Shown here: positions 1-64,000 of the stretch, one piece after another | How the letters are laid out: the number at the start of each line of letters is the position of its first letter | Position numbering within the stretch: the stretch's first letter is position 1 | IMG/VR virus record: IMGVR_UViG_3300048591_000147 | Coordinates: 124,001 to 188,000 of that record | Strand: one strand, 5' to 3' | Length of the DNA: 64,000 bases | Position numbers and translations under genes: made by a program | The notes under the pieces: generated by a model | Database searches by the model: none | Told to the model about the DNA's origin: nothing | What the model saw: only the letters and a program-made list of their open reading frames with translations

Positions 1-204
1 CGCAAGAATCCAGTTAGCGTGCGCTATCCTGAGTCGTATTATGTCAAGGCATCGGACGCACTGGCTGAGGCTGGTATTAACCCTGATGCTGATGGCTACA
101 AGTATGGCAGCGCGTGGAAGTTTGAAGCTGTACCAGCTCGGGTGATTGCGTGGTTATTCTCTTTTGAGATGGCAGATGATCTGCCAGTAGTGTGGGCTAG
201 ATGA
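1..204 (+). CDS. Early-region hypothetical protein, probably 5'-truncated by the window edge
   Basis: Open frame from the window start to TGA at 202-204; same GC-rich codon style as its neighbours. Confidence 0.6.
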   Translation, partial: RKNPVSVRYPESYYVKASDALAEAGINPDADGYKYGSAWKFEAVPARVIAWLFSFEMADDLPVVWAR

Positions 205-212
205 CCAAAACT

Positions 213-245
213 GTTCAGCAATCGTTCAGCTAAGTGATGTATAAT
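213..245 (+). promoter_or_regulatory. Box-type early promoter 1: GTTCAG-N5-GTTCAG-N10-TATAAT
   Basis: GTTCAG 213-218 and 224-229, TATAAT 240-245, CATACCAAC leader 251-259, AGGA RBS, ATG 272. Confidence 0.85.
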
Positions 246-271
246 TCAATCATACCAACAAGGAACAGACC

Positions 272-517
272 ATGAACTCCAGCGAACTCAAGCGCAACAT
301 CGAACGTAACAATCCCGGTAGCCTGTTCTTTTCGCGTGGTGCCATGCAGAATGGCGGTGACACGATGCGCAACTATGGCGTCTGCACTGCAAAGATCATG
401 ACCCCAGATGGTGAAAAAGAGGTATGGGAATTGTATCGCCGTCAAGCCACCCCACGGGGTTACACTAGCTCAGTGTATTGGGACAAGGCAACATTCAAAG
501 TGGTCTACAAGGTCTGA
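272..517 (+). CDS. Early hypothetical protein (81 aa)
   Basis: ORF with its own promoter and AGGA RBS. Confidence 0.8.
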   Translation: MNSSELKRNIERNNPGSLFFSRGAMQNGGDTMRNYGVCTAKIMTPDGEKEVWELYRRQATPRGYTSSVYWDKATFKVVYKV

Positions 518-549
518 TTCAGCTAACGTTCAGGTTCTGAGCGTATAAT
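517..549 (+). promoter_or_regulatory. Box-type early promoter 2: ATTCAG-N5-GTTCAG-N10-TATAAT
   Basis: Half-sites 517-522 and 528-533, TATAAT 544-549; nearly identical to the promoter at 2797-2829. Confidence 0.85.
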
Positions 550-577
550 ACATTACATCAACCAAGGGAATGCAGCC

Positions 578-967
578 ATGATCCTGAACACTGTCGAAGC
601 CACCATCGCTTGCGAAGCTGCAACCACCATTCTGCTGGGGCATTTCCCGCATTTCATGGTCAATATTCGGGTGACGAGAATTCTTGGCGAGGTCGTTCAG
701 TTCACCGTTGCCAACGTTCCCACCGAAAAGGATGCGCCCTATGGGATCATCCACAATGCATCCTTTCTGCTCAAAGGTCTGATCCAGACTGACCGCAAGG
801 GAGCATACATGGAGAATCCGATTCTGTCTGGCCGTCACCTGAAGTTCCGCAAGATCAGCGGTTCCAGTGAAGCCGAAGTGTTGCAAAAGTTCGTGGCATG
901 GTGTGTCAAGAACAAGGCGGAAATTCTCGCCATCGTCCCGAAACTTCGCGGGTATGAGGTCAGTTAA
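578..967 (+). CDS. Early hypothetical protein (129 aa)
   Basis: ORF with promoter and AAGGGA RBS. Confidence 0.8.
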   Translation: MILNTVEATIACEAATTILLGHFPHFMVNIRVTRILGEVVQFTVANVPTEKDAPYGIIHNASFLLKGLIQTDRKGAYMENPILSGRHLKFRKISGSSEAEVLQKFVAWCVKNKAEILAIVPKLRGYEVS

Positions 968-995
968 GCTGGCGTTCAGGTTGTGGGGGTATAAT
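963..995 (+). promoter_or_regulatory. Box-type early promoter 3: GTTAAG-N5-GTTCAG-N10-TATAAT
   Basis: Half-sites 963-968 and 974-979, TATAAT 990-995, CATACCAA leader. Confidence 0.8.
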
Positions 996-1022
996 ACAAC
1001 ACATACCAAGGGAGAACGCAAA

Positions 1023-1247
1023 ATGTCAAAGAAACGACGTGTCATGGTTCGCGAGACAACGATACGTTTCTCCCCAGTCTTCGAGTGTGAGTGTTGCGGG
1101 AAGGTAGAGGTTGGAGTTGCATTCTCTCAGACATTCTATCATCGTCTACCAGAGCTTGACGAGATAGATGTTCCAGCGCATACGCTGCCACCCGGCTGGA
1201 TAATGTTTCACAATCTCCAGTACTGCGTCAATTGTAACATCGAATGA
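1023..1247 (+). CDS. Small Cys-rich (Zn-ribbon-like) early protein
   Basis: Start moved to ATG 1023 (GGAG RBS); CECC...CVNC motifs. Confidence 0.7.
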   Translation: MSKKRRVMVRETTIRFSPVFECECCGKVEVGVAFSQTFYHRLPELDEIDVPAHTLPPGWIMFHNLQYCVNCNIE

Positions 1248-1268
1248 GCCCTTCGGGGCTCTTTTTTA
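1246..1268 (+). terminator. Rho-independent terminator
   Basis: GAGCCC-TTCG-GGGCTC followed by a T-tract. Confidence 0.9.
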
Positions 1269-1285
1269 TTGTGCCACCACTTCCT

Positions 1286-1333
1286 CCGACCACGCACCCA
1301 TTTTACTACACCCACCCTGAACAGAACCTGAAC
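1286..1333 (-). promoter_or_regulatory. Reverse-oriented box element: GTTCAG-N5-GTTCAG-N11-TAAAAT-GGGTGCGTGGTCGG (motif copy A)
   Basis: CTGAAC at 1317-1322 and 1328-1333 on +; ATTTTA 1300-1305; CCGACCACGCACCC 1286-1299. Confidence 0.7.
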
Positions 1334-1350
1334 GACAAGTCATTGATTTT

Positions 1351-1383
1351 GTTCAGCTTGTGTTCAGCTAACTACTGTAGAAT
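1351..1383 (+). promoter_or_regulatory. Box-type early promoter 4: GTTCAG-N5-GTTCAG-N10-TAGAAT
   Basis: Half-sites 1351-1356 and 1362-1367, extended -10 TG-TAGAAT ending 1383, GAGG RBS. Confidence 0.85.
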
Positions 1384-1410
1384 ACTGACTATACCCAATG
1401 AGGATAGATT

Positions 1411-1788
1411 ATGAACACTGCTGAAAGTCGGCTGAAAGAAACGATGTTCATCGTCGAGGCGACCTCATTCGAACGGCATATGCTCTGGGAAACCAATCAC
1501 ACGAAAGTCAAGTGGGAACAGATTTACGATGGATGGCTGGTGACAGTGGGTAAGCTGGATGATCGTCCCTGCTGTATCGATACTTCATGGGCGCGCATCA
1601 ATGGACAATTGGTCATGTTCTATGAACAGTGTAGCCAAGTGACTGACTGTCTTCAGACTGATGCATGGTTGGATGATCATTTCAATGGTACATGGGATAA
1701 CGGTCACCGTCGAGCGCGAACAGATGCGCAGAATTTTCATCTTTGTTTGAACGCGATCAGGGATGCAAATAACCCGGAGGCATTGTAA
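1411..1788 (+). CDS. Early hypothetical protein (125 aa)
   Basis: ORF with promoter and RBS. Confidence 0.8.
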   Translation: MNTAESRLKETMFIVEATSFERHMLWETNHTKVKWEQIYDGWLVTVGKLDDRPCCIDTSWARINGQLVMFYEQCSQVTDCLQTDAWLDDHFNGTWDNGHRRARTDAQNFHLCLNAIRDANNPEAL

Positions 1789-1789
1789 T

Positions 1790-1996
1790 ATGCAAAAGTC
1801 AGTTGTGATTGATTTGACAGTTCCCATCATGTTCATTACCAGTACGCTGGTGATTCTGAAATTTGTTGGAGCAATCAATCTACCATGGTTGTGGGTCTTT
1901 TTTCCTATCTGGGGCACCTACCTTCTTTTGTTTGTCATCTGGATGATGATCGCCTCCTTTGTTCTTATCATGGTGTTTCTTAAAATTACCCGTTGA
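1790..1996 (+). CDS. Small two-TM membrane protein
   Basis: ATG 1790 after GGAGG; hydrophobic sequence with LKFVGAINLPWLWVFFPIW pattern common in phage membrane proteins. Confidence 0.75.
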   Translation: MQKSVVIDLTVPIMFITSTLVILKFVGAINLPWLWVFFPIWGTYLLLFVIWMMIASFVLIMVFLKITR

Positions 1997-2021
1997 CACC
2001 TAATAAACTATTGGGTATAGT
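1993..2021 (+). promoter_or_regulatory. Canonical sigma70 early promoter
   Basis: TTGACA 1993-1998, 17-nt spacer, TATAGT 2016-2021. Confidence 0.85.
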
Positions 2022-2048
2022 CTCTACATCGTCAACGGAGATAGCCAA

Positions 2049-2426
2049 ATGACCACCGAACGGGTTGCCACGCTGGAAGACTTGCAAGGCGCGTATTCTG
2101 ACGTGTTCAAGGACGTCTATGGCTTTCGTCCCCGTGGTTCCGTTATCTGGAACGATGAGGAAGCGTTGAAGGGTGAATTGACGTACCTGTACGCTGAGCT
2201 TGAGCGTGTGATCGAACGCGAGAAGGGTGAGCAGGCAATCGCTGTAGCCGATTTTGAGCAACGGGTGACTGAGACTATCGCCTTGGGTGCTGGAACGCGA
2301 GAGAACGCGATTCGTTGGATTGCACAGGGCATTGATGACGCTGACCCCGATGGCGTATGTTACTCGCTTGGTTTGCCGTTTGGCTACCTTGGTCAAACGT
2401 ATCTCTTTGAGCGTGAAAGTGCTTGA
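2049..2426 (+). CDS. Early hypothetical protein (125 aa)
   Basis: GGAG RBS; YSDVFKDVYGFRPR motif recurrent in large-phage early proteins. Confidence 0.8.
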   Translation: MTTERVATLEDLQGAYSDVFKDVYGFRPRGSVIWNDEEALKGELTYLYAELERVIEREKGEQAIAVADFEQRVTETIALGAGTRENAIRWIAQGIDDADPDGVCYSLGLPFGYLGQTYLFERESA

Positions 2427-2450
2427 CGTTCAATAAAATCGCGATATAAT
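2423..2450 (+). promoter_or_regulatory. Canonical sigma70 early promoter
   Basis: TTGACG 2423-2428, 16-nt spacer, TATAAT 2445-2450, CATACCAAC leader. Confidence 0.8.
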
Positions 2451-2479
2451 CTCAACCATACCAACTAAGGACCAACGTC

Positions 2480-2806
2480 ATGAAAGTTGCCCCGATTCCT
2501 CCCCGTGATCCGAACAGCACGCCCAATCCCGAATTCGTGCGCCTGTTGAAGGAAGGTCTGCCACGGTTGTGGAATGGCCATGGCTTCGAGGGTCGCAATG
2601 AAGAATTCATCTGCCACACCTTTGATCGTTGGGACGAGTGTACCCCAGCAATCCGTGAAATGATCAGCGCTCGTCTGTATGACAAATGGCATCGAACCTA
2701 TCACGATTGGGCTGATCGGTCCAAGACTATGAACAAGTTCACGAAGGCAGAGATCCAAGATGGTCGCAAGCGTTGGATGCTGGACTTGATCGCTGAGTTC
2801 AGCTAG
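2480..2806 (+). CDS. Early hypothetical protein (108 aa)
   Basis: ORF with AAGGA RBS. Confidence 0.75.
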   Translation: MKVAPIPPRDPNSTPNPEFVRLLKEGLPRLWNGHGFEGRNEEFICHTFDRWDECTPAIREMISARLYDKWHRTYHDWADRSKTMNKFTKAEIQDGRKRWMLDLIAEFS

Positions 2807-2829
2807 CGTTCAGGTTCTGAGCGTATAAT
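2797..2829 (+). promoter_or_regulatory. Box-type early promoter 5: GTTCAG-N5-GTTCAG-N10-TATAAT
   Basis: Half-sites 2797-2802 and 2808-2813, TATAAT 2824-2829. Confidence 0.85.
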
Positions 2830-2857
2830 CTCAACCATACCAGACGAGGAACGAACC

Positions 2858-3106
2858 ATGTTCATGCGAATCGAAGATCAGAACGGGACGGTGTTGCTCT
2901 CTTCGGTGTATCCCGATGATCGTATCATGGACCCTGAAGCATGTCTGTTCGATTACTTGGGTGATTTTGAGCTTGATCGCGTGGTGGAAGTCTCTTGGCG
3001 TGAAGAGGCCAATGGATGCTACGAATATCGCGTGATTTTCTTCGAAGATGAAGAGAATCCCGATCACATCGTGGAGTCTGGCGCCTTCATCATCTCGGAT
3101 AGCTGA
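2858..3106 (+). CDS. Small acidic early protein (82 aa)
   Basis: GAGGA RBS; D/E-rich. Confidence 0.75.
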   Translation: MFMRIEDQNGTVLLSSVYPDDRIMDPEACLFDYLGDFELDRVVEVSWREEANGCYEYRVIFFEDEENPDHIVESGAFIISDS

Positions 3107-3108
3107 GT

Positions 3109-3291
3109 ATGGTACTATTCGTGTATGAACCGTCATGGCTGATTGACCCTGAAGATGAAATTCAACGGAGAATGATGATGGAAAAGGATTTGTCTCGCTA
3201 CGTGGAACAATGGGAGCCCACCATTTTCCGCTCCAAACACTACAAGGCTCGCGTGTTGCGCGCCAAGGCTCGGAGGATCAAGCAATGGTAG
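3109..3291 (+). CDS. Small hypothetical protein (60 aa)
   Basis: Starts 3 nt after the previous stop; followed by a hairpin. Confidence 0.5.
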   Translation: MVLFVYEPSWLIDPEDEIQRRMMMEKDLSRYVEQWEPTIFRSKHYKARVLRAKARRIKQW

Positions 3292-3295
3292 CTTC

Positions 3296-3317
3296 AAGCG
3301 CCCTTTCGGGCGCTTCT
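3296..3317 (+). terminator. Terminator-like hairpin
   Basis: AAGCGCCC-TTTC-GGGCGCTT; weak T-tract. Confidence 0.65.
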
Positions 3318-3332
3318 GGTATCTCAACCTTC

Positions 3333-3380
3333 CCGACCACGCACCCATTTTATACCAACCAACCTGAACCAACGCTGAAT
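3333..3380 (-). promoter_or_regulatory. Reverse-oriented box element: ATTCAG-N5-GTTCAG-N11-TAAAAT-GGGTGCGTGGTCGG (motif copy B)
   Basis: CTGAAC 3364-3369 and CTGAAT 3375-3380 on +; ATTTTA 3347-3352; CCGACCACGCACCC 3333-3346. Confidence 0.7.
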
Positions 3381-3411
3381 GAAACGCGCCAATAAATTTA
3401 CAATCAATTGC

Positions 3412-3440
3412 TTTACAAGCTAATCCATTAGGCGTATAGT
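3412..3440 (+). promoter_or_regulatory. Canonical sigma70 early promoter
   Basis: TTTACA 3412-3417, 17-nt spacer, TATAGT 3435-3440. Confidence 0.75.
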
Positions 3441-3467
3441 TCATCCATACCAGCTAGGGAGAACACC

Positions 3468-3845
3468 ATGGCCAAGCGAATCCAAAAGCCCGTCCTGTTG
3501 ACCAGCAAGACCCATCAGGTCATTGACAAGGATTTCATTGTCAAGGCATTGACGAAAAGCAATGCATGGTTGTTCCGCGCCATCGTGTCGATTTTCGAAT
3601 ACCAAACCGCTGACGAACAGACTGCCGAAGTCACCGCGCACGATAATGGCGTTGGCTTCAGTGGTGTTGATGCACAGATGATGTCCAGCTTCGCCAAACA
3701 GATCATCGAACATGGCAAGGGTAACAGCAAGTTCGCTAGCCCGCTGTCCCCGAAACAGATCGAATTGGCGCGCAAGCGTATGGTCAAGTATGCCGGACAA
3801 TTGCTGCGCATCGCGCAGAGCCGTTCAGCCGCCGTTCAGCTTTAA
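3468..3845 (+). CDS. Early conserved hypothetical protein (125 aa)
   Basis: GGGAG RBS; QTADEQ...NGVGF..DA...LSPKQ...KYAGQL pattern seen in large phages. Confidence 0.8.
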   Translation: MAKRIQKPVLLTSKTHQVIDKDFIVKALTKSNAWLFRAIVSIFEYQTADEQTAEVTAHDNGVGFSGVDAQMMSSFAKQIIEHGKGNSKFASPLSPKQIELARKRMVKYAGQLLRIAQSRSAAVQL

Positions 3846-3855
3846 CCTGTATACT
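3823..3855 (+). promoter_or_regulatory. Box-type early promoter 6: GTTCAG-N5-GTTCAG-N10-TATACT
   Basis: Half-sites 3823-3828 and 3834-3839, TATACT 3850-3855, CATACCAAC leader 3861. Confidence 0.85.
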
Positions 3856-3884
3856 ACTCACATACCAACCAAGGAAGCAAAACC

Positions 3885-4244
3885 ATGAAGTCGATTCGCG
3901 AAGCTCAAACGTTCGTCACCATTCTCAACCTGATTCAGGACCGCTCGCGCGAAATCCTCTGCGATATCGTGGACGCGCTGATCTTCAACCGTGAATCCGT
4001 CCAGTCCGTTCTGAATCGTTGGGGCATCAAGCTCAATGCGGAAGCTCCCGCGATGGCTCCGAACAGTGTCACCATCAACCATGGCGGGCTCGCCTTCAAC
4101 ATGACCATCGTCCAATACAGTCAGGTCGTCAGGCTGATTTACAGTGGCCAGTGGATCGAGGGTATCAAGGCCATTCGCGCAGCAACCAATTCCGGGCTGA
4201 AGGAAGCCAAGGACTTGGCCGAGTACATCCGCGATAACAAGTGA
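3885..4244 (+). CDS. Early protein with C-terminal ribosomal bL12 (L7/L12) CTD-like domain
   Basis: IEGIKAIRAATNSGLKEAKDLAE matches the bL12 KIxxIKxxRxxTGxGLKEAKxxVE signature. Confidence 0.7.
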   Translation: MKSIREAQTFVTILNLIQDRSREILCDIVDALIFNRESVQSVLNRWGIKLNAEAPAMAPNSVTINHGGLAFNMTIVQYSQVVRLIYSGQWIEGIKAIRAATNSGLKEAKDLAEYIRDNK

Positions 4245-4273
4245 TCCATTTTCAAAAACGTAATTTTATTCTG

Positions 4274-4313
4274 AACAACCCCGGATCAGCGATGGTCCGG
4301 GGTTGTTGTTTTT
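4274..4313 (+). terminator. Rho-independent terminator
   Basis: AACAACCCCGGATCA/TGGTCCGGGGTTGTT stem followed by a T-tract. Confidence 0.85.
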
Positions 4314-4331
4314 ATGCCACACCAGATTTTC

Positions 4332-4368
4332 TGGCGAGAATCGCCACAACTAATGGCGAAAATCGCCA
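4332..4368. promoter_or_regulatory. Tandem palindromic operators TGGCGA-N3-TCGCCA (x2)
   Basis: Palindromes with perfect 6-bp arms at 4332-4346 and 4354-4368, 22 bp apart. Confidence 0.7.
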
Positions 4369-4391
4369 CACAATATCAACCGTAAAAGCCC

Positions 4392-4420
4392 TTGTATCTT
4401 TAGTTTAATTGGCGTACAAT
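4392..4420 (+). promoter_or_regulatory. Sigma70 early promoter
   Basis: TTGTAT 4392-4397, 17-nt spacer, TACAAT 4415-4420, CATACCAAC leader, AGGAG RBS. Confidence 0.75.
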
Positions 4421-4445
4421 AGGCACATACCAACAGGAGAACACC

Positions 4446-4838
4446 ATGGAAATCGAAGTCGGGGTAGGGTACGATGATAATGGTGAAATCATCAAGAAAA
4501 TGCTGCCTGCGGTGTTCACCGTCTGTCAGAACTGCGAGGGTCATGGTTTTGTGCTGAACCCCAGCATGGCTGGCCATTGTTACACGCAGGATGAATTCAA
4601 TGATGCGTTCGATGACGAGGATGATCGTGCGGAGTATTTCAAGCGTGGTGGCAAGTATGACGTGCAGTGTCAGCTTTGCAAGGGTGTGCGCGTGGTGAAG
4701 GTCATCGCGGATGATGATCAACTGACTGACGAGCAGAAAGAGATCAGCAGAGCAAACGAGTCTTTTGAGATGGGTCTGCACATGGACGCATACTATGATG
4801 CAATGACGATGCGCGGAGAATCTGGCATCTGGGATTAA
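4446..4838 (+). CDS. Acidic early protein with DnaJ-like Zn-finger motifs
   Basis: CQNCEG.G and CQLCKG motifs. Confidence 0.75.
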   Translation: MEIEVGVGYDDNGEIIKKMLPAVFTVCQNCEGHGFVLNPSMAGHCYTQDEFNDAFDDEDDRAEYFKRGGKYDVQCQLCKGVRVVKVIADDDQLTDEQKEISRANESFEMGLHMDAYYDAMTMRGESGIWD

Positions 4839-5074
4839 TCGTTGGCGGTGCGATCAGTAGCAATGGACTGTAGGGTCGCACCGTCTATCATGAAATGCTG
4901 TATTAGATAATCCTAAATTAGAGTGACGGTGTACTACCACACTAACACACCCGCAGTCTCAATAACCTACCTTTTCGATACAACCGAAAAATCGCGCGAA
5001 GACTCAAAAGCATAGCACGAAAAATAGTTGAAAAATAGTGCTCTTTGGCACTTGTGTTATAAAATAATATCAGG

Positions 5075-5098
5075 CAAAATGAGTGCGTGGTCGGGGAA
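5075..5098 (+). repeat. Intergenic motif copy C (CAAAATGAGTGCGTGGTCGGGGAA)
   Basis: One mismatch to the 19-bp core of copies A/B/D; TTGTGT lies 17 nt upstream of CAAAAT. Confidence 0.8.
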
Positions 5099-5199
5099 CT
5101 CTGGCAGGCAAACGCCCTGCGGCAAAATGATCTTACGAAAGTGGTTGCACGGCATCGGCGCTATGGTATGATTCTCTCACCCCAACGGAGATACCCCAC

Positions 5200-5529
5200 A
5201 TGAGCCTGAGCCGCCTCCGCAACAAAGTCGAAGCCCGCATTGTCCGCGCCATCGTTTCGGACGCGCTGAAAATGGGTTACACCGTGTCGGTGTACGATGG
5301 TGAAGAGTTCGCCATCGAACGCTCCAGCAATCGTAGCGCCATCCTCGCCGAGTGTGCTGCCACTGACGAAGACCGCCTGTACTTCACCCGCAACGGTCAG
5401 ACGAAAGCCATCGGTGTGGTCTGGATCATCTACGGTGAGGGTGACACCTGCATGACTGACTGGACTGACACCGATGAAGTCAACGCCATCCTGAAGCGGG
5501 CCAACAAAATCGCTGGACACGATGACTGA
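5200..5529 (+). CDS. Early hypothetical protein (109 aa)
   Basis: Promoter TTGCAC(5145)-N16-TATGAT(5167), GGAG RBS. Confidence 0.8.
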   Translation: MSLSRLRNKVEARIVRAIVSDALKMGYTVSVYDGEEFAIERSSNRSAILAECAATDEDRLYFTRNGQTKAIGVVWIIYGEGDTCMTDWTDTDEVNAILKRANKIAGHDD

Positions 5530-5544
5530 AATAGTGTAGCAGAC

Positions 5545-5568
5545 AAGCCCCCGAAAGGGGGCTTTTTC
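5545..5568 (+). terminator. Rho-independent terminator
   Basis: AAGCCCCC-GAAA-GGGGGCTT followed by a T-tract. Confidence 0.9.
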
Positions 5569-5618
5569 TGGACCATCTGCGGTACAATTGATTACTTTAC
5601 AGGTACAAAGCAATATGC

Positions 5619-5708
5619 CAAAATGGGTGCGTGGTCGGAGGAACTGGCGGACACCGCCGCGCGCTTCGCGCTAAGGCTGGCAATTTCCCCGACCGCCATC
5701 CCATTTTG
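5619..5708. repeat. Motif copies D (+) and E (-) forming a 90-bp imperfect inverted repeat with two internal hairpins
   Basis: CAAAATGGGTGCGTGGTCGGAGGAA...TTTCCCCGACCGCCATCCCATTTTG; internal GGCGG-ACA-CCGCC and GCGCG-CTT-CGCGC. Confidence 0.75.
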
Positions 5709-5893
5709 AACTAACTTATAAAGCAATGGAAGTGCCATTCGTCGGAAAGTCTAGATGGGGGTCGCTAGCTTCTGGCCGATGCTCGGGCGATCCAGCGGAT
5801 GATCGTTACACCGTTGCAAATGGCGCACGCCGCCTGATATACTACCTTCATCGGGCGGCAATCCTGCTGCCCGACACCTTCGGAGAAAGCACA

Positions 5894-6604
5894 ATGGAAT
5901 TCCTCAAGAACATCAGTGTCAAGTCGGATTTTGGTTTCTGGATCACCATGGGCATGCTGGAGGCGATCTATGTGCTGGCAGAGTGTGCCGGTGGACGCTT
6001 CGCCGCGATCATGGGTTACACTCCGGTGGGCAAAGACTGGACGGTGACGCCCGTCTACGATGCCACGTTCACCAGTCGCTTCGATACTGCCAAGCTCTAT
6101 GCTCGCAAGCTGGAAGCCTTGCAGGCGATCACCTTCGAGGACGTGGCCGATGCCATCGCGAAACAGCCGAAACTCTCTGCGCTCGAACCTGCTGAACTGC
6201 TGGAACTGTTCAATGCTCGCAAGGCAATGGAAGTCGCCAGCCTGCTCCGCACTCGCGAGGATACCGCAGCACACCGCGAAGGTCAGGCACGCTGCCACGC
6301 CACCGTGGAGGATGGTCTGCCCAATGGTGTGCGTGTGCACTACGTCACACAGAAGGGCGCTGACGGGCTCATGCATCCGGTCCTGCGTGATGGTCTGCCC
6401 ATCGCTGAAAGCATCCGTGTGCACGCACTGGAACAGTCTCGCACGTATCGTCAGGCTGGTGTGCGCAAGGTAGTGAACAGTGGTGCGCCAGTGCTCATGG
6501 GCAATGCTATCAGCACGCTACTGAACAAGCGCAGCGTGGGCATCACATCGTTCACACTGCGTGACAACTATGAAGCACTGCGCATTGACGGAGCCACGCT
6601 CTAA
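5894..6604 (+). CDS. Early hypothetical protein (~236 aa), very GC-rich
   Basis: Start moved to ATG 5894 (GGAG RBS; promoter TTGCAA 5814-N18-TATACT 5838). Confidence 0.8.
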   Translation: MEFLKNISVKSDFGFWITMGMLEAIYVLAECAGGRFAAIMGYTPVGKDWTVTPVYDATFTSRFDTAKLYARKLEALQAITFEDVADAIAKQPKLSALEPAELLELFNARKAMEVASLLRTREDTAAHREGQARCHATVEDGLPNGVRVHYVTQKGADGLMHPVLRDGLPIAESIRVHALEQSRTYRQAGVRKVVNSGAPVLMGNAISTLLNKRSVGITSFTLRDNYEALRIDGATL

Positions 6605-6628
6605 CAGTAACAGACAGTAACACAACGC

Positions 6629-6657
6629 GAAGCCCCAGCATGCTGGGGCTTTCGTTT
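6629..6657 (+). terminator. Rho-independent terminator ending the GC-rich block
   Basis: AAGCCCCAGC-AT-GCTGGGGCTT then TCGTTT. Confidence 0.8.
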
Positions 6658-6795
6658 GAGTATGATCAGATAGTAACTAGTTAGTAACTTGATAATGGTC
6701 AGGGGGATTATGTGATAGGTGAAAAACAGTTTGGGGTTACGATGAGTTACTTTATTTACTCATTATATATAATCACTCCGCCGGGGGATCAAGCC

Positions 6796-6830
6796 ATTTA
6801 ATTTCTATACCCTATTTAATTTCTATACCC
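6796..6830. repeat. Tandem 17-bp direct repeat ATTTAATTTCTATACCC x2
   Basis: Copies at 6796-6812 and 6814-6830 in the non-coding GC/AT junction. Confidence 0.9.
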
Positions 6831-6958
6831 CTTTTTCCATTCTATCCAAAATCCTATAATATTTTCTGTAATTCTATCACACGATTTGGCCATTCTCTCT
6901 AGACGATTTGTTCCGCGTATTTACTTGATGGTATCTCTGAAAAATTTCCAGAAAAATT

Positions 6959-7129
6959 TTAACGCTTATTGATCAAGAGGATAGCGTCTGTCATATTCTT
7001 TAATAGTACATATATCGACGCATTTACTTGTAATTTAGCTTTTGTTATCTCTGGCGTATCATTCTCTTCTGCTTCAAATGTTAAATCAACAAGTGCAAAA
7101 GCCTTGGCAACTCTTTCTGCGTTATTCAT
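6959..7129 (-). CDS. Small hypothetical protein (56 aa, MNNAERVAKAF...), below the ORF-track cutoff
   Basis: Translated by hand; starts just after the cca stop with an AAGGA RBS. Confidence 0.6.
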   Translation of the reverse strand: MNNAERVAKAFALVDLTFEAEENDTPEITKAKLQVNASIYVLLKNMTDAILLINKR

Positions 7130-7131
7130 TA

Positions 7132-8220
7132 TCATTCCTTAATTATATTATTCAAAGCTTCCTTACGTAATCTCTTTAATTCAATACCAAATGCAGCACC
7201 AGTTAAACCTTGTTCCAATAGATGTTGACTTGATACCGAACGCACCCTGTCGATTAACCCCATAAATTTTTCAGTATCAAAGTCGTTGAAAACTATTTCA
7301 CATATCCTGATAAACTTATCCAGTGTATCGGTTTTATGGTGTACGTCCAGACTTTCAATAATTTTGAATAATTCTTCATAATCATTGTTCAATGCGTGTT
7401 GTATCTTTGGCAGATTTTTGTAAGTTAGTATTGCCAACCTCTTTTCATTTGTTGGTATCTTTAGTTTTTCACAGATATCATGTATATCACCTTCGTTACG
7501 GCTATTAGACATTAATATGGAAAACACAACATCGCATGATTCTTTCTTATCATTCACTGCTTTATCCAAAGCATTGTTTACAGTTTCATTCAATGATAAG
7601 TGCGGCACCAGTCTATTCAATGCTCCACACTTATCCAAGACTCTAAAGAAGATGCTTGGATTTGTTTTTGAGAAGGTCTTTTTGATTTCTGCCCATACTC
7701 TTTCTGACGTTAAATTGTCTACTTCGCCATTTGTCACCATTTCTTTCATTAAATGTAATGTCTGTTCATGCAAAATGAAATCATAGGTAGCGCAAAATCT
7801 CGCTACTCTTAAGATGCGTACCGGGTCTTCTCTAAATGCTTCTGAAACATGGCGTATGACACCATTGCTAAGATCTGATAAACCATTAAACGGATCTATA
7901 AGATTTCCATTGGAATCAATTGCCATAGCATTGATTGTGATGTCTCTACGGAAGAGATCATCCTTGAGTGTTACCCCATTGGTACTTACAGAGAAACCAT
8001 TGTATCCTTTTCCTGTTTTTCTTTCTGTTCTCGCCAAGGCGTATTCGTTGCCAGTGTCTGGATGAAGAAAGACTGGAAAGTCTGCACCAACGGGTTTGAA
8101 ACCATTAGATAACATTTCCTCTTCAGAAGAATTTATGACAACATAATCTAGGTCAGATGATTTCTTTCCTAATAATAAATCTCTGACCGCACCACCAACG
8201 AGATATACGTTTTTGTTCAT
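7132..8220 (-). CDS. cca: tRNA nucleotidyltransferase (CCA-adding enzyme, class II)
   Basis: LVGGAVRD...DLDYVV, EYALARTERK, DLFRRDITINAMA, EDPVRILRVARF, ERVWAE motifs. Confidence 0.93.
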   Translation of the reverse strand: MNKNVYLVGGAVRDLLLGKKSSDLDYVVINSSEEEMLSNGFKPVGADFPVFLHPDTGNEYALARTERKTGKGYNGFSVSTNGVTLKDDLFRRDITINAMAIDSNGNLIDPFNGLSDLSNGVIRHVSEAFREDPVRILRVARFCATYDFILHEQTLHLMKEMVTNGEVDNLTSERVWAEIKKTFSKTNPSIFFRVLDKCGALNRLVPHLSLNETVNNALDKAVNDKKESCDVVFSILMSNSRNEGDIHDICEKLKIPTNEKRLAILTYKNLPKIQHALNNDYEELFKIIESLDVHHKTDTLDKFIRICEIVFNDFDTEKFMGLIDRVRSVSSQHLLEQGLTGAAFGIELKRLRKEALNNIIKE

Positions 8221-8344
8221 GACGAATCTACTTCACATTTATATTTCGATAGCATACTACATCTTGTAACATTTTTCAATTAGTTTCTATCTCCAGAAAT
8301 TTTAACGGTTACAATCATAAATATCATATAAAAGAATCCCTCAT

Positions 8345-8998
8345 ATGTTATTAAATGAAATATTGGATAGACTCACACCCCCAGAGAACGAACGCCAGAA
8401 CGGCACTGGAAGTCATAGAGATTTTGAGTATCACTGGAAGACCAAATCAGGTAATAGTGTTACATTATCTTTCTTACTTTATAAACCCAATGCCGCTGAA
8501 ATCATGTTTGAAGTTAACTATGACACCTTAGAGACTGGGCGCGAGCTTGATAAAGATATCTTGAGTTCTGTCTTTTACAAGATTGGCGAGTTTATAAAAG
8601 CCCATGATATCACTGAGGTTAAGTTTGAACCTGTGGACGATGTTAATGACTACAAAGGTTATGCGCCTCATATAGCAGTTATTAAAGATTTCGTCGAAAA
8701 CAATGCAGTACCCGCTCGTCAAAAAGGTTTGATAAGAGATCTATCGATGCTTATTTCTGACAAGAAAATAAATCAGAATTATATGAATTATATTAAACTT
8801 AGAGCATCTAGCGCTTTTGATGATGAACATCGGTTAAAGTTCGTGGCACTGCTAGACCAGTTAGAAGATATGGATCATAGTTCGATGGGTGGGCAGAATA
8901 GACGAAAGAGATTATACCTCTACGCTATTAAGAAGTACCTACCAGATTGGACTGTCAAGCAGCAAAGTTCGTACATTTACGCTTATAAAGAATACTAA
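8345..8998 (+). CDS. Putative capsid-internal protein
   Basis: TAAATA 8318; N-terminus MLLNEILD; C-terminal NRRKRLY motif. Confidence 0.6.
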   Translation: MLLNEILDRLTPPENERQNGTGSHRDFEYHWKTKSGNSVTLSFLLYKPNAAEIMFEVNYDTLETGRELDKDILSSVFYKIGEFIKAHDITEVKFEPVDDVNDYKGYAPHIAVIKDFVENNAVPARQKGLIRDLSMLISDKKINQNYMNYIKLRASSAFDDEHRLKFVALLDQLEDMDHSSMGGQNRRKRLYLYAIKKYLPDWTVKQQSSYIYAYKEY

Positions 8999-9249
8999 CT
9001 CTGCTGTTTCAAGTCCTTGAATGATTCTTCTAATATCTTTGATGCATCATCTAATACCTGTACTGATCCATCTCTATGTTCAATGGCTACCTTGACACCT
9101 GTTGCTGCCATCAATTCATTTATTTTTGCCCACATTTTCTTATTTTCTTCTTCCAAATCCATTGTGTCCATCATTTCGGCTAGTGAAATTGGTTTGCATG
9201 CATTTTTGATTATTGGTAATATGACTGGCTTATATTGTTGGTCATTCAT
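8995..9249 (-). CDS. Hypothetical protein
   Basis: Overlapping stop/start chain with neighbouring minus-strand ORFs. Confidence 0.6.
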   Translation of the reverse strand: MNDQQYKPVILPIIKNACKPISLAEMMDTMDLEEENKKMWAKINELMAATGVKVAIEHRDGSVQVLDDASKILEESFKDLKQQS

Positions 9250-9442
9250 TTATCAGTGCGTCTCTTGAGAAATAGATCGGTGTTCCATTAGCCGCCCGAA
9301 GAGTGGCTATTTCTTCTTTATACATTTTTATAATGGTGCGCGCATTGGTGTGATCCTCATCTGGATTTTCTCTAATGTGATCTTCCAGTTTTTCAATGGC
9401 GTCTAGATTCCTATTGATCCACGTTATATTAGCGTTATACAT
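9242..9442 (-). CDS. Hypothetical protein
   Basis: Coupled minus-strand ORF. Confidence 0.6.
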   Translation of the reverse strand: MYNANITWINRNLDAIEKLEDHIRENPDEDHTNARTIIKMYKEEIATLRAANGTPIYFSRDALINE

Positions 9443-9881
9443 CTACGTCACCTAGTGTGATTACCTTAGCATTAGTTACTACTGAACGGTATTCATCCCA
9501 GATGAAATATTTTATTAATTCTGGTAGTAGTGCTGCTTCACATTTTTCTTTGGTGTCAAAATATCTTATGGTTGTGCTACGAGCATCATATAGTCTTAAT
9601 CCCATTTCTGTTAGGACCAGATTGATATCTTCTATCTCGTCACCGTCATCATCCGCATCAAACTCTTTACCTTTAATCAGATGATCTACACGCGCAAAAA
9701 ACTTTATACCGATAACCTCATTAAATGAGTTTCGTGATGTTCGCTCTTTGATATAGGCTTTAACTTTTAGACCGCTTTGTTTAAATCTTTCATTAAGCTC
9801 TTCATATTTCCTAGCGGTTTGTTCATCTTGTGTAGCCTGTTCTTTCCATTCGTCGTAAGTTGGCATTTGTATGTTCTCCAT
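9435..9881 (-). CDS. Hypothetical protein
   Basis: AGGA RBS, 148 aa. Confidence 0.7.
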   Translation of the reverse strand: MENIQMPTYDEWKEQATQDEQTARKYEELNERFKQSGLKVKAYIKERTSRNSFNEVIGIKFFARVDHLIKGKEFDADDDGDEIEDINLVLTEMGLRLYDARSTTIRYFDTKEKCEAALLPELIKYFIWDEYRSVVTNAKVITLGDVDV

Positions 9882-9953
9882 TTCGTTCCTATGATATCAT
9901 GTACTCAAGATGATGTCCATGGCGTATAAATATAAAAAAGGAAAAATACTACT

Positions 9954-10505
9954 ATGAAGATATTTGATTTATTGAATGAGGCTGAAGACAATCAGGAAAG
10001 GATTCAGGAACTGTTGGCTCAACTTAAACATTTACAGGATGGTCACAAATACGCTGATCATGGTGCATACTCTCAGGATAGTCGTCGTATGCAAGACATT
10101 CATTCCGAATTGACCAAGCTTGGTTATTATGCTGATTTGCGCAATAAGAACCAGAGCGTTGAAAAGCCTAGATCATCTGATCCTAAAGAAATGCATATTA
10201 GTGTTGAAGGTAGAACTGGTGATCATAGAGAACTTATAGTTAGTTTTGATCATACTGAAAACGCAGGCGAGCATAGTGCAAATGCTGCGAATGGCATTGA
10301 TTACCCCGTTGGCGTTTATCGCTCATATGAATATGTGAGAAACCCTACTACTGGTGAGTGGGTCAAACACGCTGATCATTACGGTGGTGTTGTCGCTAGA
10401 GAAGGTGTCATTTCCGATGGCGCTAAATTGAAAGCCGTTACCCGTGTCTGGGTTAGAACTCCAAATCAATATAGCGGTAAGCTTGATTTGCTTGAGCCAG
10501 TCTGA
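9954..10505 (+). CDS. Putative capsid-internal protein
   Basis: TATAAATA 9925-9932 (perfect T4 late promoter); N-terminus MKIFDLLNEAE. Confidence 0.7.
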   Translation: MKIFDLLNEAEDNQERIQELLAQLKHLQDGHKYADHGAYSQDSRRMQDIHSELTKLGYYADLRNKNQSVEKPRSSDPKEMHISVEGRTGDHRELIVSFDHTENAGEHSANAANGIDYPVGVYRSYEYVRNPTTGEWVKHADHYGGVVAREGVISDGAKLKAVTRVWVRTPNQYSGKLDLLEPV

Positions 10506-10520
10506 ATGAAGTGAAGCGGT

Positions 10521-10847
10521 TTACGGATAAACCGCTTCTTCAAATGTGTACCGATAGATTCTCGTCTGTTTCAAGAAATCGCTGACTAATTCGTCACACG
10601 ATTCTTTACATTCCTCTAATGTAGTGTATCCGTGGTCGTAGGTTTTCTCATCTTTGAGTGTAAAGCGGAATATGCCAGTCATTGGATCTTCTACAACAAC
10701 AAAAATATGTTCACCATAATAAAGATTCAGAAAATATTTAGATGCGATATATGCGTCTAATATATCTCGTGCTTCTTGTTTGATAATAATGATTTTTATA
10801 TCCAATTTATTATCTTGGATTATTTTTTTGTTTTCATCGCTTAGCAT
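10521..10847 (-). CDS. Hypothetical protein
   Basis: Coupled minus-strand ORF. Confidence 0.6.
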   Translation of the reverse strand: MLSDENKKIIQDNKLDIKIIIIKQEARDILDAYIASKYFLNLYYGEHIFVVVEDPMTGIFRFTLKDEKTYDHGYTTLEECKESCDELVSDFLKQTRIYRYTFEEAVYP

Positions 10848-11029
10848 GCTGCAACTACCTGTTCATAGTTATTAAACAACTTTTGAAATTTTATTTCGTA
10901 CAAGTCGATCAGACCTATCAGGATGTTTTGTGGTCTGTCGCCGTCTACCACTTCCAATAGGATTCTGAGGTCGTCTATGAGTCCCCACGTTTCTAGGATT
11001 TGTTGTTCCAGTTCATATAATTTACACAT
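10841..11029 (-). CDS. Small conserved phage hypothetical protein
   Basis: LEQQILETW...LIGL..LYEIKFQKLF pattern. Confidence 0.65.
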   Translation of the reverse strand: MCKLYELEQQILETWGLIDDLRILLEVVDGDRPQNILIGLIDLYEIKFQKLFNNYEQVVAAC

Positions 11030-11243
11030 TTATTTTCATCTTTACTTTATTGATGAATGCTTTCTTATTGATTAATAACTGATTCAATTCTTTCAATAAT
11101 TCAATTTGATCTTCTGTTTTCTCTTCCGCTATATTATCGAAGAGGTCCAGAATGCCTTCTGTCAATTCTATGCTTTCAATGATATGCGGCACCAATTCTG
11201 TTTCAGTCAGTAGGTGCATCAATCTGTCTACGTTTTCACTCAT
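11022..11243 (-). CDS. Hypothetical protein
   Basis: AAGGGG RBS. Confidence 0.6.
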   Translation of the reverse strand: MSENVDRLMHLLTETELVPHIIESIELTEGILDLFDNIAEEKTEDQIELLKELNQLLINKKAFINKVKMKINV

Positions 11244-11345
11244 TTGTATTCCCCTTCATTATTTAAAACTCATTTGAGGCTTAAATGATACCACATCTGG
11301 ACCCTTTTATCCACTTCGTGATAAATATTTCTATTTGGGAAACAT

Positions 11346-12257
11346 ATGAAATTCACACAATTTTTAATCAATAATATGTTGGTCGAAGGCATCAACATGA
11401 CTCAGTACAGAAGCATCATAAATGAATGCGTCCTTGATTCTATCGATCAGATCATAGATGTTATCCCTTCTTATAAGAGAAAGATAGAGCCTGATATCAG
11501 AAATGATGCCACTCAAGGGGAATATAAGAATTTATTGAAGGCTATCAAACCGTTAATGATGAATAGTGCCAACATTATTCTTCGTTTGAATCTGACACGA
11601 CTTATTAACAGTGAAATTCCAGAGGTAGAAAAGCGTTCAAATGTATTCTTCAAGAAAATCAACGCTGACGGAACTGCGGCAGATTTTGTAATCACACTCA
11701 ACATCCGATTCATTAAAGAATTGGTTGACATATTAATCAAGACGGTGGGCAACTGGCTTGTCGTTCATAATAAAGAAAATATCAACAAATTCAAGACGTT
11801 ATTCGATATTAATAGTGATGAGATCAATCGTTTCTATGACTTCACAGGCATTCCAACGGTCTATGAGATGATTAATGTTATACTACATGAACTGGCTCAC
11901 GTTGTTCAAGATGTTAGACAGGTTCATAGGGGTGGGGAGACAGAATATCGTAGCTACTTGACCAAAAACCCGATATTCAATGACATTTTGGAGAAAATGT
12001 ATAAAGGTGCTAAGTTGACAGATGAAGAATTTCGAATTTATTTCTCCAGCCCTCAAGAGATCGCTGCTCATGCGCATAATATCGCTGCTGACGTTGTAAA
12101 GAAAATCGGTAAGTCTAAACCAACTGCTCAAGCCATCCAACAGGCAGTTAATGATTTAGTCGGAAAATTTTTTGCCGACAAGTCTGATCCGAGAATCTTA
12201 AAAGTTTATAACAGATATTTAAAACTTGTCTATCAGCAGGTAATGAATCACGTATGA
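11346..12257 (+). CDS. Zincin-like metallopeptidase, putative capsid-internal protein
   Basis: HELAH (HExxH) plus downstream YFSSPQEIAA third-ligand Glu; TAAATA 11322; N-terminus MKFTQFL...LVE. Confidence 0.7.
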   Translation: MKFTQFLINNMLVEGINMTQYRSIINECVLDSIDQIIDVIPSYKRKIEPDIRNDATQGEYKNLLKAIKPLMMNSANIILRLNLTRLINSEIPEVEKRSNVFFKKINADGTAADFVITLNIRFIKELVDILIKTVGNWLVVHNKENINKFKTLFDINSDEINRFYDFTGIPTVYEMINVILHELAHVVQDVRQVHRGGETEYRSYLTKNPIFNDILEKMYKGAKLTDEEFRIYFSSPQEIAAHAHNIAADVVKKIGKSKPTAQAIQQAVNDLVGKFFADKSDPRILKVYNRYLKLVYQQVMNHV

Positions 12258-12901
12258 AACTAGAACACGTATATAATGAAGCATTCCAAACATCTAGAAA
12301 AACTGTCATAGGTAATAATCCTCTGACGCATGGTGACCAACCTGTTCGAGATATTCCTAATAGTGATCCGCATCTAAGTACCAGAATTTCTGATAACGAT
12401 GAGATTTATAACAGATATACGAAGTTCTTATTTAACAACAAGTTAGCTCAACAGAATCCACATTTTCCTCGCATCTATGAAGAGAAAACGCTTATTAGTA
12501 CAGACAAGAATGAAACACATCCGAAGAAAGTCTTTACAATGTCAGCTACTCCTATGACATTCAGGAATTTTATTCTGTTTGAGAATAATAACGAGCAGTC
12601 ATTGGAGCGAATAAAACAAATAGCCAATATGTATTTGAACGACAGTGTTGCTTCTAACTATAATCAGGTTAAGTTAGAGAATAATAGATCGCTGGACCGC
12701 AACCGAGTTAAACAATTGGAACAAGAATTAATCTCCGACTTGTCTGATGTTGCCAATATTTCTCTCGAAACGTACAAAGAAGCATTGATGATACTTATAG
12801 ATGCGTCACATGTTGGGCGTTTAAATCTGACCGATGAGAACATAAAGGTTAGGCGCTCACCATATGGCGCGCAACTAGTTTTCGATAAGCCATTTCAATA
12901 A
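12254..12901 (+). CDS. Hypothetical protein, possibly degenerate kinase-like fold
   Basis: NPHFPRIY...NLTDENIKVR...LVFDKP resembles a kinase-like DLH..N...D pattern but lacks the catalytic residues; N-terminus MKLEHVYNEA. Confidence 0.45.
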   Translation: MKLEHVYNEAFQTSRKTVIGNNPLTHGDQPVRDIPNSDPHLSTRISDNDEIYNRYTKFLFNNKLAQQNPHFPRIYEEKTLISTDKNETHPKKVFTMSATPMTFRNFILFENNNEQSLERIKQIANMYLNDSVASNYNQVKLENNRSLDRNRVKQLEQELISDLSDVANISLETYKEALMILIDASHVGRLNLTDENIKVRRSPYGAQLVFDKPFQ

Positions 12902-12928
12902 CATAAATAAGATAAACGAAGAGTAAAT

Positions 12929-13378
12929 ATGATTAAATTTTTAGAATATTTGGCTGTGACCCAAGATGCATTAGTAGAAATGACTGCTACGCATCTATCA
13001 GGTTTACATGGATTATTGACTAGATTATTTCGAAGATATAATCTTAATTTGGTAATTACTACTCATGCATTACAGCAATTGGTTGTCAACTCTGACACAG
13101 CAAGAGCCGGAATTTCTGCTAGCGATGCTTATGAAAGTATGATTAAGTTTTGTGAGAAACAGCAACCAGCATTCGAAAAATATAAGAAAAAGAAGAAAGA
13201 GTACATAGGAATAGTGACCAATCCTGTGACCAATTTAAATATTGTGGTTTCAATTGATTATCACGATCCTCGTATCAAAGATCATCAACAACATAATATA
13301 AAGATAATCACTGCGATGCTTAAGAAAGATTTCGGATCTGACGATTATCCAGATTCAGTTAGAGTGTATGTGAATTAA
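12929..13378 (+). CDS. Putative capsid-internal protein, possible RegB/RelE-like (BECR) RNase fold
   Basis: TAAATA 12904; MIKFLEYL; ITTHALQQ...LNIVV...IITAMLKKDF. Confidence 0.45.
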   Translation: MIKFLEYLAVTQDALVEMTATHLSGLHGLLTRLFRRYNLNLVITTHALQQLVVNSDTARAGISASDAYESMIKFCEKQQPAFEKYKKKKKEYIGIVTNPVTNLNIVVSIDYHDPRIKDHQQHNIKIITAMLKKDFGSDDYPDSVRVYVN

Positions 13379-13380
13379 TT

Positions 13381-13662
13381 ATGTCCAGTAAACAATATCT
13401 CCTAATTCCACTAGGTTTATCGTTTGACAGTTTAGTTGAAGCCGCAATCGTAGCCACAAGGGTTGAAAATCGCGGCAATACAGTGCATGATACGGTCAAT
13501 GACATTGAGATAGATCGCAAGACGTTGTTAGGTATTGTACGATCTACCAGAAAACAAGAACTGGAAACGAAGAAACCCGTTCAACAAAGCTTCTTTGATG
13601 GTTACTATAAAGTATTGCCAATGTTGATCGACCCTAAGAGCCGTGCTATCATTGCATCATGA
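13381..13662 (+). CDS. Hypothetical protein
   Basis: Coupled ORF upstream of def. Confidence 0.6.
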   Translation: MSSKQYLLIPLGLSFDSLVEAAIVATRVENRGNTVHDTVNDIEIDRKTLLGIVRSTRKQELETKKPVQQSFFDGYYKVLPMLIDPKSRAIIAS

Positions 13663-14132
13663 AATACAAAATATTGACGTACCCGGACAGCAGGCTGAAG
13701 CAAAAAGCCTATCATGTATTAGAATTCAATGAAGAACTACGCACAATAGTTCGTAACATGTACGAAACCATGTATGATGCTGAAGGCGTCGGACTAGCTG
13801 CTACTCAAGTTGATATACATAAGCGCATCATAACAACATGTATTGATAAACAGGAAATAACTTTTATAAATCCTGAATTGAGTGTGGTCGGTAGCGATGT
13901 CCAAAAGTATGAAGAGGGATGTCTGTCATTCCCCTCGATGAGAGTAGAGCGATCTAGACCGACCGTTGTACAAGTGAGCTACCAAGATGTTTACGGTGCA
14001 TCACATTTCATGACGTGTGACCATTTACTGGCAGTTTGCATCCAACATGAAATTGACCATATAAACGGCATAACCTTTATAGACGGACTTTCACCGTTTA
14101 AACGTCAGAGACTGTTAGATAAATATTTTTAA
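13659..14132 (+). CDS. def: Peptide deformylase
   Basis: All three motifs present: GVGLAATQ, EGCLS, QHEIDHING. Confidence 0.95.
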   Translation: MKYKILTYPDSRLKQKAYHVLEFNEELRTIVRNMYETMYDAEGVGLAATQVDIHKRIITTCIDKQEITFINPELSVVGSDVQKYEEGCLSFPSMRVERSRPTVVQVSYQDVYGASHFMTCDHLLAVCIQHEIDHINGITFIDGLSPFKRQRLLDKYF

Positions 14133-14353
14133 CGTTTAAAAATTATATCTCTGTTTAAACTTTCGTTGCGTTGGAATGGTTGGAGTTGTACTCCAGTCAC
14201 AGCGTTTATCAATTCTATGACCTTTTGACTATCACCTTGCCGTATGAAATCTTTCATCAATAGCTTCTGCTCTTCTGATGCAGTGCGCTGAAATTTTGCG
14301 AATTCCATGAAACCCAAATTACCCGGATATACAGCTTCGTTAATATTATTCAT
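14129..14353 (-). CDS. Small late protein
   Basis: TAAATA on - strand at 14375-14380; MNNINEAVYPGNLGFME. Confidence 0.65.
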   Translation of the reverse strand: MNNINEAVYPGNLGFMEFAKFQRTASEEQKLLMKDFIRQGDSQKVIELINAVTGVQLQPFQRNESLNRDIIFKR

Positions 14354-14448
14354 CTATAATTTCTCTATTCATTTTATTTATGTTAGGTATTGCATCAACA
14401 TCGAAATTGTAGTATTATTTGTATCTCACACTATAAAAGATTATTTTT

Positions 14449-14931
14449 ATGAAAAGTCCGTATGTAAGAGAGGTTGTTGAGATCAATGGCAAGCGATATC
14501 TAGAACTTGTTGATCATTGTGGGTGGAAAGCTGGTGATAAAATCAGCTTTAGACACCAGTTGCCCGGATATACCTTAAATGTTGTTACAGAAGAGCCCGG
14601 AATCACCATCATGGCAGATCACGGTTCGACTGGTATCTGGGACTATCAGACTCGCTATATGTTGGAATACAAGGAAGTCCCAGAATTTGATGAAGAAGAT
14701 ATTAACCTCATCAAGTTGTTTATGGAATTATATGAGACTTGGCCTTGGGATTCTGATGATGCAGCAGAGATAGAGTCTGCCAAAAATGGATATGGTGTGG
14801 CGCTATTATTAAAGTCTAAACACCCAGAGATGAATATCTATTTTTATAATTATCAAAATGTAGTAAAAGAAGTACCAGCGGTATTTGACAGCAGAGCTAA
14901 AGTAGAATTAATGGAGATTAAAAAATGTTAA
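14449..14931 (+). CDS. Hypothetical protein
   Basis: 160-aa ORF coupled to the RNA ligase. Confidence 0.65.
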   Translation: MKSPYVREVVEINGKRYLELVDHCGWKAGDKISFRHQLPGYTLNVVTEEPGITIMADHGSTGIWDYQTRYMLEYKEVPEFDEEDINLIKLFMELYETWPWDSDDAAEIESAKNGYGVALLLKSKHPEMNIYFYNYQNVVKEVPAVFDSRAKVELMEIKKC

Positions 14932-16238
14932 GTGTAAAGAATGTAGGGTCGAACTACCTAGCACAGGTTGTGAAACTTGTAAATGTTAGAAAGCACACAA
15001 ATGCGGACAAGCTACAGTGCGTTACTATTCAAGGTAACAACGTTGTAACGGGTCTTGACGCAAAGGACGGTGCCGTATATGTGTATTTTCCTTTGGAATG
15101 TACTATTAATTTAGAATTTTTGGCATATTCTAATTCGTTCAGAGATAAGACCCTGAACGCTGATACTACTGTTGCCGGATTCTTTGAACAGAACGGTCGT
15201 GTGAAAGCCGTTAAGCTTCGTAATGAAAAGTCAGAAGGTTACATCGTGCCTGCTCATTCAATTGAGGATTGGTTGAAGACGAAGAACATCACCATAAACT
15301 TGGCTAATAGTATTACAGAGGAATTTGACACTATTTCTGGTATTTTGATTTGTGAAAAATACACCATCAAGTACAGCAGGCAGGCATCTCAAGGTGGTGG
15401 TAAGCAGAAGAATAAAGGCAAAGAAAAGCGTTTTGAAAGATTGATTTCAACACAGTATTCTTTAGCCGAAGACACTTCTGCACTGAAGAAGAATATCCAT
15501 AGGATCGATCCAGAGGATCAGATCACAATCAGTTACAAGATGCATGGTTGTAACTTCTCAATGGGTCGGGTGTTGTGTAATAAACCATTAAAGTGGTATG
15601 AAAAGCTGTTGAAGAAGATTGGTGTGAATGTTGTCGATACTCACTATGATACTATTTACGCTTCGCGTAATGTGATCAAAAACCAGTATGAGGAAGAGAG
15701 CACACAGCATTACTATGATGCTAATATCTGGCGCATTATTGCTGACAAATACAAGGACACTTTAAAAGACGGTATTACTATCCATGGTGAAATCGTGGGA
15801 CAGTTGCCAACTGGTTCGTGGATTCAGAGTAAGTATGACTATGGCGTTCCAGAAAAACAGGCAGAGTTGTATGTGTACAGAATGTTCTATAGATCACCAT
15901 CTGGTGATGTGTTCGAATTCAACACCGAACAGCTTATAGCTTATTGTGATAAGGTTGGTCTGAAGTATGTCCCCGTGTTTTATCAGGGTAAAGCTAAAGA
16001 CTTATTTGACATAAGTGTCTCCGAGCACTGGCACCAGACATTCCTACAGAAGTTGATTGAAAAGTATAACGAGAAAGACTGTTATATGTGTAAGAATAAG
16101 GTGCCAGAAGAAGGTATCACATTGATTTTAAACAGTAAAAATGATTTCGAAGCGTTCAAATTGAAATCATTCAGATTCCTACAACAGGAAACTGAAGAAC
16201 TGGACAAGGGTCAAGTTAATATAGAGGATGAAGTATAA
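14925..16238 (+). CDS. ATP-dependent RNA ligase, DRB0094-like (N-terminal OB domain plus Rnl2-type ligase)
   Basis: HTNADKL OB domain; motif I KMHGCN; IHGEIVG; EEGITL; FKLKS. Confidence 0.88.
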   Translation: MLSVKNVGSNYLAQVVKLVNVRKHTNADKLQCVTIQGNNVVTGLDAKDGAVYVYFPLECTINLEFLAYSNSFRDKTLNADTTVAGFFEQNGRVKAVKLRNEKSEGYIVPAHSIEDWLKTKNITINLANSITEEFDTISGILICEKYTIKYSRQASQGGGKQKNKGKEKRFERLISTQYSLAEDTSALKKNIHRIDPEDQITISYKMHGCNFSMGRVLCNKPLKWYEKLLKKIGVNVVDTHYDTIYASRNVIKNQYEEESTQHYYDANIWRIIADKYKDTLKDGITIHGEIVGQLPTGSWIQSKYDYGVPEKQAELYVYRMFYRSPSGDVFEFNTEQLIAYCDKVGLKYVPVFYQGKAKDLFDISVSEHWHQTFLQKLIEKYNEKDCYMCKNKVPEEGITLILNSKNDFEAFKLKSFRFLQQETEELDKGQVNIEDEV

Positions 16239-16240
16239 TC

Positions 16241-16266
16241 AAACGGGGCGGGAAACCGCCCCGTTT
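16241..16266 (+). terminator. Terminator hairpin
   Basis: AAACGGGGCGG-GAAA-CCGCCCCGTTT. Confidence 0.75.
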
Positions 16267-16325
16267 GACATGTGCGGTACGGATAATGTAGTATGCTTAA
16301 TCTACCTAAACGGATGAAAAATAAT

Positions 16326-17561
16326 ATGAGTGACAAAAGTACGACCAATTATATGTTTTCTGGTGATAGAGATGGACATATTCCCAGAAAAATATTCTCA
16401 AATGCATTTGGCGTAGACTACACAGACATCATGGAAATCGATTGTATCGATAATATTTCACTGGAAGATGTTGAGGGTATTATAGAAAAATTGCGACCTG
16501 TCATGGGCGACCACAAAAAGTATCGTCAAGCACATTTGAGTGTGCCTGCCGGTGATTCATCATTAGATACAGGTGACGATGATGACGATGATGACGATGA
16601 TTGTAAAAAGCATACATGTTTAACTGACAAGGTGTCCCTAGATGTCGGCTCTATTCTATATCTATTTGAAAGTGCGCACTTATTGATATACAATCAATAT
16701 TATGCTGGTGCGAAGTATTCGTCATTCAAGATTTTCTCCGATAATACTGTTGATCAAAGCATATTAAAGCTGTTCGTGGAGGCTGCTTGCCTGCTGGGTG
16801 AACAGAATACTGCCGCAATGCCAGAGGATAAGCGCCATGCTTCATTCTCCATGATCGTGAAAGGTCAGGAAGGTTATGAGACATCATCATTTAGATATGA
16901 TTATAAGAAGTTCAACAATTTACGAGTTGAGACTCATTACAACAGTGATTTTGAACCAATCAACGAAAAGATTATTAAGCACATAAACGAAAAGAAGTCT
17001 TCTGGCATCGTCATACTCCATGGCATTCCCGGTACTGGTAAGACCACATATTTAAGATACTTAATATCTAAATGTAAAAAGAACATTATTTACTTACCAC
17101 CAGACATGACAAATTATTTGTCCGATCCCGGCTTTATTAGTTTCATGAAACAACAAGTGAATTGCGTATTCATTGTTGAAGACGCTGAAGAAATTCTCAA
17201 AAAGCGCGGAGAGACTAATAACTCTGGAGCAGTGTCAAATATCCTGAATGTGTCTGACGGTATTCTAGCTGATGTTTTGCATTTCAATTTCATCTTCACG
17301 ATCAATTGTGAAATCGATCAGATTGATAGTGCGCTTAAGCGTCCCGGTAGATTGGTTGCTGAGTACAAGTTTTCGGAACTAGGTTATAATAAAACATCTG
17401 AATTAATATTTGAACTATATCCTGACGCGGCAGAAGAATTGATTAAGCACATTCCAAAGAATGGTCTTACGCTTGCTCAAATATATAATCTTAATGAGAC
17501 TGCATATCTGTACACTCCTAAAAAGAATGGTATTGGATTTACAGCTAACATAGGAGGATAA
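16326..17561 (+). CDS. AAA+ ATPase
   Basis: Walker A GIPGTGKT, Walker B FIVEDAE, ILNVSDG, ALKRPGR arginine finger; start estimated. Confidence 0.9.
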   Translation: MSDKSTTNYMFSGDRDGHIPRKIFSNAFGVDYTDIMEIDCIDNISLEDVEGIIEKLRPVMGDHKKYRQAHLSVPAGDSSLDTGDDDDDDDDDCKKHTCLTDKVSLDVGSILYLFESAHLLIYNQYYAGAKYSSFKIFSDNTVDQSILKLFVEAACLLGEQNTAAMPEDKRHASFSMIVKGQEGYETSSFRYDYKKFNNLRVETHYNSDFEPINEKIIKHINEKKSSGIVILHGIPGTGKTTYLRYLISKCKKNIIYLPPDMTNYLSDPGFISFMKQQVNCVFIVEDAEEILKKRGETNNSGAVSNILNVSDGILADVLHFNFIFTINCEIDQIDSALKRPGRLVAEYKFSELGYNKTSELIFELYPDAAEELIKHIPKNGLTLAQIYNLNETAYLYTPKKNGIGFTANIGG

Positions 17562-17565
17562 TGTA

Positions 17566-18072
17566 ATGCATCAGAATGTAGAAGCTGGCGACGATAAATT
17601 CCAAAATTATTGTATGGCGTGGGGAGTTGATGGTATATCATTTAATCAATTTAAATTCATATGCACTAGTAAATGCTGGAACGACTATACGAAGTCTTCC
17701 AAATTAATGGAAACCGTATGCGATGTATTGAAAATAACGGATTTACTTGACAATTTCACAGTGTCACCGTCTTTTAATGACACACTACCATCAACATTGA
17801 CATACTCAGTTAATTTTGATGATGGGCGCATGTTATATCTAGGTATGGATATCGCCCACGATATTAACACTGGCATTTATAATGTGTACATAACAGAGTA
17901 TGATGCCAGATTGTGTGAATCTAAGGATAGATCTGCATACCATTACAGTAATATATTTGGTCCGTTCTTCGATGATATGCCGCTAAACAATCAAGAGTTG
18001 TATGAGAAGACTCGAATGTGGCATACTGGTATTTCGAAACATTTAAGGAATATATCAAATGTTAGTAACTGA
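17566..18072 (+). CDS. Hypothetical protein
   Basis: GGAGG RBS, 168 aa. Confidence 0.65.
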   Translation: MHQNVEAGDDKFQNYCMAWGVDGISFNQFKFICTSKCWNDYTKSSKLMETVCDVLKITDLLDNFTVSPSFNDTLPSTLTYSVNFDDGRMLYLGMDIAHDINTGIYNVYITEYDARLCESKDRSAYHYSNIFGPFFDDMPLNNQELYEKTRMWHTGISKHLRNISNVSN

Positions 18073-18541
18073 CCTGTTTTCATATGCGAATATACATTTT
18101 GAACGTTACCGAGACTCTGCGTATGGTGAATTACACAACTACTATAACACGGACGTAGGGAAGATTCATTTAATGTTGAATTCTGTAGATAATAAACTTC
18201 AATTAGCACAAACCCTCGCGGATAAGTATGAAGATTATATCGATGTTATTAAACTGGCTATCGACTGTTCACTGAAGTTATTCACTGATGCCAAGATAGC
18301 TTTTAGGTTATATGACATCAACTCATTTCTGGATTCGTCCGGTATGATCGTGTTAGGATGGAATATTGATAACAAAGAGTACAACTTTGTAATCGTAGGC
18401 AATGTTAATTATGGTCCGTATTATAAAATTGGTGCCAATGATGGCGAGCATGTGGTTCTTGGTTCAATAGCTAAAGAATTCGAATTCGATAATCCTTTAC
18501 CCGTTTGGTTTATCGATGCTATGAAAACGGGATATTGCTAA
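18059..18541 (+). CDS. Hypothetical protein
   Basis: Coupled ORF with AAGGA RBS. Confidence 0.65.
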   Translation: MLVTDLFSYANIHFERYRDSAYGELHNYYNTDVGKIHLMLNSVDNKLQLAQTLADKYEDYIDVIKLAIDCSLKLFTDAKIAFRLYDINSFLDSSGMIVLGWNIDNKEYNFVIVGNVNYGPYYKIGANDGEHVVLGSIAKEFEFDNPLPVWFIDAMKTGYC

Positions 18542-18552
18542 GGAAATAAAAA

Positions 18553-18867
18553 ATGTCTGAAGTCTTTTGTGCTAGATTAGCTAGCGGTGAACATATAATT
18601 GGGTTGATTAAATCAGCAGATAGTGAACACAATACTATCAATTTAGAAAATGCATTGTTGGTAAATATCGTACCAACGGATAATGGTTATGGCGTGCAAT
18701 TTATGCCTGTCTCCCCATTGGCAAGACCGCCACTGGACAAAGGTTCTAGTGTTGTTTTGAACCTATCTCAGGTGCTGTACGGTATGGAATATGATGAAAA
18801 TCTAGTGAATAACTATAAGCAAAATGTATCAAGTATAATCACTGGCAGTCTGTTTACGGGGCGATAA
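18553..18867 (+). CDS. Sm-like fold protein (T4-like phage family)
   Basis: RLASGEHIIG...LENALLV...GVQFMP pattern. Confidence 0.55.
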   Translation: MSEVFCARLASGEHIIGLIKSADSEHNTINLENALLVNIVPTDNGYGVQFMPVSPLARPPLDKGSSVVLNLSQVLYGMEYDENLVNNYKQNVSSIITGSLFTGR

Positions 18868-19144
18868 TGCCAGTGCTAACATATAACTGATGCGACATTT
18901 CATTCATTGCGTCTTTTATGGCTTTCGTGTCCCAATCATTCGGGTGTTGATCATACATCAAGTATGTCGCACCCGTTTGTTTTTGTTGAGCCAGCCAAAA
19001 ATTCACTCCGCACAAATACAGTTTGTTATCGATATTTGTCGGTGCCTTTGTAACCCGATTCTTAAACAGAATGAACTCTATTATCTCCCCTGACATGTTT
19101 GATGGGGTTTTTATTATCTTTACTTGTTGAATTTCTTGTTCCAT
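18854..19144 (-). CDS. Hypothetical protein
   Basis: 96-aa ORF. Confidence 0.55.
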   Translation of the reverse strand: MEQEIQQVKIIKTPSNMSGEIIEFILFKNRVTKAPTNIDNKLYLCGVNFWLAQQKQTGATYLMYDQHPNDWDTKAIKDAMNEMSHQLYVSTGIIAP

Positions 19145-19355
19145 ATTTACGCCTTAGATATGAGTGGACTACTAGGAATTGATAAGATGGTAAGAATTTT
19201 ACCACATAATCTTTGATATCATTATTATAGCAAAACGAATGATGTCGTTCGTAGAGTATTGCAATATTGCTATTTATGTCCTGCAATATCAGTACATCTG
19301 CTGGGGGTTCGCCTTTTTCTTGATCGATAACACTATGCCACCACTCTTCTATCAT
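19062..19355 (-). CDS. Hypothetical protein
   Basis: 97-aa ORF overlapping the next gene. Confidence 0.45.
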   Translation of the reverse strand: MIEEWWHSVIDQEKGEPPADVLILQDINSNIAILYERHHSFCYNNDIKDYVVKFLPSYQFLVVHSYLRRKYGTRNSTSKDNKNPIKHVRGDNRVHSV

Positions 19356-19399
19356 TTCCCATCCATAAATATAGTTACAAATATATTTATGGATGGGAA

Positions 19400-19993
19400 A
19401 TGCATTTACTAAAAAATATTCTTTTAATAGAAACTCAGAAAAACACTGAGAGAGAAGTCAGAACCAGTATTGAGCTAATCAATAAGGTATATAATGATTG
19501 GCGCCTTACAGGTAGACGAAAAAATGCTATTGATTTAGTATCATCTTCTACTAACAGAATTTCTGCTATATCACCCGCTATATTGCCGCATCTTCATGAT
19601 GCCGGTGTAATGAAATTGGCATTTATTCTTATGCGATGCATGGACTTGGCGTCTTGGAAAGACGTAAGCTCTAAATCTAGAACCTATAAAAGATTATTTC
19701 CATTGATTGATAGATTACAACATTTGGATATGCAGACTGGGACGGGCGGTACATTGCGTCAAGTAATAATGACCAGACTTAGTGCTTCTCTTTCTTATAA
19801 CGATGAAGATAAATTATCTGTGTTTGTTGCATACGAACCAACCATTACCAAATCATATCTTAACTACTTGTTTTTAAACGAATTACCAAAGAAAACGGTG
19901 AAGATGCATGCACTACCCCTACCAGAATCTTTCGATACTCTGGTAGGGGTTTTAGAAATTAATCACAAAAAGGCTAAATCAAATCTCAAGTAA
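19400..19993 (+). CDS. Putative late/capsid-internal protein
   Basis: TAAATA 19366; N-terminus MHLLKNILLIE. Confidence 0.6.
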   Translation: MHLLKNILLIETQKNTEREVRTSIELINKVYNDWRLTGRRKNAIDLVSSSTNRISAISPAILPHLHDAGVMKLAFILMRCMDLASWKDVSSKSRTYKRLFPLIDRLQHLDMQTGTGGTLRQVIMTRLSASLSYNDEDKLSVFVAYEPTITKSYLNYLFLNELPKKTVKMHALPLPESFDTLVGVLEINHKKAKSNLK

Positions 19994-20761
19994 TGAGACT
20001 GGATTACATGAAGTATATTCTCCAGTGTATCCAACTGGATTGCACACCACAATAGTTTTATAATTTTCGTAAACAACCGCCTGATGACTATGACCGTGCG
20101 CCCACAAAGCTATATCATAATCATAAAACAAATCGTCTAATGCAGAGTAATATGCCGTGTTGACATTACTATTCTCCCTATAATATGGGTGAATGGAGTT
20201 TATCGATGGTGCATGATGTGTCATAACAACGTTTTTCTGACCTTCAAAATTGTACAGACATTCTTTAATAAACTTTAAATGCTGTTTGTGTATAATCTCC
20301 ACCCTATCGGTGGTTAGTCTCTTCTTATATGGGTCACCTTTAGTACCATCCCGGATTACTCGGTAATCATTCATATAAGACGCTGCATTCCACTTATCAT
20401 TTGGGTTGCCACCGTTAAAGTCCGTCCACAGCGTAGCACCAATAAAGTTTACCCCATCTATGTTTCTGGTCTTAAGCTGAAGATAGGTGACGTTAGTGAA
20501 CTTGGAATAATATTCTTCCATCTTATCGTCAATGTTGATTATCGAACCACCGTAATATTCATGGTTTCCCGGAATCGCAAACGTGTGTTTGAACCTGTCA
20601 AACAACTCTTGATTCAGAAACCATTCATGTGCCCTATTCCTTTTTATGGACATTAAATCGCCCGGTAATAGTAGAATAGTGTCCTTATCCGTATCTAAAT
20701 GACTGATCTCAAATTTACCGCCATTCTCCAAATGTATATCACTAAAAATTCTTATAAACAT
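19979..20761 (-). CDS. Calcineurin-like metallophosphoesterase
   Basis: SDIHLE, PGD, PGNHEYY, THHAP, HGHSH motifs. Confidence 0.92.
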   Translation of the reverse strand: MFIRIFSDIHLENGGKFEISHLDTDKDTILLLPGDLMSIKRNRAHEWFLNQELFDRFKHTFAIPGNHEYYGGSIINIDDKMEEYYSKFTNVTYLQLKTRNIDGVNFIGATLWTDFNGGNPNDKWNAASYMNDYRVIRDGTKGDPYKKRLTTDRVEIIHKQHLKFIKECLYNFEGQKNVVMTHHAPSINSIHPYYRENSNVNTAYYSALDDLFYDYDIALWAHGHSHQAVVYENYKTIVVCNPVGYTGEYTSCNPVSLLEI

Positions 20762-20807
20762 AATGATTCCTATAAATATTGTATATTAGCAGAGAACATA
20801 TTATATC

Positions 20808-21536
20808 ATGAGTCAGATCAAAAGACAATTCGGTTTCATACAACAGCCAGATAGCAGAGATCAGTTATTTTCGGTATCACCACTATTGATGGAGACATCA
20901 TTTATAACAGAGAAATACTGGTGGGCGGATGGTTGGTGGGGCGATCAAGGTTCAAGCTCTTGCTGTGTGGCATTTAGCTGGTCACATTGGATGGAGGATG
21001 GTCCAGTGATTCAGGATGCATTACCTGCGACTAGATCCAAACCATTATTAGATCCTTATAAATTTTATACTGCTTGTCAGCAGCGAGATGATTGGGCTGG
21101 AACCGCATATAACGGCACATCCGTTAGAGCAGCAGCAAAAATCCTTAAAGAATTGAACATCATAAAAGAGTATCGTTGGGCTACTAATCTAACAGAAGTC
21201 ATAAACACGTTGCTGAATCTAGGTCCGATGGTAGTTGGCACTAAATGGTATGATGGTATGAATACTCCTAAGTCGGATGGATATGTTACTGCCACTGGCA
21301 CGAATAATGGTGGACATGCTTATGTTCTGAACGGTGTCAATACCGTAAAGAAAGTGATCAGGATAAAAAATTCTTGGGGCCAGCAATGGGGCAAAGGTGG
21401 ACACGCTTTTATAAAATTTGCAGACTTTGAGAAGATATTGGGTGACAGTGGTAGCGCAGCCTGCATCGCATTTGAGAATAAGTTAAGAACTGTTCCTTTA
21501 TTAGAGAGTCTATCTCCACCACCTGCAAATGGTTAA
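20808..21536 (+). CDS. Papain-like cysteine peptidase (C1)
   Basis: DQGSSSCCVAF (oxyanion Gln, catalytic Cys), GGHA, KNSWG; TATAAATA at 20771. Confidence 0.88.
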   Translation: MSQIKRQFGFIQQPDSRDQLFSVSPLLMETSFITEKYWWADGWWGDQGSSSCCVAFSWSHWMEDGPVIQDALPATRSKPLLDPYKFYTACQQRDDWAGTAYNGTSVRAAAKILKELNIIKEYRWATNLTEVINTLLNLGPMVVGTKWYDGMNTPKSDGYVTATGTNNGGHAYVLNGVNTVKKVIRIKNSWGQQWGKGGHAFIKFADFEKILGDSGSAACIAFENKLRTVPLLESLSPPPANG

Positions 21537-21539
21537 AGA

Positions 21540-21563
21540 AAAAAGCCCCTTTCGGGGCTTTTT
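21540..21563. terminator. Bidirectional terminator, identical to 22038-22061
   Basis: AAAAAGCCCC-TTTC-GGGGCTTTTT between convergent genes. Confidence 0.9.
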
Positions 21564-22015
21564 TATAATCTAATTAACTTATCTTTTATCCTACCTATGA
21601 CCGCATTCTTCATGAATGATTTCGCTTTATCCGGGATTTGTAATGTGCTCTGGTTTATTTTCTCAATAAACATGTGACCAACTATAGCTCTAGTTGTTGG
21701 ATCTTTTATATCCTGCGCATGCTTAATTAATTGATGATACCTGACCACGAAGCCTGATACTTTTTGAGTCACTTTTTCTTCATTTATTTCATTCAATATG
21801 GCAGCCAATGTCACCGCAGCAGGGGAATCTCCAAAAGTGAAAGGGTCTAAAACGTTCTTATTTGTAAGTTCCCTTTTCCATTCTCCATTTGGTGGACCAC
21901 AATTACACCGATCCGCACCACAATAAACAAAGCAGTGTTTTGTTTTTCGCCATCTACCATATTCGTCATAGTAGCCCCAACCCATTTCAACATCATTCTT
22001 ATCGATTATAGCCAT
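21563..22015 (-). CDS. Hypothetical protein with Cys-rich N-terminal module
   Basis: HCFVYCGADRCNC; GAGGG RBS. Confidence 0.65.
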   Translation of the reverse strand: MAIIDKNDVEMGWGYYDEYGRWRKTKHCFVYCGADRCNCGPPNGEWKRELTNKNVLDPFTFGDSPAAVTLAAILNEINEEKVTQKVSGFVVRYHQLIKHAQDIKDPTTRAIVGHMFIEKINQSTLQIPDKAKSFMKNAVIGRIKDKLIRL

Positions 22016-22037
22016 AATATTCCCTCTAGTGTGAATG

Positions 22038-22061
22038 AAAAAGCCCCTTTCGGGGCTTTTT
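22038..22061 (-). terminator. Terminator after the Ro60 gene
   Basis: AAAAAGCCCC-TTTC-GGGGCTTTTT. Confidence 0.9.
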
Positions 22062-22066
22062 CTTTT

Positions 22067-23656
22067 TTACAATGACGCGATGATTCTTGGTACATCTGGT
22101 GAGAACCCCACTACATCCAACTGCTTAGGATCTTTTGGATCAGCAATTGTGAACTGTGTTGCGGTTGTAGCACACACAATCAAGCCAGAGTTCTTTCTCG
22201 CTGCATTACGATAATGCTGTAGTGCCTGAGAAGGATGACCATTTGCACCGAAATAAGTTTCGGAGTCTGTTATAACCACGAACTTATCAACGTCCAGCTT
22301 GTTCTGAGTAGCATATACCATTGGCAATGCACAGTCAGTTGCTCCGAACCCTAAACGCTGAGCCTTACGGATTGCGTCTTCGATTCTTGACTTATATGTG
22401 ATATCCAATTCAACAAACTTATGTGAAAAACCCATAATTACAGAATTCTGATTCTGTTTGTTGATTGCCATCGCCAATGCTACTGAAGCTTCTGCTGCTG
22501 AGAAGTTTGGAATACCAGCCACCTGACTTCCCATCATGCTTCCCGAGATGTCAACACCTAACAAATAATTTTCATTAGTTGGTTCGATATTGTCAAATGA
22601 ATTATAAAATGCGTCTTGCAACGAATCCATAATTCTCGCTGATGGTGTCCAGACATTGGAACCCTTCAAACCACGACCGCTGCCATAAATCTTGCTTGCG
22701 ATCAGAATTGAGATAGGGTGAATTCTGCTCTTTGCCAACCACTCACGATTTGTCAACTTGCTAGCAACTAGCTTTTCACTAGCTGATAACTTGCTCAACA
22801 AACCATTTGAAGCCATGGTGCCCAAATTACGAAGCAGCGCTGTTGCAGGCATCTTTGGCAGCATCGCATCCCAGACTTCAGGACTGTTCAGAAACTGCGT
22901 TGGAAGCGCTTCACGGGGCAAATTATAGTCTTCAACCAACTTGACCACTTCTTTTACACTTGAAGCTGTTGTAGCCTTCAAATATCCGTGAACAATCGCT
23001 GGCAATTCAGCAGCTTCGATAGACGTATTCAATTTTGCAAACTTGAATAGATTGTTCTGAACTTCAGAATCTGCCTTCGCATGACATAGATGTAACACGT
23101 CATGATGTGACCAACCATCACGCTGACGGTACTTAACCAACTGGTACGCTAGCTGGTCAGCATCCTTATCCTTATACCATTTAGTCAACGCCTTACGCAC
23201 AGACGAACCGAAACCGCCACCCATCTGCTTGTACTGATCCACGAATGAGAAGAAGTCTGTTGAAGTTCTGCAAACCTTTGCCAAGTTAGCCAACGCTGCT
23301 TTCTTCACTTCTGGGTTACCATTCTTGACTGCGACAGCCAGTGCGAACACCGCTGGTGCATTCTTGACAGCTAAACCCTTATCAGATACTTCGGCAATAC
23401 GTTCTACAACACGTACACCGTCAGTAACCAATAACTTCAATAGGATTTCAGCATTGTCTGCTGACATCTTATTCGCTGATACATAATAAGAACCAGAGTT
23501 TGATCCTAAGATCAAGAAACGATCTAGCTGGTCCCAAATCGATGCTACGAAAGAATAACCACCAGCATTATTCTTTTCCTGATTTGAACCTACGATCTTC
23601 TGAGTCTGTGGTGTTGTTGCGCTCTTTGACAAGCTTGTTAACTTTGCGTATGACAT
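22067..23656 (-). CDS. rsr: Ro60/Rsr-like RNA-binding protein (TROVE plus vWA domains)
   Basis: NNAGGY, LDRFLILGS..GSYY, KYRQRDGWSHHD, ALLRNLG, MIDAS DISGSM, TDCALPM, ITDSET. Confidence 0.95.
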   Translation of the reverse strand: MSYAKLTSLSKSATTPQTQKIVGSNQEKNNAGGYSFVASIWDQLDRFLILGSNSGSYYVSANKMSADNAEILLKLLVTDGVRVVERIAEVSDKGLAVKNAPAVFALAVAVKNGNPEVKKAALANLAKVCRTSTDFFSFVDQYKQMGGGFGSSVRKALTKWYKDKDADQLAYQLVKYRQRDGWSHHDVLHLCHAKADSEVQNNLFKFAKLNTSIEAAELPAIVHGYLKATTASSVKEVVKLVEDYNLPREALPTQFLNSPEVWDAMLPKMPATALLRNLGTMASNGLLSKLSASEKLVASKLTNREWLAKSRIHPISILIASKIYGSGRGLKGSNVWTPSARIMDSLQDAFYNSFDNIEPTNENYLLGVDISGSMMGSQVAGIPNFSAAEASVALAMAINKQNQNSVIMGFSHKFVELDITYKSRIEDAIRKAQRLGFGATDCALPMVYATQNKLDVDKFVVITDSETYFGANGHPSQALQHYRNAARKNSGLIVCATTATQFTIADPKDPKQLDVVGFSPDVPRIIASL

Positions 23657-23702
23657 AGCGGCTTTCTCCTTTTATTTTCGGCCTGTTAAAACAGTCAATT
23701 TG

Positions 23703-24026
23703 TTAAATGAATAACTTTTCTTTCTTACCTTTTACACTTCTCGTGACATACTTTTTATCCGTCTGTTTGTCACGCATTACCTTTGAACGGCTAATGGAAT
23801 TGTTTCTGATGTTGAAAACTCTTCCATCATCACAAGAATAAAAATCTGTGTTCTTAACTTGTTTTGGTCTTGCTACTTCTTTCCAAGTTCTACCTTTCAC
23901 GACATCTCCGATGGTTGATTTGCCAACATCAAAATCGCTTGCAATCTCTGCATAGGTTTTTCCTATGATTGACTGTAATAGTATGAGCGGAATGTCGCTC
24001 CTAGCTAGGACACTATTTGATCGCAT
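23703..24026 (-). CDS. Small HTH DNA-binding protein upstream of rsr
   Basis: TYAEIASDFDVGKSTIGDVVKGRTW HTH; NUMOD4-like DGRVFN; sigma70 promoter TTGACA-N17-TATCAT just upstream on -. Confidence 0.65.
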   Translation of the reverse strand: MRSNSVLARSDIPLILLQSIIGKTYAEIASDFDVGKSTIGDVVKGRTWKEVARPKQVKNTDFYSCDDGRVFNIRNNSISRSKVMRDKQTDKKYVTRSVKGKKEKLFI

Positions 24027-24105
24027 AATTTTTTCTCCATATTGTGTTGAGGATGATATCTCGGTGTATCGTTACTGTCAACTAAATAACATAAACGAAC
24101 CAATT

Positions 24106-24216
24106 ATGAGAAAAAATATAAAACGAGGTATAGCAGTCATAGTCATTATAGGAATTACATTGTTTGTAAGTTCTATAAAAACTGTGATCTATTTTGTGGA
24201 TAAAAACGAGGGGTAA
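24106..24216 (+). CDS. 36-aa single-TM peptide (MRKNIKRGIAVIVIIG...)
   Basis: TAAATA 24083 upstream; basic N-terminus followed by a hydrophobic stretch. Confidence 0.45.
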   Translation: MRKNIKRGIAVIVIIGITLFVSSIKTVIYFVDKNEG

Positions 24217-24219
24217 AAC

Positions 24220-24294
24220 TGGAGCAAAATTCGGGAATCGAACCCGATTCTCTAGACTGGCAATCTAGGGCAACAACCAATATACCAATTTTGC
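24220..24294 (-). tRNA. tRNA-Gly(GCC)
   Basis: Cloverleaf: acceptor GCAAAAT/ATTTTGC, anticodon arm CTAGA-TTGCCAG-TCTAG, T arm TCGGG-TTCGATT-CCCGA, U73 and encoded CCA. Confidence 0.92.
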
Positions 24295-24302
24295 TTTTTA
24301 TC

Positions 24303-24393
24303 TGGCGGTTAGGGAGGGATTCGAACTCTCAAACCCATTGCTGGATCAAACAGCTTTCGAGACTGTGTAGTGCGCCAATACTATAGCCTAACC
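24303..24393 (-). tRNA. tRNA-Ser(CGA), atypical
   Basis: Acceptor GGTTAGG/CCTAACC, anticodon arm ACAGT-CTCGAAA-GCTGT, long variable arm, TTCGAAT loop, G73 and CCA. Confidence 0.88.
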
Positions 24394-24400
24394 AATTTTG

Positions 24401-24610
24401 TTACTTTTCGATCTTTTTTAACTTTTCGTAATAGTGTGGGTCTTCATTTAAGTGATCCAGCGCTATTTCCCTTGCCACATCAGCCTTCGATGTGTGTTCA
24501 TGTTCTACTTTTATACCACGCTGCAATTCAGATTGCAACCATGGCAATTCTACCTTAAATTTCTTAGCTATTTGCTCTATTGATGGAGTCTTTACGTCTA
24601 AAAGTTTCAT
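24401..24610 (-). CDS. DUF5661-like protein
   Basis: ELQRGIKVEHEHT...AREIALDHLNEDPHYYEKL. Confidence 0.75.
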   Translation of the reverse strand: MKLLDVKTPSIEQIAKKFKVELPWLQSELQRGIKVEHEHTSKADVAREIALDHLNEDPHYYEKLKKIEK

Positions 24611-24743
24611 AGTTTTTCATTTATTGTATCAAAGTATATATGCATAAAACCGATCTAAAATTCTACCACTCCATTTAAGTACAATTTTTATTCGATCTTC
24701 AAACTATCCACCCACCACGATGGACAACTATAGAGTGCATATT

Positions 24744-25088
24744 TTATTCGCTTTTAATGCTAGTTGAGCCTGTTGCTTTGTTCAACTGTTCCAACTTTTG
24801 TTGGTGTTCGTATATCATTTTATCTAATTCTTGTTGTCTGATATATTCCAATTCTTTGACTCTAGCGATCAGCCCTATATTACTATGACTGCCCAAAGCT
24901 AATGGGTCGTATCGTAATATCTTGACTAGGATTATTAGCAATAATGCCTGCCCGTAGTTTATAGTAGATACGATGTCGAGGTTGAATGATGGGATCACCA
25001 CATTCCATACCACCAATAGCATTGTCGCTTGTACCAATAGTGTTAATATTACATTTTGTAATGTTGCCATAATAGCTTTAATGTTCAT
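24744..25088 (-). CDS. Membrane protein (2 TM plus coiled coil)
   Basis: Hydrophobic N-terminal half. Confidence 0.6.
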   Translation of the reverse strand: MNIKAIMATLQNVILTLLVQATMLLVVWNVVIPSFNLDIVSTINYGQALLLIILVKILRYDPLALGSHSNIGLIARVKELEYIRQQELDKMIYEHQQKLEQLNKATGSTSIKSE

Positions 25089-25091
25089 AAT

Positions 25092-25364
25092 TTATGGGGT
25101 TATCACTTCGTCTGGATTGTACAACGTACCCAAGTATGTAGCAGCTTCGGTGTATGTGTCAAATGCCAACGCATCATCAACATATACCGTACCGCTATCA
25201 CCTATGTCAAGGAGATATAGGATCGTAGTCTGCGTAATATTTTCTTCGTCTTCATAAATCTTAATAGTTACTACCTTACATACACCCTTATAAATCGAAA
25301 AGGTTTCGGCATCTACATACCAAAATGTATTTCCGATCAATAACTCATAGTCTACGATATCCAT
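25092..25364 (-). CDS. Hypothetical late protein
   Basis: TAAATA on - strand at 25388-25393; AGGA RBS. Confidence 0.6.
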   Translation of the reverse strand: MDIVDYELLIGNTFWYVDAETFSIYKGVCKVVTIKIYEDEENITQTTILYLLDIGDSGTVYVDDALAFDTYTEAATYLGTLYNPDEVITP

Positions 25365-25393
25365 TATATTATCCTAATTAATGATATTATTTA

Positions 25394-25585
25394 TTAAATA
25401 AGTTCTACGTCAGAGATCTGATACATGGAATATTCGTTCTTGTCATATTTTACAGACACTGAAACGATTCCGTCTACCGGATAGAACTTTTCTATCTTGC
25501 CAATTCGTCCCTTATCATGACCAGATAGTACGATTATATTTGCACCTACTGAGTAGGTCACACCGTCATTAGTGAATGAATTCAT
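25394..25585 (-). CDS. KOW-motif (SH3-like) small protein
   Basis: IIVLSGHDKGRIGKI KOW signature. Confidence 0.65.
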   Translation of the reverse strand: MNSFTNDGVTYSVGANIIVLSGHDKGRIGKIEKFYPVDGIVSVSVKYDKNEYSMYQISDVELI

Positions 25586-25660
25586 AATTTATATCCTATT
25601 TTATTTAACAATGATAACATAGATTCAATCGAACGTAAAGACGCTGTATAGTGTTCATTG

Positions 25661-26089
25661 TTAGTAACCGCGTAACTGTTGTAAGAGTGCTTTGCCTTTA
25701 TCTGTATAACATTGCTCATGTTTTTTATTTTCCTTAAATAGTGACTCGTGTAACACCGTATAGTATCCGCCAATGACTACCTGTTTTCCGGGCAAGCCAG
25801 TTAATGTGCAAGTTCTCATGGAGAACCATTCGTACAGTTCGATAACCTCTCTTATCAAGGCGAATCCTTCACGCTGCCATTCAGTGTATATAGTATCAGA
25901 CGGTTGACCAAACGAATAATACACCCGTAATGCTGTGAACTTCTGTTTAATCTGGCGATACGTGATCTGTGGGAGTCCATAGTCTTCAACTATTGCGTCA
26001 ATAGTTTCCAACATCTCGTTTACCATGGTATCCCAACCTTCGTTGAATCCCAGTCTACATTCAGTTTTTTCTAATTGTTCTAGGTTCAT
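25661..26089 (-). CDS. Conserved phage hypothetical protein
   Basis: GW...QIKQKFTALRVY...S.RTC motif; start moved to 26089. Confidence 0.7.
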   Translation of the reverse strand: MNLEQLEKTECRLGFNEGWDTMVNEMLETIDAIVEDYGLPQITYRQIKQKFTALRVYYSFGQPSDTIYTEWQREGFALIREVIELYEWFSMRTCTLTGLPGKQVVIGGYYTVLHESLFKENKKHEQCYTDKGKALLQQLRGY

Positions 26090-26102
26090 TATGTCATCTA
26101 CC

Positions 26103-26810
26103 TTACGATAATTCAATAAATTTTGCGGATATTGTACCAGCTTTTGCTGCCACCGTGATCCTATGATGTCCATCAATCAGACGATTATCTAATAAGATTC
26201 CAATTGGAAGGCCATCCGTGATGCAATATTTAGTGTGGTCAAACTTCTTCATGTATTGAAGTCTGTCATTGGTTGATCCATTATTAATTATATCACCCAC
26301 TATCTTGTCAACCACAACGGCAGACGAACAATCGTACAGTTCTGGTAATAGAAATTCGTACTCGGCTTTGATCACTAATTTGACCTTATCAACATCGTTA
26401 GGATAGTTGATCATCTCTGCCACGTCTTTGAAGAATGCTCCAAATGCTGGGTGGTCAACGCCCACTATTTCCTCGCCATAATAGCCACCGCCAATCTCAA
26501 CGTCATATGTATCTAGATCAGTCAATCCATGTAAATGGAGTAGTCTGTCTATACAATATCGTTCTATATCAGTTGGATTGTAATCATACGATCTATATCG
26601 AATCTTTTTATTGGTCTTCTTCTGAATTGAAACAATACAATTATCAATTTTGGTATCTTCGTCTATGCGCGCGTTTATTATTCTTCCACATCTACATATA
26701 GAGTCGCATCCATGGCGATCACAGTCACGTTCAGTGTCATAATCAAAATTAAATGCATATCGTGAGATGGATAGACTAACTCCATTGATATCAAATATAT
26801 TGTTGGTCAT
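26103..26810 (-). CDS. Protein with C-terminal ParB/Srx-like motif
   Basis: PIGIL...LIDGHHRITVA. Confidence 0.6.
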   Translation of the reverse strand: MTNNIFDINGVSLSISRYAFNFDYDTERDCDRHGCDSICRCGRIINARIDEDTKIDNCIVSIQKKTNKKIRYRSYDYNPTDIERYCIDRLLHLHGLTDLDTYDVEIGGGYYGEEIVGVDHPAFGAFFKDVAEMINYPNDVDKVKLVIKAEYEFLLPELYDCSSAVVVDKIVGDIINNGSTNDRLQYMKKFDHTKYCITDGLPIGILLDNRLIDGHHRITVAAKAGTISAKFIELS

Positions 26811-26815
26811 TTATA

Positions 26816-27046
26816 TTAATCTCTCGCGTGTGATAGTCGATATATTACCACAGCATCCTCTAACAGTTCAAGCTGTTTAGAGAGTCTGATTTTGATCGAC
26901 TCGTCTTCACACTCATCTAACATTTTTCTTAAATGACTAATGTCTTGATTTATTTGATCAGAATTTATCGTTTCGTGGCTCACGCAGCTTCCTTTGTTCT
27001 CATTTGCTTCCAATTCCCGAATGCTCGTACAAGATGCGGTGTACAA
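26816..27046 (-). CDS. Hypothetical protein
   Basis: ORF in a minus-strand run; start uncertain. Confidence 0.45.
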   Translation of the reverse strand: MYTASCTSIRELEANENKGSCVSHETINSDQINQDISHLRKMLDECEDESIKIRLSKQLELLEDAVVIYRLSHARD

Positions 27047-27207
27047 CCGTCAATATCTGATAATTGTTTATACGAACTCACATAAAGTTTACAACGCATG
27101 CATCTACCAGAATTGTTAGCATTTATGGCCCACTCGTGAGTGTCACACCACCATAATGGTGGGAGGACACTATTCGCATCAGGATAGAGTATTTCGGTAT
27201 AGTCCAT
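26980..27207 (-). CDS. Small Cys-containing hypothetical protein
   Basis: CDTH...CMRC. Confidence 0.5.
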   Translation of the reverse strand: MDYTEILYPDANSVLPPLWWCDTHEWAINANNSGRCMRCKLYVSSYKQLSDIDGCTPHLVRAFGNWKQMRTKEAA

Positions 27208-27210
27208 TAA

Positions 27211-27480
27211 TTATACTTTCTGGACACCAAAAGTGTAGCTATCTTTGGTTAGAAACAGAGAATGCTTTCTACCATTGTAGATCGCCACGCATTCTATTCC
27301 AGTCATTGATGATGATGAGGTAGAGTACACGGGTGTTACGTTATCAATTTCAACACCTTCTAGAAATAAGAATTCTTTTACCTGCTTACACAGTTCGAAA
27401 TCATATTTACCGTGCCTGTCAATCAAGCTATAAAGCTGGATTCTATTTTGTTCAAAAACGTCTAATAGTATATTTTTCAT
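27211..27480 (-). CDS. Hypothetical protein
   Basis: Start at 27480 after an AGGA RBS. Confidence 0.6.
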   Translation of the reverse strand: MKNILLDVFEQNRIQLYSLIDRHGKYDFELCKQVKEFLFLEGVEIDNVTPVYSTSSSSMTGIECVAIYNGRKHSLFLTKDSYTFGVQKV

Positions 27481-27516
27481 TTGTTTTCCTAATTTCTCGT
27501 ACCATCTTATCAAAAA

Positions 27517-27549
27517 GAAACGGGGGTGTCAATCGGACACCCCCGTTTC
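27517..27549 (-). terminator. Terminator after nrdB
   Basis: GAAACGGGGGTGTC/GACACCCCGTTTC-type stem with a T-tract on -. Confidence 0.8.
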
Positions 27550-27571
27550 TTTAAACCTTAAACCCGCTTTA

Positions 27572-28657
27572 TTACAAGTCTGGTAAATCTTTTAGATGTA
27601 TTGTATCAGTCATGGCACCGATTACATATGAAGTCGATTCTGTTTCTTGTAGCGCTGTTTGTTTATTATCAACTTCAGAGTGTTTCAGATACCATGGGAT
27701 TGGATGGCTTCGCGGAGCAGTACCAAGATATTTGATACCCACTTTTTGTAATTTTTCTTTTGCGGTCCAGTCTACGAACTGGCTAAGGATTCTCGCATTC
27801 AGTCCAACTACAACACCCTCACTAAACAGATAATCTGCCCATTCTTTTTCTTCTTGAATGATGTCAGCATATATTTGATATATCTCGTCTTTATGCTGTT
27901 CTTCAAGATTTTTGAAATCTGGGTCAGATTCTTTAGTCAACTTCAAAAGATCCGCAGTCCATTCAGTGTGTAGCAATTCATCTTGAAGAATTAATGATAT
28001 CTCGGCGCCGTTTCCGATGAACATTCCATTCTCCATCATACCCAAAGATGTCGCAAAAGACACAATAAAGCGAATAGCTTCAAGACCATATGACGCATGT
28101 AATGCAAGCAAAATTGCTTTCTTATGTGCTAGTTCATCATAATCTTCATGGCCATATTGCATGGCGATATTATGTTTTACGACATAATTATAATATTTTC
28201 CTATAGAGGCTGCCATATCCACAATAGGCTGGACTTTATGAATGTTGTCGAATATTTCTGAGGGATTGCTGTAGACATTCCTGATGATATGTGAATAAGC
28301 TCTACTGTGGATATTTGATTCAAAAAATGTCCAATTCAGTAGTAGGTTTTTTACTTCAGGTAAAGACACACACGGTCCAAATACCTCATAAGGGCTCTGC
28401 ATACTATCTAGTGTAGTTTGTCTTAGTAAGTTGCTCGTGTACATATGTCTTTCAGCTTTATTGGCCTTTTTGAAATCTTCTTTGTCTTTCATTAGAGAGA
28501 TTTCTTCAGGGGTCCAATAATATCCTCGTGCGATCTCTTCATATTTGTCGAGCTTCGGATATTTCACAGAGTCGAAACGTTGTACGGATACTTCACCATC
28601 TAACCACAATTTTCTCTTTTGGTATTCTGGGTTAAATGATATGTCATAATTAGTCAT
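27572..28657 (-). CDS. nrdB: Ribonucleotide reductase class Ia beta subunit
   Basis: YWTPEEI, LDSMQ, FESNIHSRAY (Fe ligands and radical Tyr), EAIRF, DELLH. Confidence 0.95.
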   Translation of the reverse strand: MTNYDISFNPEYQKRKLWLDGEVSVQRFDSVKYPKLDKYEEIARGYYWTPEEISLMKDKEDFKKANKAERHMYTSNLLRQTTLDSMQSPYEVFGPCVSLPEVKNLLLNWTFFESNIHSRAYSHIIRNVYSNPSEIFDNIHKVQPIVDMAASIGKYYNYVVKHNIAMQYGHEDYDELAHKKAILLALHASYGLEAIRFIVSFATSLGMMENGMFIGNGAEISLILQDELLHTEWTADLLKLTKESDPDFKNLEEQHKDEIYQIYADIIQEEKEWADYLFSEGVVVGLNARILSQFVDWTAKEKLQKVGIKYLGTAPRSHPIPWYLKHSEVDNKQTALQETESTSYVIGAMTDTIHLKDLPDL

Positions 28658-28666
28658 TGATATTCC

Positions 28667-30979
28667 TTATAATTTGCAAGAATCGCATTCACTTTCCTGA
28701 TCTATTTCTGGCTCAGGTTCTAATACGATATTTTCTTCATCTATTAACTGATTTTTAGTTCCAGTCTTATTAGTTATATTGTAGTACAATGTTTTAATAC
28801 CCCAGTGAATTGATAGCATCATATTCTTTGCAACTTCGGTAGCGTCTACCTTTCCATTTGGGTATTTTGCTGGATCATAGAAAGTATCAGTGCTTATGCT
28901 TTGGCAAATATATACCTGCATGACCGCAGCGGTCTTTAAATAATCAGCAACATTTGTATCAAACATTAATTGATACTTATTTTTTAACTTTTCATATTCT
29001 GGTACTACCTGCGACTTAGACACCCCTTTAGCTTCTTTAGTAGTAATTAGGCTCTTTGGTATGGCTATTCCGTTCGTCGATTGTATCATGACTGATGACG
29101 ATTCAACAGGGGCTATTGCACCTAGTAATGCATTTCGCACGCCATACTTTTGCATGTCCGCGCGCAGACCTTCCCAATCCAATGATGGATCTGGTGTAAA
29201 GTCTGTTAATTCATTAACACCTTCTGCCCTAAGCTCCCATACAAACTTACCTTCTGCATAAATGGTGTCTTTCCACTTATCACACGGTCCTCGCGTTTTT
29301 GCTAATTCGACAGATGCTTCTAATGCATAGAAATACTGATGCTCCATCCATGACTTAACCAGTGCTAGCGCTTCTGGTGTTCCATATTTTAAGCCTCTTT
29401 TAGCATGCCAATAAGCTAAATTAGTCACACCAATACCAAGCGGACGGAAATTTCTGTTAGACCGTTCCGATTGAACACTGAGAAAGTCCTGATAATCAAG
29501 GATGTTATTCAACATTCTAACTGCCAAGCTAACAGATTTCTTCATTTGTTTAGGGTTTTTGAATTTGCCCCAATTATTTGATGCTAACGTGCATAGGAAA
29601 ATCTCACCATTAGTGTCTTCGATTCTTTGGAATGGACGACTTGGGCCTAATATTTCCATGCACAGATTTGACTGTACTATTGGGTGTTTTTTAACATCAA
29701 TAGGACCATTGGCCCAGTTATCAACGAACCCGACATAGATACGATTAGTTTCGCTTCTTTCTGTAATTAGAGACTTGAATACCTGACTGGCTGGTAATAC
29801 TTTCTTTCTAATTGATTCGTCTTTCTCATATTTTTCATAGAGTTCTTCGAATTTTTTCTGATCAGAATAATAAGCATCATATAAACCGACAGCAGAATGT
29901 GGGCAGAACAAGGTAATGTTTTGGTCATTCTTGAATCTGCGCCATAGATATTTGTTTGTTATGAACGCATAGTCCAGACGTCTTTCTCTGTTTTCTGATG
30001 TGCCCTTGTTGTTTTTCAATACGACCAAGTCTTCATAATCATAATGCCATATGGGGAAGAAGAAAGTCGCAGAGGCATTTCTGATACCGCCCTGTGATGT
30101 AGCTCTTAAATCACCAAACCATTTATGGATAAACGGTACAAGCCCTGTATGCGATATTTCACCGTCTCTTATAGGAGAGCCCGCCGAACGAATTCTGCCA
30201 GCTTCTAGCCCTATTCCAGCGCGTTTTGAGGCATACTTACCCATCATCTCACCAGAAGCAAATATAGAATCTAATGTATCGTCTACGGTGATTTTCACAC
30301 ATGATGAAAACTGTTTAGTTTTAGTGCCAAGCCCTGCCGCAATTGGTGTAGCTGTTGAATTTTCACCATTGGATAGATTCTTATATAGATCCAATACTAG
30401 CGCCATTCTATCCGTTTTTGGCTCTTGATGCATGCAAACAGCAGCAACAATTATGTAACGTATTTGTGGCGTTTCATAAATCTGGCCAGTGCTCTTGTTT
30501 GATATCAGGTATTTTGACTCAAATTGTGAGATGGCGGATAATGATAGGCTCTCGTCTTTTTTGTGATCTATGAATGAATCCATTAGATTCCATTCGTCCG
30601 GGGTATACCATTCTAGAAGTTCTGGCGTATATAACCCTATTTTTATATTCTTCTCAATAATTTCTAATAGTGGTGGCGGATCATATTGACCGTATACACG
30701 CTTTCGTAATATTGAATTTTGTAATCTACCAGCGACTAGTTCGTAATTTACGTGACCGTCTACAGCAATTGTGAGGTTTGATGCTGATTTTAGTGCGATT
30801 TGATCAATATGATCGGTGGAAATTCCATCAAAAATTTCTAATCGCATGTTCATTTCTATCATCGATTCAGATACATTCGGCACTCCCTCACAAGCGAACT
30901 GAATCTGACGCTGTATCTTCTCTTGCTGGTACAATTCTCTTTCCCCGTTTCTCTTTGTCACGTATAAATTTTTTGTCAT
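28667..30979 (-). CDS. nrdA: Ribonucleotide reductase class Ia alpha subunit with ATP cone
   Basis: VTKRNG ATP cone, QFSSC, SQGGIR, SNLCME, KTLYY, C-terminal CDSC. Confidence 0.96.
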   Translation of the reverse strand: MTKNLYVTKRNGERELYQQEKIQRQIQFACEGVPNVSESMIEMNMRLEIFDGISTDHIDQIALKSASNLTIAVDGHVNYELVAGRLQNSILRKRVYGQYDPPPLLEIIEKNIKIGLYTPELLEWYTPDEWNLMDSFIDHKKDESLSLSAISQFESKYLISNKSTGQIYETPQIRYIIVAAVCMHQEPKTDRMALVLDLYKNLSNGENSTATPIAAGLGTKTKQFSSCVKITVDDTLDSIFASGEMMGKYASKRAGIGLEAGRIRSAGSPIRDGEISHTGLVPFIHKWFGDLRATSQGGIRNASATFFFPIWHYDYEDLVVLKNNKGTSENRERRLDYAFITNKYLWRRFKNDQNITLFCPHSAVGLYDAYYSDQKKFEELYEKYEKDESIRKKVLPASQVFKSLITERSETNRIYVGFVDNWANGPIDVKKHPIVQSNLCMEILGPSRPFQRIEDTNGEIFLCTLASNNWGKFKNPKQMKKSVSLAVRMLNNILDYQDFLSVQSERSNRNFRPLGIGVTNLAYWHAKRGLKYGTPEALALVKSWMEHQYFYALEASVELAKTRGPCDKWKDTIYAEGKFVWELRAEGVNELTDFTPDPSLDWEGLRADMQKYGVRNALLGAIAPVESSSVMIQSTNGIAIPKSLITTKEAKGVSKSQVVPEYEKLKNKYQLMFDTNVADYLKTAAVMQVYICQSISTDTFYDPAKYPNGKVDATEVAKNMMLSIHWGIKTLYYNITNKTGTKNQLIDEENIVLEPEPEIDQESECDSCKL

Positions 30980-31085
30980 TGCAGTCCTATAATAATTTAT
31001 TGTTGATTTTGTATAAACTACCTATGAAAATAGTATAGGTATTTAGCTAGTATGTGTGTTATTTCGACTTAATTAACGTAATCAA

Positions 31086-31619
31086 TTAGTTACGAACAAT
31101 TAAGTCATAATCGGATTTTTCTGTGAAAAAACTACACTTGATCGCATAGAAATATGGGATATTGTATATAATAACTTCAGACTGTTTGTCTAAAGCGATA
31201 TGGAGATTTTCACTCACATAGTCATCCTCCAATACCTTAGAGAGTAGTGAGATCGCTTCGTTCTCCACCATGATATCTAATACACCAAGCATGGCTGACT
31301 TATACGCTTCAGTGGTATTCTTCACGCTGTTGCAATATAAGAATTTGTAACCGTTGATTGGAAATATATAATACCGTTCCAAACCAGTTGAATCTCTCTC
31401 GGTAGTATTGCAAAATATTGATCTATAAAATATATTTGGGTAGATGTTTGCAAATGCGGTGTTGAACGCATTGGCCAGCGGCATATTCTTGGCTTTTTTG
31501 TGTCTGGCTTTTACTTTTATGAACGGTTCTCTATGCGCCGGAAGCATCTTATACATCGGAATGCCTTTACTGTCGCTGATAAATTCAGAGCATTCAGTTT
31601 TAACAGTAGGAAATATCAT
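31086..31619 (-). CDS. Hypothetical protein
   Basis: YYIFPINGYKFLY pattern; start estimated. Confidence 0.65.
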   Translation of the reverse strand: MIFPTVKTECSEFISDSKGIPMYKMLPAHREPFIKVKARHKKAKNMPLANAFNTAFANIYPNIFYRSIFCNTTERDSTGLERYYIFPINGYKFLYCNSVKNTTEAYKSAMLGVLDIMVENEAISLLSKVLEDDYVSENLHIALDKQSEVIIYNIPYFYAIKCSFFTEKSDYDLIVRN

Positions 31620-31656
31620 TATTGTACCCATAAATATTGAAGGAAAGAATACCACA

Positions 31657-32289
31657 ATGAGAGAATCACTTCAACAATTTTACGATAAAGTATCTGGTAG
31701 ACAAGTATTTGTAATTGCTGGCGGGCCAACAGTGGCACAGCAGAATCTTGAATTACTTAAAGGTAAGAAGATCGTTTGCATAAACAATGCCTACAAACTA
31801 ATAGAAGATCCCGTTGCATTATATTGGGCCGATGAGCATTGGGCTAGTCAGCATGTGGACAACCTTCAGAAACATAAATGTAAGCATCGTTTTCATTCTA
31901 GATTCCACCTATCGCAACAGATTATAGACAAGGATATCAAAGGGGTGGGGAATTGTACACTACTTAAGCGTACTGCCGAATATGGTGTAGATCCTAATGT
32001 CAATCACGTATGCGGGAACAATGGCGGGGCTCAAGTATTGAACCTGTTATTGAATATGAAAGTGCGTGAAATTGTATTACTGGGATATGATATGAAATTG
32101 ATATCCAGTAAAAGTCATTGGCATGGTGGTCATGGTCTACCAATACGACCATGTGTGTATTTCAATTTTATCGAATCTGTAAAATCTATTGCTCCATTTT
32201 TGGAGAAAGCTAAGATCAATGTAATCAATACCTCTCCAAATACGGATTTGGATTGTTTTACTAAACACAAATTAGAGGATGTGGTATGA
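31657..32289 (+). CDS. Maf/MptE-like (GT29/GT42-related) glycosyltransferase-fold protein 1
   Basis: VIAGGPT, CINNAY, NNGGAQ...IVLLGYD, VINTS; TAAATA 31631; start moved to 31657. Confidence 0.7.
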   Translation: MRESLQQFYDKVSGRQVFVIAGGPTVAQQNLELLKGKKIVCINNAYKLIEDPVALYWADEHWASQHVDNLQKHKCKHRFHSRFHLSQQIIDKDIKGVGNCTLLKRTAEYGVDPNVNHVCGNNGGAQVLNLLLNMKVREIVLLGYDMKLISSKSHWHGGHGLPIRPCVYFNFIESVKSIAPFLEKAKINVINTSPNTDLDCFTKHKLEDVV

Positions 32290-32936
32290 ATCGTGGAATA
32301 GAATGGGGGCGAGTGACCCAACAGCACGATAATATTATTATAGTGTGTGGTGGTCGTAGTCTGAGTAAATTTGACTTTTCTTTGATTAAAGATCTCGGAA
32401 CTATCATAGTTGTAAATACTTCTTTCACTGTTGTTCCATTTGCTGACTATTGGTTCACTTTAGATATTACTGGCGTTCAACAGCCAACGTCTAGTAATTT
32501 TAGTGGAAAGTTATACGCAGCAGTACCACAAACTTATGGTACGCAAAATCAAGTAGTTACTAAAAATATAACATATCTACATCGGCTGATATCACACAAT
32601 GACCCCACAATCTCTAGTGAAAGCGCTTATGTAACTGGATTATCTGAAGACAATGGATGCATCAACACCGGAAACAGCGGATTTGGTGCTTTTGGTCTAG
32701 CATATCACATGAAACCTAAGAAAATATTAATATTGGGTATGGATGGAGATATCGGATACCACTATACCGATACGCGGAAGAATCGACCACTGACTTACTT
32801 ACCATTATTAATGAATTCAACAGTTGCTCAAATAAACAAGGCTAATATAAAAGTAATAAATGGTAGCATCAATAGTAGCATAACTGCATATCCTAAATAT
32901 TGTTTATCGGAAGCGTTGGGTGAATTTAGTAAATGA
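32286..32936 (+). CDS. Maf/MptE-like glycosyltransferase-fold protein 2
   Basis: IVCGGRSL, VVN, NSGFGAFGLAY...ILILGMD, VINGS. Confidence 0.7.
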   Translation: MNRGIEWGRVTQQHDNIIIVCGGRSLSKFDFSLIKDLGTIIVVNTSFTVVPFADYWFTLDITGVQQPTSSNFSGKLYAAVPQTYGTQNQVVTKNITYLHRLISHNDPTISSESAYVTGLSEDNGCINTGNSGFGAFGLAYHMKPKKILILGMDGDIGYHYTDTRKNRPLTYLPLLMNSTVAQINKANIKVINGSINSSITAYPKYCLSEALGEFSK

Positions 32937-34252
32937 ATAAAATACTGGCTGATTGTATTCAACATATACAACCATTAAGCGGTGATATAATAGATTTCAG
33001 GGTTGGTAATGGCGACATTTTTATTAAGTTGGTTAAAAACACCGTTAAAACTCCTAAGCATGTATGGGGCGTGACAAACTATTATGGTCTTGGTGGCCCA
33101 TCCCCAGAGGACATGAAAGATTATGTATCGCGTATGGCGCGACTGAAAAAATCTACACTATCTAAGCGTGAGCTAATTAATAAACTACATCGTAATATAT
33201 TCTTATGCAAGAATAAATTCACACTTATAGAAAATACGTCTTTTCAAAAAAGCCTACTGAGCATCCCGTCACATGTGAGGTTCAGTCTGGCGTATGTTGA
33301 CTTGCTTCAATATACGCCAACATTAATGGCGTTGGCGTTCTTAGAAGATCGTTTACAGCCTGACGGTCTAATAATTATTAATAACTATGATGCTAGTGAT
33401 AATCATGCCGCAAATAAAGCCGTAACGGAATTTATTACTACTCACGGCTACACTATATTACCATCAACAGACGCTGGAGTACTAATCATTATGCGCAGAC
33501 CTAACACCACTCCTATATCAGAACCAGCCATTGAAGTGGTCAACCCAGACGAGACAGTAATCCTTGAGCCAGAATACCACATCCAGCCAATGACCGAAAA
33601 ACTGACCGTTGCTTGTGTGCTTATGAATGGCGGCAAAGTATATGACTACAAATATGTCAACGCGCTGGCTAACGCAGTTGCTAAGAACGTAACTATCCCT
33701 TATACATTTACATGTCTCACTGATAACCCGCAAAACTTTAATAAAAATGTGCACAAGGTGATAAAATTAAAGCACGGCTTCCCAAAATGGTGGAGCAAAA
33801 TAGAACTATTCCGCCCTGATATTTTCGATGATACTGAACAAGTTTTCTTTTTAGATTTAGATACAGTAATAACCAATAACATCGATGATATAGTTTCATA
33901 CGATGGTAATTTTTGTGGTCTAAGGGATTTTTATAGAATAGTGTCATTAGGAAGCGGACTGTTGTCTTGGAAACCTTCAAACCATCACCACATTTATCAC
34001 AATTTTTTATTGAAGTCTGCAAACATAATTGCGAACACACCAGAAGGTGATCAGCGGTGGATAGACAGTCAGACCAGTAAAATGGACTATTTCCAAGACC
34101 TATTTGGAAGGAAAGTGATTTCTTGGAAGAAAGACTGCGTAATTAATAAAATGGTATCCGTCCCATTGTCCGCTTCAATAATATGTTTCCATGGCGTACC
34201 TAAACCACATGAAATATCACATAGCGCCATCGTATCTAACTGGCAACCATAA
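32933..34252 (+). CDS. Degenerate TylF-like methyltransferase domain fused to a GT-A (GT8-like) glycosyltransferase
   Basis: N-term GDIIDFRVGNG...LAYVD..QY...LQPDGLII; C-term WWSKIELF, FLDLDTVI (DxD), GDQ, CFHG.PKP. Confidence 0.75.
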   Translation: MNKILADCIQHIQPLSGDIIDFRVGNGDIFIKLVKNTVKTPKHVWGVTNYYGLGGPSPEDMKDYVSRMARLKKSTLSKRELINKLHRNIFLCKNKFTLIENTSFQKSLLSIPSHVRFSLAYVDLLQYTPTLMALAFLEDRLQPDGLIIINNYDASDNHAANKAVTEFITTHGYTILPSTDAGVLIIMRRPNTTPISEPAIEVVNPDETVILEPEYHIQPMTEKLTVACVLMNGGKVYDYKYVNALANAVAKNVTIPYTFTCLTDNPQNFNKNVHKVIKLKHGFPKWWSKIELFRPDIFDDTEQVFFLDLDTVITNNIDDIVSYDGNFCGLRDFYRIVSLGSGLLSWKPSNHHHIYHNFLLKSANIIANTPEGDQRWIDSQTSKMDYFQDLFGRKVISWKKDCVINKMVSVPLSASIICFHGVPKPHEISHSAIVSNWQP

Positions 34253-34280
34253 AGCTAAATATACAATAAAAAGAGATATC

Positions 34281-35333
34281 ATGGCAACTATAAATTATAA
34301 ATGTTCTATCTGTAAAAAAGAAGTTGAATTGTTAGAGAATTCAATAGGTTTAAATATAGTTGGCGCGTGTAGTCTCACGGACGGCTGTGGTGGTAAACTA
34401 TTACAATTAAAACGAAATCCATATAACATCAGAGAATCAATAAAATATTATAATGATGATCTATTGGAGTTCGACCCGCGTAATAAGTTTCATAAACACC
34501 TACAAACAAATAGAAATAATACATGGAATGTGACTCATAATCTAAACAACCATCCAATCGTTGTCGTGTTTGTTAAAGTCAATAATTCTAATATATTAGA
34601 AAAAATCGACAACTCCACATATACGGTGTCATACACCAATGAAAACTCATTAGTCATATCTGGTTTGTCTCAACAATATACTGGAATCGCTCACTGTATC
34701 GCTCGCACATCTTCGCCAAGTTCCACAATAATTGCGACACCAGCGACCGAATATTATCAAGTTACGACTGGCGGTACTTTTACCTTTGCCATACCGAAGT
34801 TGCTTACCAAATTTGACTACACACCAACTGTTACTCCTACTCCAACACTACCACTGGATTTATACAATCTAGGTGATATAAAGTTAGAGATAGGAATAAC
34901 TAGGCCCAATGAAGAGGAAATAGTTTGTTCTGAATTAGTACCAGTACCGCAGATATCTTCCCCGTGGATAAGCTGGGGTGAAATCATCATACGTAATAGA
35001 AGAAACTATTACATCAAAATGAAGAATATATTAAATTTCACAACTTTTGATGATAGTAATCTAACATTTGATGACATCCCAAATGGTACAAAGATACGAT
35101 TTTTGCGAATAGATTATGGTACTGGTGTGTATCAGAAGATCCCATCCAGAGGCGCGTTTTTGATGTTGAGTAAAGCACCATACTCATTAACTGATAAGAA
35201 TCTTAAACAGATCGTAGACTTGGGTGAAATATTAGAAAGTAAATATTGGTATTTGACCTATAATGATGGTGAGGTATACATTGAGTTGGACGCCGTTGAA
35301 AGTACTTACCCGGATATAAGGAAAGTAGCATAA
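34281..35333 (+). CDS. Putative virion structural protein
   Basis: TAAATA 34256; WNVTHNLNNHPIV beta motif typical of virion decoration proteins; short TPTVTPTPT patch. Confidence 0.6.
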   Translation: MATINYKCSICKKEVELLENSIGLNIVGACSLTDGCGGKLLQLKRNPYNIRESIKYYNDDLLEFDPRNKFHKHLQTNRNNTWNVTHNLNNHPIVVVFVKVNNSNILEKIDNSTYTVSYTNENSLVISGLSQQYTGIAHCIARTSSPSSTIIATPATEYYQVTTGGTFTFAIPKLLTKFDYTPTVTPTPTLPLDLYNLGDIKLEIGITRPNEEEIVCSELVPVPQISSPWISWGEIIIRNRRNYYIKMKNILNFTTFDDSNLTFDDIPNGTKIRFLRIDYGTGVYQKIPSRGAFLMLSKAPYSLTDKNLKQIVDLGEILESKYWYLTYNDGEVYIELDAVESTYPDIRKVA

Positions 35334-35890
35334 TGAATATTAGATTTACTAATGGATTGATTTATTCATGGGATCGAAAAAACAACCCATTAATACTGAG
35401 CGATGGCGTCGTATCTATTAAGACATTTAATAAGAAACCAATATCTGCATCGTTTGCACATGGTCCACGAGATTACTACGCAGAAATTCCTTCAGGTAGT
35501 TGGAATATAACAACCACAGAACGCACATGGTTAACAATAGTATTGGACAACTTTTCAAGTGAATTTATGTATGTTACTACCACAATTAATCCAACTAACA
35601 ACTATGGACCAGAGTTCCCAGATACACCTGTAATAGGTGAGTGCTTCTTTCATCATTTACACAACAGAATGTTTATTTGGTCTGGTGCAAAGTGGATAAA
35701 CATCATTCAAGTGACATTAGGATATGTAGAAAATAACAAAACATATCCAGAAAATTCTGGCACTCAGGTCGGATTGAACAAGGTATCATCACCAACTGCT
35801 ATTCTAAAAGATCAGGCAGGATTGCCAATAATAAAGTTTATGGACGAACACTATCACTATTTTTTGACTGAACGAGATAATAAAAAATAA
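35333..35890 (+). CDS. Putative virion structural protein
   Basis: Coupled in the late operon; P.IGECFF...MFIWSGAKW tail-fibre-like motif. Confidence 0.55.
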   Translation: MNIRFTNGLIYSWDRKNNPLILSDGVVSIKTFNKKPISASFAHGPRDYYAEIPSGSWNITTTERTWLTIVLDNFSSEFMYVTTTINPTNNYGPEFPDTPVIGECFFHHLHNRMFIWSGAKWINIIQVTLGYVENNKTYPENSGTQVGLNKVSSPTAILKDQAGLPIIKFMDEHYHYFLTERDNKK

Positions 35891-35891
35891 A

Positions 35892-37634
35892 ATGAAAAAG
35901 AGAACTGGTGGGACGAATTTTAAATACGCTGATATACACTTCTATGTAGAAGCTGCTGAAGTGATTGATGCGCATAAGCTAATTTCATTGAATAGTGACG
36001 GTAAGGCTATCCTTGCTGATAATTCTATATCTAGAGCTATTGGCATGAGTGTTCAATATACTAATATAGGTGAAATGGTTAAGTTCGTTACATCTGGCGA
36101 AATCACCAATAAAGGTTGGATATTAGAATATCCATTGAATCATAAATTATTCTTAGGAGCATCTGGTAATTTTCTTCCCACTATCGACTCAGATCACATC
36201 ATACAGAAGATCGGTAGTGTTATATCACCTAATACTATAGAATTAGATGTTACCAACTATTTTATATTGAATCCTACTGCTACACCAATGTTTACTAGTA
36301 CTGCTACTCCTACTCCTACCGTTACGCCTACTGCGACAGTAACACCGACAATAACACCAACGATTACTGTAACTCCAACAACAACTCCAACGGTTACACC
36401 CACAATTACTCCAACGGTATCTGCTACGGTAACTCCAAGCGTGACAATGACACCTTCCATTACCCCTACGAATAGTATTGCGCCTACGTCCACACCTACC
36501 ATCACACCTACTATTAGCTTAACTCCAACGATTACACCTACAATGAGTTTGACACCTACTATCACCCCTACAAATGGCAGCATGCCAGAATTTATGGCAA
36601 TGGGCATATTTTCAAATGTGGGTGGAAACCCCCAACCATATTTGGCTAAAGTAAATTCTGACGCTTCATTTGATTCGTCATTCACCCCAATAGTAGACGG
36701 TACAATTCTATGCGGTGACAAACAAAGTGATGGAAAGATAATTATTTTCGGTGAACACCTGAACTATAACGGTATTCCAGTAACAAATTTAATGAGAATT
36801 AATACCGACAACACACTGGACAACACATTCTCATGCGCTATAACAGGTACGGTAAACGATATAAACGTTTTGGCTAGTGGAAAGATACTGATAGGTGGCA
36901 ATTTTACATTAGGAACGACAAGAAACTTTGCGAGACTAAACAGTGATGGTACATTAGATGAAACGTTCTACCTATTTGATGCGAACTTCAACGGGTATGT
37001 TTCTAGAATACTTGTTCTAACTGACAATAGCATTGTATTGTGTGGCACATTTACTACAATAACTGACACGGTTTCCAGAGTTTCTCTCGCCAAGTTCGAT
37101 GTTAATGGTGTAGTAGATGAGACATTTGATCTATTCATAGATGAATTATCTGGATTTACTACCGTTAATAGAGTTAGACAGAGAAGTGACGGCGACCTTA
37201 TTGTGTGTGGAGAATTCCAAAGAGTAGAAAGTAGCTTGTCTTATTTCTTACAGATTGAAGCGTCTGGAGCACCATATCTTGAGACATACATGGACGGCCC
37301 GGTGGCCGATTGCGACATACAATCAGATGATAAGGTGGTAATAATAGGTTCATTTACTGAAGTGGATACTATTGCTGTAGAGCATATCGCTAGAGTGGAT
37401 GCATTCGGTGCATTTGATGGTACGTTCCATTCGGCAAGTTTTGAGAATGGCGCACCATCTAATATTGAGATTATAACAGATGATTCTATTTTTGTATGGG
37501 GTGGATGGGAGACTACTGAGTTAGAAAATATTACTTATCTGGCTAGATATTATCCTACTGGATTTTTAAATGTTGGGTGGGATGCCAATATTGATTATTT
37601 CCTATCGACTAATGGATTTTTACATTTGGCATAA
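35892..37634 (+). CDS. Virion protein: capsid-cement-like N-domain, Thr/Pro mucin-like stalk, Delta-60-repeat beta-propeller
   Basis: ~100-aa TPT(I/V) run; repeats such as QSDGKIII.G, RLNSDGTLDETF. Confidence 0.75.
   Translation: MKKRTGGTNFKYADIHFYVEAAEVIDAHKLISLNSDGKAILADNSISRAIGMSVQYTNIGEMVKFVTSGEITNKGWILEYPLNHKLFLGASGNFLPTIDSDHIIQKIGSVISPNTIELDVTNYFILNPTATPMFTSTATPTPTVTPTATVTPTITPTITVTPTTTPTVTPTITPTVSATVTPSVTMTPSITPTNSIAPTSTPTITPTISLTPTITPTMSLTPTITPTNGSMPEFMAMGIFSNVGGNPQPYLAKVNSDASFDSSFTPIVDGTILCGDKQSDGKIIIFGEHLNYNGIPVTNLMRINTDNTLDNTFSCAITGTVNDINVLASGKILIGGNFTLGTTRNFARLNSDGTLDETFYLFDANFNGYVSRILVLTDNSIVLCGTFTTITDTVSRVSLAKFDVNGVVDETFDLFIDELSGFTTVNRVRQRSDGDLIVCGEFQRVESSLSYFLQIEASGAPYLETYMDGPVADCDIQSDDKVVIIGSFTEVDTIAVEHIARVDAFGAFDGTFHSASFENGAPSNIEIITDDSIFVWGGWETTELENITYLARYYPTGFLNVGWDANIDYFLSTNGFLHLA
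36273..36572 (+). repeat. Thr/Pro-rich tandem peptide repeat (TPTITPTVTP...)
   Basis: About 100 codons dominated by ACN/CCN with diversified third positions. Confidence 0.9.
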
Positions 37635-37696
37635 CTATATTGGCTTCAAAGTTCCACCATAGATAAATATTAATAAATTAGCCAATGGATTAAAAA

Positions 37697-38485
37697 ATGA
37701 AATTTTACGGTGATATAGAATTAATAAACGGATCGATACTAAATCTCAAAGTTGAAGAACTTGAGACATTGGACGTCGATACTGTAGACACGAACCGCCT
37801 TGTTGTTCATAACGGTGCATTATACTTTAACAATGGAGTTGCATACTACCCATTGATGTTTGACAACTCATTTGATGAAAATCCATTGATAATGTCACTA
37901 GGACAAAATTGGCTCAACGAAAATCAATCATTTAATCCAGTACCATTCAATGATCTGGATAATGTTAGTGACCTAGTATCTACTGATAGTCTGTTTAATG
38001 TCATACAACAATTAGACAGCGCTATTTCTGCTTTAGAAATAAATTCTATATTTGATTTGTCGGATGCGACACAGTCAGCACCATTTGCTGAAGGCCAAAT
38101 TTTGTTATACGGTGTAGATTCATTTTTCAATCTACCGCTGCAAGATGCGTTCGATTCATATGTTCAATACAATATAACAGATGCTGAAGATTTCTCACTC
38201 AATGTCATTTTAACCGAGTCTGACATCATGACATGGGATGCTGATATTGGTAAGTTCACTAATACAAAAAGCTACTATACGTATTCAAGTGATGTATTAC
38301 AGGCGAGTTACACACTCGCCCATCATTTAGGAAAAAAGTATTGTATTGTTGAGGTTATAGACAAGACAACAAATTTGAAAATCCCTAGTGATCAATACAC
38401 TGTAGAATATTTCACGAATGACATCCTTGGCGTTGTACTTGATACGCCTGCCATAGCACACATAATCGTGTTTAGTTTATCTTGA
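37697..38485 (+). CDS. Putative virion structural protein (acidic)
   Basis: TAAATA 37664; C-terminal HHLGKKY decoration-type motif. Confidence 0.6.
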   Translation: MKFYGDIELINGSILNLKVEELETLDVDTVDTNRLVVHNGALYFNNGVAYYPLMFDNSFDENPLIMSLGQNWLNENQSFNPVPFNDLDNVSDLVSTDSLFNVIQQLDSAISALEINSIFDLSDATQSAPFAEGQILLYGVDSFFNLPLQDAFDSYVQYNITDAEDFSLNVILTESDIMTWDADIGKFTNTKSYYTYSSDVLQASYTLAHHLGKKYCIVEVIDKTTNLKIPSDQYTVEYFTNDILGVVLDTPAIAHIIVFSLS

Positions 38486-38699
38486 ACTCAGTCGAGTCAG
38501 TGCATACTATTGTATGCACTTTGCCGGTTATCGCTACCTTCATCGTCTTCCACCCATCATGCTTCTCACATGTTTTTTGAGCTATGTCATAATTTTCTTT
38601 ACTTAAAGGATATTTTATGGACACAGCTATTAAGAATCCTAACAAAGTTCCTACTAAAATAGCAAGTGTGAGTATTTTATATATTTGTGGCATAGTCAT
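38472..38699 (-). CDS. Small membrane-anchored protein
   Basis: N-terminal TM; C..HDG...C. Confidence 0.6.
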   Translation of the reverse strand: MTMPQIYKILTLAILVGTLLGFLIAVSIKYPLSKENYDIAQKTCEKHDGWKTMKVAITGKVHTIVCTDSTEFKIN

Positions 38700-39556
38700 T
38701 CCGAAAATGGGTATACGATGGCTGGATGCGATTTATAATCAACTAGTTGGAAGTGTTCCACCTTCACCCAAGTCTCCAAATCATCTAAAGTCTTTATAGA
38801 CTCATCAATGATCAATTTTGGAGAACCACACGAATGTCTTGTAATTTGTTGTCGCATGCCTTCTACCTGATCTTGATATATGTGGATGTTCCATCCAAAG
38901 TGTGCCAGTTTACCCGGCTTAAATCCTGTTATCCTACATACTAACAACAGTAATAAAGCGTATGACGCAATATTATATGGACAGCCAAGTGGAACATCCA
39001 TGGATCTTTGGATCATACTAATATTTAGTTTGTCGCCCTCTATTCCAAACATATACATAAGATGACATGGCGCAAGAGCCATCTGGTCTATCTCTGCTGG
39101 ATTCCAATGAGTAACTATCAATCGTCTGTCGTCGTTTCGTGCTGACAATCTGTCTATTACCGATTTCAATTGGTCAACACTGCCGCCATCCGCCGCTTGC
39201 CACGATCTAGCTTGTACCCCGTAAATCCTTCCAAGATCGTCTTCACCACGTCTATTAGGATTTGCCAACCAATGTTTTGAGACATTTGCGTTAGCGTCCC
39301 ATATCTTAGTGCCAGCTTCTCTAAACTGGGCTGCGTTGTCGTAACCTCGTATAAATCCCAAAAGTTCTGCCACAATCGGATTTATGCTCATTTTTTTGGT
39401 TGTTAAGAGCGGGAAGTATCCATCTGATAGGTCGTAATTACTTAGATCACCAAAATACGTTATACAACGTTTCTTAGTACGCTCATTGAATGTTATCGAA
39501 CCTTCCTCCAATACCTTCTTACATAAATTTATGTACGTTTCATCAAAATTTGTCAT
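38696..39556 (-). CDS. thyA: Thymidylate synthase
   Basis: FPLLTTKK, DLGRIYGVQ, MALAPCH (catalytic Cys), QRSMD..LG.PYNIASY, HIY. Confidence 0.95.
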   Translation of the reverse strand: MTNFDETYINLCKKVLEEGSITFNERTKKRCITYFGDLSNYDLSDGYFPLLTTKKMSINPIVAELLGFIRGYDNAAQFREAGTKIWDANANVSKHWLANPNRRGEDDLGRIYGVQARSWQAADGGSVDQLKSVIDRLSARNDDRRLIVTHWNPAEIDQMALAPCHLMYMFGIEGDKLNISMIQRSMDVPLGCPYNIASYALLLLLVCRITGFKPGKLAHFGWNIHIYQDQVEGMRQQITRHSCGSPKLIIDESIKTLDDLETWVKVEHFQLVDYKSHPAIVYPFSE

Positions 39557-40299
39557 TCCACGTCACTCCATATTGACTGTTTCTTTACATTATTCACACA
39601 CTCAATTATCTTTCTACATTTCTCAATAGAAAACCAATCGTTTTCTCGAACACCACTTTCCATATCTAAGTAAACTGGAGTAGCGCCAGACGCCAATTCC
39701 ACGTCATACGCAATCTTATGAATAGTTTCTGGATTTATACCACCAGCATATCCAGTGTAAAACCCTTTAAAAGGTTTGTCAATCTTCTCAATAGTGCGAC
39801 CAAATCCACCAGAACCATCATACAACAGTCGAATTTTAATATCATCATTGTTGTTTTGGCTTTCAATATAATCCACTAGTTTCTGTTTTGATTTATTGGC
39901 TTGGAATATCACTTCATTAGTTCTTGAAGTCCATGCAGCCGCCAATGCTTTTTCTACAATACTTGGAATATCCTTCTGATCTTTCAAGGAAAAGTTTAAT
40001 TGCACCGCGTCAAATTCATTATCATTGAACATAGCTTGCATGAAAACTGGATCTTTGTTTAAGAATTTGTCTACGCTTGTACCACATAAATGTAGTGACA
40101 GTGCGTAAGGTAAATTACCATTATACAGTGATGCGAACGCATCTATGATTCTTTGAGAAGGATATCTGTTATTCTTTTTTGTTTCGCTATATAATATACC
40201 AAATTCCAACTTAACAATAGACTGACTTGCAAGAGTTTTCAATTCTTGCAAGTCAGTCCTCTCGTCCACACCAACCAAAGAAATTCTATCAATACTCAT
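39553..40299 (-). CDS. TIM-barrel protein (PRAI/TrpF-like), function unknown
   Basis: LHLCG, VQLN, LYDGSGGFG, GYAGGINPE, YLDMESGVR. Confidence 0.7.
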   Translation of the reverse strand: MSIDRISLVGVDERTDLQELKTLASQSIVKLEFGILYSETKKNNRYPSQRIIDAFASLYNGNLPYALSLHLCGTSVDKFLNKDPVFMQAMFNDNEFDAVQLNFSLKDQKDIPSIVEKALAAAWTSRTNEVIFQANKSKQKLVDYIESQNNNDDIKIRLLYDGSGGFGRTIEKIDKPFKGFYTGYAGGINPETIHKIAYDVELASGATPVYLDMESGVRENDWFSIEKCRKIIECVNNVKKQSIWSDVE

Positions 40300-40300
40300 C

Positions 40301-41170
40301 TTACATCTCCGTCAATTTTTTAATCTGTTCCAATCGCTCTTTATACGCTAGAATTTCTTGATTCACTTCGTTGATGTTTCCATAACGAATTTCGAAACAC
40401 TGAATCAGCAAGGTGCGCAAGTACGTCCAGTCCGGTGCATAAGGAATCTTGGATTCAACATATAACTTCTGAAGAGAGATTTCTTTCTCTTTGAACCAAG
40501 TTTTCAACTCGTCCATGTTATACATGCCATTACGCACGGACTTGATGATGTCACCGTTTTTCTCAAGGTTTAAATCGCGTTCGGTCAAAATCTGTTCACA
40601 TTCTAAGCATAGACGTACTAAATGCCCAGCATATTTAGTGTCATACCCGTATTTGTCTACAAGTTCCTTTCGCTTTCCGATAGGCTCTTTGTTTTCCATC
40701 TTCTTAAACTGTGAATGCGCATAACCTAAGAATTTCTGTACGCTACCTTTATGTAAGAACTGCTGACGAGCAGACCTGAGATGTTTTCCGACCTGATCTT
40801 CAGACAACACGCATCGCTGTGGTAAGAACAACACGTCAACGATGTTTGGGTTGTTCTCAGCCGCAAGACTAAAAAATTTGACAATAGAAATGATGTTGAT
40901 GTCATATTCTTTTTCATTGTGCTGAATGTGGTGCTGATTCATAGTCTCGAAAAATTCCGGTGCAGGACCGAACCCTCTGACGTAGCCCGTTCTATGAGGA
41001 AACGCCATGCCCAACGGCAACATGCAGATGCCATAGACATCTAGATCGCTAGTGTCATTCGTCGCTGCATACGCAAAGGAACCCGTGATGCCCTCGAAAA
41101 CGATGTCGGACATGAAATCTTTCGACAGACTTAATTTTCCAGCTTTATGTAATGCTTTAATTGCGCTCAT
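40301..41170 (-). CDS. Pol-beta-superfamily nucleotidyltransferase (PF10127-like)
   Basis: GSFAYA...SDLDVYG, NNPNIVDVLF, GYDTKYAGHLVRL; start moved to 41170. Confidence 0.85.
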   Translation of the reverse strand: MSAIKALHKAGKLSLSKDFMSDIVFEGITGSFAYAATNDTSDLDVYGICMLPLGMAFPHRTGYVRGFGPAPEFFETMNQHHIQHNEKEYDINIISIVKFFSLAAENNPNIVDVLFLPQRCVLSEDQVGKHLRSARQQFLHKGSVQKFLGYAHSQFKKMENKEPIGKRKELVDKYGYDTKYAGHLVRLCLECEQILTERDLNLEKNGDIIKSVRNGMYNMDELKTWFKEKEISLQKLYVESKIPYAPDWTYLRTLLIQCFEIRYGNINEVNQEILAYKERLEQIKKLTEM

Positions 41171-41264
41171 GGTAGTACTCTGTTGTAAGTGAGCGCACAT
41201 GATACGATAAACATATTCTAAAGTCAAACGCACATGATAAATATGATACAAACGGAGTTTATTA

Positions 41265-42455
41265 ATGAGCCAAGATTACATTCCAGTCCAAATAATGGGT
41301 ACTGTAAAGATATTCGATACACACACTAAAGAAATACTAAGACATAAAAGAAATGCGATTCATCCACAGAATATGTCTAGAATTATAGCAAGAGCCTTGG
41401 CGAGAGAGCAAAATTCGTACATCTTCAGAATGGCGTTCGGTAATGGTGGGTCGCAGATAGACTCTGTAGCCAACATAATATTCAATCCTCCAAACACTGG
41501 TGAAACCGATGGCTGGCAGTCTCGTCTATATAACGAAACATATTCGGAAATTGTGGACGAGAATAATATAAATTTTAAACAAGATCCCGGTTCTTGTGAT
41601 AGTTCAAACTGTCGTTTAGGTGGTGGTGCCTCTCCGTTGGATGACCCATCGAATGGTGGCGTTGAATCTGTCGAAGTTGGAGTTAAATCCAACGTTATCA
41701 TAACAGTCGTTTTAAACGAACATGAGCCATCAGGGCAGGTTTTAACAGACGACCTTGGGGTTGTTGTGGATGATTACGAAAAGTGCTTCCTGTTTGACGA
41801 GATTGGCTTGTACAGTCCCGGCCTACCTGCTAGACACACCAACGGTTACGCTAACGTGGATGTTAACACAAAAACTTCAACCGATGTTGCAGCATTAGCA
41901 GTTTCTAGTGCATACAATCTAGAAATATCTGTAAACGGTACTGCATACTCTTGTGTGATAACTACACCAGCTTCTGGTACTGGTAGTGGTGGGGAAATCA
42001 CATATGGTGATCTTTGTGAAGGTATAAATGATGGCAGTTGGATAACAAGTGGTACTAATATCAGCACATTGGTATATGTTTACATTACGGACGACTCAGA
42101 AGGTACGTATCCCACTATTATCAACAAACAAAGCTATGGTTATTTGACCTTCCAGAGTAGAACAACTGGTATCAACTCAGTGGTGTCTTTGACATGTATT
42201 CCAGAAGTTGGAGATTTCTTTTATACCCTAACCGGCAATGATTGCGCTGACTGTAACATAACAGCCGCATCTGGCGTCAACGCAGGCGTGCAAAATGATC
42301 CTGTTGTACCTGACAACGAGCGCGAACGATTGCTTACCCATTTTATATTCAGCCCTATCTTAAAAAGTGGTGATCGTAGTATTACGATTGAATACACATT
42401 GACCGTTTCTGTTGGTCAATCATCTGACTCTGAGGTATTTCAGGAAATAACCTAA
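41265..42455 (+). CDS. Virion structural (baseplate/tail) protein
   Basis: TAAATA 41238; MAFGNGG, FDEIGLY, LLTHFIFSPILKS..R.I.IEYTL motifs of large-myovirus baseplate proteins. Confidence 0.7.
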   Translation: MSQDYIPVQIMGTVKIFDTHTKEILRHKRNAIHPQNMSRIIARALAREQNSYIFRMAFGNGGSQIDSVANIIFNPPNTGETDGWQSRLYNETYSEIVDENNINFKQDPGSCDSSNCRLGGGASPLDDPSNGGVESVEVGVKSNVIITVVLNEHEPSGQVLTDDLGVVVDDYEKCFLFDEIGLYSPGLPARHTNGYANVDVNTKTSTDVAALAVSSAYNLEISVNGTAYSCVITTPASGTGSGGEITYGDLCEGINDGSWITSGTNISTLVYVYITDDSEGTYPTIINKQSYGYLTFQSRTTGINSVVSLTCIPEVGDFFYTLTGNDCADCNITAASGVNAGVQNDPVVPDNERERLLTHFIFSPILKSGDRSITIEYTLTVSVGQSSDSEVFQEIT

Positions 42456-42465
42456 GCGACAAATA

Positions 42466-44130
42466 TCAATTGGTGTATTTGTCGTTCTCTCTTCTTGATT
42501 TAGGGGCGTAGTGGTACTTTCTGTGATGGTTGGTCAACGACATTAACAGACAGCCACTACGTATTTTATTTTCTTGTTGTAGTGATTCCACATGAGACAT
42601 CCAAGTCTGTTCGTAAGTGTGAGCCCATTTAGTGTCTAAGAATACTTTAGTATTGCCACTCTTATTAAAGACTAATGGCCAATTACAATAATGGTGGTGT
42701 CCTACTGAATATGGTAGGCTTTCATAAACATTAATATAATGTATCTTTGCTAATTTTTCGTCTTGTTTATGTATGGACGTAGTGAAATACTTTGATTTTC
42801 TTTCTTTCGGTACGTTATACCATGCCCAGTCTACAAAATTATCTCCGAAAAATTCTGAGAAAGAAGTCTTGAGATAATCCAAATTCTCATTCTGCATTAT
42901 AGTTATGCATTTGTTTAACCAATTTTTGTGATAGGTATTAAACCCAGACTTACATATGGTATTTGTAGTATGGAATAACATATCATCCTCAAACATTATA
43001 TAATATTCATGGCCACTTTCGTTAAAGTGTTCAGCTATGAACTGTCTGGCGCTATTGATACCAATGTTGTCAAATTTGAATTCCTCAAAATTATATTTGT
43101 CAAACAATTCTTTATATTGTGCACTTGTTGCTGCATCGGTTGAATTATTTACAACATATTTTTTACACGAATTGAATATTTCTGGGTATACAGCTACAAA
43201 GTTTTCAACCCAGTATTGAAATTGGTTAGGTAAATTATATGTTAACGCATATATCGCTGTCTGTTCAGAGTTACCAGAGACTTCCGAGTTCTTAACGTCT
43301 TCGAAGAATTTGCATACCAATCCGTTGCCTTCTATCATTCTGATGTTGCATAACTCTGGGTGCTTATATGTTATTAATGTGAACACACTTTCTTCCGTTC
43401 CCATCAACCCATCATCAAGCGTTGAAGCTAATAACTGGTAGTAGAGATTATTGATTTGTTCTATGTGGTATCTATTACCACCAAAGAATCCGCCTCTGGC
43501 CACATGTGTAGTATCAGTACCAGCATAACGATTCATACCAGCTTTAGTAAATCCATGCACTTCAATCTGTCCGTCATATGGGAAGCACACGTATAACATC
43601 TTGTTCAAATGTTTTATTAACTTTCTTTCAAAAAGCGGGAATTCCTTTTCGTTGAAATACTGGTCTAGGTTCACCGTGTTAGCTAAGCCGCTGTCTATCC
43701 AACAAAACATATTGGTCTTGAAATGGTTAAATATCGAACTATCGTTCAGCATGAACTGCTTTTGCATTGTTATTAGATTGTAGTGTTTTAACTTTGCTTG
43801 TGGGGATTGAGCCAGCCAGCCAGCTTGATTAAGCCATGCTTCAGTATTTCTAATCTTTTCAACTTGTTCTACAAATGGAAAAGATTCCAATTCTTTTAAA
43901 GATCTATTGATTATTTTGATATTTTCTTTTTTATGTGACTGTACGAACTCATTGAGAGATTCTTCACAATATACAACTAGATTTATATGCTGATACTTCA
44001 ATAGTTTAGAAAAACATTCTTTATAATGTTCAAAAGATCTAGAGAATCCGCTCGCTAAGTGCTCTCTACCAATGTCAAATAATGCAGTAACGAACGTTAT
44101 ATCTGATTTTTTCATCCTAATTAATTCCAA
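42466..44130 (-). CDS. HtrL/YibB-family domain fused to a C-terminal GT-A glycosyltransferase domain
   Basis: TFVTALFDIGR, WIDSG, GGFFGG, GTEESV; C-term YIMFEDD; TAAATA on - at 44139-44144. Confidence 0.75.
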   Translation of the reverse strand: MELIRMKKSDITFVTALFDIGREHLASGFSRSFEHYKECFSKLLKYQHINLVVYCEESLNEFVQSHKKENIKIINRSLKELESFPFVEQVEKIRNTEAWLNQAGWLAQSPQAKLKHYNLITMQKQFMLNDSSIFNHFKTNMFCWIDSGLANTVNLDQYFNEKEFPLFERKLIKHLNKMLYVCFPYDGQIEVHGFTKAGMNRYAGTDTTHVARGGFFGGNRYHIEQINNLYYQLLASTLDDGLMGTEESVFTLITYKHPELCNIRMIEGNGLVCKFFEDVKNSEVSGNSEQTAIYALTYNLPNQFQYWVENFVAVYPEIFNSCKKYVVNNSTDAATSAQYKELFDKYNFEEFKFDNIGINSARQFIAEHFNESGHEYYIMFEDDMLFHTTNTICKSGFNTYHKNWLNKCITIMQNENLDYLKTSFSEFFGDNFVDWAWYNVPKERKSKYFTTSIHKQDEKLAKIHYINVYESLPYSVGHHHYCNWPLVFNKSGNTKVFLDTKWAHTYEQTWMSHVESLQQENKIRSGCLLMSLTNHHRKYHYAPKSRRENDKYTN

Positions 44131-44155
44131 TTTTTAGTTATTTATCGTAGTGAAA

Positions 44156-44887
44156 TTATACCACACTTGAGTAGAAATCAGAAAGCTTAAACGTCTTGTC
44201 CTCGTTAAATGGGCCATTGTCGTGTATTATTGCTGGCGCGTGTCTGGAAAATCCAGTGAATTTATTGTCTTTAATGTTTAGTAATTCGATTGATTCATGG
44301 GTACTGAAAAAGAGTTTTCGCTCATGATCCAATTTAATATCTGCACCATTAGTCAGATACAACCAAGTCCATGCGCCTTGGTCTTCCATTACACCATCTC
44401 TACCATGCGCGATAATTTTATCAAGCGCATCAACTATATGATCTCTTTTGCCTATGTAGGTGCCAGAATTTAGGTATGGGGTGTCCCATTCTTTAGTGTC
44501 ATACAAATGAGTGTATTTTGTGTTAGGCCACAAACCACGTTCTGCACCTATAACAATATTTGCATCGAAGGTGTGAAATTTGTTTAAAATATCATCCTTG
44601 TTTGTGACTATGCCAGTGTCCAATGCATCCATGAACAATAGATAATCGTTGTTTTTGATATGTTTAATTATGTTTTCTCTGAGCCTTATGATCTTATAGA
44701 AGAATAGTTTGGAATAATAATCGTTCTCATTGTTGCAGAATACTTTATACTCGTTGTCGGTATCGCTGTTATCTCTGAATACAATTATCTCATCATCGGC
44801 AAAACTCTTACGCGCCGATTTGTAAAAGATTGGCTGGATGTGATCTGGGTAGTTATATAGTACGGTGATTAAAATTAGGTTACTCAT
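44156..44887 (-). CDS. PLOD-type (procollagen lysyl hydroxylase N-domain) glycosyltransferase
   Basis: FMDALD, IGAERGLWP, YLNSGTYIG, EDQ, IKLD, IIHDNG. Confidence 0.75.
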   Translation of the reverse strand: MSNLILITVLYNYPDHIQPIFYKSARKSFADDEIIVFRDNSDTDNEYKVFCNNENDYYSKLFFYKIIRLRENIIKHIKNNDYLLFMDALDTGIVTNKDDILNKFHTFDANIVIGAERGLWPNTKYTHLYDTKEWDTPYLNSGTYIGKRDHIVDALDKIIAHGRDGVMEDQGAWTWLYLTNGADIKLDHERKLFFSTHESIELLNIKDNKFTGFSRHAPAIIHDNGPFNEDKTFKLSDFYSSVV

Positions 44888-44890
44888 TTG

Positions 44891-45619
44891 TTATACCTCA
44901 TAAAAAGTTCTTTGTTTGTTGCTGTAGAAAATGAATGCGCCGCCCAACGTCTGTTTTATGTGGAATTTTATTCCAGCATCTAACGCTGCCATGCCGATTT
45001 CTAATCCTTCTGCGTATGCCATACCTTTGTCAGCCGTACATTTTCTTTCCAATTCTGCCCATGCCGTTATGAATTTACCGATTTTATCGTTTTTTTGGAA
45101 GATTAGATATTGTTCGTTTACTATCTGGCACTGATCATACTTGTCCGTTTTATCTAAACCATAAAATACTATTTTCTCTTGTGGTAAAAATGTGCGCTGC
45201 AATTTTTCATCAATTAGATGTCTACCTCTACCTGCCATACCGTCACATTTCATTGTCAGCATTTCTTGAATGCATGCCTCGAATTTTGAGATATTTGCGT
45301 CGAATTTAAGCAACCAATCACAGTCGATATACGCAATATACTTACAGTCCTCCGCATTTGCGAAAGATATTGGGACTAATTTCAGATTATAGTTGAAGTT
45401 CCTTACATGATCAGATAAATTACTTGTCCGAGAATATGACCTATCTAATTCTTTCAATATAAGTCGTTCACTCGACATGTTATTAAAATATGCGATATTG
45501 TCAGTCACGACCAATAGTCTGCTGTCAGTTTTCTTCTCTATAGTCTTAAATAAATTCTGCGCGTAACCATTATATTCGTTACCGACCGCTAAGGTACAGA
45601 ACAGTATATCATATTTCAT
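44891..45619 (-). CDS. GT-A glycosyltransferase
   Basis: TLAVGNEY, VVTD, YIDCD (DxD). Confidence 0.6.
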   Translation of the reverse strand: MKYDILFCTLAVGNEYNGYAQNLFKTIEKKTDSRLLVVTDNIAYFNNMSSERLILKELDRSYSRTSNLSDHVRNFNYNLKLVPISFANAEDCKYIAYIDCDWLLKFDANISKFEACIQEMLTMKCDGMAGRGRHLIDEKLQRTFLPQEKIVFYGLDKTDKYDQCQIVNEQYLIFQKNDKIGKFITAWAELERKCTADKGMAYAEGLEIGMAALDAGIKFHIKQTLGGAFIFYSNKQRTFYEV

Positions 45620-46605
45620 TAACCGATGACTCTATCAAAGAACTCTATAATCCTATCCGAATCATAGTATAATGGTAACTTATTATCATGAAAATATGGT
45701 TGTGACAGCATTTTCTTACATTTGGTATCGTCGCCGTCTATCGATTTTACAAATTCTCCGACGTCTTCAAACGATTTAAAGTCGTGGCAGTTTATAAAGC
45801 TTTCAGGGTTGAAATCGTCAGTAATACAATTATTACCATAGAATATAGGAATAGTATTTGCTGCGAATGCATGGACTATTTTTTCCTGAGTTAATTTTGG
45901 CGTGTTCGTATACTGGAATGCTATATTGAATTTGCATTCTTTGAAAAATTGGATTTTACTTCTGTATGTCAGCCCGTCTATCCTCCCATAATATTCTCTT
46001 CGAAGATAAGGATATTTTACAGGTTTCTCATGCTCTGACACGGTTGGTCGCCATGGACCAGAACTTTTGATTGGCTTATACTTCGCTAGTATATCAAACA
46101 GTCTGCCTCGGTCTGCATTATCACTTGCTTGAACCACTGAACAGAATTTCTTATATTGAGAGAACATATCGTCTACATTCTTTTCCCTTGTCATCCACGA
46201 AAAGGGTTCATCAAATATTCTACTTTCATCATATAATACCCATGTGTCCAATACATACGTAGGGAATTTGAGATATCTTGGATGATCGATGTCGGAAAAT
46301 CCTAGTGCGTAATGATTTGGAGAACTGTTCACGGTATCACGGTATGATGTTTCATTAAATAGCTCACCAGTGATAAACACCTTCTTGACGTGTTCCCCAT
46401 ATTCATCTATTTTTCTATTGTTGCCACCAGTGTAATAATCAAAATTCCCACCCTCATTATGGAAGTTGGTGTAGAATACTATATCTGGGTCGTGAGAATC
46501 TATGACAACATTATATTTTTTTGATAACACCCATTTGAAATAATTCATCCACGAGAACATGGAATCGATTGGGAAGTTGGTCCTACTTAATTTTATAGTT
46601 CTCAT
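45619..46605 (-). CDS. GT10 alpha-1,3-fucosyltransferase-like protein
   Basis: KVFITGE, KFCSVV, KFNIAFQ...TQEKIVHAF.A.TIPIFYG, DFNPESFIN. Confidence 0.82.
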   Translation of the reverse strand: MRTIKLSRTNFPIDSMFSWMNYFKWVLSKKYNVVIDSHDPDIVFYTNFHNEGGNFDYYTGGNNRKIDEYGEHVKKVFITGELFNETSYRDTVNSSPNHYALGFSDIDHPRYLKFPTYVLDTWVLYDESRIFDEPFSWMTREKNVDDMFSQYKKFCSVVQASDNADRGRLFDILAKYKPIKSSGPWRPTVSEHEKPVKYPYLRREYYGRIDGLTYRSKIQFFKECKFNIAFQYTNTPKLTQEKIVHAFAANTIPIFYGNNCITDDFNPESFINCHDFKSFEDVGEFVKSIDGDDTKCKKMLSQPYFHDNKLPLYYDSDRIIEFFDRVIG

Positions 46606-46614
46606 TTAAAACCC

Positions 46615-47832
46615 TTACATGAATGTTATGCCGGTGCCAGTAATATGACCCAGCAGAGTGATGTCTAATTTATTATTTAGTCCATTCCAGAATGTGCTCA
46701 TATTATCATTCAAATGGATATCGTCCCAGACCACAATACCTCGGTAGCCTATATTCTTTAAATGGTCGTAGAACTGACGCTCAAACACACCGTCATGCAT
46801 TGTATCCACCACTATAAATTTAGCTAATAATAACAACTCTACAAACTTTTCAGACATCACGCTATCCGTGATAAATTTGCCCTTATAGATCTCTTCTAAT
46901 TTGTTATATGTGCTAAATCGACTGACATCAAACGACACTACAGAATTATTATTGGTCGCTAGCGCTACGTGACTTGCACCATAATATGCGCCAACTTCGA
47001 CCACTACAGAATTGGTATACTGTGAAGACAATTTTCTTAGCAGTCTATAATGTTCTGCGCCAGCCCGTAATTTGAAATACTCCGAAGGTACACCAACCTG
47101 ATTCAATATATTAAAGTCGTCTTCCATATTAATAGAATCTAACTCAGTCTTTATTTGCTCTAGTGTTTCCATGTGTGGAAATATCTTTCGATATTCGTCA
47201 AACGCTTCTGCACGTTGGGCCGCTTCTCTTTTTTTACACACCCAGACGACCGGATCAAACACTTCTTTATTATAGCTAACAAGATTATACAATTTACAAA
47301 CACCACTAATATGCTTTTCTTCTATTTCACACCAATTCCATATTTTGTCCAAGAAATTGTTTTGAAAATTTTCATGAGTGTCAACATAATCATGCGCCAT
47401 TATAAAATCGCCAACCTTCAAGAATTTGGAGAAGATGGCGAATTCGCCTTGTTTATATCCACCATCACATAGCACGAGTGTTACTCCGGGTGATTGTATA
47501 TACTCTTTGACAAATGTTTCGTCTTTAAGATCCGTATACGCATGTGTGAATATATTCTCAATTCTAATGTCAATATTGGCATCTCTTAATTGTGGATAAT
47601 ACGGGCGACTCTCAATATCATATGATATAATTTGTGTATCGCTTAACCCAAGGGAATTCAAATGTTCTCTAATGCCAAGAATCAAACCGCCACAGGCAGT
47701 GCCTATTTCCAACACTCTAACGGGTCTAATGTCCGCAAGAAAGTCGTAGAACACATCTAATGCATTTCTATGCTGTTGCGCCGTATATCCTTTGTAAAGT
47801 GTGTTACCAGTAACTGGTAAATCGTTGCTCAT
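46615..47832 (-). CDS. Tandem class I SAM-dependent methyltransferase domains (Methyltransf_24/CmcI-like)
   Basis: VLEIGTACGG...CDGG...AHD and VEVGAYYGAS...VDTMH...VWDD. Confidence 0.78.
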   Translation of the reverse strand: MSNDLPVTGNTLYKGYTAQQHRNALDVFYDFLADIRPVRVLEIGTACGGLILGIREHLNSLGLSDTQIISYDIESRPYYPQLRDANIDIRIENIFTHAYTDLKDETFVKEYIQSPGVTLVLCDGGYKQGEFAIFSKFLKVGDFIMAHDYVDTHENFQNNFLDKIWNWCEIEEKHISGVCKLYNLVSYNKEVFDPVVWVCKKREAAQRAEAFDEYRKIFPHMETLEQIKTELDSINMEDDFNILNQVGVPSEYFKLRAGAEHYRLLRKLSSQYTNSVVVEVGAYYGASHVALATNNNSVVSFDVSRFSTYNKLEEIYKGKFITDSVMSEKFVELLLLAKFIVVDTMHDGVFERQFYDHLKNIGYRGIVVWDDIHLNDNMSTFWNGLNNKLDITLLGHITGTGITFM

Positions 47833-47851
47833 AATTTATATCCGCTATTAG

Positions 47852-49576
47852 TTAAGTAGTAATTGGCTCTTCAACTCTATCTAGCCATCCATGTGAAATG
47901 CTATGCGGCCATACGATATATGAGGTTGGATCTGAGTTGGACATAAATGTTAAATTCATCTTGAATCTTTCACTGTTTGCCTTAATACATCTCTTAATCT
48001 CTAATTGATTTAAGTCCTTTCTATAGATTTCCTTGCCGGATGAGTCATTAACCGCTAACACCCAGCAATTATAATCTGTTAATAGTTCTTTACCCCCTGA
48101 GTTATTGGTGGCCTTAATTTTGTCCATGTCCATGTTTATTGTGACAATATGTCTTGTCACTGGACGTGATTTTCTGATTACATCTTTATGTTCATTACAC
48201 TGGCGAGTAACTCTATGTAACCACCCTTTTGATACACTATGAGGCTGAATGACATATGATGCTGGATATTCATTAGCTAAAAATATAGATCGATAGTCTA
48301 CCCATTCCACTTTACCTGACGTATATCGTTTAATCTCGTTAGGTAATATATCCTTTCGATGGATTTCTTTTCCATCCACGTCATATACTGCAACCATCCA
48401 ACAATTATAATCATCTAAGAAAACCTTTTTACCATTTTCATCAGTTGACTTTAACTCATTTACATGTACACAAATATGAATATCTCTTGACCCACATAAC
48501 TCATCATTCCACTCTTCTTCTGGCTTATTCACTATTGGTAGTACTGGTAATTTCTTTTCTAAAGCATCCTTATGCACTGCACGCTTTTTAAATGATAGTC
48601 CAGCATATCGTTCATAGTCCTGCAACGTTCTTACATCACCGAACCCATATTTACCAAAATCTATTTGTTTTGGATCTTCTCCATCCATGCCAAATAGTAT
48701 TCTATTACGCTTATGACATTTGTCATTGCGCTCTACCCAATGTAGATCGGTCTTACCTTTCTCTTTCAATGACTGGGTATGATCGTCCCATACTTTTGTT
48801 CTACCTTTTCGGGTATATTCATGCCAGCAGATTAGTCTATGTGGATGATATAGATCATATCCATGTGTAAACGCCCTCGCGGCTATTGATATCTCTTCAC
48901 CATGAAAGAAATATTCAGGGTCGTGCTGAACTTCTACTGCAAATGAGCCGTCCGCAAATGCGAAATGTCCTGAATAAAATCTAGCCAAAATAGGCTCTGA
49001 TAATTCTTTCCAATCGTCAATTGACGCTGGCATAAAAAATACGGCCCCTTCTGGTATGAATCTATCAAAGTCCATCTTCCATGGTATGTTAATTCTACCA
49101 TTTGGTTCATTCTCTGGGTCATATGAAGATACGTAACCAGTTAATACAGGCTTTTTTGATTTCGAACGTAAGCTTTCCAACATTTCAATTGCAACCTCAT
49201 CCCAATTCTCAACAAATCTGTGATGCGAGTCTAACTGTAATGTGTATGTTTCATCATGATATAACTGCTGGATTAGATTTCTAGCCCAACACGCGCCTTT
49301 ACTTTTTTCGAATGGAACATCTATAAGAATTATCGTAGCATACGATTTGTTTAATACGATGGTATCGAAGCCTTGGGCATCGAGGTTGTTCTGAATTACA
49401 CCATCTATGGTGAATTCATGTTTTAAGAAATCTTCAATAGTCTGCTCATCACCGTGCTGCCAGTTTACCACTATGTGTAGCCTATGTGATTCTGATGCTT
49501 TTGATATTATATCATTTAATGTTGGTATTAATTCTGGGTCGCGGTATGCTGCTATTTGTACGAAGATTGTTGTCAT
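47852..49576 (-). CDS. Gnt1-type polypeptide GlcNAc transferase (GT60/PF11397-like) with a duplicated C-terminal domain
   Basis: TIFVQIAAYRD.E, KGACWAR, LQLDSHHRF, FF.GEE...R.FT.GYD.Y.P, G.G..RTL.DY. Confidence 0.85.
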   Translation of the reverse strand: MTTIFVQIAAYRDPELIPTLNDIISKASESHRLHIVVNWQHGDEQTIEDFLKHEFTIDGVIQNNLDAQGFDTIVLNKSYATIILIDVPFEKSKGACWARNLIQQLYHDETYTLQLDSHHRFVENWDEVAIEMLESLRSKSKKPVLTGYVSSYDPENEPNGRINIPWKMDFDRFIPEGAVFFMPASIDDWKELSEPILARFYSGHFAFADGSFAVEVQHDPEYFFHGEEISIAARAFTHGYDLYHPHRLICWHEYTRKGRTKVWDDHTQSLKEKGKTDLHWVERNDKCHKRNRILFGMDGEDPKQIDFGKYGFGDVRTLQDYERYAGLSFKKRAVHKDALEKKLPVLPIVNKPEEEWNDELCGSRDIHICVHVNELKSTDENGKKVFLDDYNCWMVAVYDVDGKEIHRKDILPNEIKRYTSGKVEWVDYRSIFLANEYPASYVIQPHSVSKGWLHRVTRQCNEHKDVIRKSRPVTRHIVTINMDMDKIKATNNSGGKELLTDYNCWVLAVNDSSGKEIYRKDLNQLEIKRCIKANSERFKMNLTFMSNSDPTSYIVWPHSISHGWLDRVEEPITT

Positions 49577-49646
49577 GTGTTTTTCCTAGAAAAAACGGGG
49601 TAAAAAATTTACCCCGTTTGGTTTTATTGCTATTTATGCGCAGAAA

Positions 49647-50057
49647 TTATTCCTTCGGCGTAGGCGGGCGACCCTTGTTGGTAACAGGTGCTGGCGCTGG
49701 CGCTTGGGTACTAATACCAAGCTCTTCCGCAAATGTTGCTGTGCGGATACCAGTACCTTTTCCGGGTGGTATGATTTTGCCAGAAACTAATCTGTTCATT
49801 ACTAACTGATGATATGTTTCCAACGCATTGCAACCGTTTTTCAATGTTACTTGACTTAATAGATCCCATAGAGGATAATTACTTGCGTCGCGGCGACGCA
49901 ATATGTTAAGAAATCGCTTTCTGTCGATTGGATCTAAATCACCAGTCTTGATGAAATAGATGTCACCGTTATATGGATCTTCTTTTATTACTAGAATTTC
50001 ATGTACAACACCATCTTTCTTTAAATCTATTGCTCTTACGTGCTGATATTTTGCCAT
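49647..50057 (-). CDS. Conserved large-myovirus hypothetical protein
   Basis: LD.IDR.R...YPLWDLLSQ..L.NG.NAL..YHQL; TAAATA on - at 50087-50092. Confidence 0.7.
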   Translation of the reverse strand: MAKYQHVRAIDLKKDGVVHEILVIKEDPYNGDIYFIKTGDLDPIDRKRFLNILRRRDASNYPLWDLLSQVTLKNGCNALETYHQLVMNRLVSGKIIPPGKGTGIRTATFAEELGISTQAPAPAPVTNKGRPPTPKE

Positions 50058-50091
50058 TTCCCTTCTCCTATATTAAAGGTTTTCAATATTT

Positions 50092-50523
50092 ATGAATAAA
50101 AAAAATGAGTGTCCCAAACTTAAAAGAGCGTATATGATACCTGTTTTCGTACATCAGGGTAACATATATATCATGGTAATGCGCCCTTCAGATAAAAAAT
50201 TCGGTGGGACTGAATATCAAATAGCAAAAGGACGAATAGATCCGGGTGAAACAAGTCTCGAAGCTGCAATTAGAGAATGCGAAGAGGAACTAGGATTATT
50301 CTTACCAGAAAATAGTGCTGTATCATTGGGGTATTACTTCAACAATACTGGTGAGGTATTTTATTCAATTGTAGATAATTCAGAATATCAAACAAAGCCA
50401 TGCCATGAAACTATTCATACTGCATGGCTTTCATTATCAGAATTTATGTTAATTGGTCGCGGAATTCAGAAGCACATAATCATGAATTTAGGTGAAAGGT
50501 TGAATATCATAGAAAATGTCTAA
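50092..50523 (+). CDS. NUDIX hydrolase
   Basis: KGRIDPGETSLEAAIRECEEELG Nudix box. Confidence 0.9.
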   Translation: MNKKNECPKLKRAYMIPVFVHQGNIYIMVMRPSDKKFGGTEYQIAKGRIDPGETSLEAAIRECEEELGLFLPENSAVSLGYYFNNTGEVFYSIVDNSEYQTKPCHETIHTAWLSLSEFMLIGRGIQKHIIMNLGERLNIIENV

Positions 50524-51489
50524 TTCCATCAATAGTTCATATATCTCTGAACATACATAATCACCGTACTCACCCTCCCACCATTTTTCACAATATCTTG
50601 CTACTAATTTCTTAAATTCTGTTGGGGCATCTTCACCATTTGGCATGTTGTATAGTTTTAGTATCTTGAATTTATGCTCTCTAGCATAATATTTTAAACT
50701 TTCAACACCCACATTTGTGATGTCTATTTTAAATACATTATGCGGCATATATTCATATTTTGCCACAAATATAAACTTTTGGCTATTTTGTTGTGTTTCT
50801 ATATGGGCAATTGTACTCCCACCCAAAAACTGTCTCCATGATATCCAATCATGGCGATAAACTACGTCAGGTCTGGATGGAACATCTTTAGGTTTTTTAC
50901 CACTTTTACAGAGTTCAAACCATTCTTCTCTTATTTTCAAACCTAATGACTGTGCGTATATCCGTGACTCTTCGTATGGTCTATATGTTATCAATCTCGC
51001 ACGAGCATCATAGAAGTTTTTATTATCGTTTCTTAGGAAATAGTTCCACCCCTTCCATTCATCTCTATAAACTCTGCTTGGGTCTGCTGGTAATCTTGCT
51101 GGTCTGTGTAATTTGAACCATTTTTTAAACATCCAAGCAGACGAAATAGCTTCGTCATAAACTAACTCCCTAGCTTTTTCAAATGTCAAGAATGACACCT
51201 TCCGCTTCTTAGGTTTTTCCCTAATGCGTTTCTTTTTTATTGGGACTATTTTCTTCGGTTTTATTTTCTTAGGAACCCGAACCTTTGGAATGTATGGTCG
51301 CTTCTTCGGTGGTTTTCTTAGCGCAGGGTCTAATTTAGGTCTTCCAACTGGTCTGCCAGTTTTAATCCATCTCGGTTTTACAGTGACTTCTTTTCTAGGT
51401 CGTCCCCTTGGTCTTTTAGGAGTGTCGTCTATCACTATTTCCTTTCTAGGACGACCAACTCTTTTTTTGATTTTATCATCATCTGTCAT
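50488..51489 (-). CDS. Basic DNA-binding protein with AT-hooks and integrase-repeat-like units
   Basis: RVGRPRK, RPRGRPRK, GRPVGRPK; two [YF]EE/KAR...W...P..P..VY..W.GW units. Confidence 0.7.
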   Translation of the reverse strand: MTDDDKIKKRVGRPRKEIVIDDTPKRPRGRPRKEVTVKPRWIKTGRPVGRPKLDPALRKPPKKRPYIPKVRVPKKIKPKKIVPIKKKRIREKPKKRKVSFLTFEKARELVYDEAISSAWMFKKWFKLHRPARLPADPSRVYRDEWKGWNYFLRNDNKNFYDARARLITYRPYEESRIYAQSLGLKIREEWFELCKSGKKPKDVPSRPDVVYRHDWISWRQFLGGSTIAHIETQQNSQKFIFVAKYEYMPHNVFKIDITNVGVESLKYYAREHKFKILKLYNMPNGEDAPTEFKKLVARYCEKWWEGEYGDYVCSEIYELLMELDIFYDIQPFT

Positions 51490-51500
51490 AAATATTTACC

Positions 51501-51941
51501 ATGGATATAAGAAAAATTTCACTTTTATTAGCGGAGGCAGTTGATGCTTGGCGCATAGTACCAAGAATAGTATTGGTGTCGTATGCTTGGCTTGTCTACC
51601 AGCTATATTTATGGTACACAAAAATACCTACATATGTTCAAGAACAATGTAATTCTGAGGTATTGCAGACATTAGTTGCCGCTGGAATAGCGCTTAACGA
51701 CGCTAAGAATCTGGCGTGTAGTGTTATGGACGTCGTAGGCGGTCCCACAGCCGCTCAGTCAGCGTTTGTGACCACCATCATAGGTTTATCTACTGGCATC
51801 TTCGGATTGTACACAGCGACTGGTAGACGCTGGGATGGAAATACCACTCCACAGCAGCCTATTAATAATGTGACGATAGTACAACCACCAGTCAATCCAC
51901 AACCAGCCGATGTGGTAGTCGATAATGGTCCACAACCTTAA
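51501..51941 (+). CDS. Late membrane protein (possible holin)
   Basis: DAWRIVPR plus two TM segments; TAAATA 51489. Confidence 0.5.
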   Translation: MDIRKISLLLAEAVDAWRIVPRIVLVSYAWLVYQLYLWYTKIPTYVQEQCNSEVLQTLVAAGIALNDAKNLACSVMDVVGGPTAAQSAFVTTIIGLSTGIFGLYTATGRRWDGNTTPQQPINNVTIVQPPVNPQPADVVVDNGPQP

Positions 51942-52891
51942 ACTGTAAGATTTTTGTGACCTACTAATACATCACTGAATTGTTCTACAGCTTCTGCGAT
52001 ACCAAACAATCTGGCTCTATTGCAATACCGTATAAACTCTATCATATTATATTTTGAGCGCTGACTCTCGTTCTTCTGAATGGTATGTTCTATCAATTCT
52101 CTTATGTGCGGGGGTTGTTGTGTTAGATCCATTAATAACAAATTCTCAGTGTACACTTCACTAGTCTTGTACTCTTTCTCGACTAGATTTCCTTCGGCAT
52201 CGAAGTATTTTACTGTAAACTTGTTCTGCATTATATTCTCAAGATTAAACTCGTTGGTATAAGCGTCTTTTATTTTCTTAGATGATAATCTAGGATACGA
52301 CGACATAACATTGTCACCAGCATCCCCTCTAAAACATTTATGAAATATGAAATAATCTGGATCAAAATCGTATTCCGCCAATGTTTTATTTTTATCTGGA
52401 ATCGGATCAAAAATAGTTAGTAGGGGATGTTCTAATAACTGTAGAAAGTCATTGTCACCACTTACTAGGGTGTGTTTATCATTTGCATATTTTTGTATAA
52501 AGCCTGCTATTAGATCGTCAGCTTCTAGTAGTTCTCCGTCTAAAACCAATATTCCAGTCTTTTCTTTTAGCATGGTTTTGAACTGTGATATGTGCTCATC
52601 AAATATTTCATAACGGATTATCTGCTCTTCTGTCAGATCTTTTCGTCTATTCCCTTTATACTTCTTGTGGGTGATAGCTTTATCACTGGCAGTATGCAAC
52701 TTTCTCCATGATGAGTTATCAAATGCCGCCACCACATTATTTGGCTTGTACTTTCTGTACATACTATTCAATTGGTGGAAAGTGCGATGAATGCTCATCG
52801 CACTTATGGTTTCCGCATCTTTGGCATCAGTAATAGAAAAAAACATTCTATGCATTAAATGATGCATGTCAAAAATTAAATGGTGATTCAT
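51938..52891 (-). CDS. rnh: 5'-3' exonuclease/FEN (T4 RNase H-like)
   Basis: IFD, AFD..SWRK, YKGNR, EADDLIA, SGDNDF.QL, GDAGDNV. Confidence 0.9.
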   Translation of the reverse strand: MNHHLIFDMHHLMHRMFFSITDAKDAETISAMSIHRTFHQLNSMYRKYKPNNVVAAFDNSSWRKLHTASDKAITHKKYKGNRRKDLTEEQIIRYEIFDEHISQFKTMLKEKTGILVLDGELLEADDLIAGFIQKYANDKHTLVSGDNDFLQLLEHPLLTIFDPIPDKNKTLAEYDFDPDYFIFHKCFRGDAGDNVMSSYPRLSSKKIKDAYTNEFNLENIMQNKFTVKYFDAEGNLVEKEYKTSEVYTENLLLMDLTQQPPHIRELIEHTIQKNESQRSKYNMIEFIRYCNRARLFGIAEAVEQFSDVLVGHKNLTV

Positions 52892-52892
52892 A

Positions 52893-53498
52893 TTATCTCT
52901 GATTAGCTATCTCTTGTAACCACATTTGTACCAAGTCATCCTCGTTTTCACCGGGATACCCTTTCTGCTTCAGTAACTTGATAAAGGCATCATTCCAATC
53001 AAAGCTTATCTTCATGCGCTTTTCGTCCTCATCATAGTAATCACCTACGACCTCTACCCAAGGCTGATTGCTCTTTTTTTTAGTCTCTATTCTATATTCT
53101 TCAAGAATAGTTGAAAATTTGTCTAACGATACGTCTTTGGTAGGTGACTTTTCAAGTGCTGTTAGGAATTTATTGATGTATTCATCATACATGTTAGTTT
53201 TTCTAGCATGATCTAATAATTTCCCTGTCAACTTTTCCAAAATGTCATCTTTAGCGGGTGACTGATCAAGTGCTGTAAAAAAATTATTCACATAGGTATC
53301 ATACATGCCGTTTGTTTTAGCATGGTCCAATAGCTTATCAGTTAATAGTTGTAGTATGTCATGAGATGCTTCGTAATCTGGCTCCATATTTAATAGAATT
53401 GTATCTAAACCATTGACGCCAAATCTATGAAATAATGTATTTGCTAGTTCTTGAAGAAAGTCGTGATCTTTTAGTATTGCATTTTTAGTTAAAAACAT
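52893..53498 (-). CDS. Conserved hypothetical protein with an internal duplication
   Basis: LTDKLLDHAK.NGMYD.Y..FFTAL present twice; DWNDAFI..L...GY.G..E; start moved to 53498. Confidence 0.65.
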   Translation of the reverse strand: MFLTKNAILKDHDFLQELANTLFHRFGVNGLDTILLNMEPDYEASHDILQLLTDKLLDHAKTNGMYDTYVNNFFTALDQSPAKDDILEKLTGKLLDHARKTNMYDEYINKFLTALEKSPTKDVSLDKFSTILEEYRIETKKKSNQPWVEVVGDYYDEDEKRMKISFDWNDAFIKLLKQKGYPGENEDDLVQMWLQEIANQR

Positions 53499-53511
53499 TT
53501 TTATTTTTCCT

Positions 53512-54231
53512 TTATACTTCGGCAACCGTGTAGACATTAATACCGTTTGATGGCGTGATTAACATCCCTTTACGTGTGATTTTTACGGTCTTGTAGTTAG
53601 AAGCTACTGAATCTCTAAGTAGTCTTGCGATCTTTTTGGAAGAGTATATGAAATTGAATTCTTCAGTATCACATTCTTGATCCCATATGATCGGAGACTC
53701 TGTTGTATGCTCTAGCAAATCTTTGTTATTATCTTGGACCTTAATCAATAGGTTTGGCTGCGACTTGTTACCATAGAACGCCACCACTTCAGCACCCATT
53801 GCTGAAGTCACCCTATTTAACACTGTGACAGTATCTGCGTCCATATCAAAGGTGTAGAAAACTGGATCACTAACCCTAATCGGGCATCTTACGTTGTCTG
53901 GGTTTGCGCATCTGAATTCGATCTTGGTTCTTTTGCTTTTCAGTATCAACTGAACCACCTTCGCACCAGTAGGATCATTCACATAGAATGCATCATATTC
54001 GGTGATGTTATCAACTAATGCTAATCGTTTCTTTAATGTCGATAATCTAGTTAACGCTAATGGCGGAAACTCAAACTCTTCTTCCACTTCTTGTAGAATG
54101 AAGATGCCATTCTCAATAGAGTGTCCTCGTATCTTTTTATTGGCGAATAGCACATGCTCTATGTCATTTGCTTCCGCTATGTCTATCGTGCGCTTTATAA
54201 GCGCTAATGTAGCCTTTGATATTTTATTCAT
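53512..54231 (-). CDS. Probable sliding clamp (gp45-like)
   Basis: 239 aa, adjacent to the polymerase, alpha/beta pattern with KIEFRCANP; no diagnostic motif. Confidence 0.55.
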   Translation of the reverse strand: MNKISKATLALIKRTIDIAEANDIEHVLFANKKIRGHSIENGIFILQEVEEEFEFPPLALTRLSTLKKRLALVDNITEYDAFYVNDPTGAKVVQLILKSKRTKIEFRCANPDNVRCPIRVSDPVFYTFDMDADTVTVLNRVTSAMGAEVVAFYGNKSQPNLLIKVQDNNKDLLEHTTESPIIWDQECDTEEFNFIYSSKKIARLLRDSVASNYKTVKITRKGMLITPSNGINVYTVAEV

Positions 54232-56833
54232 ATTCCACTAATTCATCCAATAATAATATTTTTCGTGTTGGCAAGATTTGTCCGATAGCGTCTAGGAGAG
54301 ATTCACATACATTATCCATTAGTCGTTCTATCTGCATCTTCTTATCTACTCTAGGTAGAATGTGCTCTTTAAACCATCCCGGTACTATATCAATATCCAC
54401 GGGAATTGCAATAGATTTGTGTTTATCTTTCTTAGATTCAGTCTTGAGATAAAATTTTCTACCTCTAATACCTGACACCATCTTCATACTTTCTTTGTCA
54501 CCATATGTTGTAAGACACTCGTTCCAATAATATGCTGCTCTACAACCACCGGGGACAGTGATTCCTTTTGTGTTGTTTATATACGCATCATGGTATGTTT
54601 CGAGCCCGTTGATTTTCTGTGGGATGCCTAACATTTCTATATCTGTGTCCACAAGGATCTTTTCTCTATTTTCCAATAGCGAAAGGCCGATTTCTTTCCA
54701 AGGGGTGCCTTTGAGGTATCTTTCAAAGTGATCTGTCAATAGTTTTCGCATGGCTTTCGGGGTCGAAGTTTTCTTGATCTGTAACCCTTTGACCACCATT
54801 TTATCCACTTTATTTCCATCCTTTTCCACTACATGCATCATGTAGTGTTTCTTTCCATGAGTGAATATGGAATTAGCAGCCACAACTTCTTGGCTGACTT
54901 GGAACAATCCTAAGAACTCGTCACACAACAAGAACTTCTCTTTACAGAACTCTTCGAATGAATCGTTAATAGCTTTGGCAACTTTCTTTGCAGTCTGTGA
55001 AGCAAGTTCAATATCTGTCTCATGAGTTTTGAAATAATTTGAGTCGGTGTCGCCCGCGATTACGCTATTATTCGGATAGTAATATTGGCCCTCTAAAACC
55101 TGTCCAACAACTTTGGTCATATGGAATAATACTTCTCTACCTGTTTTAGTGGTGGACTCTGCTAGCCGCACGTCATACCATCTAAAGAATCTGTTACCAC
55201 ACGCACCATATGTTGAGTTCAGTTTTAATTTGAACACAGTTTGCATTAAATCGTAATACTGGTACTCGTCATAATATTTCTTTGCTTGCGTACCCTCTTT
55301 ATCTGTACATTTGTTGTAATTGTCCAACGCACTGAACGCTTGCTTTTTAAGCTGTTTTCTTTTAGTGAACCACTCTTTTAATAACGATGGTATGATTCCG
55401 AACTTATGTAAAGAGAATACAGTTCCGAAACCGGATATGGACCATTTCATCTCAGTGAATAGCTTACTCCATTCTTTGGCTGGCAATACATCCACGTTAC
55501 CATCATCAAATACTAGTGTGAGTTCTTTGTCTGATTTATTAGCTATCTCTTCAAATGCCTTGTGGTTATCAGTAAACTGTCCAAGTAGTGTGTCATAGCT
55601 GATATTCACCGACATCATTGATGAAGGATACAAAGAGTTAACGTCAATAGACGCTATGTTTTTGTGTTCACCGATCATTGGCGGTAATACGATAGCGCCG
55701 CCGAACTTCTCGCCGCTGCCGTCACCGTCTATCTGTTTATCTGGTACGCGGATGTTTAGTACGTGGTGGCAATAATTTGTTATAGCCATTTCGGCTAAAC
55801 GTATGGTTCCAAGTACGTCTTTAACCAACCCACTATCCATGTGCGCTAGTAATAGCGACAAGTAAATGTATCCTTTCTTCTGTTCCAATCCTTTTAGAAT
55901 TTCACAGTCTCTAGCATTGTATTTTAAGAAGAAATCGAAATCATTTTTGTACAAATCTGCTAATGACCCTTCATAGGTCAACTTTGGCATATCGGTCAAT
56001 ATCTCTTCTGCCACTGCCTCCAGCGCAAAGCTGTCACGCTCGCCCGGTTCGAATTTTATCATGACTTGCATTAAGTCTAATAAAATTCTACCAGAGGTCA
56101 CAAGAATATTTTTCTTGGTCTTGTGTTTGTCGGCTTTCTCTTGAAAGTATGGTTTTCTCGCACCCTCAAATGATAACCTATGCGCGTGCTTGTCCCCAAG
56201 AACCATCTTTATTCTGTTATATACATAGATGTCGTCGAACCCTTCTGAGTTCCAACCTGATAATAGATCTGTATCTTCTATTTCGTCCAAAAACGCTAAT
56301 AAGAGTGCTATTTCAGTCCTAAAAAGTCTGATCTCCGCTATCGCTCTTGTTTCTTTGGAAATGCTTGCTAGTGTTATATCAGGTCTTGGTGGAACCGCTA
56401 ACACGATCATCTTATCACTATACTTGTGGTATATTGAGATCGCGTTTATGGGTGCATACGGTTCGTTGTAGATGTCTGGCATGCCCCTTGTCTTATCGTA
56501 ATCTATTTCGATGTCATAGAACGATACATTTATCGTACCTTCTATATCATTGTAATAATGATTCGATAGAACCTTGTATTCTAGTGGTATGTCGGACTCG
56601 AATACTTTCTTGCCGCTACTCTTCAAGCGTTTTGCCGTATTGTAGTATTGGTCGTATTCTTCGAATTCTAGACGCTGTAGCTTATTACCCTTGTAATCTT
56701 GGTCTTTGCCGTCTTCGTCTTCGACATAGAAAAACAAAGGGGAAGGGTACTCTTGAAGTACCCTTCCCTCTTTTGTTCTTTCCCACACTTTTACCCTACT
56801 TCTGTCGTAGGTTGTCTGTGCAGATATGTACAT
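54224..56833 (-). CDS. Family B DNA polymerase (gp43-like)
   Basis: Exo I YDIE, Exo II GWNSEGFD, Exo III YNARD, DVNSLYPS, KLKLNSTYG, GDTDS. Confidence 0.96.
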   Translation of the reverse strand: MYISAQTTYDRSRVKVWERTKEGRVLQEYPSPLFFYVEDEDGKDQDYKGNKLQRLEFEEYDQYYNTAKRLKSSGKKVFESDIPLEYKVLSNHYYNDIEGTINVSFYDIEIDYDKTRGMPDIYNEPYAPINAISIYHKYSDKMIVLAVPPRPDITLASISKETRAIAEIRLFRTEIALLLAFLDEIEDTDLLSGWNSEGFDDIYVYNRIKMVLGDKHAHRLSFEGARKPYFQEKADKHKTKKNILVTSGRILLDLMQVMIKFEPGERDSFALEAVAEEILTDMPKLTYEGSLADLYKNDFDFFLKYNARDCEILKGLEQKKGYIYLSLLLAHMDSGLVKDVLGTIRLAEMAITNYCHHVLNIRVPDKQIDGDGSGEKFGGAIVLPPMIGEHKNIASIDVNSLYPSSMMSVNISYDTLLGQFTDNHKAFEEIANKSDKELTLVFDDGNVDVLPAKEWSKLFTEMKWSISGFGTVFSLHKFGIIPSLLKEWFTKRKQLKKQAFSALDNYNKCTDKEGTQAKKYYDEYQYYDLMQTVFKLKLNSTYGACGNRFFRWYDVRLAESTTKTGREVLFHMTKVVGQVLEGQYYYPNNSVIAGDTDSNYFKTHETDIELASQTAKKVAKAINDSFEEFCKEKFLLCDEFLGLFQVSQEVVAANSIFTHGKKHYMMHVVEKDGNKVDKMVVKGLQIKKTSTPKAMRKLLTDHFERYLKGTPWKEIGLSLLENREKILVDTDIEMLGIPQKINGLETYHDAYINNTKGITVPGGCRAAYYWNECLTTYGDKESMKMVSGIRGRKFYLKTESKKDKHKSIAIPVDIDIVPGWFKEHILPRVDKKMQIERLMDNVCESLLDAIGQILPTRKILLLDELVEYE

Positions 56834-57189
56834 TATTCGCCTTCTGTAACTGTTTCTACCGCAGGGTCAGCAGTCCCTTCCCCACCACCTTGTGCTGCTT
56901 GAATGATTCTTGAATACGCTTCACTGTATATGGCGTTTTCATGATCCTGATCCTCGAAATCACCTGCGAAATATGTCTTGCCCATCTTAGCAGCAACCTT
57001 TTTTGGAATGCCATAACCACCCTCAATGTCAAGCGCAAAGTCTTTTAGATCTTCTCGCTTGTCTTTAATAAATTGATGGCACCCACTCATCTTTCTCAGT
57101 ATCTCTAAAAGATCTACCAGTTGGTCACCAGTTGGCATCACGAAACTCTCGTCCTTTGCACTAACTTTTTCTTTCTTAGGTCTTCCCAT
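56833..57189 (-). CDS. T4 DsbA/GapR-like dsDNA-binding protein
   Basis: IKDKREDLKD...GIPKK coiled-coil pattern; N-terminal GRPKK; start moved to 57189. Confidence 0.55.
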   Translation of the reverse strand: MGRPKKEKVSAKDESFVMPTGDQLVDLLEILRKMSGCHQFIKDKREDLKDFALDIEGGYGIPKKVAAKMGKTYFAGDFEDQDHENAIYSEAYSRIIQAAQGGGEGTADPAVETVTEGE

Positions 57190-57238
57190 TTGTATCTGTC
57201 CTTTTGTTGTGTCCAAAGAATAAACCACTTTTGGACAC

Positions 57239-57655
57239 TTAGCAATAGCCCGCTAATGTTAATGAACAGTAATTAGTAGTCGGGTCTGTGACATCCGCAT
57301 CATGGTAATCAGCTTGTACAATAAATACGTCACTATAAACTTTATCTGCCGTTATACAATCAAATTTGTACTTGTTGAATGCTGTTGGGAGCAGCCCTGT
57401 TGTCTGTTGTAGCTCTAATTGCTGCTGGACCAGAATTGCTAGTTCTGGAGTTAGTTCAAATTTTTGTATCACTATGCGCCTATACTGTGGAGTGTCCCAT
57501 TCTGCCACCAACCTATCGTCAGTCATTTTCTGTGTTTCGTCTGGGTGCATCATCTGGTCGTATGTTTCTTTGAACATCTGATGCGGCTCTAACAATTCAG
57601 CGGTAATCTGCACATTGTTAAACACCTGCCCATTGGTTAGTAATATAGTATCCAT
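57239..57655 (-). CDS. Hypothetical protein
   Basis: AAGGA RBS, 138 aa. Confidence 0.6.
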   Translation of the reverse strand: MDTILLTNGQVFNNVQITAELLEPHQMFKETYDQMMHPDETQKMTDDRLVAEWDTPQYRRIVIQKFELTPELAILVQQQLELQQTTGLLPTAFNKYKFDCITADKVYSDVFIVQADYHDADVTDPTTNYCSLTLAGYC

Positions 57656-57664
57656 TTATTTTCC

Positions 57665-58291
57665 TTATGTGAACCATGTCTTGTAGTTGCCCGGAAATAA
57701 CTTTGGATTATATTTCCATGGCTCTGAAGCGTTGATGTAGAATCTTATCTGATGTAGCTCCCCAAGCTTGATGTCACTGGTGCAGTTTATGAAATGTTGT
57801 TCACCGGGGAATATTACTAGAGTACCACGCTTAGGATTTATTGAAAACTGATGATTAAGGAATTGTAGTTTACCACCATTGACTTCGAATTCTTGATCGA
57901 ACGGCGCTTTTTCTGCATAGTCATTTAAGAAAATTATACCACAAAAATCCCTACCGTTTGCTCTATGCCATGATGGTTTGCCACCACTGGTGGATATACT
58001 GTTTTCACATCTTTGTCTGTTGTTTTTGCAACGTTGCGGATACCATTCGAATTCAAAAGGGTACATGCCCTTGTATTTGAAGCCATAGTAAGCTTCCACA
58101 TCCGGTATTAAGAATTCTTCTATCGCTGTTGATAAGCGCATTTCAGATAATCGATTAAATCGCACGCTCATGATTGGTTTGTTATCTTCGTCTACATCTG
58201 GTATCTGATTATCCAGATCGTTAATTATTTCTTCGCACATTAGTGGAGAAATAAAATCTTCTATTACAAAAAATGGGGACTTACTTTTCAT
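57665..58291 (-). CDS. 2OG-Fe(II) oxygenase-fold protein with non-canonical ligands
   Basis: IEDFISP..C, IIFLND, GGKLQF, PKRGTLVIFP; no HxD...H triad. Confidence 0.65.
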   Translation of the reverse strand: MKSKSPFFVIEDFISPLMCEEIINDLDNQIPDVDEDNKPIMSVRFNRLSEMRLSTAIEEFLIPDVEAYYGFKYKGMYPFEFEWYPQRCKNNRQRCENSISTSGGKPSWHRANGRDFCGIIFLNDYAEKAPFDQEFEVNGGKLQFLNHQFSINPKRGTLVIFPGEQHFINCTSDIKLGELHQIRFYINASEPWKYNPKLFPGNYKTWFT

Positions 58292-58344
58292 ATATTTTCC
58301 TGTTGATGGAAATATATATCTTGGAAATTATGTAGTGTCTACGC

Positions 58345-58650
58345 TTACTTACCTTTTAAATAATCATTGAAACGTTGTAGAACTTTTGTTCCGGTTTGGG
58401 TTTTAGTTCTTGCCGCCTTTCTAGCGGTCTGCTTTTTGCGAAGTCTAGCCGTAGCTTTGCCACGTCTAACCTTTCCGGGATCTTTTTTAATTCCACACTT
58501 ATCAGGTGTCGAAACTAATCTACCAGCTTTGTCACCATAAGTACATCTATACTCACGTTTAAGTTTCCCGCCAACCCTTTTTAACTGGCGGGAAACTCTT
58601 TTACTTTCTTCTATGTAAAACAAATCTAAGAATGTTTCTTCTTCGTTCAT
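58345..58650 (-). CDS. Small basic head-associated protein
   Basis: Acidic leader ending in EE followed by a K/R-rich body (YRCT.G.K.GR). Confidence 0.55.
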   Translation of the reverse strand: MNEEETFLDLFYIEESKRVSRQLKRVGGKLKREYRCTYGDKAGRLVSTPDKCGIKKDPGKVRRGKATARLRKKQTARKAARTKTQTGTKVLQRFNDYLKGK

Positions 58651-60116
58651 CGCATCGAACCTAATCTACCAACCTGCTGCTGATTGTTCTGCTGATTAAT
58701 CTGCTGCTGATTATTTTGCTGCTGATTATTTTGCTGCTGATTACTCTGTTGATTATTTTGTTGCTGATTGTTCTGCTGCTGATTGTTTTGTTGGTTTTGA
58801 CCTTGTTGCATTCTATTGGTCTTAGCCTGTAAAGCAACTCGCTGTAAGCGGATGCGCAATTCTTTCATCGCCAAGTTCTTCTCCTGTTGTGGGAGTGAAG
58901 ACATTCTGATGGCTTGCATTGCTGCCATTACCGATCTAGTCGTATCACCAGTCTCAACTTCGAATAACATGAAATTAATGTGCTTACTTTTAGTTTCTAC
59001 CGACTCCATTGCCATACCGTTTGTCTGCTTAACTCTATGTTTTGCCAAATCTGATATGCGTCTAGCTTCTTTCTCTTTCTTCTTCTGACTTTCTACTGAC
59101 TGCTCCATGGCCAATAATTCGGCTTGTTGTTCCACTGATGCTGAAGCCGCTTTTGCAGTATATTCAGCCTGTAACGCGCGTGCTTTTTCGCTTTCTGCTT
59201 CAGCTTGTGCTTTCTTAGCGTCAGCATCGGCTGTCAGCATCGCTAGAATACTTTGCAGTAATCCTTCGACACCACCGCTGCTAGGTTCAGGTTCGGAAAA
59301 ATCTGATACCGATTCATCATCACCTAAATCTCCGTCTGCACCCATTTCACCACCCATTTCATCGCCACCAGCATCCATTCCTAGACCGCTAGCGTCACCA
59401 CCCATTTCATCACCCATACCCATCTCACCAGTTTGATCTGGCTCAATATTATTGTCTAAATCTACTTCACCACCAACTGCGTCACCGTCATTGCTCATTT
59501 TAACTTTGTCAGCGTTGTATATTGCATTGGCAGGGATCTGAGGGAACTCTACATCTACTATCTCAAATTCATTTTTCAATTTAAACAGCAATTCCGCCAT
59601 GCTAGTTGATTTCTGCTTGCCTAGTTCGTTGTTTAATTGCGTAGCATTTGACAACTCTGATGATAATCTTTCCTCGAATTCTGCTGCTGCATCACGCCTA
59701 ACAGTGACCTTCATGATATTGCCAGCATCATCTTCAACACCATATGTTATGGTATCTTCAGTATTTCTACCTTCCATGTCTTTAAGGCGAGAGACAACAT
59801 CATCCATATCAAATGCTTCAGCTAATCCCATATATTTTTTCATTCTGTATAGGATTGAATTCTTCTGTTCTAATCGCTTTCTAGCTGCTAAAACTCTTTC
59901 TCTAGCTTCTGGATTACTCATTAGTTTAGCTAAGTCTTCTTTCTTCTGCTGCTGTTGTAGTTTTGCCTTGCTTCTCCAATCATTTTCAACAGAGCTAGCA
60001 TTGATATCGACTCTACGTCTAATATTTCCATCGGTTGATGGATTAGCTGCTACTGAACCTGCGCCGATTGCGCCCCCGGCAGCCATTTCTTTAATTATTT
60101 CTTTCAATAATGACAT
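58647..60116 (-). CDS. Putative prohead core/internal head protein with acidic G/D/E/M region and Q/N-rich tail
   Basis: TAAATA on - at 60140-60145; MSLLKEIIKEM; GDEMG repeats; QQQNN repeats. Confidence 0.65.
   Translation of the reverse strand: MSLLKEIIKEMAAGGAIGAGSVAANPSTDGNIRRRVDINASSVENDWRSKAKLQQQQKKEDLAKLMSNPEARERVLAARKRLEQKNSILYRMKKYMGLAEAFDMDDVVSRLKDMEGRNTEDTITYGVEDDAGNIMKVTVRRDAAAEFEERLSSELSNATQLNNELGKQKSTSMAELLFKLKNEFEIVDVEFPQIPANAIYNADKVKMSNDGDAVGGEVDLDNNIEPDQTGEMGMGDEMGGDASGLGMDAGGDEMGGEMGADGDLGDDESVSDFSEPEPSSGGVEGLLQSILAMLTADADAKKAQAEAESEKARALQAEYTAKAASASVEQQAELLAMEQSVESQKKKEKEARRISDLAKHRVKQTNGMAMESVETKSKHINFMLFEVETGDTTRSVMAAMQAIRMSSLPQQEKNLAMKELRIRLQRVALQAKTNRMQQGQNQQNNQQQNNQQQNNQQSNQQQNNQQQNNQQQINQQNNQQQVGRLGSMR
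58673..58808 (-). repeat. 15-nt-period repeat encoding (QQQNN)n
   Basis: TGCTGCTGATTATTT-type units on +. Confidence 0.85.
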
Positions 60117-60142
60117 GTATAAAAACCCTTTTTATGATATAT

Positions 60143-60589
60143 TTATCGTATTATATTTTTTTCTACCGCAAATCTATATTCGATGTTTTTACCTACACAC
60201 CATCGCATTGCGGCTTCAGCTTTCAGCATATTGATCATGTATGTATAATTTTCTACTATTGCTGTCTTCTTGTTTCTAGCTTTACTTTTTCTAATCAACT
60301 TTTCCGGCTTTATTTCTATAATAACTTTCTTTAAGGTTTTATCCTTATCGATGTACTCGACATACAAGTCTGGGTAATACTTAGACGGTTTAATACTACC
60401 GTCTGGCATAGGTTTCATATAATCTATCGCGATCTCTTCTGACGACCAACCTAGTACAAATGGGTTGCTATCCAAAAACACAAAAGAATTTAATTCTAGT
60501 GATGACCTATACTCAATATTATCTAAATCTCCAAGATATTTGTTGGGATTCTTAGGTTTAAATTTTCCTTCATATGGTGATCTACGCAT
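60143..60589 (-). CDS. Head completion nuclease (T4 gp4-like, TnsA fold)
   Basis: GKFKPKNP.KY.G...YRSS.E, WSSEEI.I.Y, YYPD, IEIKP. Confidence 0.9.
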   Translation of the reverse strand: MRRSPYEGKFKPKNPNKYLGDLDNIEYRSSLELNSFVFLDSNPFVLGWSSEEIAIDYMKPMPDGSIKPSKYYPDLYVEYIDKDKTLKKVIIEIKPEKLIRKSKARNKKTAIVENYTYMINMLKAEAAMRWCVGKNIEYRFAVEKNIIR

Positions 60590-60598
60590 TTAAATTAC

Positions 60599-61327
60599 TC
60601 ATATCACACGAGACTCTTTGGACATGTATACCGAATCATAATTAAATGTCATGTCAATAGTTGCTACCCCGTTTTGGGTCATGTCCAGATCACTAGGCGC
60701 CATTGAGACTATCTTGGGATTTAAGTAATCATACGTTATTATTTGACTAATTCCTCGCTCTTTATAAGAATGATTTAGGCGTAATCTCTTAATCAATCCG
60801 TGTCTACGTGTTGGTTCACTTGAACCAGCCGCCATATCCAAACTACCTAAAGATGCGGTGTGCTGTTCACCTTCTTTGAATTGTCCTAGCACGTCTAGCG
60901 AGTTTGCAAAGTTGCTAGTTACATTAGCAATAGGACTTACAGCCTTCAGATATCCCATTAAAATATTAAATGCTCTATTTGTTGCATCATCGTAAAATGA
61001 TATTGTGACTTGACCGTAATCAACACTAGTCGCAACATTAGTTCTAAAATTATAGAAATTGACCTTTTGATAATTAATTGTTGGTTGTGGTCTAGATACT
61101 TTAACTACCGCAAAACGATTTTGCATTGGATCTTGTGCTTCACTATCAGACAGTCCCTGCTGTTCCATCTTATTACTGTAAAAGAATTGTACTGTGAATG
61201 CAAAGTTATATTTTGGAGACTCTGTGGTGGACATCCGATCTGGGATCAATCTACTACCATCAGGCTCAAAAGCAATGTCTGGAGTTAGTTTCCAGTTTGG
61301 CTCTTTTATTATTGCGCACTCTGCCAT
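60599..61327 (-). CDS. Tail-tube-like baseplate/tube initiator (gp54/gp48-like)
   Basis: V.RP...N.YN...Y..VTISFYDD...NP.I.S...DLD....ATIDMTFNYD. Confidence 0.7.
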   Translation of the reverse strand: MAECAIIKEPNWKLTPDIAFEPDGSRLIPDRMSTTESPKYNFAFTVQFFYSNKMEQQGLSDSEAQDPMQNRFAVVKVSRPQPTINYQKVNFYNFRTNVATSVDYGQVTISFYDDATNRAFNILMGYLKAVSPIANVTSNFANSLDVLGQFKEGEQHTASLGSLDMAAGSSEPTRRHGLIKRLRLNHSYKERGISQIITYDYLNPKIVSMAPSDLDMTQNGVATIDMTFNYDSVYMSKESRVI

Positions 61328-61328
61328 G

Positions 61329-61871
61329 TTATATTACCTGCCTATGATTAATAGTTACTCTAATAACACTTTTACATGCTATTAACATCTGTTGTTCAAA
61401 ATCCGCTTTGACAAATGCGCCAGCTTTAATGCGTTTGTGTATTGTTAAGCACAAATTCTTGAGTTTATCACTCTCCTTTGAATTAACATCTTTGGCAATG
61501 TTGTAATAATCCAACATTCCCAGATTTTCTAAAATAATTATAAGCGCAAATCTGTCATCAGCATTTTTTAGTTCGTTTGGGGTATATACGACATTATATG
61601 TATTGAATATCTTATATGCGCTCCAGCTTGCGCCTGCGATAACATCCGACATAACTTGAAGCGCGCCTAGCCCTGCTGTTATAGGACCGACGCCAATATC
61701 ATACAACCATGGGAAAGCCGTATCTATTTTCGTTTGTTTTGTTTCAATCATTTCAGGATTAACAACAATACCATTACCAGTTCTATTGGCTGCTATATTT
61801 TGAAGGAATTGTTCTACCTTATCGAAATCCCTTCGTTCGAATGCGTCAATAACTTCTTTTACTGTTGCCAT
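61329..61871 (-). CDS. Hypothetical late protein
   Basis: TAAATA on - at 61890-61895; GGAG RBS. Confidence 0.6.
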   Translation of the reverse strand: MATVKEVIDAFERRDFDKVEQFLQNIAANRTGNGIVVNPEMIETKQTKIDTAFPWLYDIGVGPITAGLGALQVMSDVIAGASWSAYKIFNTYNVVYTPNELKNADDRFALIIILENLGMLDYYNIAKDVNSKESDKLKNLCLTIHKRIKAGAFVKADFEQQMLIACKSVIRVTINHRQVI

Positions 61872-61904
61872 AAAATACTCCGTATAAGGTATTTATTACA
61901 AAAA

Positions 61905-61931
61905 CAAATGCCAGCTTTCGCTGGCATTTGT
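61905..61931 (-). terminator. Terminator after the tail tube gene
   Basis: ACAAATGCCAGC-TTTC-GCTGGCATTTGT with a T-tract on -. Confidence 0.85.
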
Positions 61932-61952
61932 TCATAACCTATTACCTTTTAC

Positions 61953-62561
61953 TTAACACCCGGATCGTAGACCAGAGTGACCACCTGTAGCACTCTTATC
62001 GATACCGCAGATTAACTGACGCGCGTGATCGTATCTAAAAGTTACAGAAATTTTAACAGCTTCGTTTGCAGCATAATCCACATCACCATAATCGATGTTC
62101 TGGATGAATACACCTTCATAAGCCCATGATTCAACTGGAGTTGTATCACCATCCAACATTTCACAAATCATAGCAAATTTATAGTCTTCACCGCCTTGCG
62201 CAGATGCCATTACACCACTTGGAGAACCAAACGGCGCTATGATAGTTTGCTGGCGCTCTAACTGATCTTGGAATATCTGTGAAACTCTACCACCAAGATC
62301 TGATTCAAATGACCACACTGCTGCTGACCAGTTATGCTTACCAGCAATCCAAGCTCTCGAATTATAACGATGTAGTTCGATTTCTTCGAATTCTAATTTA
62401 GGTCTGTCACCCTGTACGGCTTGAAGAGTTAAAATTTCACTCATATTACCATCACCCTGACCCCCTATGTTTAGGAATCGAACTTTCCACTTATATTTTG
62501 TTTGTGGGTGTATAATACCACCCGCTGATGGTATTACGCCGAAATCCGCAAGTATTGCCAT
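61953..62561 (-). CDS. Tail tube protein (gp19-like)
   Basis: RPKLEFEEI...IAGKHNW, W.YEG.FIQNIDYG..DY, VTFRYDHA; TAAATA on - at 62596-62601; next to the sheath. Confidence 0.85.
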   Translation of the reverse strand: MAILADFGVIPSAGGIIHPQTKYKWKVRFLNIGGQGDGNMSEILTLQAVQGDRPKLEFEEIELHRYNSRAWIAGKHNWSAAVWSFESDLGGRVSQIFQDQLERQQTIIAPFGSPSGVMASAQGGEDYKFAMICEMLDGDTTPVESWAYEGVFIQNIDYGDVDYAANEAVKISVTFRYDHARQLICGIDKSATGGHSGLRSGC

Positions 62562-62674
62562 TTGTTTAACTCCTTAAAGTCATATTAGTTATAAGTATTT
62601 ATTAATTTGACCAAATAATTCAAACTTTTTTGTCATGTAATGAATAAATATAATAAACATGGACTTAACAAGAT

Positions 62675-63415
62675 ATGAGATTCAGTAAATTTCTAACAGA
62701 GAAGGAAGAGGCGAATAATTTGTCTGCAAACGTGCTTATTATAATGCACCGGATATTCGCCGCAGTAGAACAAACACACATAGAGAAAAGTGACGGCATG
62801 TGTGAGTTCAATATTGGTCAAGCCATAAAAGATAAAGATCTAAAATCGCTGAACATCGCCATAAAGAAAGGTCCAGCACCATCTGCAAAGTTTGCTGTAA
62901 AAAGTGACGGAGATGACTATTATATTGTTATTGAGACTCCGAAATACGAAGAAAATCTAGAAAGGGAAGATATAATCGCGATTTTGGAAAGCGCTTCATT
63001 AAAAACTCCGCTACATGATGCAATAACACACTTCTTAAAATATGCAAGAGATGAATTTGATGAGAAGAACGTACCATCACACCACGAACAGAAAACAGAC
63101 GCTAACCAGAATGTTGAGCAAAAATATGATGCGCTAATTAAGACCGTAAAGAGTAGATTAGAAGATCATCATTCAGCGGCTGCCGAAATAGACAGACAAT
63201 CGAAACAGACGTCTAATGCCTTTAAGCAAGACAGTTTCAAAATGGCGTTGGAAAAATTGAAAGAAGAAACTCATGGAAAGGATTTTAAAGGATTCTTATC
63301 AATAGTTAATAAGTTACCAGAAGGTGGATTCATTAAAGAGTTGGAAGGTGACCTTAAGAAAAAGATCTTGAGTAGATTAGAAGACTACTACGAGCATTAT
63401 TTAAACAAGCAATAA
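62675..63415 (+). CDS. Putative capsid-internal protein
   Basis: TAAATA 62645; N-terminus MRFSKFLTEKEE. Confidence 0.6.
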   Translation: MRFSKFLTEKEEANNLSANVLIIMHRIFAAVEQTHIEKSDGMCEFNIGQAIKDKDLKSLNIAIKKGPAPSAKFAVKSDGDDYYIVIETPKYEENLEREDIIAILESASLKTPLHDAITHFLKYARDEFDEKNVPSHHEQKTDANQNVEQKYDALIKTVKSRLEDHHSAAAEIDRQSKQTSNAFKQDSFKMALEKLKEETHGKDFKGFLSIVNKLPEGGFIKELEGDLKKKILSRLEDYYEHYLNKQ

Positions 63416-63441
63416 CGTCATAATTTTCATATGACAGACAA

Positions 63442-63470
63442 CAAAAAAGCTGGGTTTCCCCAGCTTTTTT
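63442..63470. terminator. Bidirectional terminator
   Basis: AAAAAAGCTGGG-TTTC-CCCAGCTTTTTT between convergent genes. Confidence 0.9.
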
Positions 63471-63494
63471 ATTTGTCTCTATTTCACTCAACGA

Positions 63495-64000
63495 TTAGTT
63501 GAAAGAGCTTCCAGTACGTGAAGTACCAATATTCGCGCCAGTATTAACCACACGAACTTTCACGTAGATGAATTCTATCGCCTTCACAGGTTTAATCGCG
63601 ATATCAACGTGTAACTCGTTGTTATCAATTGTGAAAGGTGTGTTGTTATCTGTGTCAATCAACACCGCGAAGTCATATAACGCTCTACGACCTATCAAAG
63701 TACCTAAGAATCCATCGCATGCAGCCTTGACAAGATCCCATGTGATTCTATCATTTGGTTCGAACAAGTATGCGAACAACGCTTTTCTTAACTGTCTCTT
63801 GATGAATTTGGTCAAACGAACCACATTGATTCTGTCTAATGCAGAGAATGCACCATACGTAGTTTTCTGACCCATGACCAAAATTCCTCGACCCGGAATA
63901 AATGAAATTGGGTTGATATTTTTTGGAAACTCATATAGATCATCTCGTGTTCCAGTATCTAGATATTCTGATACGAAAGTTGTTGGACCACCAAGTGTTC
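63495..64000 (-). CDS. Tail sheath protein (gp18-like), C-terminal part only
   Basis: INPISF.PGRGILVMGQKT, SALDRINVVRL, LFEPND, NNTP..ID.NEL, IKPVKAIEFI. Confidence 0.95.
   Translation of the reverse strand, partial: TLGGPTTFVSEYLDTGTRDDLYEFPKNINPISFIPGRGILVMGQKTTYGAFSALDRINVVRLTKFIKRQLRKALFAYLFEPNDRITWDLVKAACDGFLGTLIGRRALYDFAVLIDTDNNTPFTIDNNELHVDIAIKPVKAIEFIYVKVRVVNTGANIGTSRTGSSFN

What the first reader, a model, noticed from the sequence alone, without database searches (positions are those of the whole stretch)
204..4446. Early region is a shuffleable promoter-leader-gene cassette array in which promoters supply the upstream stop codons
Seen: promoters at 518-549 and 2798-2829 are identical at 31 of 32 nt, while the 3' half of the latter (TATAATCTCAACCATACCA) is identical to the canonical promoter at 2445-2463, i.e. 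a mosaic. A CATACCA(AC) leader recurs at 251, 1002, 2457, 2836, 3446, 3861 and 4426. Upstream stops lie inside or overlap the next promoter (TGA in TTGACA 1994-1996 and TTGACG 2424-2426; TAA in GTTAAG 965-967; the ends of ORFs 2480-2806 and 3468-3845 are encoded by box promoters). Established: repeated promoter cassettes mediate gene shuffling in some T4-type phages. Inference: recombination between these short units swaps, deletes or captures single genes and can switch a gene between constitutive and box-dependent control.
Basis: partly seen in the sequence, partly recalled or inferred. Interest (0 to 1): 0.62.

Follow-up and report, generated by a model that had tools for sequence, protein, structure and literature searches.

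The report
Shuffled promoter-gene cassettes, jumbo phage
The first 6.6 kb of the window is the end of a variable gene island in an uncultured 315-kb phage, where almost every small gene has its own short promoter-leader unit; related phages carry these genes in different orders and behind different promoters, much like the regulatory cassettes already known to shuffle genes in T4-type phages.

Summary
Window 204-4446 holds 12 small genes and 10 compact promoter-leader units. Six have a double box (RTTCAG-N5-GTTCAG, 10 nt before TATAAT). Four are sigma70-like. The ATG lies 25-30 nt after the -10, and CATACCA sits at the predicted start site. Upstream ORFs end inside the next promoter, and this recurs across the lineage: 40 of 89 box promoters hold such a stop, and 10 of 11 box-1 TTAAG variants supply the in-frame TAA.

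The region is the right end of a 65-70 kb island of raised GC in a 315-kb jumbo phage with T4-like replication genes. Five or six related metagenomic lineages carry the same genes in different orders and contents. Promoter halves are mosaic. Single genes are flanked by exact 15-19 nt repeats of the -10/leader. Three orthologues switch between box and sigma70 promoters. Many junctions fall at box, -10, leader or terminator edges.

Some junctions lie inside ORFs or at unrelated microhomology. Recombination through the repeats is therefore inferred, not shown, and circles are untested.

The closest known system is the PeSL cassettes of T4-type phages. This is a new variant: it has no stem-loop in most units and a new double-box promoter class.

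The parts
1..204 (+). 3' end of gene gA (158 aa, starts upstream of the window)
   Evidence: Its orthologue in G001 lies elsewhere and has a box promoter instead of a sigma70-like one.
212..271 (+). P1: double-box promoter (boxes 213-218 and 224-229, -10 at 240-245) plus CATACCAAC leader and RBS
   Evidence: A close relative replaces 205-264 with 71 other letters.
272..517 (+). g1, 81-aa ORFan
   Evidence: It is first in this genome, last in G001, and between g10 and g12 in G4.
516..577 (+). P2: double-box promoter with an ACATTACATCAACC-type leader; the g1 stop TGA overlaps box 1
   Evidence: A close relative diverges after position 537.
578..967 (+). g2, 129 aa
   Evidence: Its promoter is box-type here and in G001, G002 and G4, but sigma70-like in G5.
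962..1022 (+). P3: box promoter whose box 1 is GTTAAG and supplies the g2 stop (TAA 965-967)
1023..1247 (+). g3, 74 aa, with CxxC pairs
   Evidence: G001 keeps only its last ~12 nt plus the terminator, behind a box promoter.
1246..1270 (+). Terminator 1 (6-bp GC stem, tetraloop, T-run)
1286..1333 (-). Antisense box-driven promoter-like element (boxes 1317-1322 and 1328-1333, TAAAAT, invariant GGGTGCGTGGTCGG)
   Evidence: Breakpoints at 1275, 1306-1308 and 1335-1337 in relatives.
1350..1410 (+). P4: box promoter with -10 TAGAAT
   Evidence: The same upstream half is joined to another leader in G001 and in a metagenome contig that diverges after 1385.
1411..1996 (+). g4 (1411-1788, phrog_18096) and g5 (1790-1996, membrane-like)
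   Evidence: Both are absent from a ~94% identical relative; the joint is 1335 to 1993.
1993..2048 (+). P5: sigma70-like TTGACA-17-TATAGT; its TGA is the g5 stop
2049..2426 (+). g6, 125 aa (phrog_21968)
   Evidence: In G4 it sits behind a P8-like promoter and directly before g10.
2423..2479 (+). P6: sigma70-like TTGACG-16-TATAAT plus CCATACCAAC leader; its TGA is the g6 stop
   Evidence: Homology to G001 begins at the -10, at 2443.
2480..2806 (+). g7, 108 aa, flanked by the exact 19-nt direct repeat at 2445 and 2824
   Evidence: It follows a RadC-like gene in G001 and G002.
2796..2857 (+). P7: mosaic box promoter (5' half like P2, 3' half like P6); it encodes the last codons and TAG stop of g7
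2858..3291 (+). g8 (2858-3106) and g9 (3109-3291)
   Evidence: A g9-like gene follows g2 directly in G5.
3297..3316 (+). Terminator 2 hairpin
   Evidence: It is replaced by 66 other letters in one relative.
3333..3380 (-). Second antisense box-driven element, 80% identical to 1286-1335 and 2047 nt from it
   Evidence: Breakpoints at 3330-3332 in three runs.
3412..3467 (+). P8: sigma70-like TTTACA-17-TATAGT plus CCATACCAG leader
3468..3845 (+). g10, 125 aa (phrog_21015); its last 8 codons and stop are encoded by P9
   Evidence: Relatives without P9 have other C-termini.
3822..3884 (+). P9: box promoter with -10 TATACT and CATACCAAC leader
   Evidence: A P9-type promoter drives g1 in G001 and G4.
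3885..4244 (+). g11, 119 aa, with a weak L7/L12 C-terminal-like motif
   Evidence: The slot between P9 and terminator 3 holds g1 in G4.
4274..4317 (+). Terminator 3 (15-bp stem plus T-run)
   Evidence: It is conserved behind different genes in G001 and G4.
4392..4445 (+). P10: TTGTAT-17-TACAAT plus CATACCAAC leader, in front of g12 (4446-4838)

Best explanation
What it is. Window 1-6600 is the right-hand end of a hyperplastic island of raised GC (about 62-130.6 kb of a 315-kb jumbo phage with T4-like DNA polymerase, RNA ligases and a UvsX/RecA-type recombinase). The island is packed with small, mostly orphan genes.

The unit. Most genes carry a compact regulatory unit made of two interchangeable halves.
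- The upstream half is either a near-consensus sigma70 -35 or two RTTCAG boxes 11 bp apart that take the place of the -35. Both end in a consensus -10.
- The downstream half is a leader of about 20 nt from a few families (CATACCAAC, ACATTACATCAACC, CTTAACAACTGGAG) plus the RBS and ATG.
- The previous ORF usually runs into the unit and stops there.
- Multi-gene blocks end in a terminator followed by a conserved antisense promoter element.

How it works (inferred). These 15-65 nt units are dispersed in one orientation. The phage's general recombination system, probably during mixed infection with relatives, crosses over within them. The crossovers fall mostly at the -10/leader and at box or terminator-element edges. 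The outcomes are deletion, insertion and replacement of one to a few genes, and exchange of promoter halves, so a gene can move between host-sigma70 and box-dependent control. Illegitimate or microhomology events also contribute.

Shown: the anatomy, its conservation, the mosaicism, the reshuffled orders and the junction positions. Inferred: promoter activity, timing, the box-binding factor, the recombination mechanism and circular intermediates.
For: Anatomy:
-. The double box emerges without being pre-selected.
- It is conserved in three genomes whose backbones have 31-37% GC.

Island context and recombinase:
-.

Different orders in relatives:
- G000: g1 to g14.
- G001: RadC, g7, g3 remnant, g2, X3-X5, g1.
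- G002: g14, RadC, g7, x, g2, g10, x, g12, g13.
- G4: g2, X3-X5, g6, g10, orf, g1, g12, g14.
- G5: g2, g9-like, Y, g10, Z.
- A ~94% identical relative shows four structural differences within 2.1 kb, at 204/265, 537/1275 and 1335/1993.

Junctions in the units:
- G4 has g6-P6-g10 where G000 has g6-P6-[g7..P8]-g10. The two G000 copies of CCATACCA at 2456 and 3445 bound the difference.
- Homology to G001 starts at the P6 -10.
- The slot between P9 and terminator 3 holds g11 or g1.
- The P4 upstream half is joined to another leader.

Mosaic P7:
- 14/15 identity at variable positions against a mean of 6.9.

Repeat-flanked cassettes:
- Five single genes in the island are flanked by exact 15-19 nt -10/leader repeats. 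Two control stretches of backbone of the same length have none at promoters.
- In G001 a 65-nt promoter-leader-start repeat flanks g2h plus X3.

Promoter class switches:
-.

Breakpoint positions in metagenome contigs:
- 13 of 22 distinct sites fall in the 25% of sequence that is regulatory (binomial p about 8e-4).
Against: - G001 carries a deletion scar joining codon 71 of g1 to the last 32 codons of g14, with no shared repeat.
- G001 lacks a 970-nt block present in G4, and the junction has only about 7 nt of microhomology.
- Remnants of gene 3' ends lie upstream of some promoters.
- Genes are packed so tightly that any viable junction between intact genes must fall in a promoter. Junction position alone therefore cannot separate repeat-mediated recombination from selection on random events.
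- Most relatives are 50-80% identical, so many breakpoints are fuzzy.
- The close relatives are known only as de Bruijn contigs.
- There is no transcription data. The 'RNA-Seq' runs are probably DNA.
- No box-binding factor was found. Pfam models for the OmpR-type winged helix and sigma70 region 4 gave no match, and the MotA model's control did not ring.
- The left two thirds of the island is largely collinear between G000 and G001. Shuffling of order is concentrated at this end.
Confidence: 0.68

Rival explanations
1. The repeats are alike only because they are promoters under common functional constraint. Gene order changes arise by illegitimate or microhomology recombination anywhere, and selection keeps only junctions that fall between intact genes. 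The units mark the junctions but do not cause them.
For: - Scar inside g1/g14.
- Microhomology junction.
- Remnants of gene ends.
- Dense packing leaves the promoter as the only intergenic DNA.
Against: - P2 and P7 are nearly identical at non-consensus positions, while their leaders belong to different families.
- Exact 15-23 nt repeats lie at the -10/leader and flank single genes, with none at promoters in two backbone controls.
- G001 has a 65-nt repeat that includes the first codons.
- The indel between G000 and G4 is bounded by two leader copies.
Confidence: 0.2
2. Cassettes move by a site-specific or nuclease-driven mechanism. This could be integron-like capture at the terminator-associated element, or homing-endonuclease-triggered gene conversion. 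General recombination is not the route.
For: - An invariant 20-nt element sits at block ends.
- An HNH endonuclease gene lies in the island.
Against: - The genome has no tyrosine or serine recombinase.
- Each cassette has its own promoter, unlike integron cassettes.
- The element has box or -35 motifs at promoter spacing, which fits a promoter rather than a recombination site.
- Many junctions lie at the -10/leader, away from the element.
Confidence: 0.07
3. The differing orders are assembly artefacts: metagenome assemblers jumped between co-occurring strains at the repeated promoters.
For: - All genomes are metagenome assemblies.
- Several related strains co-occur in wastewater runs.
Against: - Exact repeats in the window are at most 23 nt, shorter than usual assembly k-mers.
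- The G001 arrangement recurs in an independent contig at 164x coverage. The G002 arrangement recurs in two other assemblies.
- Contigs at 99% identity or more confirm the g6-P6-g7 and P7-g8 joins.
Confidence: 0.03

Closest known systems
PeSL (promoter-early stem-loop) cassettes of T4-type phages (Arbiol et al. 2010, PMC2839356; Comeau et al. 2014, PMC4122927)
   Same: - Dispersed short regulatory repeats lie upstream of orphan genes in hyperplastic regions.
- The unit includes the stop codon of the upstream gene, the promoter, the Shine-Dalgarno sequence and the start codon.
- Indels and replacements between relatives lie at or next to the units.
- Single genes are flanked by two units.
- The phage has T4-like replication and recombination genes.
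   Different: - Most units here have no stem-loop. Terminators are separate and occur only at block ends.
- Six of ten units lack a -35 and carry a double box instead.
[quoted passage not shown]
- The host phage is a distant jumbo lineage (DNA polymerase 43% identical to Xanthomonas phage Xoo-sp13).
- Mini-circles are not shown.
T4 middle promoters (MotA box plus sigma70 -10, sigma appropriation by MotA/AsiA); from established knowledge
   Same: A good -10 is combined with a phage-specific upstream element in place of the -35. These promoters are interspersed with consensus sigma70 early promoters in front of small genes.
   Different: - The element is a direct repeat of RTTCAG with an 11-bp period, at about -39/-34 and -28/-23. 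It is not a single TGCTT-type box at -30.
- No MotA match was found, although that search's control also failed.
- Box promoters are confined to the island and do not precede replication genes.
[quoted passage not shown]
   Same: Two short direct repeats one helical turn apart lie about 10 bp upstream of the -10. The half-site TTCAG differs from the cre/blr half-site TTCAC by one base.
   Different: No OmpR-type winged-helix protein is encoded by the phage. The host is unknown. This is a resemblance, not a test.
Integron gene-cassette arrays
   Same: Both are one-directional arrays of small, exchangeable, mostly unknown genes.
   Different: There is no integrase and no attC-type sites at each cassette. 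Every cassette brings its own promoter.

Membership tests
PeSL cassettes | Repeated sigma70-like early promoter motif upstream of ORFans | tested here: inconclusive
   Four of ten units in 204-4446 are sigma70-like. Six have a consensus -10 but a double box in place of the -35.
PeSL cassettes | Stem-loop (terminator or attenuator) within or overlapping the promoter unit | tested here: not met
   The terminator scan finds hairpins only at block ends (1246, 4274; also 3297 by eye). P1, P2, P3, P5, P6, P7 and P9 have none.
PeSL cassettes | Unit spans the upstream stop codon through the SD and start codon of the next gene | tested here: met
   The PeSL layout is described in PMC2839356.
PeSL cassettes | Concentrated in hyperplastic regions, next to genes that differ between relatives | tested here: met
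   60 of 68 box matches lie in the 60-130 kb island. Only 3 of the 14 genes are shared with G001 and 6 with G002.
PeSL cassettes | Indel and replacement junctions between relatives lie in or beside the units | tested here: met
.
PeSL cassettes | Recombination between flanking units yields mini-circles | not testable with these tools
   Only contigs were available, with no raw reads. Repeat-flanked single genes exist.
T4 MotA-dependent middle promoters | MotA box (TGCTT-type) centred at -30 | tested here: not met
   The consensus is RTTCAG-N5-GTTCAG-N10-TATAAT.
T4 MotA-dependent middle promoters | Phage encodes MotA (and AsiA) | tested here: inconclusive
   PF09114 gave no match, but the control genomes gave none either. 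AsiA was not searched.
Integron cassette array | Tyrosine recombinase IntI and attC sites | tested here: not met
   PF00589 and PF00239 have no match in the genome.
OmpR/PhoB-type activated promoters | Direct repeats at an 11-bp period, about 10 bp upstream of the -10, replacing the -35 | tested here: met
   The spacing is constant in 16 G000 promoters and in relatives.
OmpR/PhoB-type activated promoters | A cognate winged-helix regulator binds the repeats | not testable with these tools
   The phage encodes none (PF00486), and the host is unknown.

The most novel reading that the evidence does not exclude
The island runs on a previously undescribed two-tier promoter code. Host-sigma70 promoters and a double-box class, read by an unknown activator, share the same -10 and leaders. 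Recombination at the -10/leader rewires the timing of single genes as readily as it moves them. The same box system also drives an invariant antisense promoter (TAAAAT plus GGGTGCGTGGTCGG) placed behind terminators. This could give programmed antisense transcription or small RNAs that shut early blocks off. On this reading the phage family has evolved a self-contained, integrase-free cassette system with built-in regulatory switching.
Probability: 0.3. Interest if true: 0.72.

Novelty: new variant of a known kind. Interest (0 to 1): 0.5.

Why it matters
Hyperplastic regions hold most of the unknown genes of large phages, including host-takeover and anti-defence genes. This island has an ArdC-like gene behind a box promoter.

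- If confirmed, regulatory-cassette shuffling would not be peculiar to classical T4-like phages. It would also operate in a distant, uncultured jumbo-phage clade with a different promoter grammar.
- The work gives concrete repeat pairs whose recombination products can be looked for.
- It defines a conserved double-box promoter class and a 20-nt invariant element. Both can be used to find this phage family in metagenomes and to look for the unknown regulator.
- It shows that promoter capture changes protein C-termini, because ORFs end inside the promoters.

Tried and rejected
- Megablast of the region against 50,697 phage records found nothing. The nearest cultured relatives are distant Xanthomonas, Stenotrophomonas and Ralstonia jumbo phages.
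- A pattern scan of IMG/VR for the strict box promoter found one unrelated-looking contig, G003, with a single weak match.
- The search for related loci with g1 found nothing. With the backbone neighbour gene it found only 34-35% relatives.
- Rfam found no family in 1-7000.
- Pfam and PHROGs leave most of the 14 genes without function.
- Searches for a regulator (OmpR-type winged helix, sigma70 region 4, MotA) found nothing.
- A scan of conserved island genes gave enzymes and an ArdC-like protein but no DNA-binding regulator.
- Sequencing runs labelled RNA-Seq turned out to be contigs that are probably DNA, so they give no expression evidence.
- tRNA-like reading of the 20-nt element: its reverse strand can sit next to T-arm-like hairpins, but aragorn calls no tRNA there and the hairpins are ordinary tetraloop terminators.
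- Single antisense transcripts are not unusually structured (z = -0.9).
- Complex prediction, structure prediction and the large protein searches were not used. No claim here rests on them.

Full report
CONTEXT

- The window is bases 124001-188000 of a 314,956-bp virus record with direct terminal repeats.
- The genome is about 37% GC, but the stretch from about 62 to 130.6 kb rises to 40-50% GC. The finding lies at the 50% GC right end of that stretch, and GC drops at window ~6.6 kb.
- The backbone encodes a T4-type family B DNA polymerase, NrdA, RNA ligases and a UvsX/RecA-type recombinase. It also carries 34 tRNAs.
- The nearest cultured phages are distant: the DNA polymerase is 43% identical to those of Xanthomonas phages Xoo-sp13 and XacN1.
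- The region has no nucleotide match in 50,697 phage records.

CHECK OF THE OBSERVATION

- Layout. Window 204-4446 holds 12 + strand genes, named here g1 to g11 plus the start of g12, and 10 promoter-like units.
- Box units. Six have two RTTCAG boxes 11 bp apart, 10 nt before a consensus -10. They start at 212, 516, 962, 1350, 2796 and 3822.
- Sigma70-like units. Four are sigma70-like, at 1993, 2423, 3412 and 4392.
- Spacing. The ATG always follows the -10 by 25-30 nt. CATACCA begins 5-6 nt after the -10 in seven units, so its A is the likely transcript start.
- CATACCA excess. The motif occurs 26 times in the window against 8.8 +/- 3.3 in shuffles.
- Mosaic promoter. The 516 and 2796 promoters share an exact 23-mer. 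The 2423 and 2796 promoters share an exact 19-mer from the -10 through CATACCA. At the 15 positions that are not part of the consensus, the 516/2796 pair scores 14 against a mean of 6.9 (sd 1.9), with the next best at 11. The 2796 promoter is therefore a true mosaic.
- Unbiased recovery of the box. Upstream regions were anchored only on -10, RBS and ATG. The double box appears by itself as the consensus of the regions without a -35.
- Distribution. The box motif is almost confined to the island.
- Stops inside promoters.
  - 40 of 89 box promoters in three genomes contain the stop of an upstream ORF of at least 40 aa.
  - 10 of 11 box-1 variants with TTAAG give the in-frame TAA.
  - In a partial count, 10 of 21 sigma70-type promoters hold the upstream stop, five of them as the TGA of TTGAC.

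RELATIVES

- A 20-nt element from the region (TAAAAT plus GGGTGCGTGGTCGG) found two IMG/VR records. G001 is 306,759 bp and complete. G002 is a 129,621-bp fragment.
- The same element found 30 metagenome stretches. These add two further lineages:
  - G4 = JACCDT010195331.1 (L077, L069 and L060 are contiguous).
  - G5 = L076 plus L058.
- The metagenome stretches also include independent assemblies that repeat the G001 and G002 arrangements.
- Wastewater runs hold contigs of strains 93-99% identical to the window.
- All lineages share the island of raised GC, although their backbones have 31-37% GC. All share the box promoter grammar.

GENE ORDER

- Of the 14 genes g1 to g14, G001 has only g1, g2 and g7. 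G002 has g2, g7, g10, g12, g13 and g14.
- Orders:
  - G000: g1 to g14.
  - G001: RadC-like, g7, remnant of g3, g2, X3, X4, X5, g1.
  - G002: g14, RadC-like, g7, x, g2, g10, x, g12, g13.
  - G4: g2, X3, X4, X5, g6, g10, orf, g1, g12, g14.
  - G5: g2, g9-like, Y, g10, Z.
- The rest of the island is broadly collinear between G000 and G001 with many indels. Reordering is concentrated at this end.

JUNCTIONS IN THE UNITS

- G4 has g6, a P6-type promoter and then g10. G000 has g7, P7, g8, g9, terminator 2, the antisense element and P8 in between. The two G000 copies of CCATACCA at 2456 and 3445 bound the difference.
- Homology between G000 and G001 upstream of g7 begins at the -10 of P6. The upstream gene and the -35 differ.
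- The slot between P9 and terminator 3 holds g11 in G000 and g1 in G4, with conserved flanks.
- The upstream half of P4 is joined to another leader family in G001. The same is seen in a metagenome contig that diverges right after the -10, at 1385.
- In a ~94% identical strain, one 2.5-kb contig shows four changes within 2.1 kb:
  - 205-264 (P1) is replaced.
  - The sequence diverges after 537, inside P2.
  - It returns at 1275, just after terminator 1.
  - It skips 1335 to 1993, from the edge of the antisense boxes to the first base of the -35 of P5.
- Among the joints and loose ends listed, adapters and hairpin artefacts were set aside. Of the remaining 22 distinct sites, 13 lie in the 25% of sequence that is regulatory (p about 8e-4).

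REPEAT-FLANKED CASSETTES

- g7 lies between exact 19-nt repeats.
- Four more single genes in the island, including gA just upstream of the window, lie between exact 15-18 nt repeats of -10/leader sequence.
- Two backbone stretches of equal length have no such pairs at promoters.
- G001 has a 65-nt repeat with one mismatch, covering boxes, -10, leader and the first codons. It flanks g2h plus X3.
- These are the structures expected from, or apt for, insertion and excision by recombination between units. This is the scheme proposed for PeSLs (PMC2839356).

PROMOTER CLASS SWITCHING

- g2 has a box promoter in G000, G001, G002 and G4 but a TTGACA-17-TATGAT promoter with the CCATACCAAC leader in G5.
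- gA is sigma70-like in G000 and box-type in G001.
- The gene at G000 104783 (82% identical protein in G001) is box-type in G000 and sigma70-like in G001.

PROMOTERS ENCODING ORF ENDS

- g10 ends SRSAAVQL and a stop inside P9 in G000.
- It has different C-termini in G5 and G4, where P9 is absent and the next gene is coupled or differently placed.

EVIDENCE AGAINST A PURELY REPEAT-MEDIATED PROCESS

- G001 carries a scar that joins codon 71 of g1 out of frame to the last 32 codons of g14. There is no shared repeat.
- G001 keeps about 20 nt of the g1 3' end in front of the g2 promoter, and about 12 nt of the g3 3' end behind a box promoter.
- A 970-nt block present in G4 is missing from G001, with only about 7 nt of microhomology at the joint.
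- The genes are so tightly packed that any viable junction must fall in a promoter. Position alone cannot prove causation.
- The stronger arguments for a role of the repeats are the mosaic promoter halves, the near-identity at non-consensus positions and the exact flanking repeats.

RIVALS

- Assembly artefact is unlikely. Exact repeats are at most 23 nt. Two arrangements are reproduced by independent assemblies, one at 164x coverage. Contigs at 99% identity or more confirm the g6-P6-g7 and P7-g8 joins.
- An integron-like or site-specific route is unlikely. There is no tyrosine or serine recombinase, and every cassette has its own promoter.
- An HNH endonuclease gene in the island could add local gene conversion.

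WHAT THE BOX IS

- It is unknown.
- Its architecture is two direct repeats one helical turn apart, 10 bp before the -10, replacing the -35. Activators of the OmpR/PhoB type use this layout. [quoted passage not shown]
- The phage encodes no OmpR-type winged helix and no sigma70 region 4. No MotA match was found, but that control failed.
- This is a lead, not a test.

COMPARISON WITH KNOWN SYSTEMS

- The closest known system is the PeSL cassette of T4-type phages (PMC2839356, PMC4122927).
- Shared with PeSLs: dispersed regulatory repeats in hyperplastic regions; units that run from the upstream stop to the next start codon; junctions between relatives at or near the units; genes flanked by two units.
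- Different from PeSLs: most units here have no stem-loop; most lack a -35 and use the double box; the crossover zone is the -10/leader; multi-gene blocks end in a terminator plus a conserved antisense promoter element; the phage lineage is distant.
- I therefore file it as working like PeSLs but not as a PeSL in the strict sense.

VERDICT

Shuffling, capture, loss and regulatory switching of cassettes are seen in comparative data. The mechanism and circular intermediates remain inferred.
- Novelty: a new variant of a known kind.
- Interest: moderate (0.5). It would be higher if the double-box regulon and the antisense element prove to be a new temporal control scheme.

Noticed in passing
window 1286-1333 (-), 3333-3380 (-), 5076-5096 (+), 5619-5640 (+); 17 copies in G000 65-130 kb: An invariant promoter-like element: TAAAAT followed by GGGTGCGTGGTCGG. 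A box pair or a -35 sits at correct promoter spacing upstream. Copies antisense to the genes sit just behind terminators and are almost always box-driven. Copies in the sense direction are mostly sigma70-driven. The exact 20-mer occurs in 9 IMG/VR stretches and 30 metagenome stretches. Its function is unknown; it may give antisense or small RNAs, or serve as a protein-loading site.
   Followed up: partly
window 5596-5715: Two copies of that element face each other. The + strand transcript would fold into a long hairpin (-41.9 kcal/mol, z = -3.1) ending in a U-run, so it is a candidate RNA of about 85 nt. G002 has two similar convergent pairs (44849/44941 and 50870/50970).
   Followed up: partly
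G000 62-130.6 kb (window 1-6600 is its right end); G001 70-120 kb; G002 44-110 kb: The small-gene island is 40-50% GC in all three genomes, although the backbones are 37, 33 and 31% GC. GC is highest at the end next to the conserved boundary. Possible reasons are a shared exchangeable gene pool or adaptation of early genes to host codon usage.
   Followed up: partly
G001 (L034 10389-10600, minus strand): The g1 homologue is truncated at codon 71 and runs out of frame into the last 32 codons of a g14-like gene. This is the scar of a deletion of about 6 kb relative to the G000 arrangement.
   Followed up: yes
G000 76266-76343 and 106782-106856: Among the 34 tRNA genes, aragorn calls one with anticodon CUA (amber-reading) and one with anticodon AUU. 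No sign of stop-codon recoding was looked for.
   Followed up: no
window 3885-4244 (g11) and 4446-4838 (g12): g11 has a sub-threshold match to the ribosomal protein L7/L12 C-terminal domain (residues 91-113). g12 has two CxxCxGxG-like motifs of the DnaJ zinc-finger type, also sub-threshold.
   Followed up: no
G000 109064-109939, 94451-94780, 78825-79913, 77042-77647: Conserved island genes include an ArdC-like antirestriction protein (ArdC N-terminal domain plus zincin peptidase) behind a box promoter. There is also an HNH endonuclease, a T4 Rnl1-like RNA ligase and a PP-loop ATPase. A RadC-like gene precedes g7 in G001 and G002 but is absent from the window.
   Followed up: partly
runs X1-X4: Wastewater libraries labelled 'METAGENOMIC RNA-Seq cDNA' hold phage contigs on both coding and intergenic parts, and the tool flags them as probably DNA. 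They give no evidence of expression.
   Followed up: yes

Follow-up and report, generated by a model that had tools for sequence, protein, structure and literature searches.

The stretch of DNA analysed here (the window) comprises 64,000 nucleotides, positions 124,001 to 188,000 of IMG/VR record IMGVR_UViG_3300048591_000147, and is part of a 315-kb contig of an uncultured jumbo phage (phage 1) distantly related to Xanthomonas phage XacN1. Its first 6650 nucleotides are the right-hand end of the phage early region, with small genes on the + strand, most with their own promoter, at 45-60% GC. At about 6650 the GC content drops sharply to 37%. The early region continues about 27 kb upstream of the window, giving a total of roughly 34 kb.

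Six forward promoters, identified like all those described here from sequence alone, carry a tandem box in place of a -35 element. They are GTTCAG-caatc-GTTCAG-N10-TATAAT (213-245), in front of ORF 272-517; ATTCAG-ctaac-GTTCAG-N10-TATAAT (517-549), in front of ORF 578-967; GTTAAG-ctggc-GTTCAG-N10-TATAAT (963-995), in front of ORF 1023-1247; GTTCAG-cttgt-GTTCAG-N10-TAGAAT (1351-1383), in front of ORFs 1411-1788 and 1790-1996; GTTCAG-ctagc-GTTCAG-N10-TATAAT (2797-2829), in front of ORF 2858-3106; and GTTCAG-ccgcc-GTTCAG-N10-TATACT (3823-3855), in front of ORF 3885-4244. Two further copies of the box lie on the minus strand, at 1317-1333 and 3364-3380. The original prediction had recorded these only as reversed copies, but each is followed on the minus strand by TAAAAT at N11 (1300-1305 and 3347-3352), so they are promoters as well: GTTCAG-gttct-GTTCAG-N11-TAAAAT (1300-1333), which is back to back with the promoter at 1351-1383 and fires into a conserved unit, GGGTGCGTGGTCGG (1286-1299), and ATTCAG-cgttg-GTTCAG-N11-TAAAAT (3347-3380), which fires into the conserved unit at 3333-3346. 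Plus-strand copies of this unit lie behind -35/-10 promoters at 5052-5094 (TTGTGT-N17-CAAAAT-GAGTGCGTGGTCGG) and at 5596-5638 (TTTACA-N17-CAAAAT-GGGTGCGTGGTCGG).

The tandem-box promoters are interleaved with six ordinary sigma70 promoters on the + strand. Four of these were recovered by a consensus scan: TTGACA-N17-TATAGT (1993-2021), in front of ORF 2049-2426; TTGACG-N16-TATAAT (2423-2450), in front of ORF 2480-2806; TTTACA-N17-TATAGT (3412-3440), in front of ORF 3468-3845; and TTGCAA-N18-TATACT (5814-5843), in front of ORF 5894-6604 (phrog_38317, conserved in the XacN1 family). The other two are weaker but could be read directly in the sequence: TTGTAT-N17-TACAAT (4392-4420), in front of ORF 4446-4838, and TTGCAC-N16-TATGAT (5145-5172), in front of ORF 5200-5529. 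None of the six forward tandem-box promoters has a TTGACA-like hexamer 16-18 nt upstream of its -10 box, and none appeared in the sigma70 consensus scan.

To determine whether the motif could have arisen by chance, the window was searched for RTTMAG-N5-GTTCAG-N10-TAKAMT. The pattern occurs exactly six times, at the positions given above and always on the + strand, whereas no occurrence was found in 100 dinucleotide-preserving shuffles. Tandem RTTMAG boxes with a 5-nt spacer occur eight times, all within 1-3900 and all with a -10 box at N10 or N11, while other spacers (2-9 nt) give at most one scattered hit each; only the 5-nt spacer is enriched. The original prediction, that promoters here share a tandem box at fixed spacing to the -10 box and lack a -35 element, was therefore correct as an observation, and the phenomenon is larger than it had described.

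An enrichment of the motif outside the window had been proposed as a test, and this was borne out. A relaxed scan of the same contig found 23 boxes in 17.8 kb against 1.07 in shuffles. From 27,000 nt upstream of the window to position 6,650 within it there are 37 boxes of the form RTTCAG-N5-RTTCAG with a -10 box at N10 or N11, with no TTGACA at 16-18 nt, against roughly 15-20 ordinary sigma70 promoters. The other 57 kb of the window holds one chance-level box match. The box is locked to the -10 box in one orientation at every site, and plus-strand sites are followed at 23-31 nt by a Shine-Dalgarno sequence and an ORF. Spacers and flanks differ between copies while the two hexamers stay fixed, although some copies share longer identical stretches, for example 517-549 and 2797-2829. 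The estimate that about half of the genes are served by such promoters thus understates the case, as over the whole early region the box class outnumbers canonical promoters about 2 to 1.

The repeat equals the published PhoP motif of Pseudomonas aeruginosa, which is given as GTTCAGNNNNNRTTCAG (PMC3156716) and as the ChIP-seq motif G/ATTCAG (PMC7916210). In the phage, 28 of 34 departures from GTTCAG are G-to-A at position 1, which is the same degeneracy. The half-site, the 5-nt spacer and the direct-repeat orientation are shared with the PhoP-activated promoters of P. aeruginosa (oprH-phoP-phoQ, arn). Natural counterparts were also found. The box plus -10 box lies directly upstream of regulators whose best NCBIfam model is PhoP in a Gammaproteobacteria MAG and in a Lysobacterales MAG. 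Of 80 PhoP-like regulator loci fetched by protein similarity alone, and hence not selected for a -10 box, 16 carry GTTCAT-N5-GTTCAG ahead of the operon, mostly followed at N11 by a TA-start -10 box. The box-to-(-10) distance of 10-11 nt in the phage is the one found at PhoP-like operons in other proteobacteria. In the phage, however, the box occurs about 37 times, in front of small take-over genes and short antisense units rather than envelope genes.

Membership of the XacN1-like jumbo myoviruses is supported by a DNA polymerase 41-43% identical, and an early protein (5894-6601) 41-45% identical, to those of XacN1, Xoo-sp13, CM1 and RAS14, and by a shared leader and TAAAAT-GG..GG.CGG unit. XacN1, Xoo-sp13 and RAS14 have the same leader and -10 box but use TTGACA and have no tandem box; the RAS14 orthologue of ORF 578-967 has a TTGACA promoter. 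The same boxes were, on the other hand, present in a second jumbo phage from the same sample series (phage 2, IMGVR_UViG_3300048854_000081). The two phages have no nucleotide similarity, and phage 2 is only about 40% identical in a shared early protein and no closer to phage 1 than XacN1 is.

The possibility that the phages encode the activator themselves was investigated. Pfam and PHROGs searches found no response regulator, Trans_reg_C, winged-helix, HTH, MotA (MotA_activ, MotCF), AsiA, CII or sigma family in 95 of the 315 kb of phage 1, which includes the whole early region; that no response regulator is encoded in the window, as originally stated, was confirmed with Pfam. In 30 kb of phage 2 (less than 10% of its genome) no response regulator, Trans_reg_C, winged-helix, HTH, MotA, AsiA, CII or sigma family was found either. 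A collection-wide scan found no PhoP-like gene on either contig, although it used patterns from the receiver domain only and so would miss a stand-alone DNA-binding domain. The only early proteins found to be shared by the two box-bearing phages are also present in box-less relatives.

It seems likely, therefore, that these are activator-dependent promoters read by the host sigma70 RNA polymerase, and assignment to the OmpR/PhoP type is well supported. Each keeps a near-consensus -10 box and the leader typical of this phage family, but the -35 hexamer is replaced by two head-to-tail RTTCAG half-sites 11 bp apart, the promoter-proximal one ending 10-11 bp upstream of the -10 box. This is the layout at which a dimer of an OmpR/PhoB-family response regulator binds and recruits polymerase. 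In the PhoB-dependent pho-box promoters of E. coli (class II activation), two 11-bp direct-repeat units likewise replace the -35 box and end about 10 bp upstream of the -10 box, and the activator contacts sigma70 region 4; the half-site there differs (CTGTCAT with an A/T-rich spacer) and the promoters are cellular, not viral. As the half-site sequence is that of PhoP-type regulators, the most likely activator is a PhoP-like regulator of the as yet unidentified host (probability about 0.5). In that case about two thirds of the early transcription units of this phage, and a set of short antisense units, would fire in proportion to the activity of a host PhoPQ-like envelope/Mg2+ sensor, while the remaining canonical promoters would fire unconditionally. 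The analysis itself establishes the motif, its excess over chance, its fixed geometry, its identity with the PhoP motif, its use at natural PhoP-like operons, its absence from the box-less relatives and its presence in a second phage. That a protein binds the box, that transcription depends on this protein and its signal, and that the protein is host-encoded are inferences from sequence. The original interpretation, a wiring of early genes to a host two-component sensor, is thus only partly supported.

A phage-encoded activator, already named as an alternative in the original prediction, is less likely but remains possible. In this scheme the ordinary promoters would be immediate-early, and one of their products, a new small protein or a captured PhoP-type winged-helix domain, would bind the tandem box and switch on the box promoters as a delayed-early or middle class, in the manner of T4 MotA/AsiA or lambda CII. 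The interleaving of box and canonical promoters fits this equally well, as T4 early and middle promoters are interleaved in the same way, and the proximal half-site, at about -28 to -23, is close to the position of the T4 MotA box. Making two thirds of the early promoters depend on a conditionally active host regulator looks risky for a lytic phage and would be easier to accept if the factor were always supplied by the phage; dozens of early ORFs have no family assignment, and any of these small proteins could be a new activator. Against this, besides the negative searches in the parts of the two genomes covered, the exact identity of half-site, spacer and degeneracy with a cellular PhoP motif would be a coincidence unless the phage protein derives from PhoP. 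The known systems also differ in sequence. T4 middle promoters have a sigma70 -10 box, no -35 box and an activator box about 11-13 bp upstream of the -10 box, but this is a single 9-bp box (TGCTT core) centred near -30, whereas the element here is a tandem GTTCAG repeat spanning about -39 to -23. The lambda CII-dependent promoters (pRE, pI, paQ) have a direct repeat that straddles a missing -35 box and is bound by a phage activator, but the repeat is TTGC-N6-TTGC with a 10-bp period and belongs to a temperate lysis/lysogeny decision.

It is unlikely that the boxes are operators or decoys, bound by a host or phage protein to shut early promoters off later in infection or soaking up the host's PhoP to blunt its envelope response, with the -10 box alone giving enough transcription. 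There are about 37 high-quality sites per genome, multiplied by replication, PhoP acts as a repressor at some P. aeruginosa promoters (PMC3156716), and phi29 early promoters are repressed by the host regulator Spo0A (PMC2731898). However, the fixed orientation and N10-11 spacing are the activation geometry also seen at autoregulated PhoP-like operons, whereas the PhoP repressor sites described in PMC3156716 lie downstream of the -10 box. The phage promoters also have neither a -35 box nor an extended -10 box (TGn), so they should be weak unaided. Least likely of all is a passively copied promoter cassette with no dedicated factor, spread by recombination among the small early genes and resembling PhoP boxes by chance. 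The longer stretches shared by some copies, and the richness of the early region in repeated leaders and units, could suggest this, but it is hard to reconcile with hexamers that stay fixed between variable spacers and with the same box in a phage without nucleotide similarity, and a cassette lacking a -35 box would be selected against unless something binds it.

A lytic phage wired to a host two-component system is not new in itself. Cyanophage pstS is under host PhoBR (Zeng and Chisholm 2012, cited in PMC10976474), with pho boxes in P-SSM2 and S-PM2d, and the early promoters of phi29 and Nf carry 0A boxes for Spo0A (PMC2731898), so that transcription changes with host state. Those cases involve a few auxiliary genes, or repression of early promoters, whereas here the box is the core -35 substitute of most early promoters. 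The take-over genes of this phage probably need a PhoP-type regulator, host-encoded or phage-encoded, to be switched on. More tentatively, a lineage of lytic jumbo phages may have rewired about two thirds of its early promoters from constitutive -35/-10 promoters to the host's PhoP-PhoQ-type envelope/Mg2+ sensing system. The strength of host take-over would then be set by the envelope-stress state of the host, possibly triggered by the phage's own adsorption or DNA injection, and the roughly 37 boxes per genome would also drain PhoP from its cellular targets.

The strict pattern of the original prediction, two RTTMAG-type hexamers followed at a fixed distance by a -10 box, was searched for across the window. 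It occurs six times, all on the + strand, at 213, 517, 963, 1351, 2797 and 3823, and in none of 100 dinucleotide-preserving shuffles; the observation therefore holds. Tandem RTTMAG hexamers are enriched only with a 5-nt spacer (eight copies, all within 1-3900), and GTTCAG is followed by a TAnAnT hexamer only at N10 (the six + sites) or N11 (the two reversed copies, read on the minus strand). The reversed copies at 1317-1333 and 3364-3380, which had been listed simply as further copies, are therefore, by sequence, promoters too, with TAAAAT at 1300-1305 and 3347-3352. None of the box promoters appears in a sigma70 -35/-10 consensus scan. Of the six ordinary promoters originally proposed, that scan does recover those at 1993, 2423, 3412 and 5814; those at 4392 and 5145 are weaker but readable in the sequence. 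Each + strand box promoter is followed at 26-29 nt by a Shine-Dalgarno sequence and a small ORF. One of the early proteins (window 3885-4241, 119 aa) has a C-terminal segment resembling the ribosomal L7/L12 C-terminal domain (Pfam E 2.4e-4, below the cut-off) and may mimic the ribosomal stalk.

The contig, IMGVR_UViG_3300048591_000147, of which the window is positions 124,001-188,000, is 314,956 bp long, and the same phage (phage 1) was also assembled from JGI samples 3300048589, 3300048590 and 3300048839. Nucleotide searches of the early region and of 20 kb of the AT-rich part against cultured phages gave no match, and relatives were reached only at the protein level. The family-B DNA polymerase is 41-43% identical, and an early protein (5894-6601) 41-45% identical, to those of the jumbo myoviruses Xanthomonas phages XacN1 and Xoo-sp13 and Stenotrophomonas phages CM1 and RAS14. 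The first 6.65 kb of the window (45-60% GC) is the end of an early region of small same-strand genes. The remaining 57 kb (37% GC) encodes ribonucleotide reductase, DNA polymerase, thymidylate synthase, Ro60, RNA ligases, glycosyltransferases and tail sheath. The possibility that this sharp break in composition (window about 6600-6700) marks a join of two unrelated sequences was considered but rejected, as both sides have the same closest relatives and lie on one contig recovered in several samples. An RNA-repair-style gene set is also present (window 7135-8220(-), 14925-16235(+), 22070-23656(-) and 24220-24393(-)): a CCA-adding/poly(A) polymerase family enzyme, an RNA ligase, Ro60/TROVE with a vWA domain, an RlaP-family protein elsewhere in the window, and tRNA-Gly(GCC) and tRNA-Ser(CGA).

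To determine the full extent of the motif, the contig was followed upstream of the window through three further segments (L010, L215 and L217). The early region runs from about window -27,000 to +6,650 and contains 37 tandem boxes followed by a -10 hexamer at N10 or N11, 23 on the + strand and 14 on the - strand. A relaxed search gave 23 boxes in 17.8 kb, against 1.07 in shuffles, and one in the other 57 kb. Canonical promoters scoring at least 10 of 12 number 27 in the same region against 8.2 in shuffles, so about 15-20 are real. The box class is therefore the majority, and not about half as originally proposed. The two hexamers are fixed while spacers and flanks vary; of 34 departures from GTTCAG, 28 are G-to-A at position 1.

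The early regions of XacN1, RAS14 and Xoo-sp13 carry dozens of consensus TTGACA-N17-TATAAT promoters with the same downstream leader (cACAtaCCAAC...GGA) as in the window, but not one tandem GTTCAG box. In the window this conserved 5' leader (cATACCAAC...AGGA) follows both promoter classes, for example at 246-271, 550-577, 996-1022, 2451-2479, 3441-3467 and 3856-3884, and is thus a family-wide early-mRNA feature. The RAS14 orthologue of ORF 578-967, which has a box promoter here, sits behind TTGACA. The box is thus a lineage-specific substitute for the -35 element.

A second feature of the early region is a promoter-proximal unit, TAAAAT/CAAAAT-GGGTGCGTGGTCGG, which occurs 14 times: at window 1286-1305(-), 3333-3352(-), 5075-5094(+) and 5619-5638(+), the last with a reversed partner near 5690-5712, and in ten more copies in the upstream segments. 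All seven minus-strand copies lie behind tandem boxes (N11) and all seven plus-strand copies behind -35 hexamers (N17). Related units exist in XacN1, Xoo-sp13, RAS14 and the second phage described below. Rfam at a permissive threshold gave no credible family in 1-7200, and folding of the putative short RNAs gave weak z-scores, except for the copy at 5623-5715, which is an inverted pair of the unit; there is no convincing fold for the unit. Short antisense RNAs, R-loop or primer promoters, or a protein site are all candidates for its role.

A second IMG/VR jumbo contig from the same sample series (IMGVR_UViG_3300048854_000081, 350 kb; also in Logan run SRR35924699) has the same arrangement. In the 30 kb examined (two segments, L134 and L218, at about 33,000-63,300 of the contig) there are nine or so RTTCAG-N5-RTTCAG boxes, with TATAAT at N10 or TAAAAT at N11, among thirteen TTGACA promoters, some of which drive tRNA genes. 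This phage also has its own variant of the TAAAAT unit (AGGGTCGTGGATGGG). It shares only a handful of early proteins with phage 1, at 24-45% identity, and all the clear matches are proteins also found in box-less relatives. In the one family that could be compared across all five phages, the two box-bearing phages are 40.6% identical, no closer than either is to XacN1; a tree of this protein was unresolved, so only pairwise identities are used. Single matches in two other loci, L005 and L007, are at the chance level expected for IMG/VR.

The published PhoP consensus of Pseudomonas aeruginosa is GTTCAGNNNNNRTTCAG (PMC3156716), and ChIP-seq gives G/ATTCAG as the PhoP motif (PMC7916210). This matches the phage box in half-site, spacer, orientation and position-1 degeneracy. 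Papers on Xanthomonas or Rhodanobacter PhoP gave no usable motif. One genome per species was then scanned for GTTCAG-N5-GTTCAG-N10/11-TAnAAT. At least 120 loci match, a lower bound that supports neither an enrichment statistic nor a host assignment, and no Pseudomonas locus was among those returned. Many were promoters in front of small secreted proteins in Gammaproteobacteria. A distinct conserved class, ttGTTCAGaatccGTTCAGa-N10-TAnAAT, is shared by Paenibacillus, Cohnella, Brevibacillus and Bacillus genomes among many Bacillota loci, and is presumably the regulon of an unidentified OmpR-family regulator. In a Gammaproteobacteria MAG and a Lysobacterales MAG the box precedes a response regulator whose best NCBIfam model is PhoP (221-223 bits, below the equivalog cut-off), and in two others the best model is PmrA.

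The geometry was checked independently with 80 PhoP-like regulator loci fetched by protein similarity alone. Sixteen carry GTTCAT-N5-GTTCAG 350-570 nt upstream of the regulator gene, ahead of a small ORF, and in most of them a TA-start -10-like hexamer follows at N11. So the box, and its distance to the -10 box, is the natural autoregulatory promoter layout of PhoP-like operons. One of these loci comes from the same sample as the phage. In several of the PhoP-like operons with this layout in host flanks of IMG/VR contigs, the ATG of a small ORF lies only about 6-12 nt after the -10 box, suggesting a leaderless first gene. The geometry also equals that of E. coli PhoB pho boxes, which end about 10 bp upstream of the -10 box.

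The possibility that the phage encodes its own activator was investigated by scanning every ORF of the window and of 31 kb upstream against Pfam, and the early ORFs against PHROGs, and by inspecting precomputed Pfam calls for the fetched loci. No Response_reg, Trans_reg_C, HTH, MotA, AsiA, CII or sigma family was found in 95 kb of phage 1 or 30 kb of phage 2, which agrees with the original prediction that the window encodes no response regulator. The only receiver-like protein is a 103-aa stand-alone cREC_REC domain (E 3.6e-23; positions 1833-2141 of segment L215, about window -19217 to -18909), which has no DNA-binding part and is itself transcribed, as predicted from sequence, from a tandem-box promoter. 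The Pfam family name links it to cyclic-phosphate (RNA-end) processing rather than to phosphorelay. All 80 loci from the collection-wide search for PhoP-like genes lay on contigs other than those of the two phages, although its patterns came from the receiver domain only.

That these are activator-dependent sigma70 promoters of the OmpR/PhoP type is held with good confidence, on sequence evidence alone. The analysis itself establishes the motif, its excess over chance, its fixed spacing, its match to the PhoP motif and its presence in a second phage but not in the box-less relatives; that a protein binds the box, that transcription depends on that protein and its signal, and that it is encoded by the host are all inferred. 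The original interpretation, that the take-over genes are wired to a host two-component sensor, is thus partly supported. The exact PhoP-type sequence, and the sharing of the box by two deeply diverged phages from one habitat, favour a host regulator, and the probability of a host PhoP-family regulator is put at about 0.5. Against this, no host has been identified, about 220 kb of phage 1 lies outside the sequence read, and the many orphan early proteins could hide a new activator. In addition, a scheme of canonical immediate-early promoters plus activator-dependent promoters is what T4 (MotA/AsiA) and lambda (CII) achieve with their own proteins. A phage-encoded activator is a possible, though less likely, alternative. 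Roles as operators or decoys seem unlikely, and a promoter cassette with no dedicated factor very unlikely.

Control of phage genes by host response regulators is already known: cyanophage pstS and other genes respond through PhoB (Zeng and Chisholm 2012; PMC10976474), and phi29/Nf early promoters are repressed by Spo0A (PMC2731898). Phage promoters whose -35 box is replaced by an activator site are also known, as in T4 middle promoters and lambda pRE. What is new here is a jumbo phage lineage in which a PhoP-type tandem box is the standard upstream element of most early promoters, converted from TTGACA promoters still present in relatives.

Early phage promoters are usually thought of as strong, unconditional sigma70 promoters, and host-state sensing by lytic phages is known only for a few auxiliary genes (the PhoB pho boxes in cyanophages) or as repression (Spo0A on phi29). 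Whichever activator is used, the promoters make a ready set of about 37 natural variants for studying class II activation. If it is phage-encoded, it would be a new 'middle-mode' system that uses a PhoP-like site. If instead host PhoP drives most early transcription, this would give a clean natural example of wholesale promoter-class conversion between related phages, and the outcome of infection would depend on Mg2+, antimicrobial-peptide or envelope stress, which is relevant to phage ecology and to the conditions under which such phages kill.

What the first reader, a model, noticed from the sequence alone, without database searches (positions are those of the whole stretch)
1286..5708. Unexplained 19-bp intergenic motif AAAATGGGTGCGTGGTCGG, five copies, each looking like a promoter with no gene
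Seen: copies A (1286-1304, -), B (3333-3351, -), C (5076-5094, +), D (5620-5638, +) and degenerate E (~5689-5707, -) are all intergenic; A, B and D sit just after terminators. The 5' part reads as a -10 box (TAAAAT/CAAAAT): A and B have the GTTCAG tandem box 11 nt upstream, C has TTGTGT and D has TTTACA 17 nt upstream. No RBS/ORF follows, yet the downstream GGGTGCGTGGTCGG(A/G)(G/A) is more conserved than the promoters themselves. Inference: either a family of small or antisense RNAs with a common 5' end (A and B would run antisense into early genes), RNA-polymerase decoy or stalling sites, transcription-primed origins, or binding sites for a protein acting on the first-injected DNA.
Basis: partly seen in the sequence, partly recalled or inferred. 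Interest (0 to 1): 0.75.

Follow-up and report, generated by a model that had tools for sequence, protein, structure and literature searches.

The report
Promoter-coupled conserved transcript-start cassette family
A 20-base sequence repeated about 19 times in the early region of an uncultivated 315-kb jumbo phage is the core of a special set of promoters whose RNAs should all begin with the same eight letters; it is real and conserved in sister phages, but what the shared start is for has not been shown.

Summary
The window lies in a 314,956-bp jumbo phage. The unit TAAAAT-GGGTGCGTGGTCGG-RR (form alpha), or GGG[T/C/A]TGG[A/C]GGTCGG (form beta, which includes copy E), occurs about 19 times. All copies lie at genome 66-130 kb, a GC-rich island, on both strands. 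Two sister phages carry 11-14 copies each, and 71 non-redundant contexts were collected in all. Conservation has sharp edges, from the T of the -10 box to +13; flanks are unrelated.

Every real copy sits behind one of two upstream modules:
- a canonical -35 at 17 nt, or
- the tandem (G/A)TTCAG boxes of the phage's ordinary mRNA promoters.

Anchoring on those modules alone, 11/11 tandem-box promoters with TAAAAT carry the motif and 0/27 with TATAAT-type boxes do.

The predicted start (G7) gives RNAs beginning GUGGUCGG plus purines. These are mostly non-coding:
- antisense copies sit 14-18 nt from the convergent gene's terminator;
- sense copies often follow a terminator;
- alpha/beta pairs such as D/E form long hairpins.

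Function is unproven. My best guess is an RNA 5' tag, with the phage Ro60 as candidate reader. A DNA-level operator or initial-transcribed element is a serious rival. Coding, tRNA mimicry, Rfam families, REPIN elements, origins and chance were tested and rejected or left unsupported.

The parts
1286..1305 (-). Copy A: -10 box TAAAAT (1305..1300) plus core GGGTGCGTGGTCGG (1299..1286). Predicted start is the G at 1293.
   Evidence: Exact match. Start inferred from the usual 7-nt distance after the -10 box, with C at -1 and G at +1.
1317..1333 (-). Tandem GTTCAG-N5-GTTCAG boxes of copy A, 11 nt upstream of its -10. This is the same module as in the phage's mRNA promoters.
   Evidence: In one search, 11/11 tandem-box promoters with TAAAAT carry the motif.
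1246..1267 (+). Terminator hairpin plus T-run of the convergent upstream operon. Copy A fires back into its reverse face (A-run plus hairpin), which begins 18 nt after the motif.
   Evidence: Terminator scan (L027 15246-15261 equals window 1246-1261). Spacing statistics.
3333..3352 (-). Copy B: -10 TAAAAT (3352..3347) plus core. Predicted start is the G at 3340.
   Evidence: Exact match.
3364..3380 (-). Tandem boxes ATTCAG-N5-GTTCAG of copy B.
3296..3315 (+). Hairpin ending the upstream + strand operon. Copy B transcribes into it from the other side.
   Evidence: Read from the sequence; context list.
5052..5094 (+). Copy C: -35 TTGTGT (5052-5057), 17-nt spacer, -10 CAAAAT (5075-5080), core GAGTGCGTGGTCGG (5081-5094). 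Predicted start 5087. It lies upstream of the promoter and gene at 5200-5529.
   Evidence: One mismatch.
5596..5638 (+). Copy D: -35 TTTACA (5596-5601), 17-nt spacer with TG, -10 CAAAAT (5619-5624), core (5625-5638). Predicted start 5631. It sits directly after the terminator at 5545-5567.
   Evidence: Exact match. Called by the independent sigma-70 scan (L027 19596-19624). Also found by the class-2 anchored scan.
5689..5707 (-). Copy E: beta-form core GGGATGGCGGTCGG with CAAAAT and no convincing upstream promoter. It is the inverted partner of D.
5619..5708 (+). D/E long imperfect hairpin: A-run, alpha arm, about 50-nt interior with two small hairpins, beta arm, U-run. It has the architecture of a bidirectional terminator, or of a roughly 80-nt RNA whose two ends pair.
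   Evidence: MFE -49.4 kcal/mol, z = -4.97. Three further alpha/beta loci in relatives share only the terminal stem, with no covariation.
22067..23656 (-). Ro60 orthologue (TROVE plus Ro60 vWA domains). It is only a candidate reader of the shared RNA 5' end and is not shown to be linked.
   Evidence: Pfam E 1e-49 and 1e-39. Present in all three motif-positive genomes. No canonical Y RNA nearby.

Best explanation
The 19-mer is the downstream half of a dedicated promoter type. It comprises a TAAAAT -10 box (often with an extended TGn), a GGG discriminator, and the first eight or so transcribed bases.

This fixed half is fused to either of two interchangeable upstream modules. One is a host-type -35 at 17 nt with an AT-rich palindromic spacer. 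The other is the tandem (G/A)TTCAG boxes that also drive the phage's ordinary mRNA promoters. Host RNA polymerase should therefore start at the G seven bases after the -10 box and make RNAs that all begin 5'-GUGGUCGG (beta form GAGGUCGG), followed by a few purines and then unrelated sequence.

Most of these RNAs are non-coding:
- Copies co-directional with the genes restart transcription next to a terminator and give long leaders.
- Antisense copies (A and B here) start 14-18 nt beyond the convergent operon's terminator and run back through it.
- Where an alpha and a beta copy face each other (D/E), the RNA folds end-to-end into a long bulged hairpin.

I infer that the shared 5' end is selected at the RNA level as a recognition tag. 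The most likely reader is the phage's own Ro60 orthologue, which has no recognisable Y RNA.

What is shown: the family, its sharp boundaries, its strict coupling to promoter architecture, and its conservation in sister phages. What is inferred: the start site, RNA-level function, and the Ro60 link.
For: - Not chance: 0 matches in shuffles. It is the top non-tandem 12-mer family in the genome.
- 71 non-redundant promoter-linked contexts have flanks under 85% identical. The information block runs sharply from -6 to +13, then purines (81% purine and 7% C at +14..+19), then noise.
- Promoter-anchored scans that do not use the motif: 11/11 tandem-box promoters with TAAAAT carry it, against 0/27 with TATAAT-type boxes. 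Seven of ten TT[GT]ACN-N16-18-[TC]AAAAT sites carry it, all seven with 17-nt spacing. An independent sigma-70 scan calls four copies.
- Conserved exactly in two sister jumbo phages whose Ro60 proteins are only 55-63% identical to this one, and in metagenome contigs.
- No canonical phage RNA polymerase gene was found, so host polymerase is implied.
- Fixed geometry to reversed terminators in 16 contexts. All minus-strand copies are of the tandem-box class.
- DNA-level control already has other candidate sites: the upstream boxes and the palindromic spacers.
- Ro60 lead: Ro60 is present in 3/3 motif-positive genomes and absent from the complete motif-less relative G004. No Xanthomonas or Stenotrophomonas phage is listed among the Ro60 hits, and those relatives lack the motif. 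No YrlA or Y_RNA match anywhere near Ro60. GGUCGGA is one base from the vertebrate Ro60 contact GGUCCGA, and Ro60 contacts mainly the 5' strand (PMC4201824).
Against: - No transcript data. The runs that hold the locus behave as DNA.
- The invariant block includes bases that would not be transcribed: TAAAAT (never TATAAT) and GGG. That fits a DNA-level unit at least as well.
- Natural downstream sequences do not keep the tag more exposed or more paired than shuffles do (p = 0.04 at 50 nt; 0.56 and 0.76 at 80 and 120 nt).
- No covariation in the hairpin loci.
- Ro60 lead is weak. The defining CGAA / GNCGAA motif of bacterial and phage Y RNAs is not met. The copies lie 16 kb or more from Ro60. 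About 19 copies far exceeds the 1-4 Y RNAs usually found. A 488-kb phage with a 40%-identical Ro60 lacks the motif. The co-occurrence is confounded by relatedness. The complex prediction was not run for protein-RNA.
Confidence: 0.4

Rival explanations
1. DNA-level element. The block from -10 to +13 is one functional DNA unit. It could be an asymmetric operator for a phage regulator that switches all of these promoters together (and may block read-through, like a stoperator). Or it could be an initial-transcribed sequence that sets open-complex stability, escape or early pausing, or that loads an antitermination factor onto RNA polymerase. In this view the RNA is a by-product.
For: The TAAAAT variant of the -10 box and the GGG discriminator are invariant although they would not be transcribed, and spacing to GGTCGG is fixed. 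The tag-accessibility test was null. Copies sit next to terminators in either orientation in about 44% of contexts. From my own knowledge, strong T5 promoters have conserved transcribed regions that affect clearance, lambda Q acts at the initial transcribed region, and L5 stoperators are asymmetric 13-14-bp sites.
Against: Strand-specific purine richness and GG enrichment continue to +20/+30, beyond any plausible operator. Upstream boxes and palindromic spacers already supply regulator sites. There is no -10-like pause element in the transcribed part. No candidate regulator was identified.
Confidence: 0.3
2. Mobile or recombinogenic boundary cassette. The unit, often together with a terminator, is a promoter/stem-loop cassette that marks module borders in a hyperplastic early region, like the PeSL cassettes of T4-type phages. 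It is kept uniform by recombination and gene conversion between copies, and the conserved start has no role of its own.
For: All copies lie in a GC-rich island of small genes. Homology between related strains breaks exactly at motif and promoter cassettes: loose ends at 1274, 1308, 1337 and 3330, and joints at 1335>1993 and 2816>3332. Terminator adjacency. One inverted pair shares 11 extra bases, consistent with recent copying.
Against: Conversion would homogenise flanks too, yet identity stops abruptly at -6 and +13 in 71 contexts, and two unrelated upstream modules are joined to the same block. The block is identical across phages whose Ro60 proteins are only 55-63% identical to this one. 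No Y1 transposase is present for a REPIN-like mechanism.
Confidence: 0.15
3. The reverse complement is the functional strand. CCGACC..CCC-AUUUU would be the 3' half of terminators for opposite-strand or read-through transcripts, and the alpha/beta pairs are complete bidirectional terminators.
For: D/E and three other loci form A-run / long stem / U-run hairpins. Keeping TAAAAT rather than TATAAT preserves a U4 tract on the other strand. Partner copies without promoters (E, L042:7935) still retain AAAAT, GGG and GGTCGG.
Against: Only 4 of about 70 contexts have a partner. Convergent copies do not share extended complementarity. This does not explain the invariant promoter modules upstream of every solitary copy.
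Confidence: 0.08
4. Transcription-primed replication origins. The G-rich non-template start would favour R-loops.
For: G-rich, C-poor first 20-30 nt directly after a strong promoter.
Against: About 19 sites in both orientations. GC skew simply follows transcription direction, with no origin-like signal at the cluster. No linked AT-rich unwinding element recurs after the motif.
Confidence: 0.04
5. Start of a family of tiny proteins. ATG-GGT-GCG-TGG-TCG would encode MGAWS, and the beta form MGWRS.
For: An ATG is embedded in the block, and several variants are synonymous in that frame (GGT/GGA/GGC, GCG/GCA, AGG/CGG).
Against: ORF lengths look random (6 to more than 50 codons). Nothing is conserved after residue 6. 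There is no ribosome-binding site, and the ATG lies upstream of the predicted start.
Confidence: 0.02

Closest known systems
PeSL (promoter-early stem-loop) cassettes of T4-type phages (from my own knowledge: Arbiol et al. 2010)
   Same: Repeated promoter-plus-hairpin units that flank small ORFan genes in a plastic early region. Mosaic breakpoints between related genomes fall at the cassettes.
   Different: Here the most conserved part is not the promoter or the stem-loop but the 14 bases after the -10 box. Two unrelated upstream modules share it. Many copies point antisense into the terminator instead of following it.
Y RNAs bound by Ro60 (PMC4201824; phage Yrl RNAs, PMC12135203)
   Same: The phage encodes Ro60 and has no recognisable Y RNA. 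GGUCGGA near the predicted 5' end is one base from the vertebrate contact GGUCCGA. The D/E RNA has the Y-RNA outline: about 80 nt, ends paired in a bulged stem, internal loop.
   Different: No CGAA / GNCGAA motif, no tRNA-like domain, no Rfam match, and not next to Ro60. There are about 19 copies, most of them without any 3' partner strand. Binding is untested.
Stoperators of mycobacteriophage L5-type phages (own knowledge)
   Same: An asymmetric site of about 14 bp, repeated some 20 times in short intergenic regions of one phage lineage, with near-perfect conservation.
   Different: Stoperators are not tied to a -10 box at a fixed distance. Here every copy is the downstream half of a promoter, and no repressor is known.
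Conserved initial-transcribed regions and promoter-proximal control: T5 strong promoters, lambda Q / PR', HK022 put, lambda nut (own knowledge)
   Same: Sequence just after the start site is functionally important. A short RNA and nearby terminators are part of the unit.
   Different: No -10-like pause element, no boxA/boxB, and no put-like double stem-loop conserved downstream. Those systems have one or two sites per genome, not about 19.
Bacterial sRNAs with a 5' seed, and cis-antisense RNAs
   Same: Own promoter, conserved 5' end, variable body, hairpin 47-58 nt from the start in the antisense subfamily.
   Different: The hairpin is the reverse face of another gene's terminator and usually lacks its own U-tract. 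A single seed shared by about 19 loci, with no identified target.

Membership tests
Sigma-70-type promoter | -35-like and -10-like hexamers at 16-18 nt spacing | tested here: met
   Seven copies in the genome have TT[GT]ACN-N17-[TC]AAAAT. An independent scanner calls four of them. About 60% have TG at -9/-8. The tandem-box class lacks a -35 at 17 nt but matches the architecture of the phage's 27 mRNA promoters.
Sigma-70-type promoter | Transcription actually starts 5-9 nt after the -10 box | not testable with these tools
   The public runs holding the locus behave as DNA and are kept as unstranded contigs.
Y RNA (Ro60 partner) | Conserved Ro60-contact motif near the 5' end (GGUCCGA in animals; GNCGAAN0-1G / CGAA in bacteria and phages) | tested here: not met
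   The motif reads GGUCGG followed by A or G: one mismatch to the animal form, and CGGA/CGGG instead of CGAA.
Y RNA (Ro60 partner) | 80-130 nt RNA whose 5' and 3' ends form a long bulged stem around a large internal loop | tested here: inconclusive
   Met by D/E and three related loci, but with no covariation. Not met by the roughly 65 solitary contexts.
Y RNA (Ro60 partner) | Encoded next to the Ro60 gene | tested here: not met
   The nearest copy is 16 kb from Ro60 in this genome and about 20 kb away in G001 and G002.
Y RNA (YrlA type) | tRNA-like T and D arms; match to the Rfam model | tested here: not met
   No YrlA or Y_RNA match at E up to 10 at the motif copies or around Ro60.
Y RNA (Ro60 partner) | Physical binding to Ro60 | not testable with these tools
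   The complex-prediction job was not folded for a protein-RNA pair and must not be counted.
PeSL-like promoter/stem-loop boundary cassette | Promoter adjacent to a terminator-like stem-loop at borders of small-gene modules, with mosaic breakpoints at the cassettes | tested here: met
   31 of 71 contexts have an adjacent terminator-like hairpin by a strict finder. Spacing is fixed in 16 antisense contexts. Breakpoints fall at cassettes in related strains.
Intrinsic (bidirectional) terminator | GC-rich stem directly followed by a U-tract, with an A-tract on the other side | tested here: inconclusive
   True for the alpha/beta pairs if the whole alpha arm is transcribed from upstream. Solitary copies have no 5' arm.
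REPIN / REP element | Inverted doublets plus a RAYT (Y1 transposase) gene | tested here: not met
   No PF01797 match in the genome, although the controls did match. Doublets are only 4 of about 70 contexts.
tRNA or tRNA-like gene | Cloverleaf detected by ARAGORN or Rfam; similarity to the phage's own tRNAs | tested here: not met
   No tRNA call at any copy. The best identity to the 5' ends of the 34 phage tRNAs is 10 of 14.
lambda-type nut / HK022 put antitermination site | Conserved boxA plus boxB hairpin, or a conserved double stem-loop, downstream of the start | tested here: not met
   Sequence beyond about +22 carries no information in 71 contexts. A small GAAAA-loop hairpin follows only a few copies.

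The most novel reading that the evidence does not exclude
The shared 5' end is a handle for the phage Ro60, and the variable bodies act as guides. Antisense copies start a fixed 14-18 nt beyond a convergent operon's terminator, so their RNA would pair with that mRNA's structured 3' end and leave the Ro60-bound handle next to the mRNA's 3' terminus. Ro60, with host PNPase, could then degrade early messages on schedule. That would be a programmable, Y-RNA-like guide system with about 19 guides per genome.
Probability: 0.08. Interest if true: 0.85.

Novelty: new variant of a known kind. Interest (0 to 1): 0.6.

Why it matters
Repeated promoter cassettes are known in large phages, but here selection acts hardest on the first transcribed bases rather than on the promoter. 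The same start is wired to two different upstream control modules, and it is aimed both with and against the genes.

If the shared start is an RNA tag, this lineage makes a family of about 19 tagged non-coding and antisense RNAs. That would give a phage Ro60 protein, whose partners in Gram-negative jumbo phages are unknown, a concrete and testable set of candidates.

If it is a DNA element, it defines a co-regulated set of host-polymerase promoters with a new kind of downstream control site.

Either way it is a simple handle for dissecting early gene timing in an uncultivated group of jumbo phages.

Tried and rejected
- Rfam at gathering and permissive thresholds over the window, the motif cluster and the Ro60 neighbourhood: only tRNAs.
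- tRNA mimicry: no ARAGORN call at any copy, and at most 10/14 identity to the phage's own tRNAs.
- Coding start MGAWS/MGWRS: ORF lengths look random, no RBS, ATG upstream of the predicted start.
- 5'-3' panhandles between convergent copies: only one pair shares extra identity. Adjacent orientations are random-like (17 convergent, 16 divergent, 32 same).
- Conserved RNA structure in alpha/beta loci: only the invariant terminal stem, no covariation.
- Selection for an exposed or a paired tag: null.
- REPIN-like mobility: no Y1 transposase.
- Replication origin from skew: no signal.
- Analogous element in a motif-less relative: none among the over-represented 12-mers of G004.
- Bacterial genomes: five hits, all chance contexts. 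Four metagenome hits (L036, L049, L058, L060) were likewise chance matches without promoters.
- Literature search for the sequence: only unrelated primers.
- Read laying: the runs are labelled RNA-seq but behave as DNA from related strains, so they give no start sites.
- Ro60-RNA complex prediction: not folded, so no evidence either way.
- Ro60 search in the long metagenome contigs: those records are not held.

Full report
**Setting.** The window is positions 124,001-188,000 of a 314,956-bp viral genome with direct terminal repeats. Its genes mark it as a large tailed phage: ribonucleotide reductase, DNA polymerase, glycosyltransferases, an RNA ligase, a CCA-adding enzyme, a Ro60 orthologue, and 34 tRNAs in the whole genome. 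The nearest cultured relatives are XacN1-like jumbo phages of Xanthomonas and Stenotrophomonas, at only 41-43% DNA-polymerase identity. No canonical multisubunit RNA polymerase gene was found, and the single-subunit search was uninformative because its controls did not ring. The only sigma-like match is a weak, sub-threshold ORF far away. Early transcription therefore presumably relies on the host enzyme.

**The observation.** A, B and D match the 19-mer exactly and C has one mismatch, at the stated coordinates and strands. No match occurred in 100 shuffles. E is a four-mismatch version.

**The family is larger.** A genome-wide search gives 11 exact copies and several variants, about 19 in all. 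All lie between 65.8 and 129.7 kb, on both strands. This stretch is a compositional island of 41-50% GC against about 37% elsewhere, packed with small genes. Two forms recur:
- alpha: GGGTGCGTGGTCGG
- beta: GGG[T/C/A]TGG[A/C]GGTCGG. E is a beta copy.

The motif is the most over-represented 12-mer family in the genome apart from one coding tandem repeat.

**Conservation elsewhere.**
- Two other uncultivated jumbo phages carry 11 and 14 copies: G001 (306,759 bp, complete) and G002 (a 129,621-bp fragment). Most copies are exact, and they are again clustered.
- A metagenome scan added 32 loci.
- After removing near-duplicate contexts and four chance hits without promoters, 71 contexts remain whose flanks are less than 85% identical.
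- The information profile is a block with sharp edges. It starts at the T of TAAAAT (-6 relative to the first G), runs to +13, is followed by three mostly purine positions and a weak TGG near +20, and then drops to noise.
- Part of this sharpness is ascertainment, since loci were seeded with the exact word. The unbiased tests below do not depend on that.
- More distant relatives lack the motif: G003, G004, Xoo-sp13, XacN1 and RAS14. G004 shows no analogous over-represented promoter-linked word.
- Five hits in bacterial genome assemblies are chance contexts, about the number expected.

**Coupling to promoters.** I searched the genome only for the upstream modules.
- Among 38 tandem-box promoters, all 11 with a TAAAAT -10 box continue with the motif. 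All 27 with TATAAT, TAGAAT and similar boxes continue with an ordinary mRNA leader (a conserved CATACCAAC..AGGA, then ATG).
- Among ten sites of the form TT[GT]ACN-N16-18-[TC]AAAAT, seven carry the motif. All seven have 17-nt spacing and lie on the + strand at 71-130 kb.
- An independent consensus scanner calls four of these as sigma-70-type promoters.
- About 60% of copies have TG one base upstream of the -10 box.

The motif is therefore the fixed downstream half of a promoter whose upstream half comes in two kinds. With the usual 7-nt distance, and a C-then-G step at that point, the start should be the seventh base of the core. That gives RNAs beginning GUGGUCGG (alpha) or GAGGUCGG (beta). 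This start site is inferred, not observed.

**What the transcripts would be.** Downstream sequence is heterogeneous. Four arrangements recur:
1. *Antisense copies.* All seven minus-strand copies in this genome run against the prevailing + direction of the genes, and all have the tandem-box module. In 16 independent contexts the motif ends 14-18 nt (one case 10) before an A-run and GC hairpin that form the reverse face of the convergent gene's terminator. The hairpin end then lies 47-58 nt from the predicted start. A and B are of this type.
2. *Sense copies.* These mostly have the canonical -35, whose T-rich bases often overlap the U-tract of a preceding terminator. A short spacer follows, sometimes a small hairpin, then another promoter or a gene.
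3. *Copies leading straight into a gene* with a ribosome-binding site.
4. *Facing alpha/beta pairs.* Four loci have an alpha copy facing a beta copy 60-75 nt away. D/E is one of them and folds at -49.4 kcal/mol, z = -4.97.

The four alpha/beta loci share only the terminal stem. The interiors are unrelated and no pair covaries. I read them as two cassettes back to back that happen to build a bidirectional-terminator-like hairpin, not as a conserved structured RNA. The pairs are always alpha with beta and never alpha with alpha, which may reflect avoidance of a perfect inverted repeat. By a strict finder, 44% of contexts have a terminator-like hairpin immediately adjacent.

**RNA level or DNA level?**

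*For RNA:*
- The strand-specific purine richness (81% purine and 7% C at +14..+19) and GG enrichment reach +20 to +30.
- The same product is wired to two control modules.
- The upstream boxes and the AT-rich palindromic spacers of the canonical class already offer sites for DNA-binding regulators.
- The antisense subfamily has a fixed RNA-like layout.

*For DNA:*
- The invariant part includes untranscribed bases: TAAAAT (never TATAAT) and the GGG discriminator.
- A test for selection on tag accessibility was null.

I give the RNA-tag reading about 0.4 and a DNA-level operator or initial-transcribed element about 0.3.

**The Ro60 lead.** The phage encodes a clear Ro60 orthologue but no recognisable Y RNA, even at permissive thresholds. 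Published work says Ro60 contacts mainly the 5' strand of a terminal stem, at GGUCCGA in animals and GNCGAAN0-1G / CGAA in bacteria and phages (PMC4201824; PMC12135203). The motif has GGUCGGA.

Ro60 is present in all three motif-positive genomes and absent from the complete motif-less relative G004. No Xanthomonas or Stenotrophomonas phage is listed among the Ro60 hits, and those relatives lack the motif.

Against this:
- The CGAA hallmark is not met.
- The copies are 16-20 kb from Ro60.
- Most copies have no 3' partner strand.
- A 488-kb phage with a 40%-identical Ro60 has no motif.
- The co-occurrence is confounded by relatedness.
- The complex prediction was not run for a protein-RNA pair and counts for nothing.

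Ro60 remains a candidate, not a finding.

**Rejected or unsupported ideas.**
- *Coding.* An ATG inside the block would encode MGAWS or MGWRS, and some variants are synonymous in that frame. But ORF lengths are random, nothing is conserved after residue 6, there is no ribosome-binding site, and the ATG lies upstream of the predicted start.
- *tRNA mimicry.* Not supported.
- *Panhandles between convergent copies.* Not general.
- *REPIN-like mobility.* No transposase.
- *Origin function.* No support from skew.
- *Reads.* The laid runs are DNA from related strains. They show only that homology between strains breaks at the cassettes, as for promoter/stem-loop cassettes in T4-type phages.

**Verdict.** This is a real, lineage-specific and strongly constrained element. 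It is the downstream half of a dedicated promoter class that should give a family of mostly non-coding and antisense transcripts a common 5' end. It resembles known promoter/terminator boundary cassettes, but it differs in where selection acts. Its function is open and cheaply testable.

Noticed in passing
window 205-250, 520-560, 965-1000, 1350-1385, 2795-2830, 3825-3855: The ordinary early promoters have tandem GTTCAG-N5-GTTCAG boxes 10-11 nt upstream of TATAAT. That places the boxes at about -39..-34 and -28..-23, not at a sigma-70 -35 position; it is more like an activator box. A conserved mRNA leader (A)CATACCAAC(N)AAGGA follows, before the ATG. There are 27 such promoters in the genome.
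   Followed up: partly
genome 99.1-122.4 kb and loci L013, L014 (outside the window); weaker in window 5602-5618: The canonical-class motif promoters have AT-rich palindromic spacers between -35 and -10 (TATAATCAATTATA, TGTAATCAATTACA). These look like operators for a dimeric regulator.
   Followed up: no
window 7132-8220(-), 14925-16238(+), 16293-17561(+), 19979-20761(-), 22067-23656(-), 24220-24393(-): An RNA-repair and tRNA gene set: CCA-adding enzyme, RNA ligase, AAA ATPase, metallophosphoesterase, Ro60 orthologue, and tRNA-Gly and tRNA-Ser. No canonical Y RNA was detected next to Ro60.
   Followed up: partly
window 6600-7130: An AT-rich, gene-free stretch where the + and - gene blocks converge. 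It has a direct repeat of ATTTAATTTCTATACCC (about 6797-6835) and several AGTAAC/GTTACT repeats, which look iteron-like.
   Followed up: no
genome 65-130 kb (window 1-6000 is its right end): A compositional island of 41-50% GC in a genome that is otherwise about 37% GC. It coincides with the small-gene region and with all motif copies.
   Followed up: partly
genome 100663-100767 (L026:5663-5767), outside the window: A tRNA scoring 61 bits with a 36-nt insertion in the anticodon loop (possibly an intron). Its 5' end, GGGAGCGUGGCCAAG, loosely resembles the motif.
   Followed up: partly
genome 76266-76343, outside the window: ARAGORN calls a tRNA with a CUA anticodon, reported as tRNA-Pyl. It would read amber stop codons.
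   Followed up: no
genome 99166 and 122423 (+); loci L011, L013, L043, L046: A small hairpin, TGTGGTAAAAATACAACA or TGTTGCGAAAAAACAACA, lies 20-23 nt after some canonical-class motif copies. Only three copies occur in this genome.
   Followed up: partly
genome 116986-117075 (after copy 116972+), outside the window: The reverse complement of a tRNA T-arm (GAGGGTTCGACTCCCTC) abuts the motif directly, so on the other strand a T-arm runs straight into the motif's complement. No tRNA or Y RNA model matches. A similar case is in G002 (L014:8074).
   Followed up: partly
genome 122389(+) and window 1286-1304 (copy A, -): These two inverted copies, 2.9 kb apart, share 11 further identical bases after the core (AGGAAGTGGTG). 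They are the only pair among 272 to do so. A transcript spanning them could pair its two ends over about 25 nt.
   Followed up: yes
genome 217674-217802(-), outside the window: A weak, sub-threshold match to sigma-70 region 2 in a 214-aa ORF. It may be a phage late sigma-like factor.
   Followed up: no
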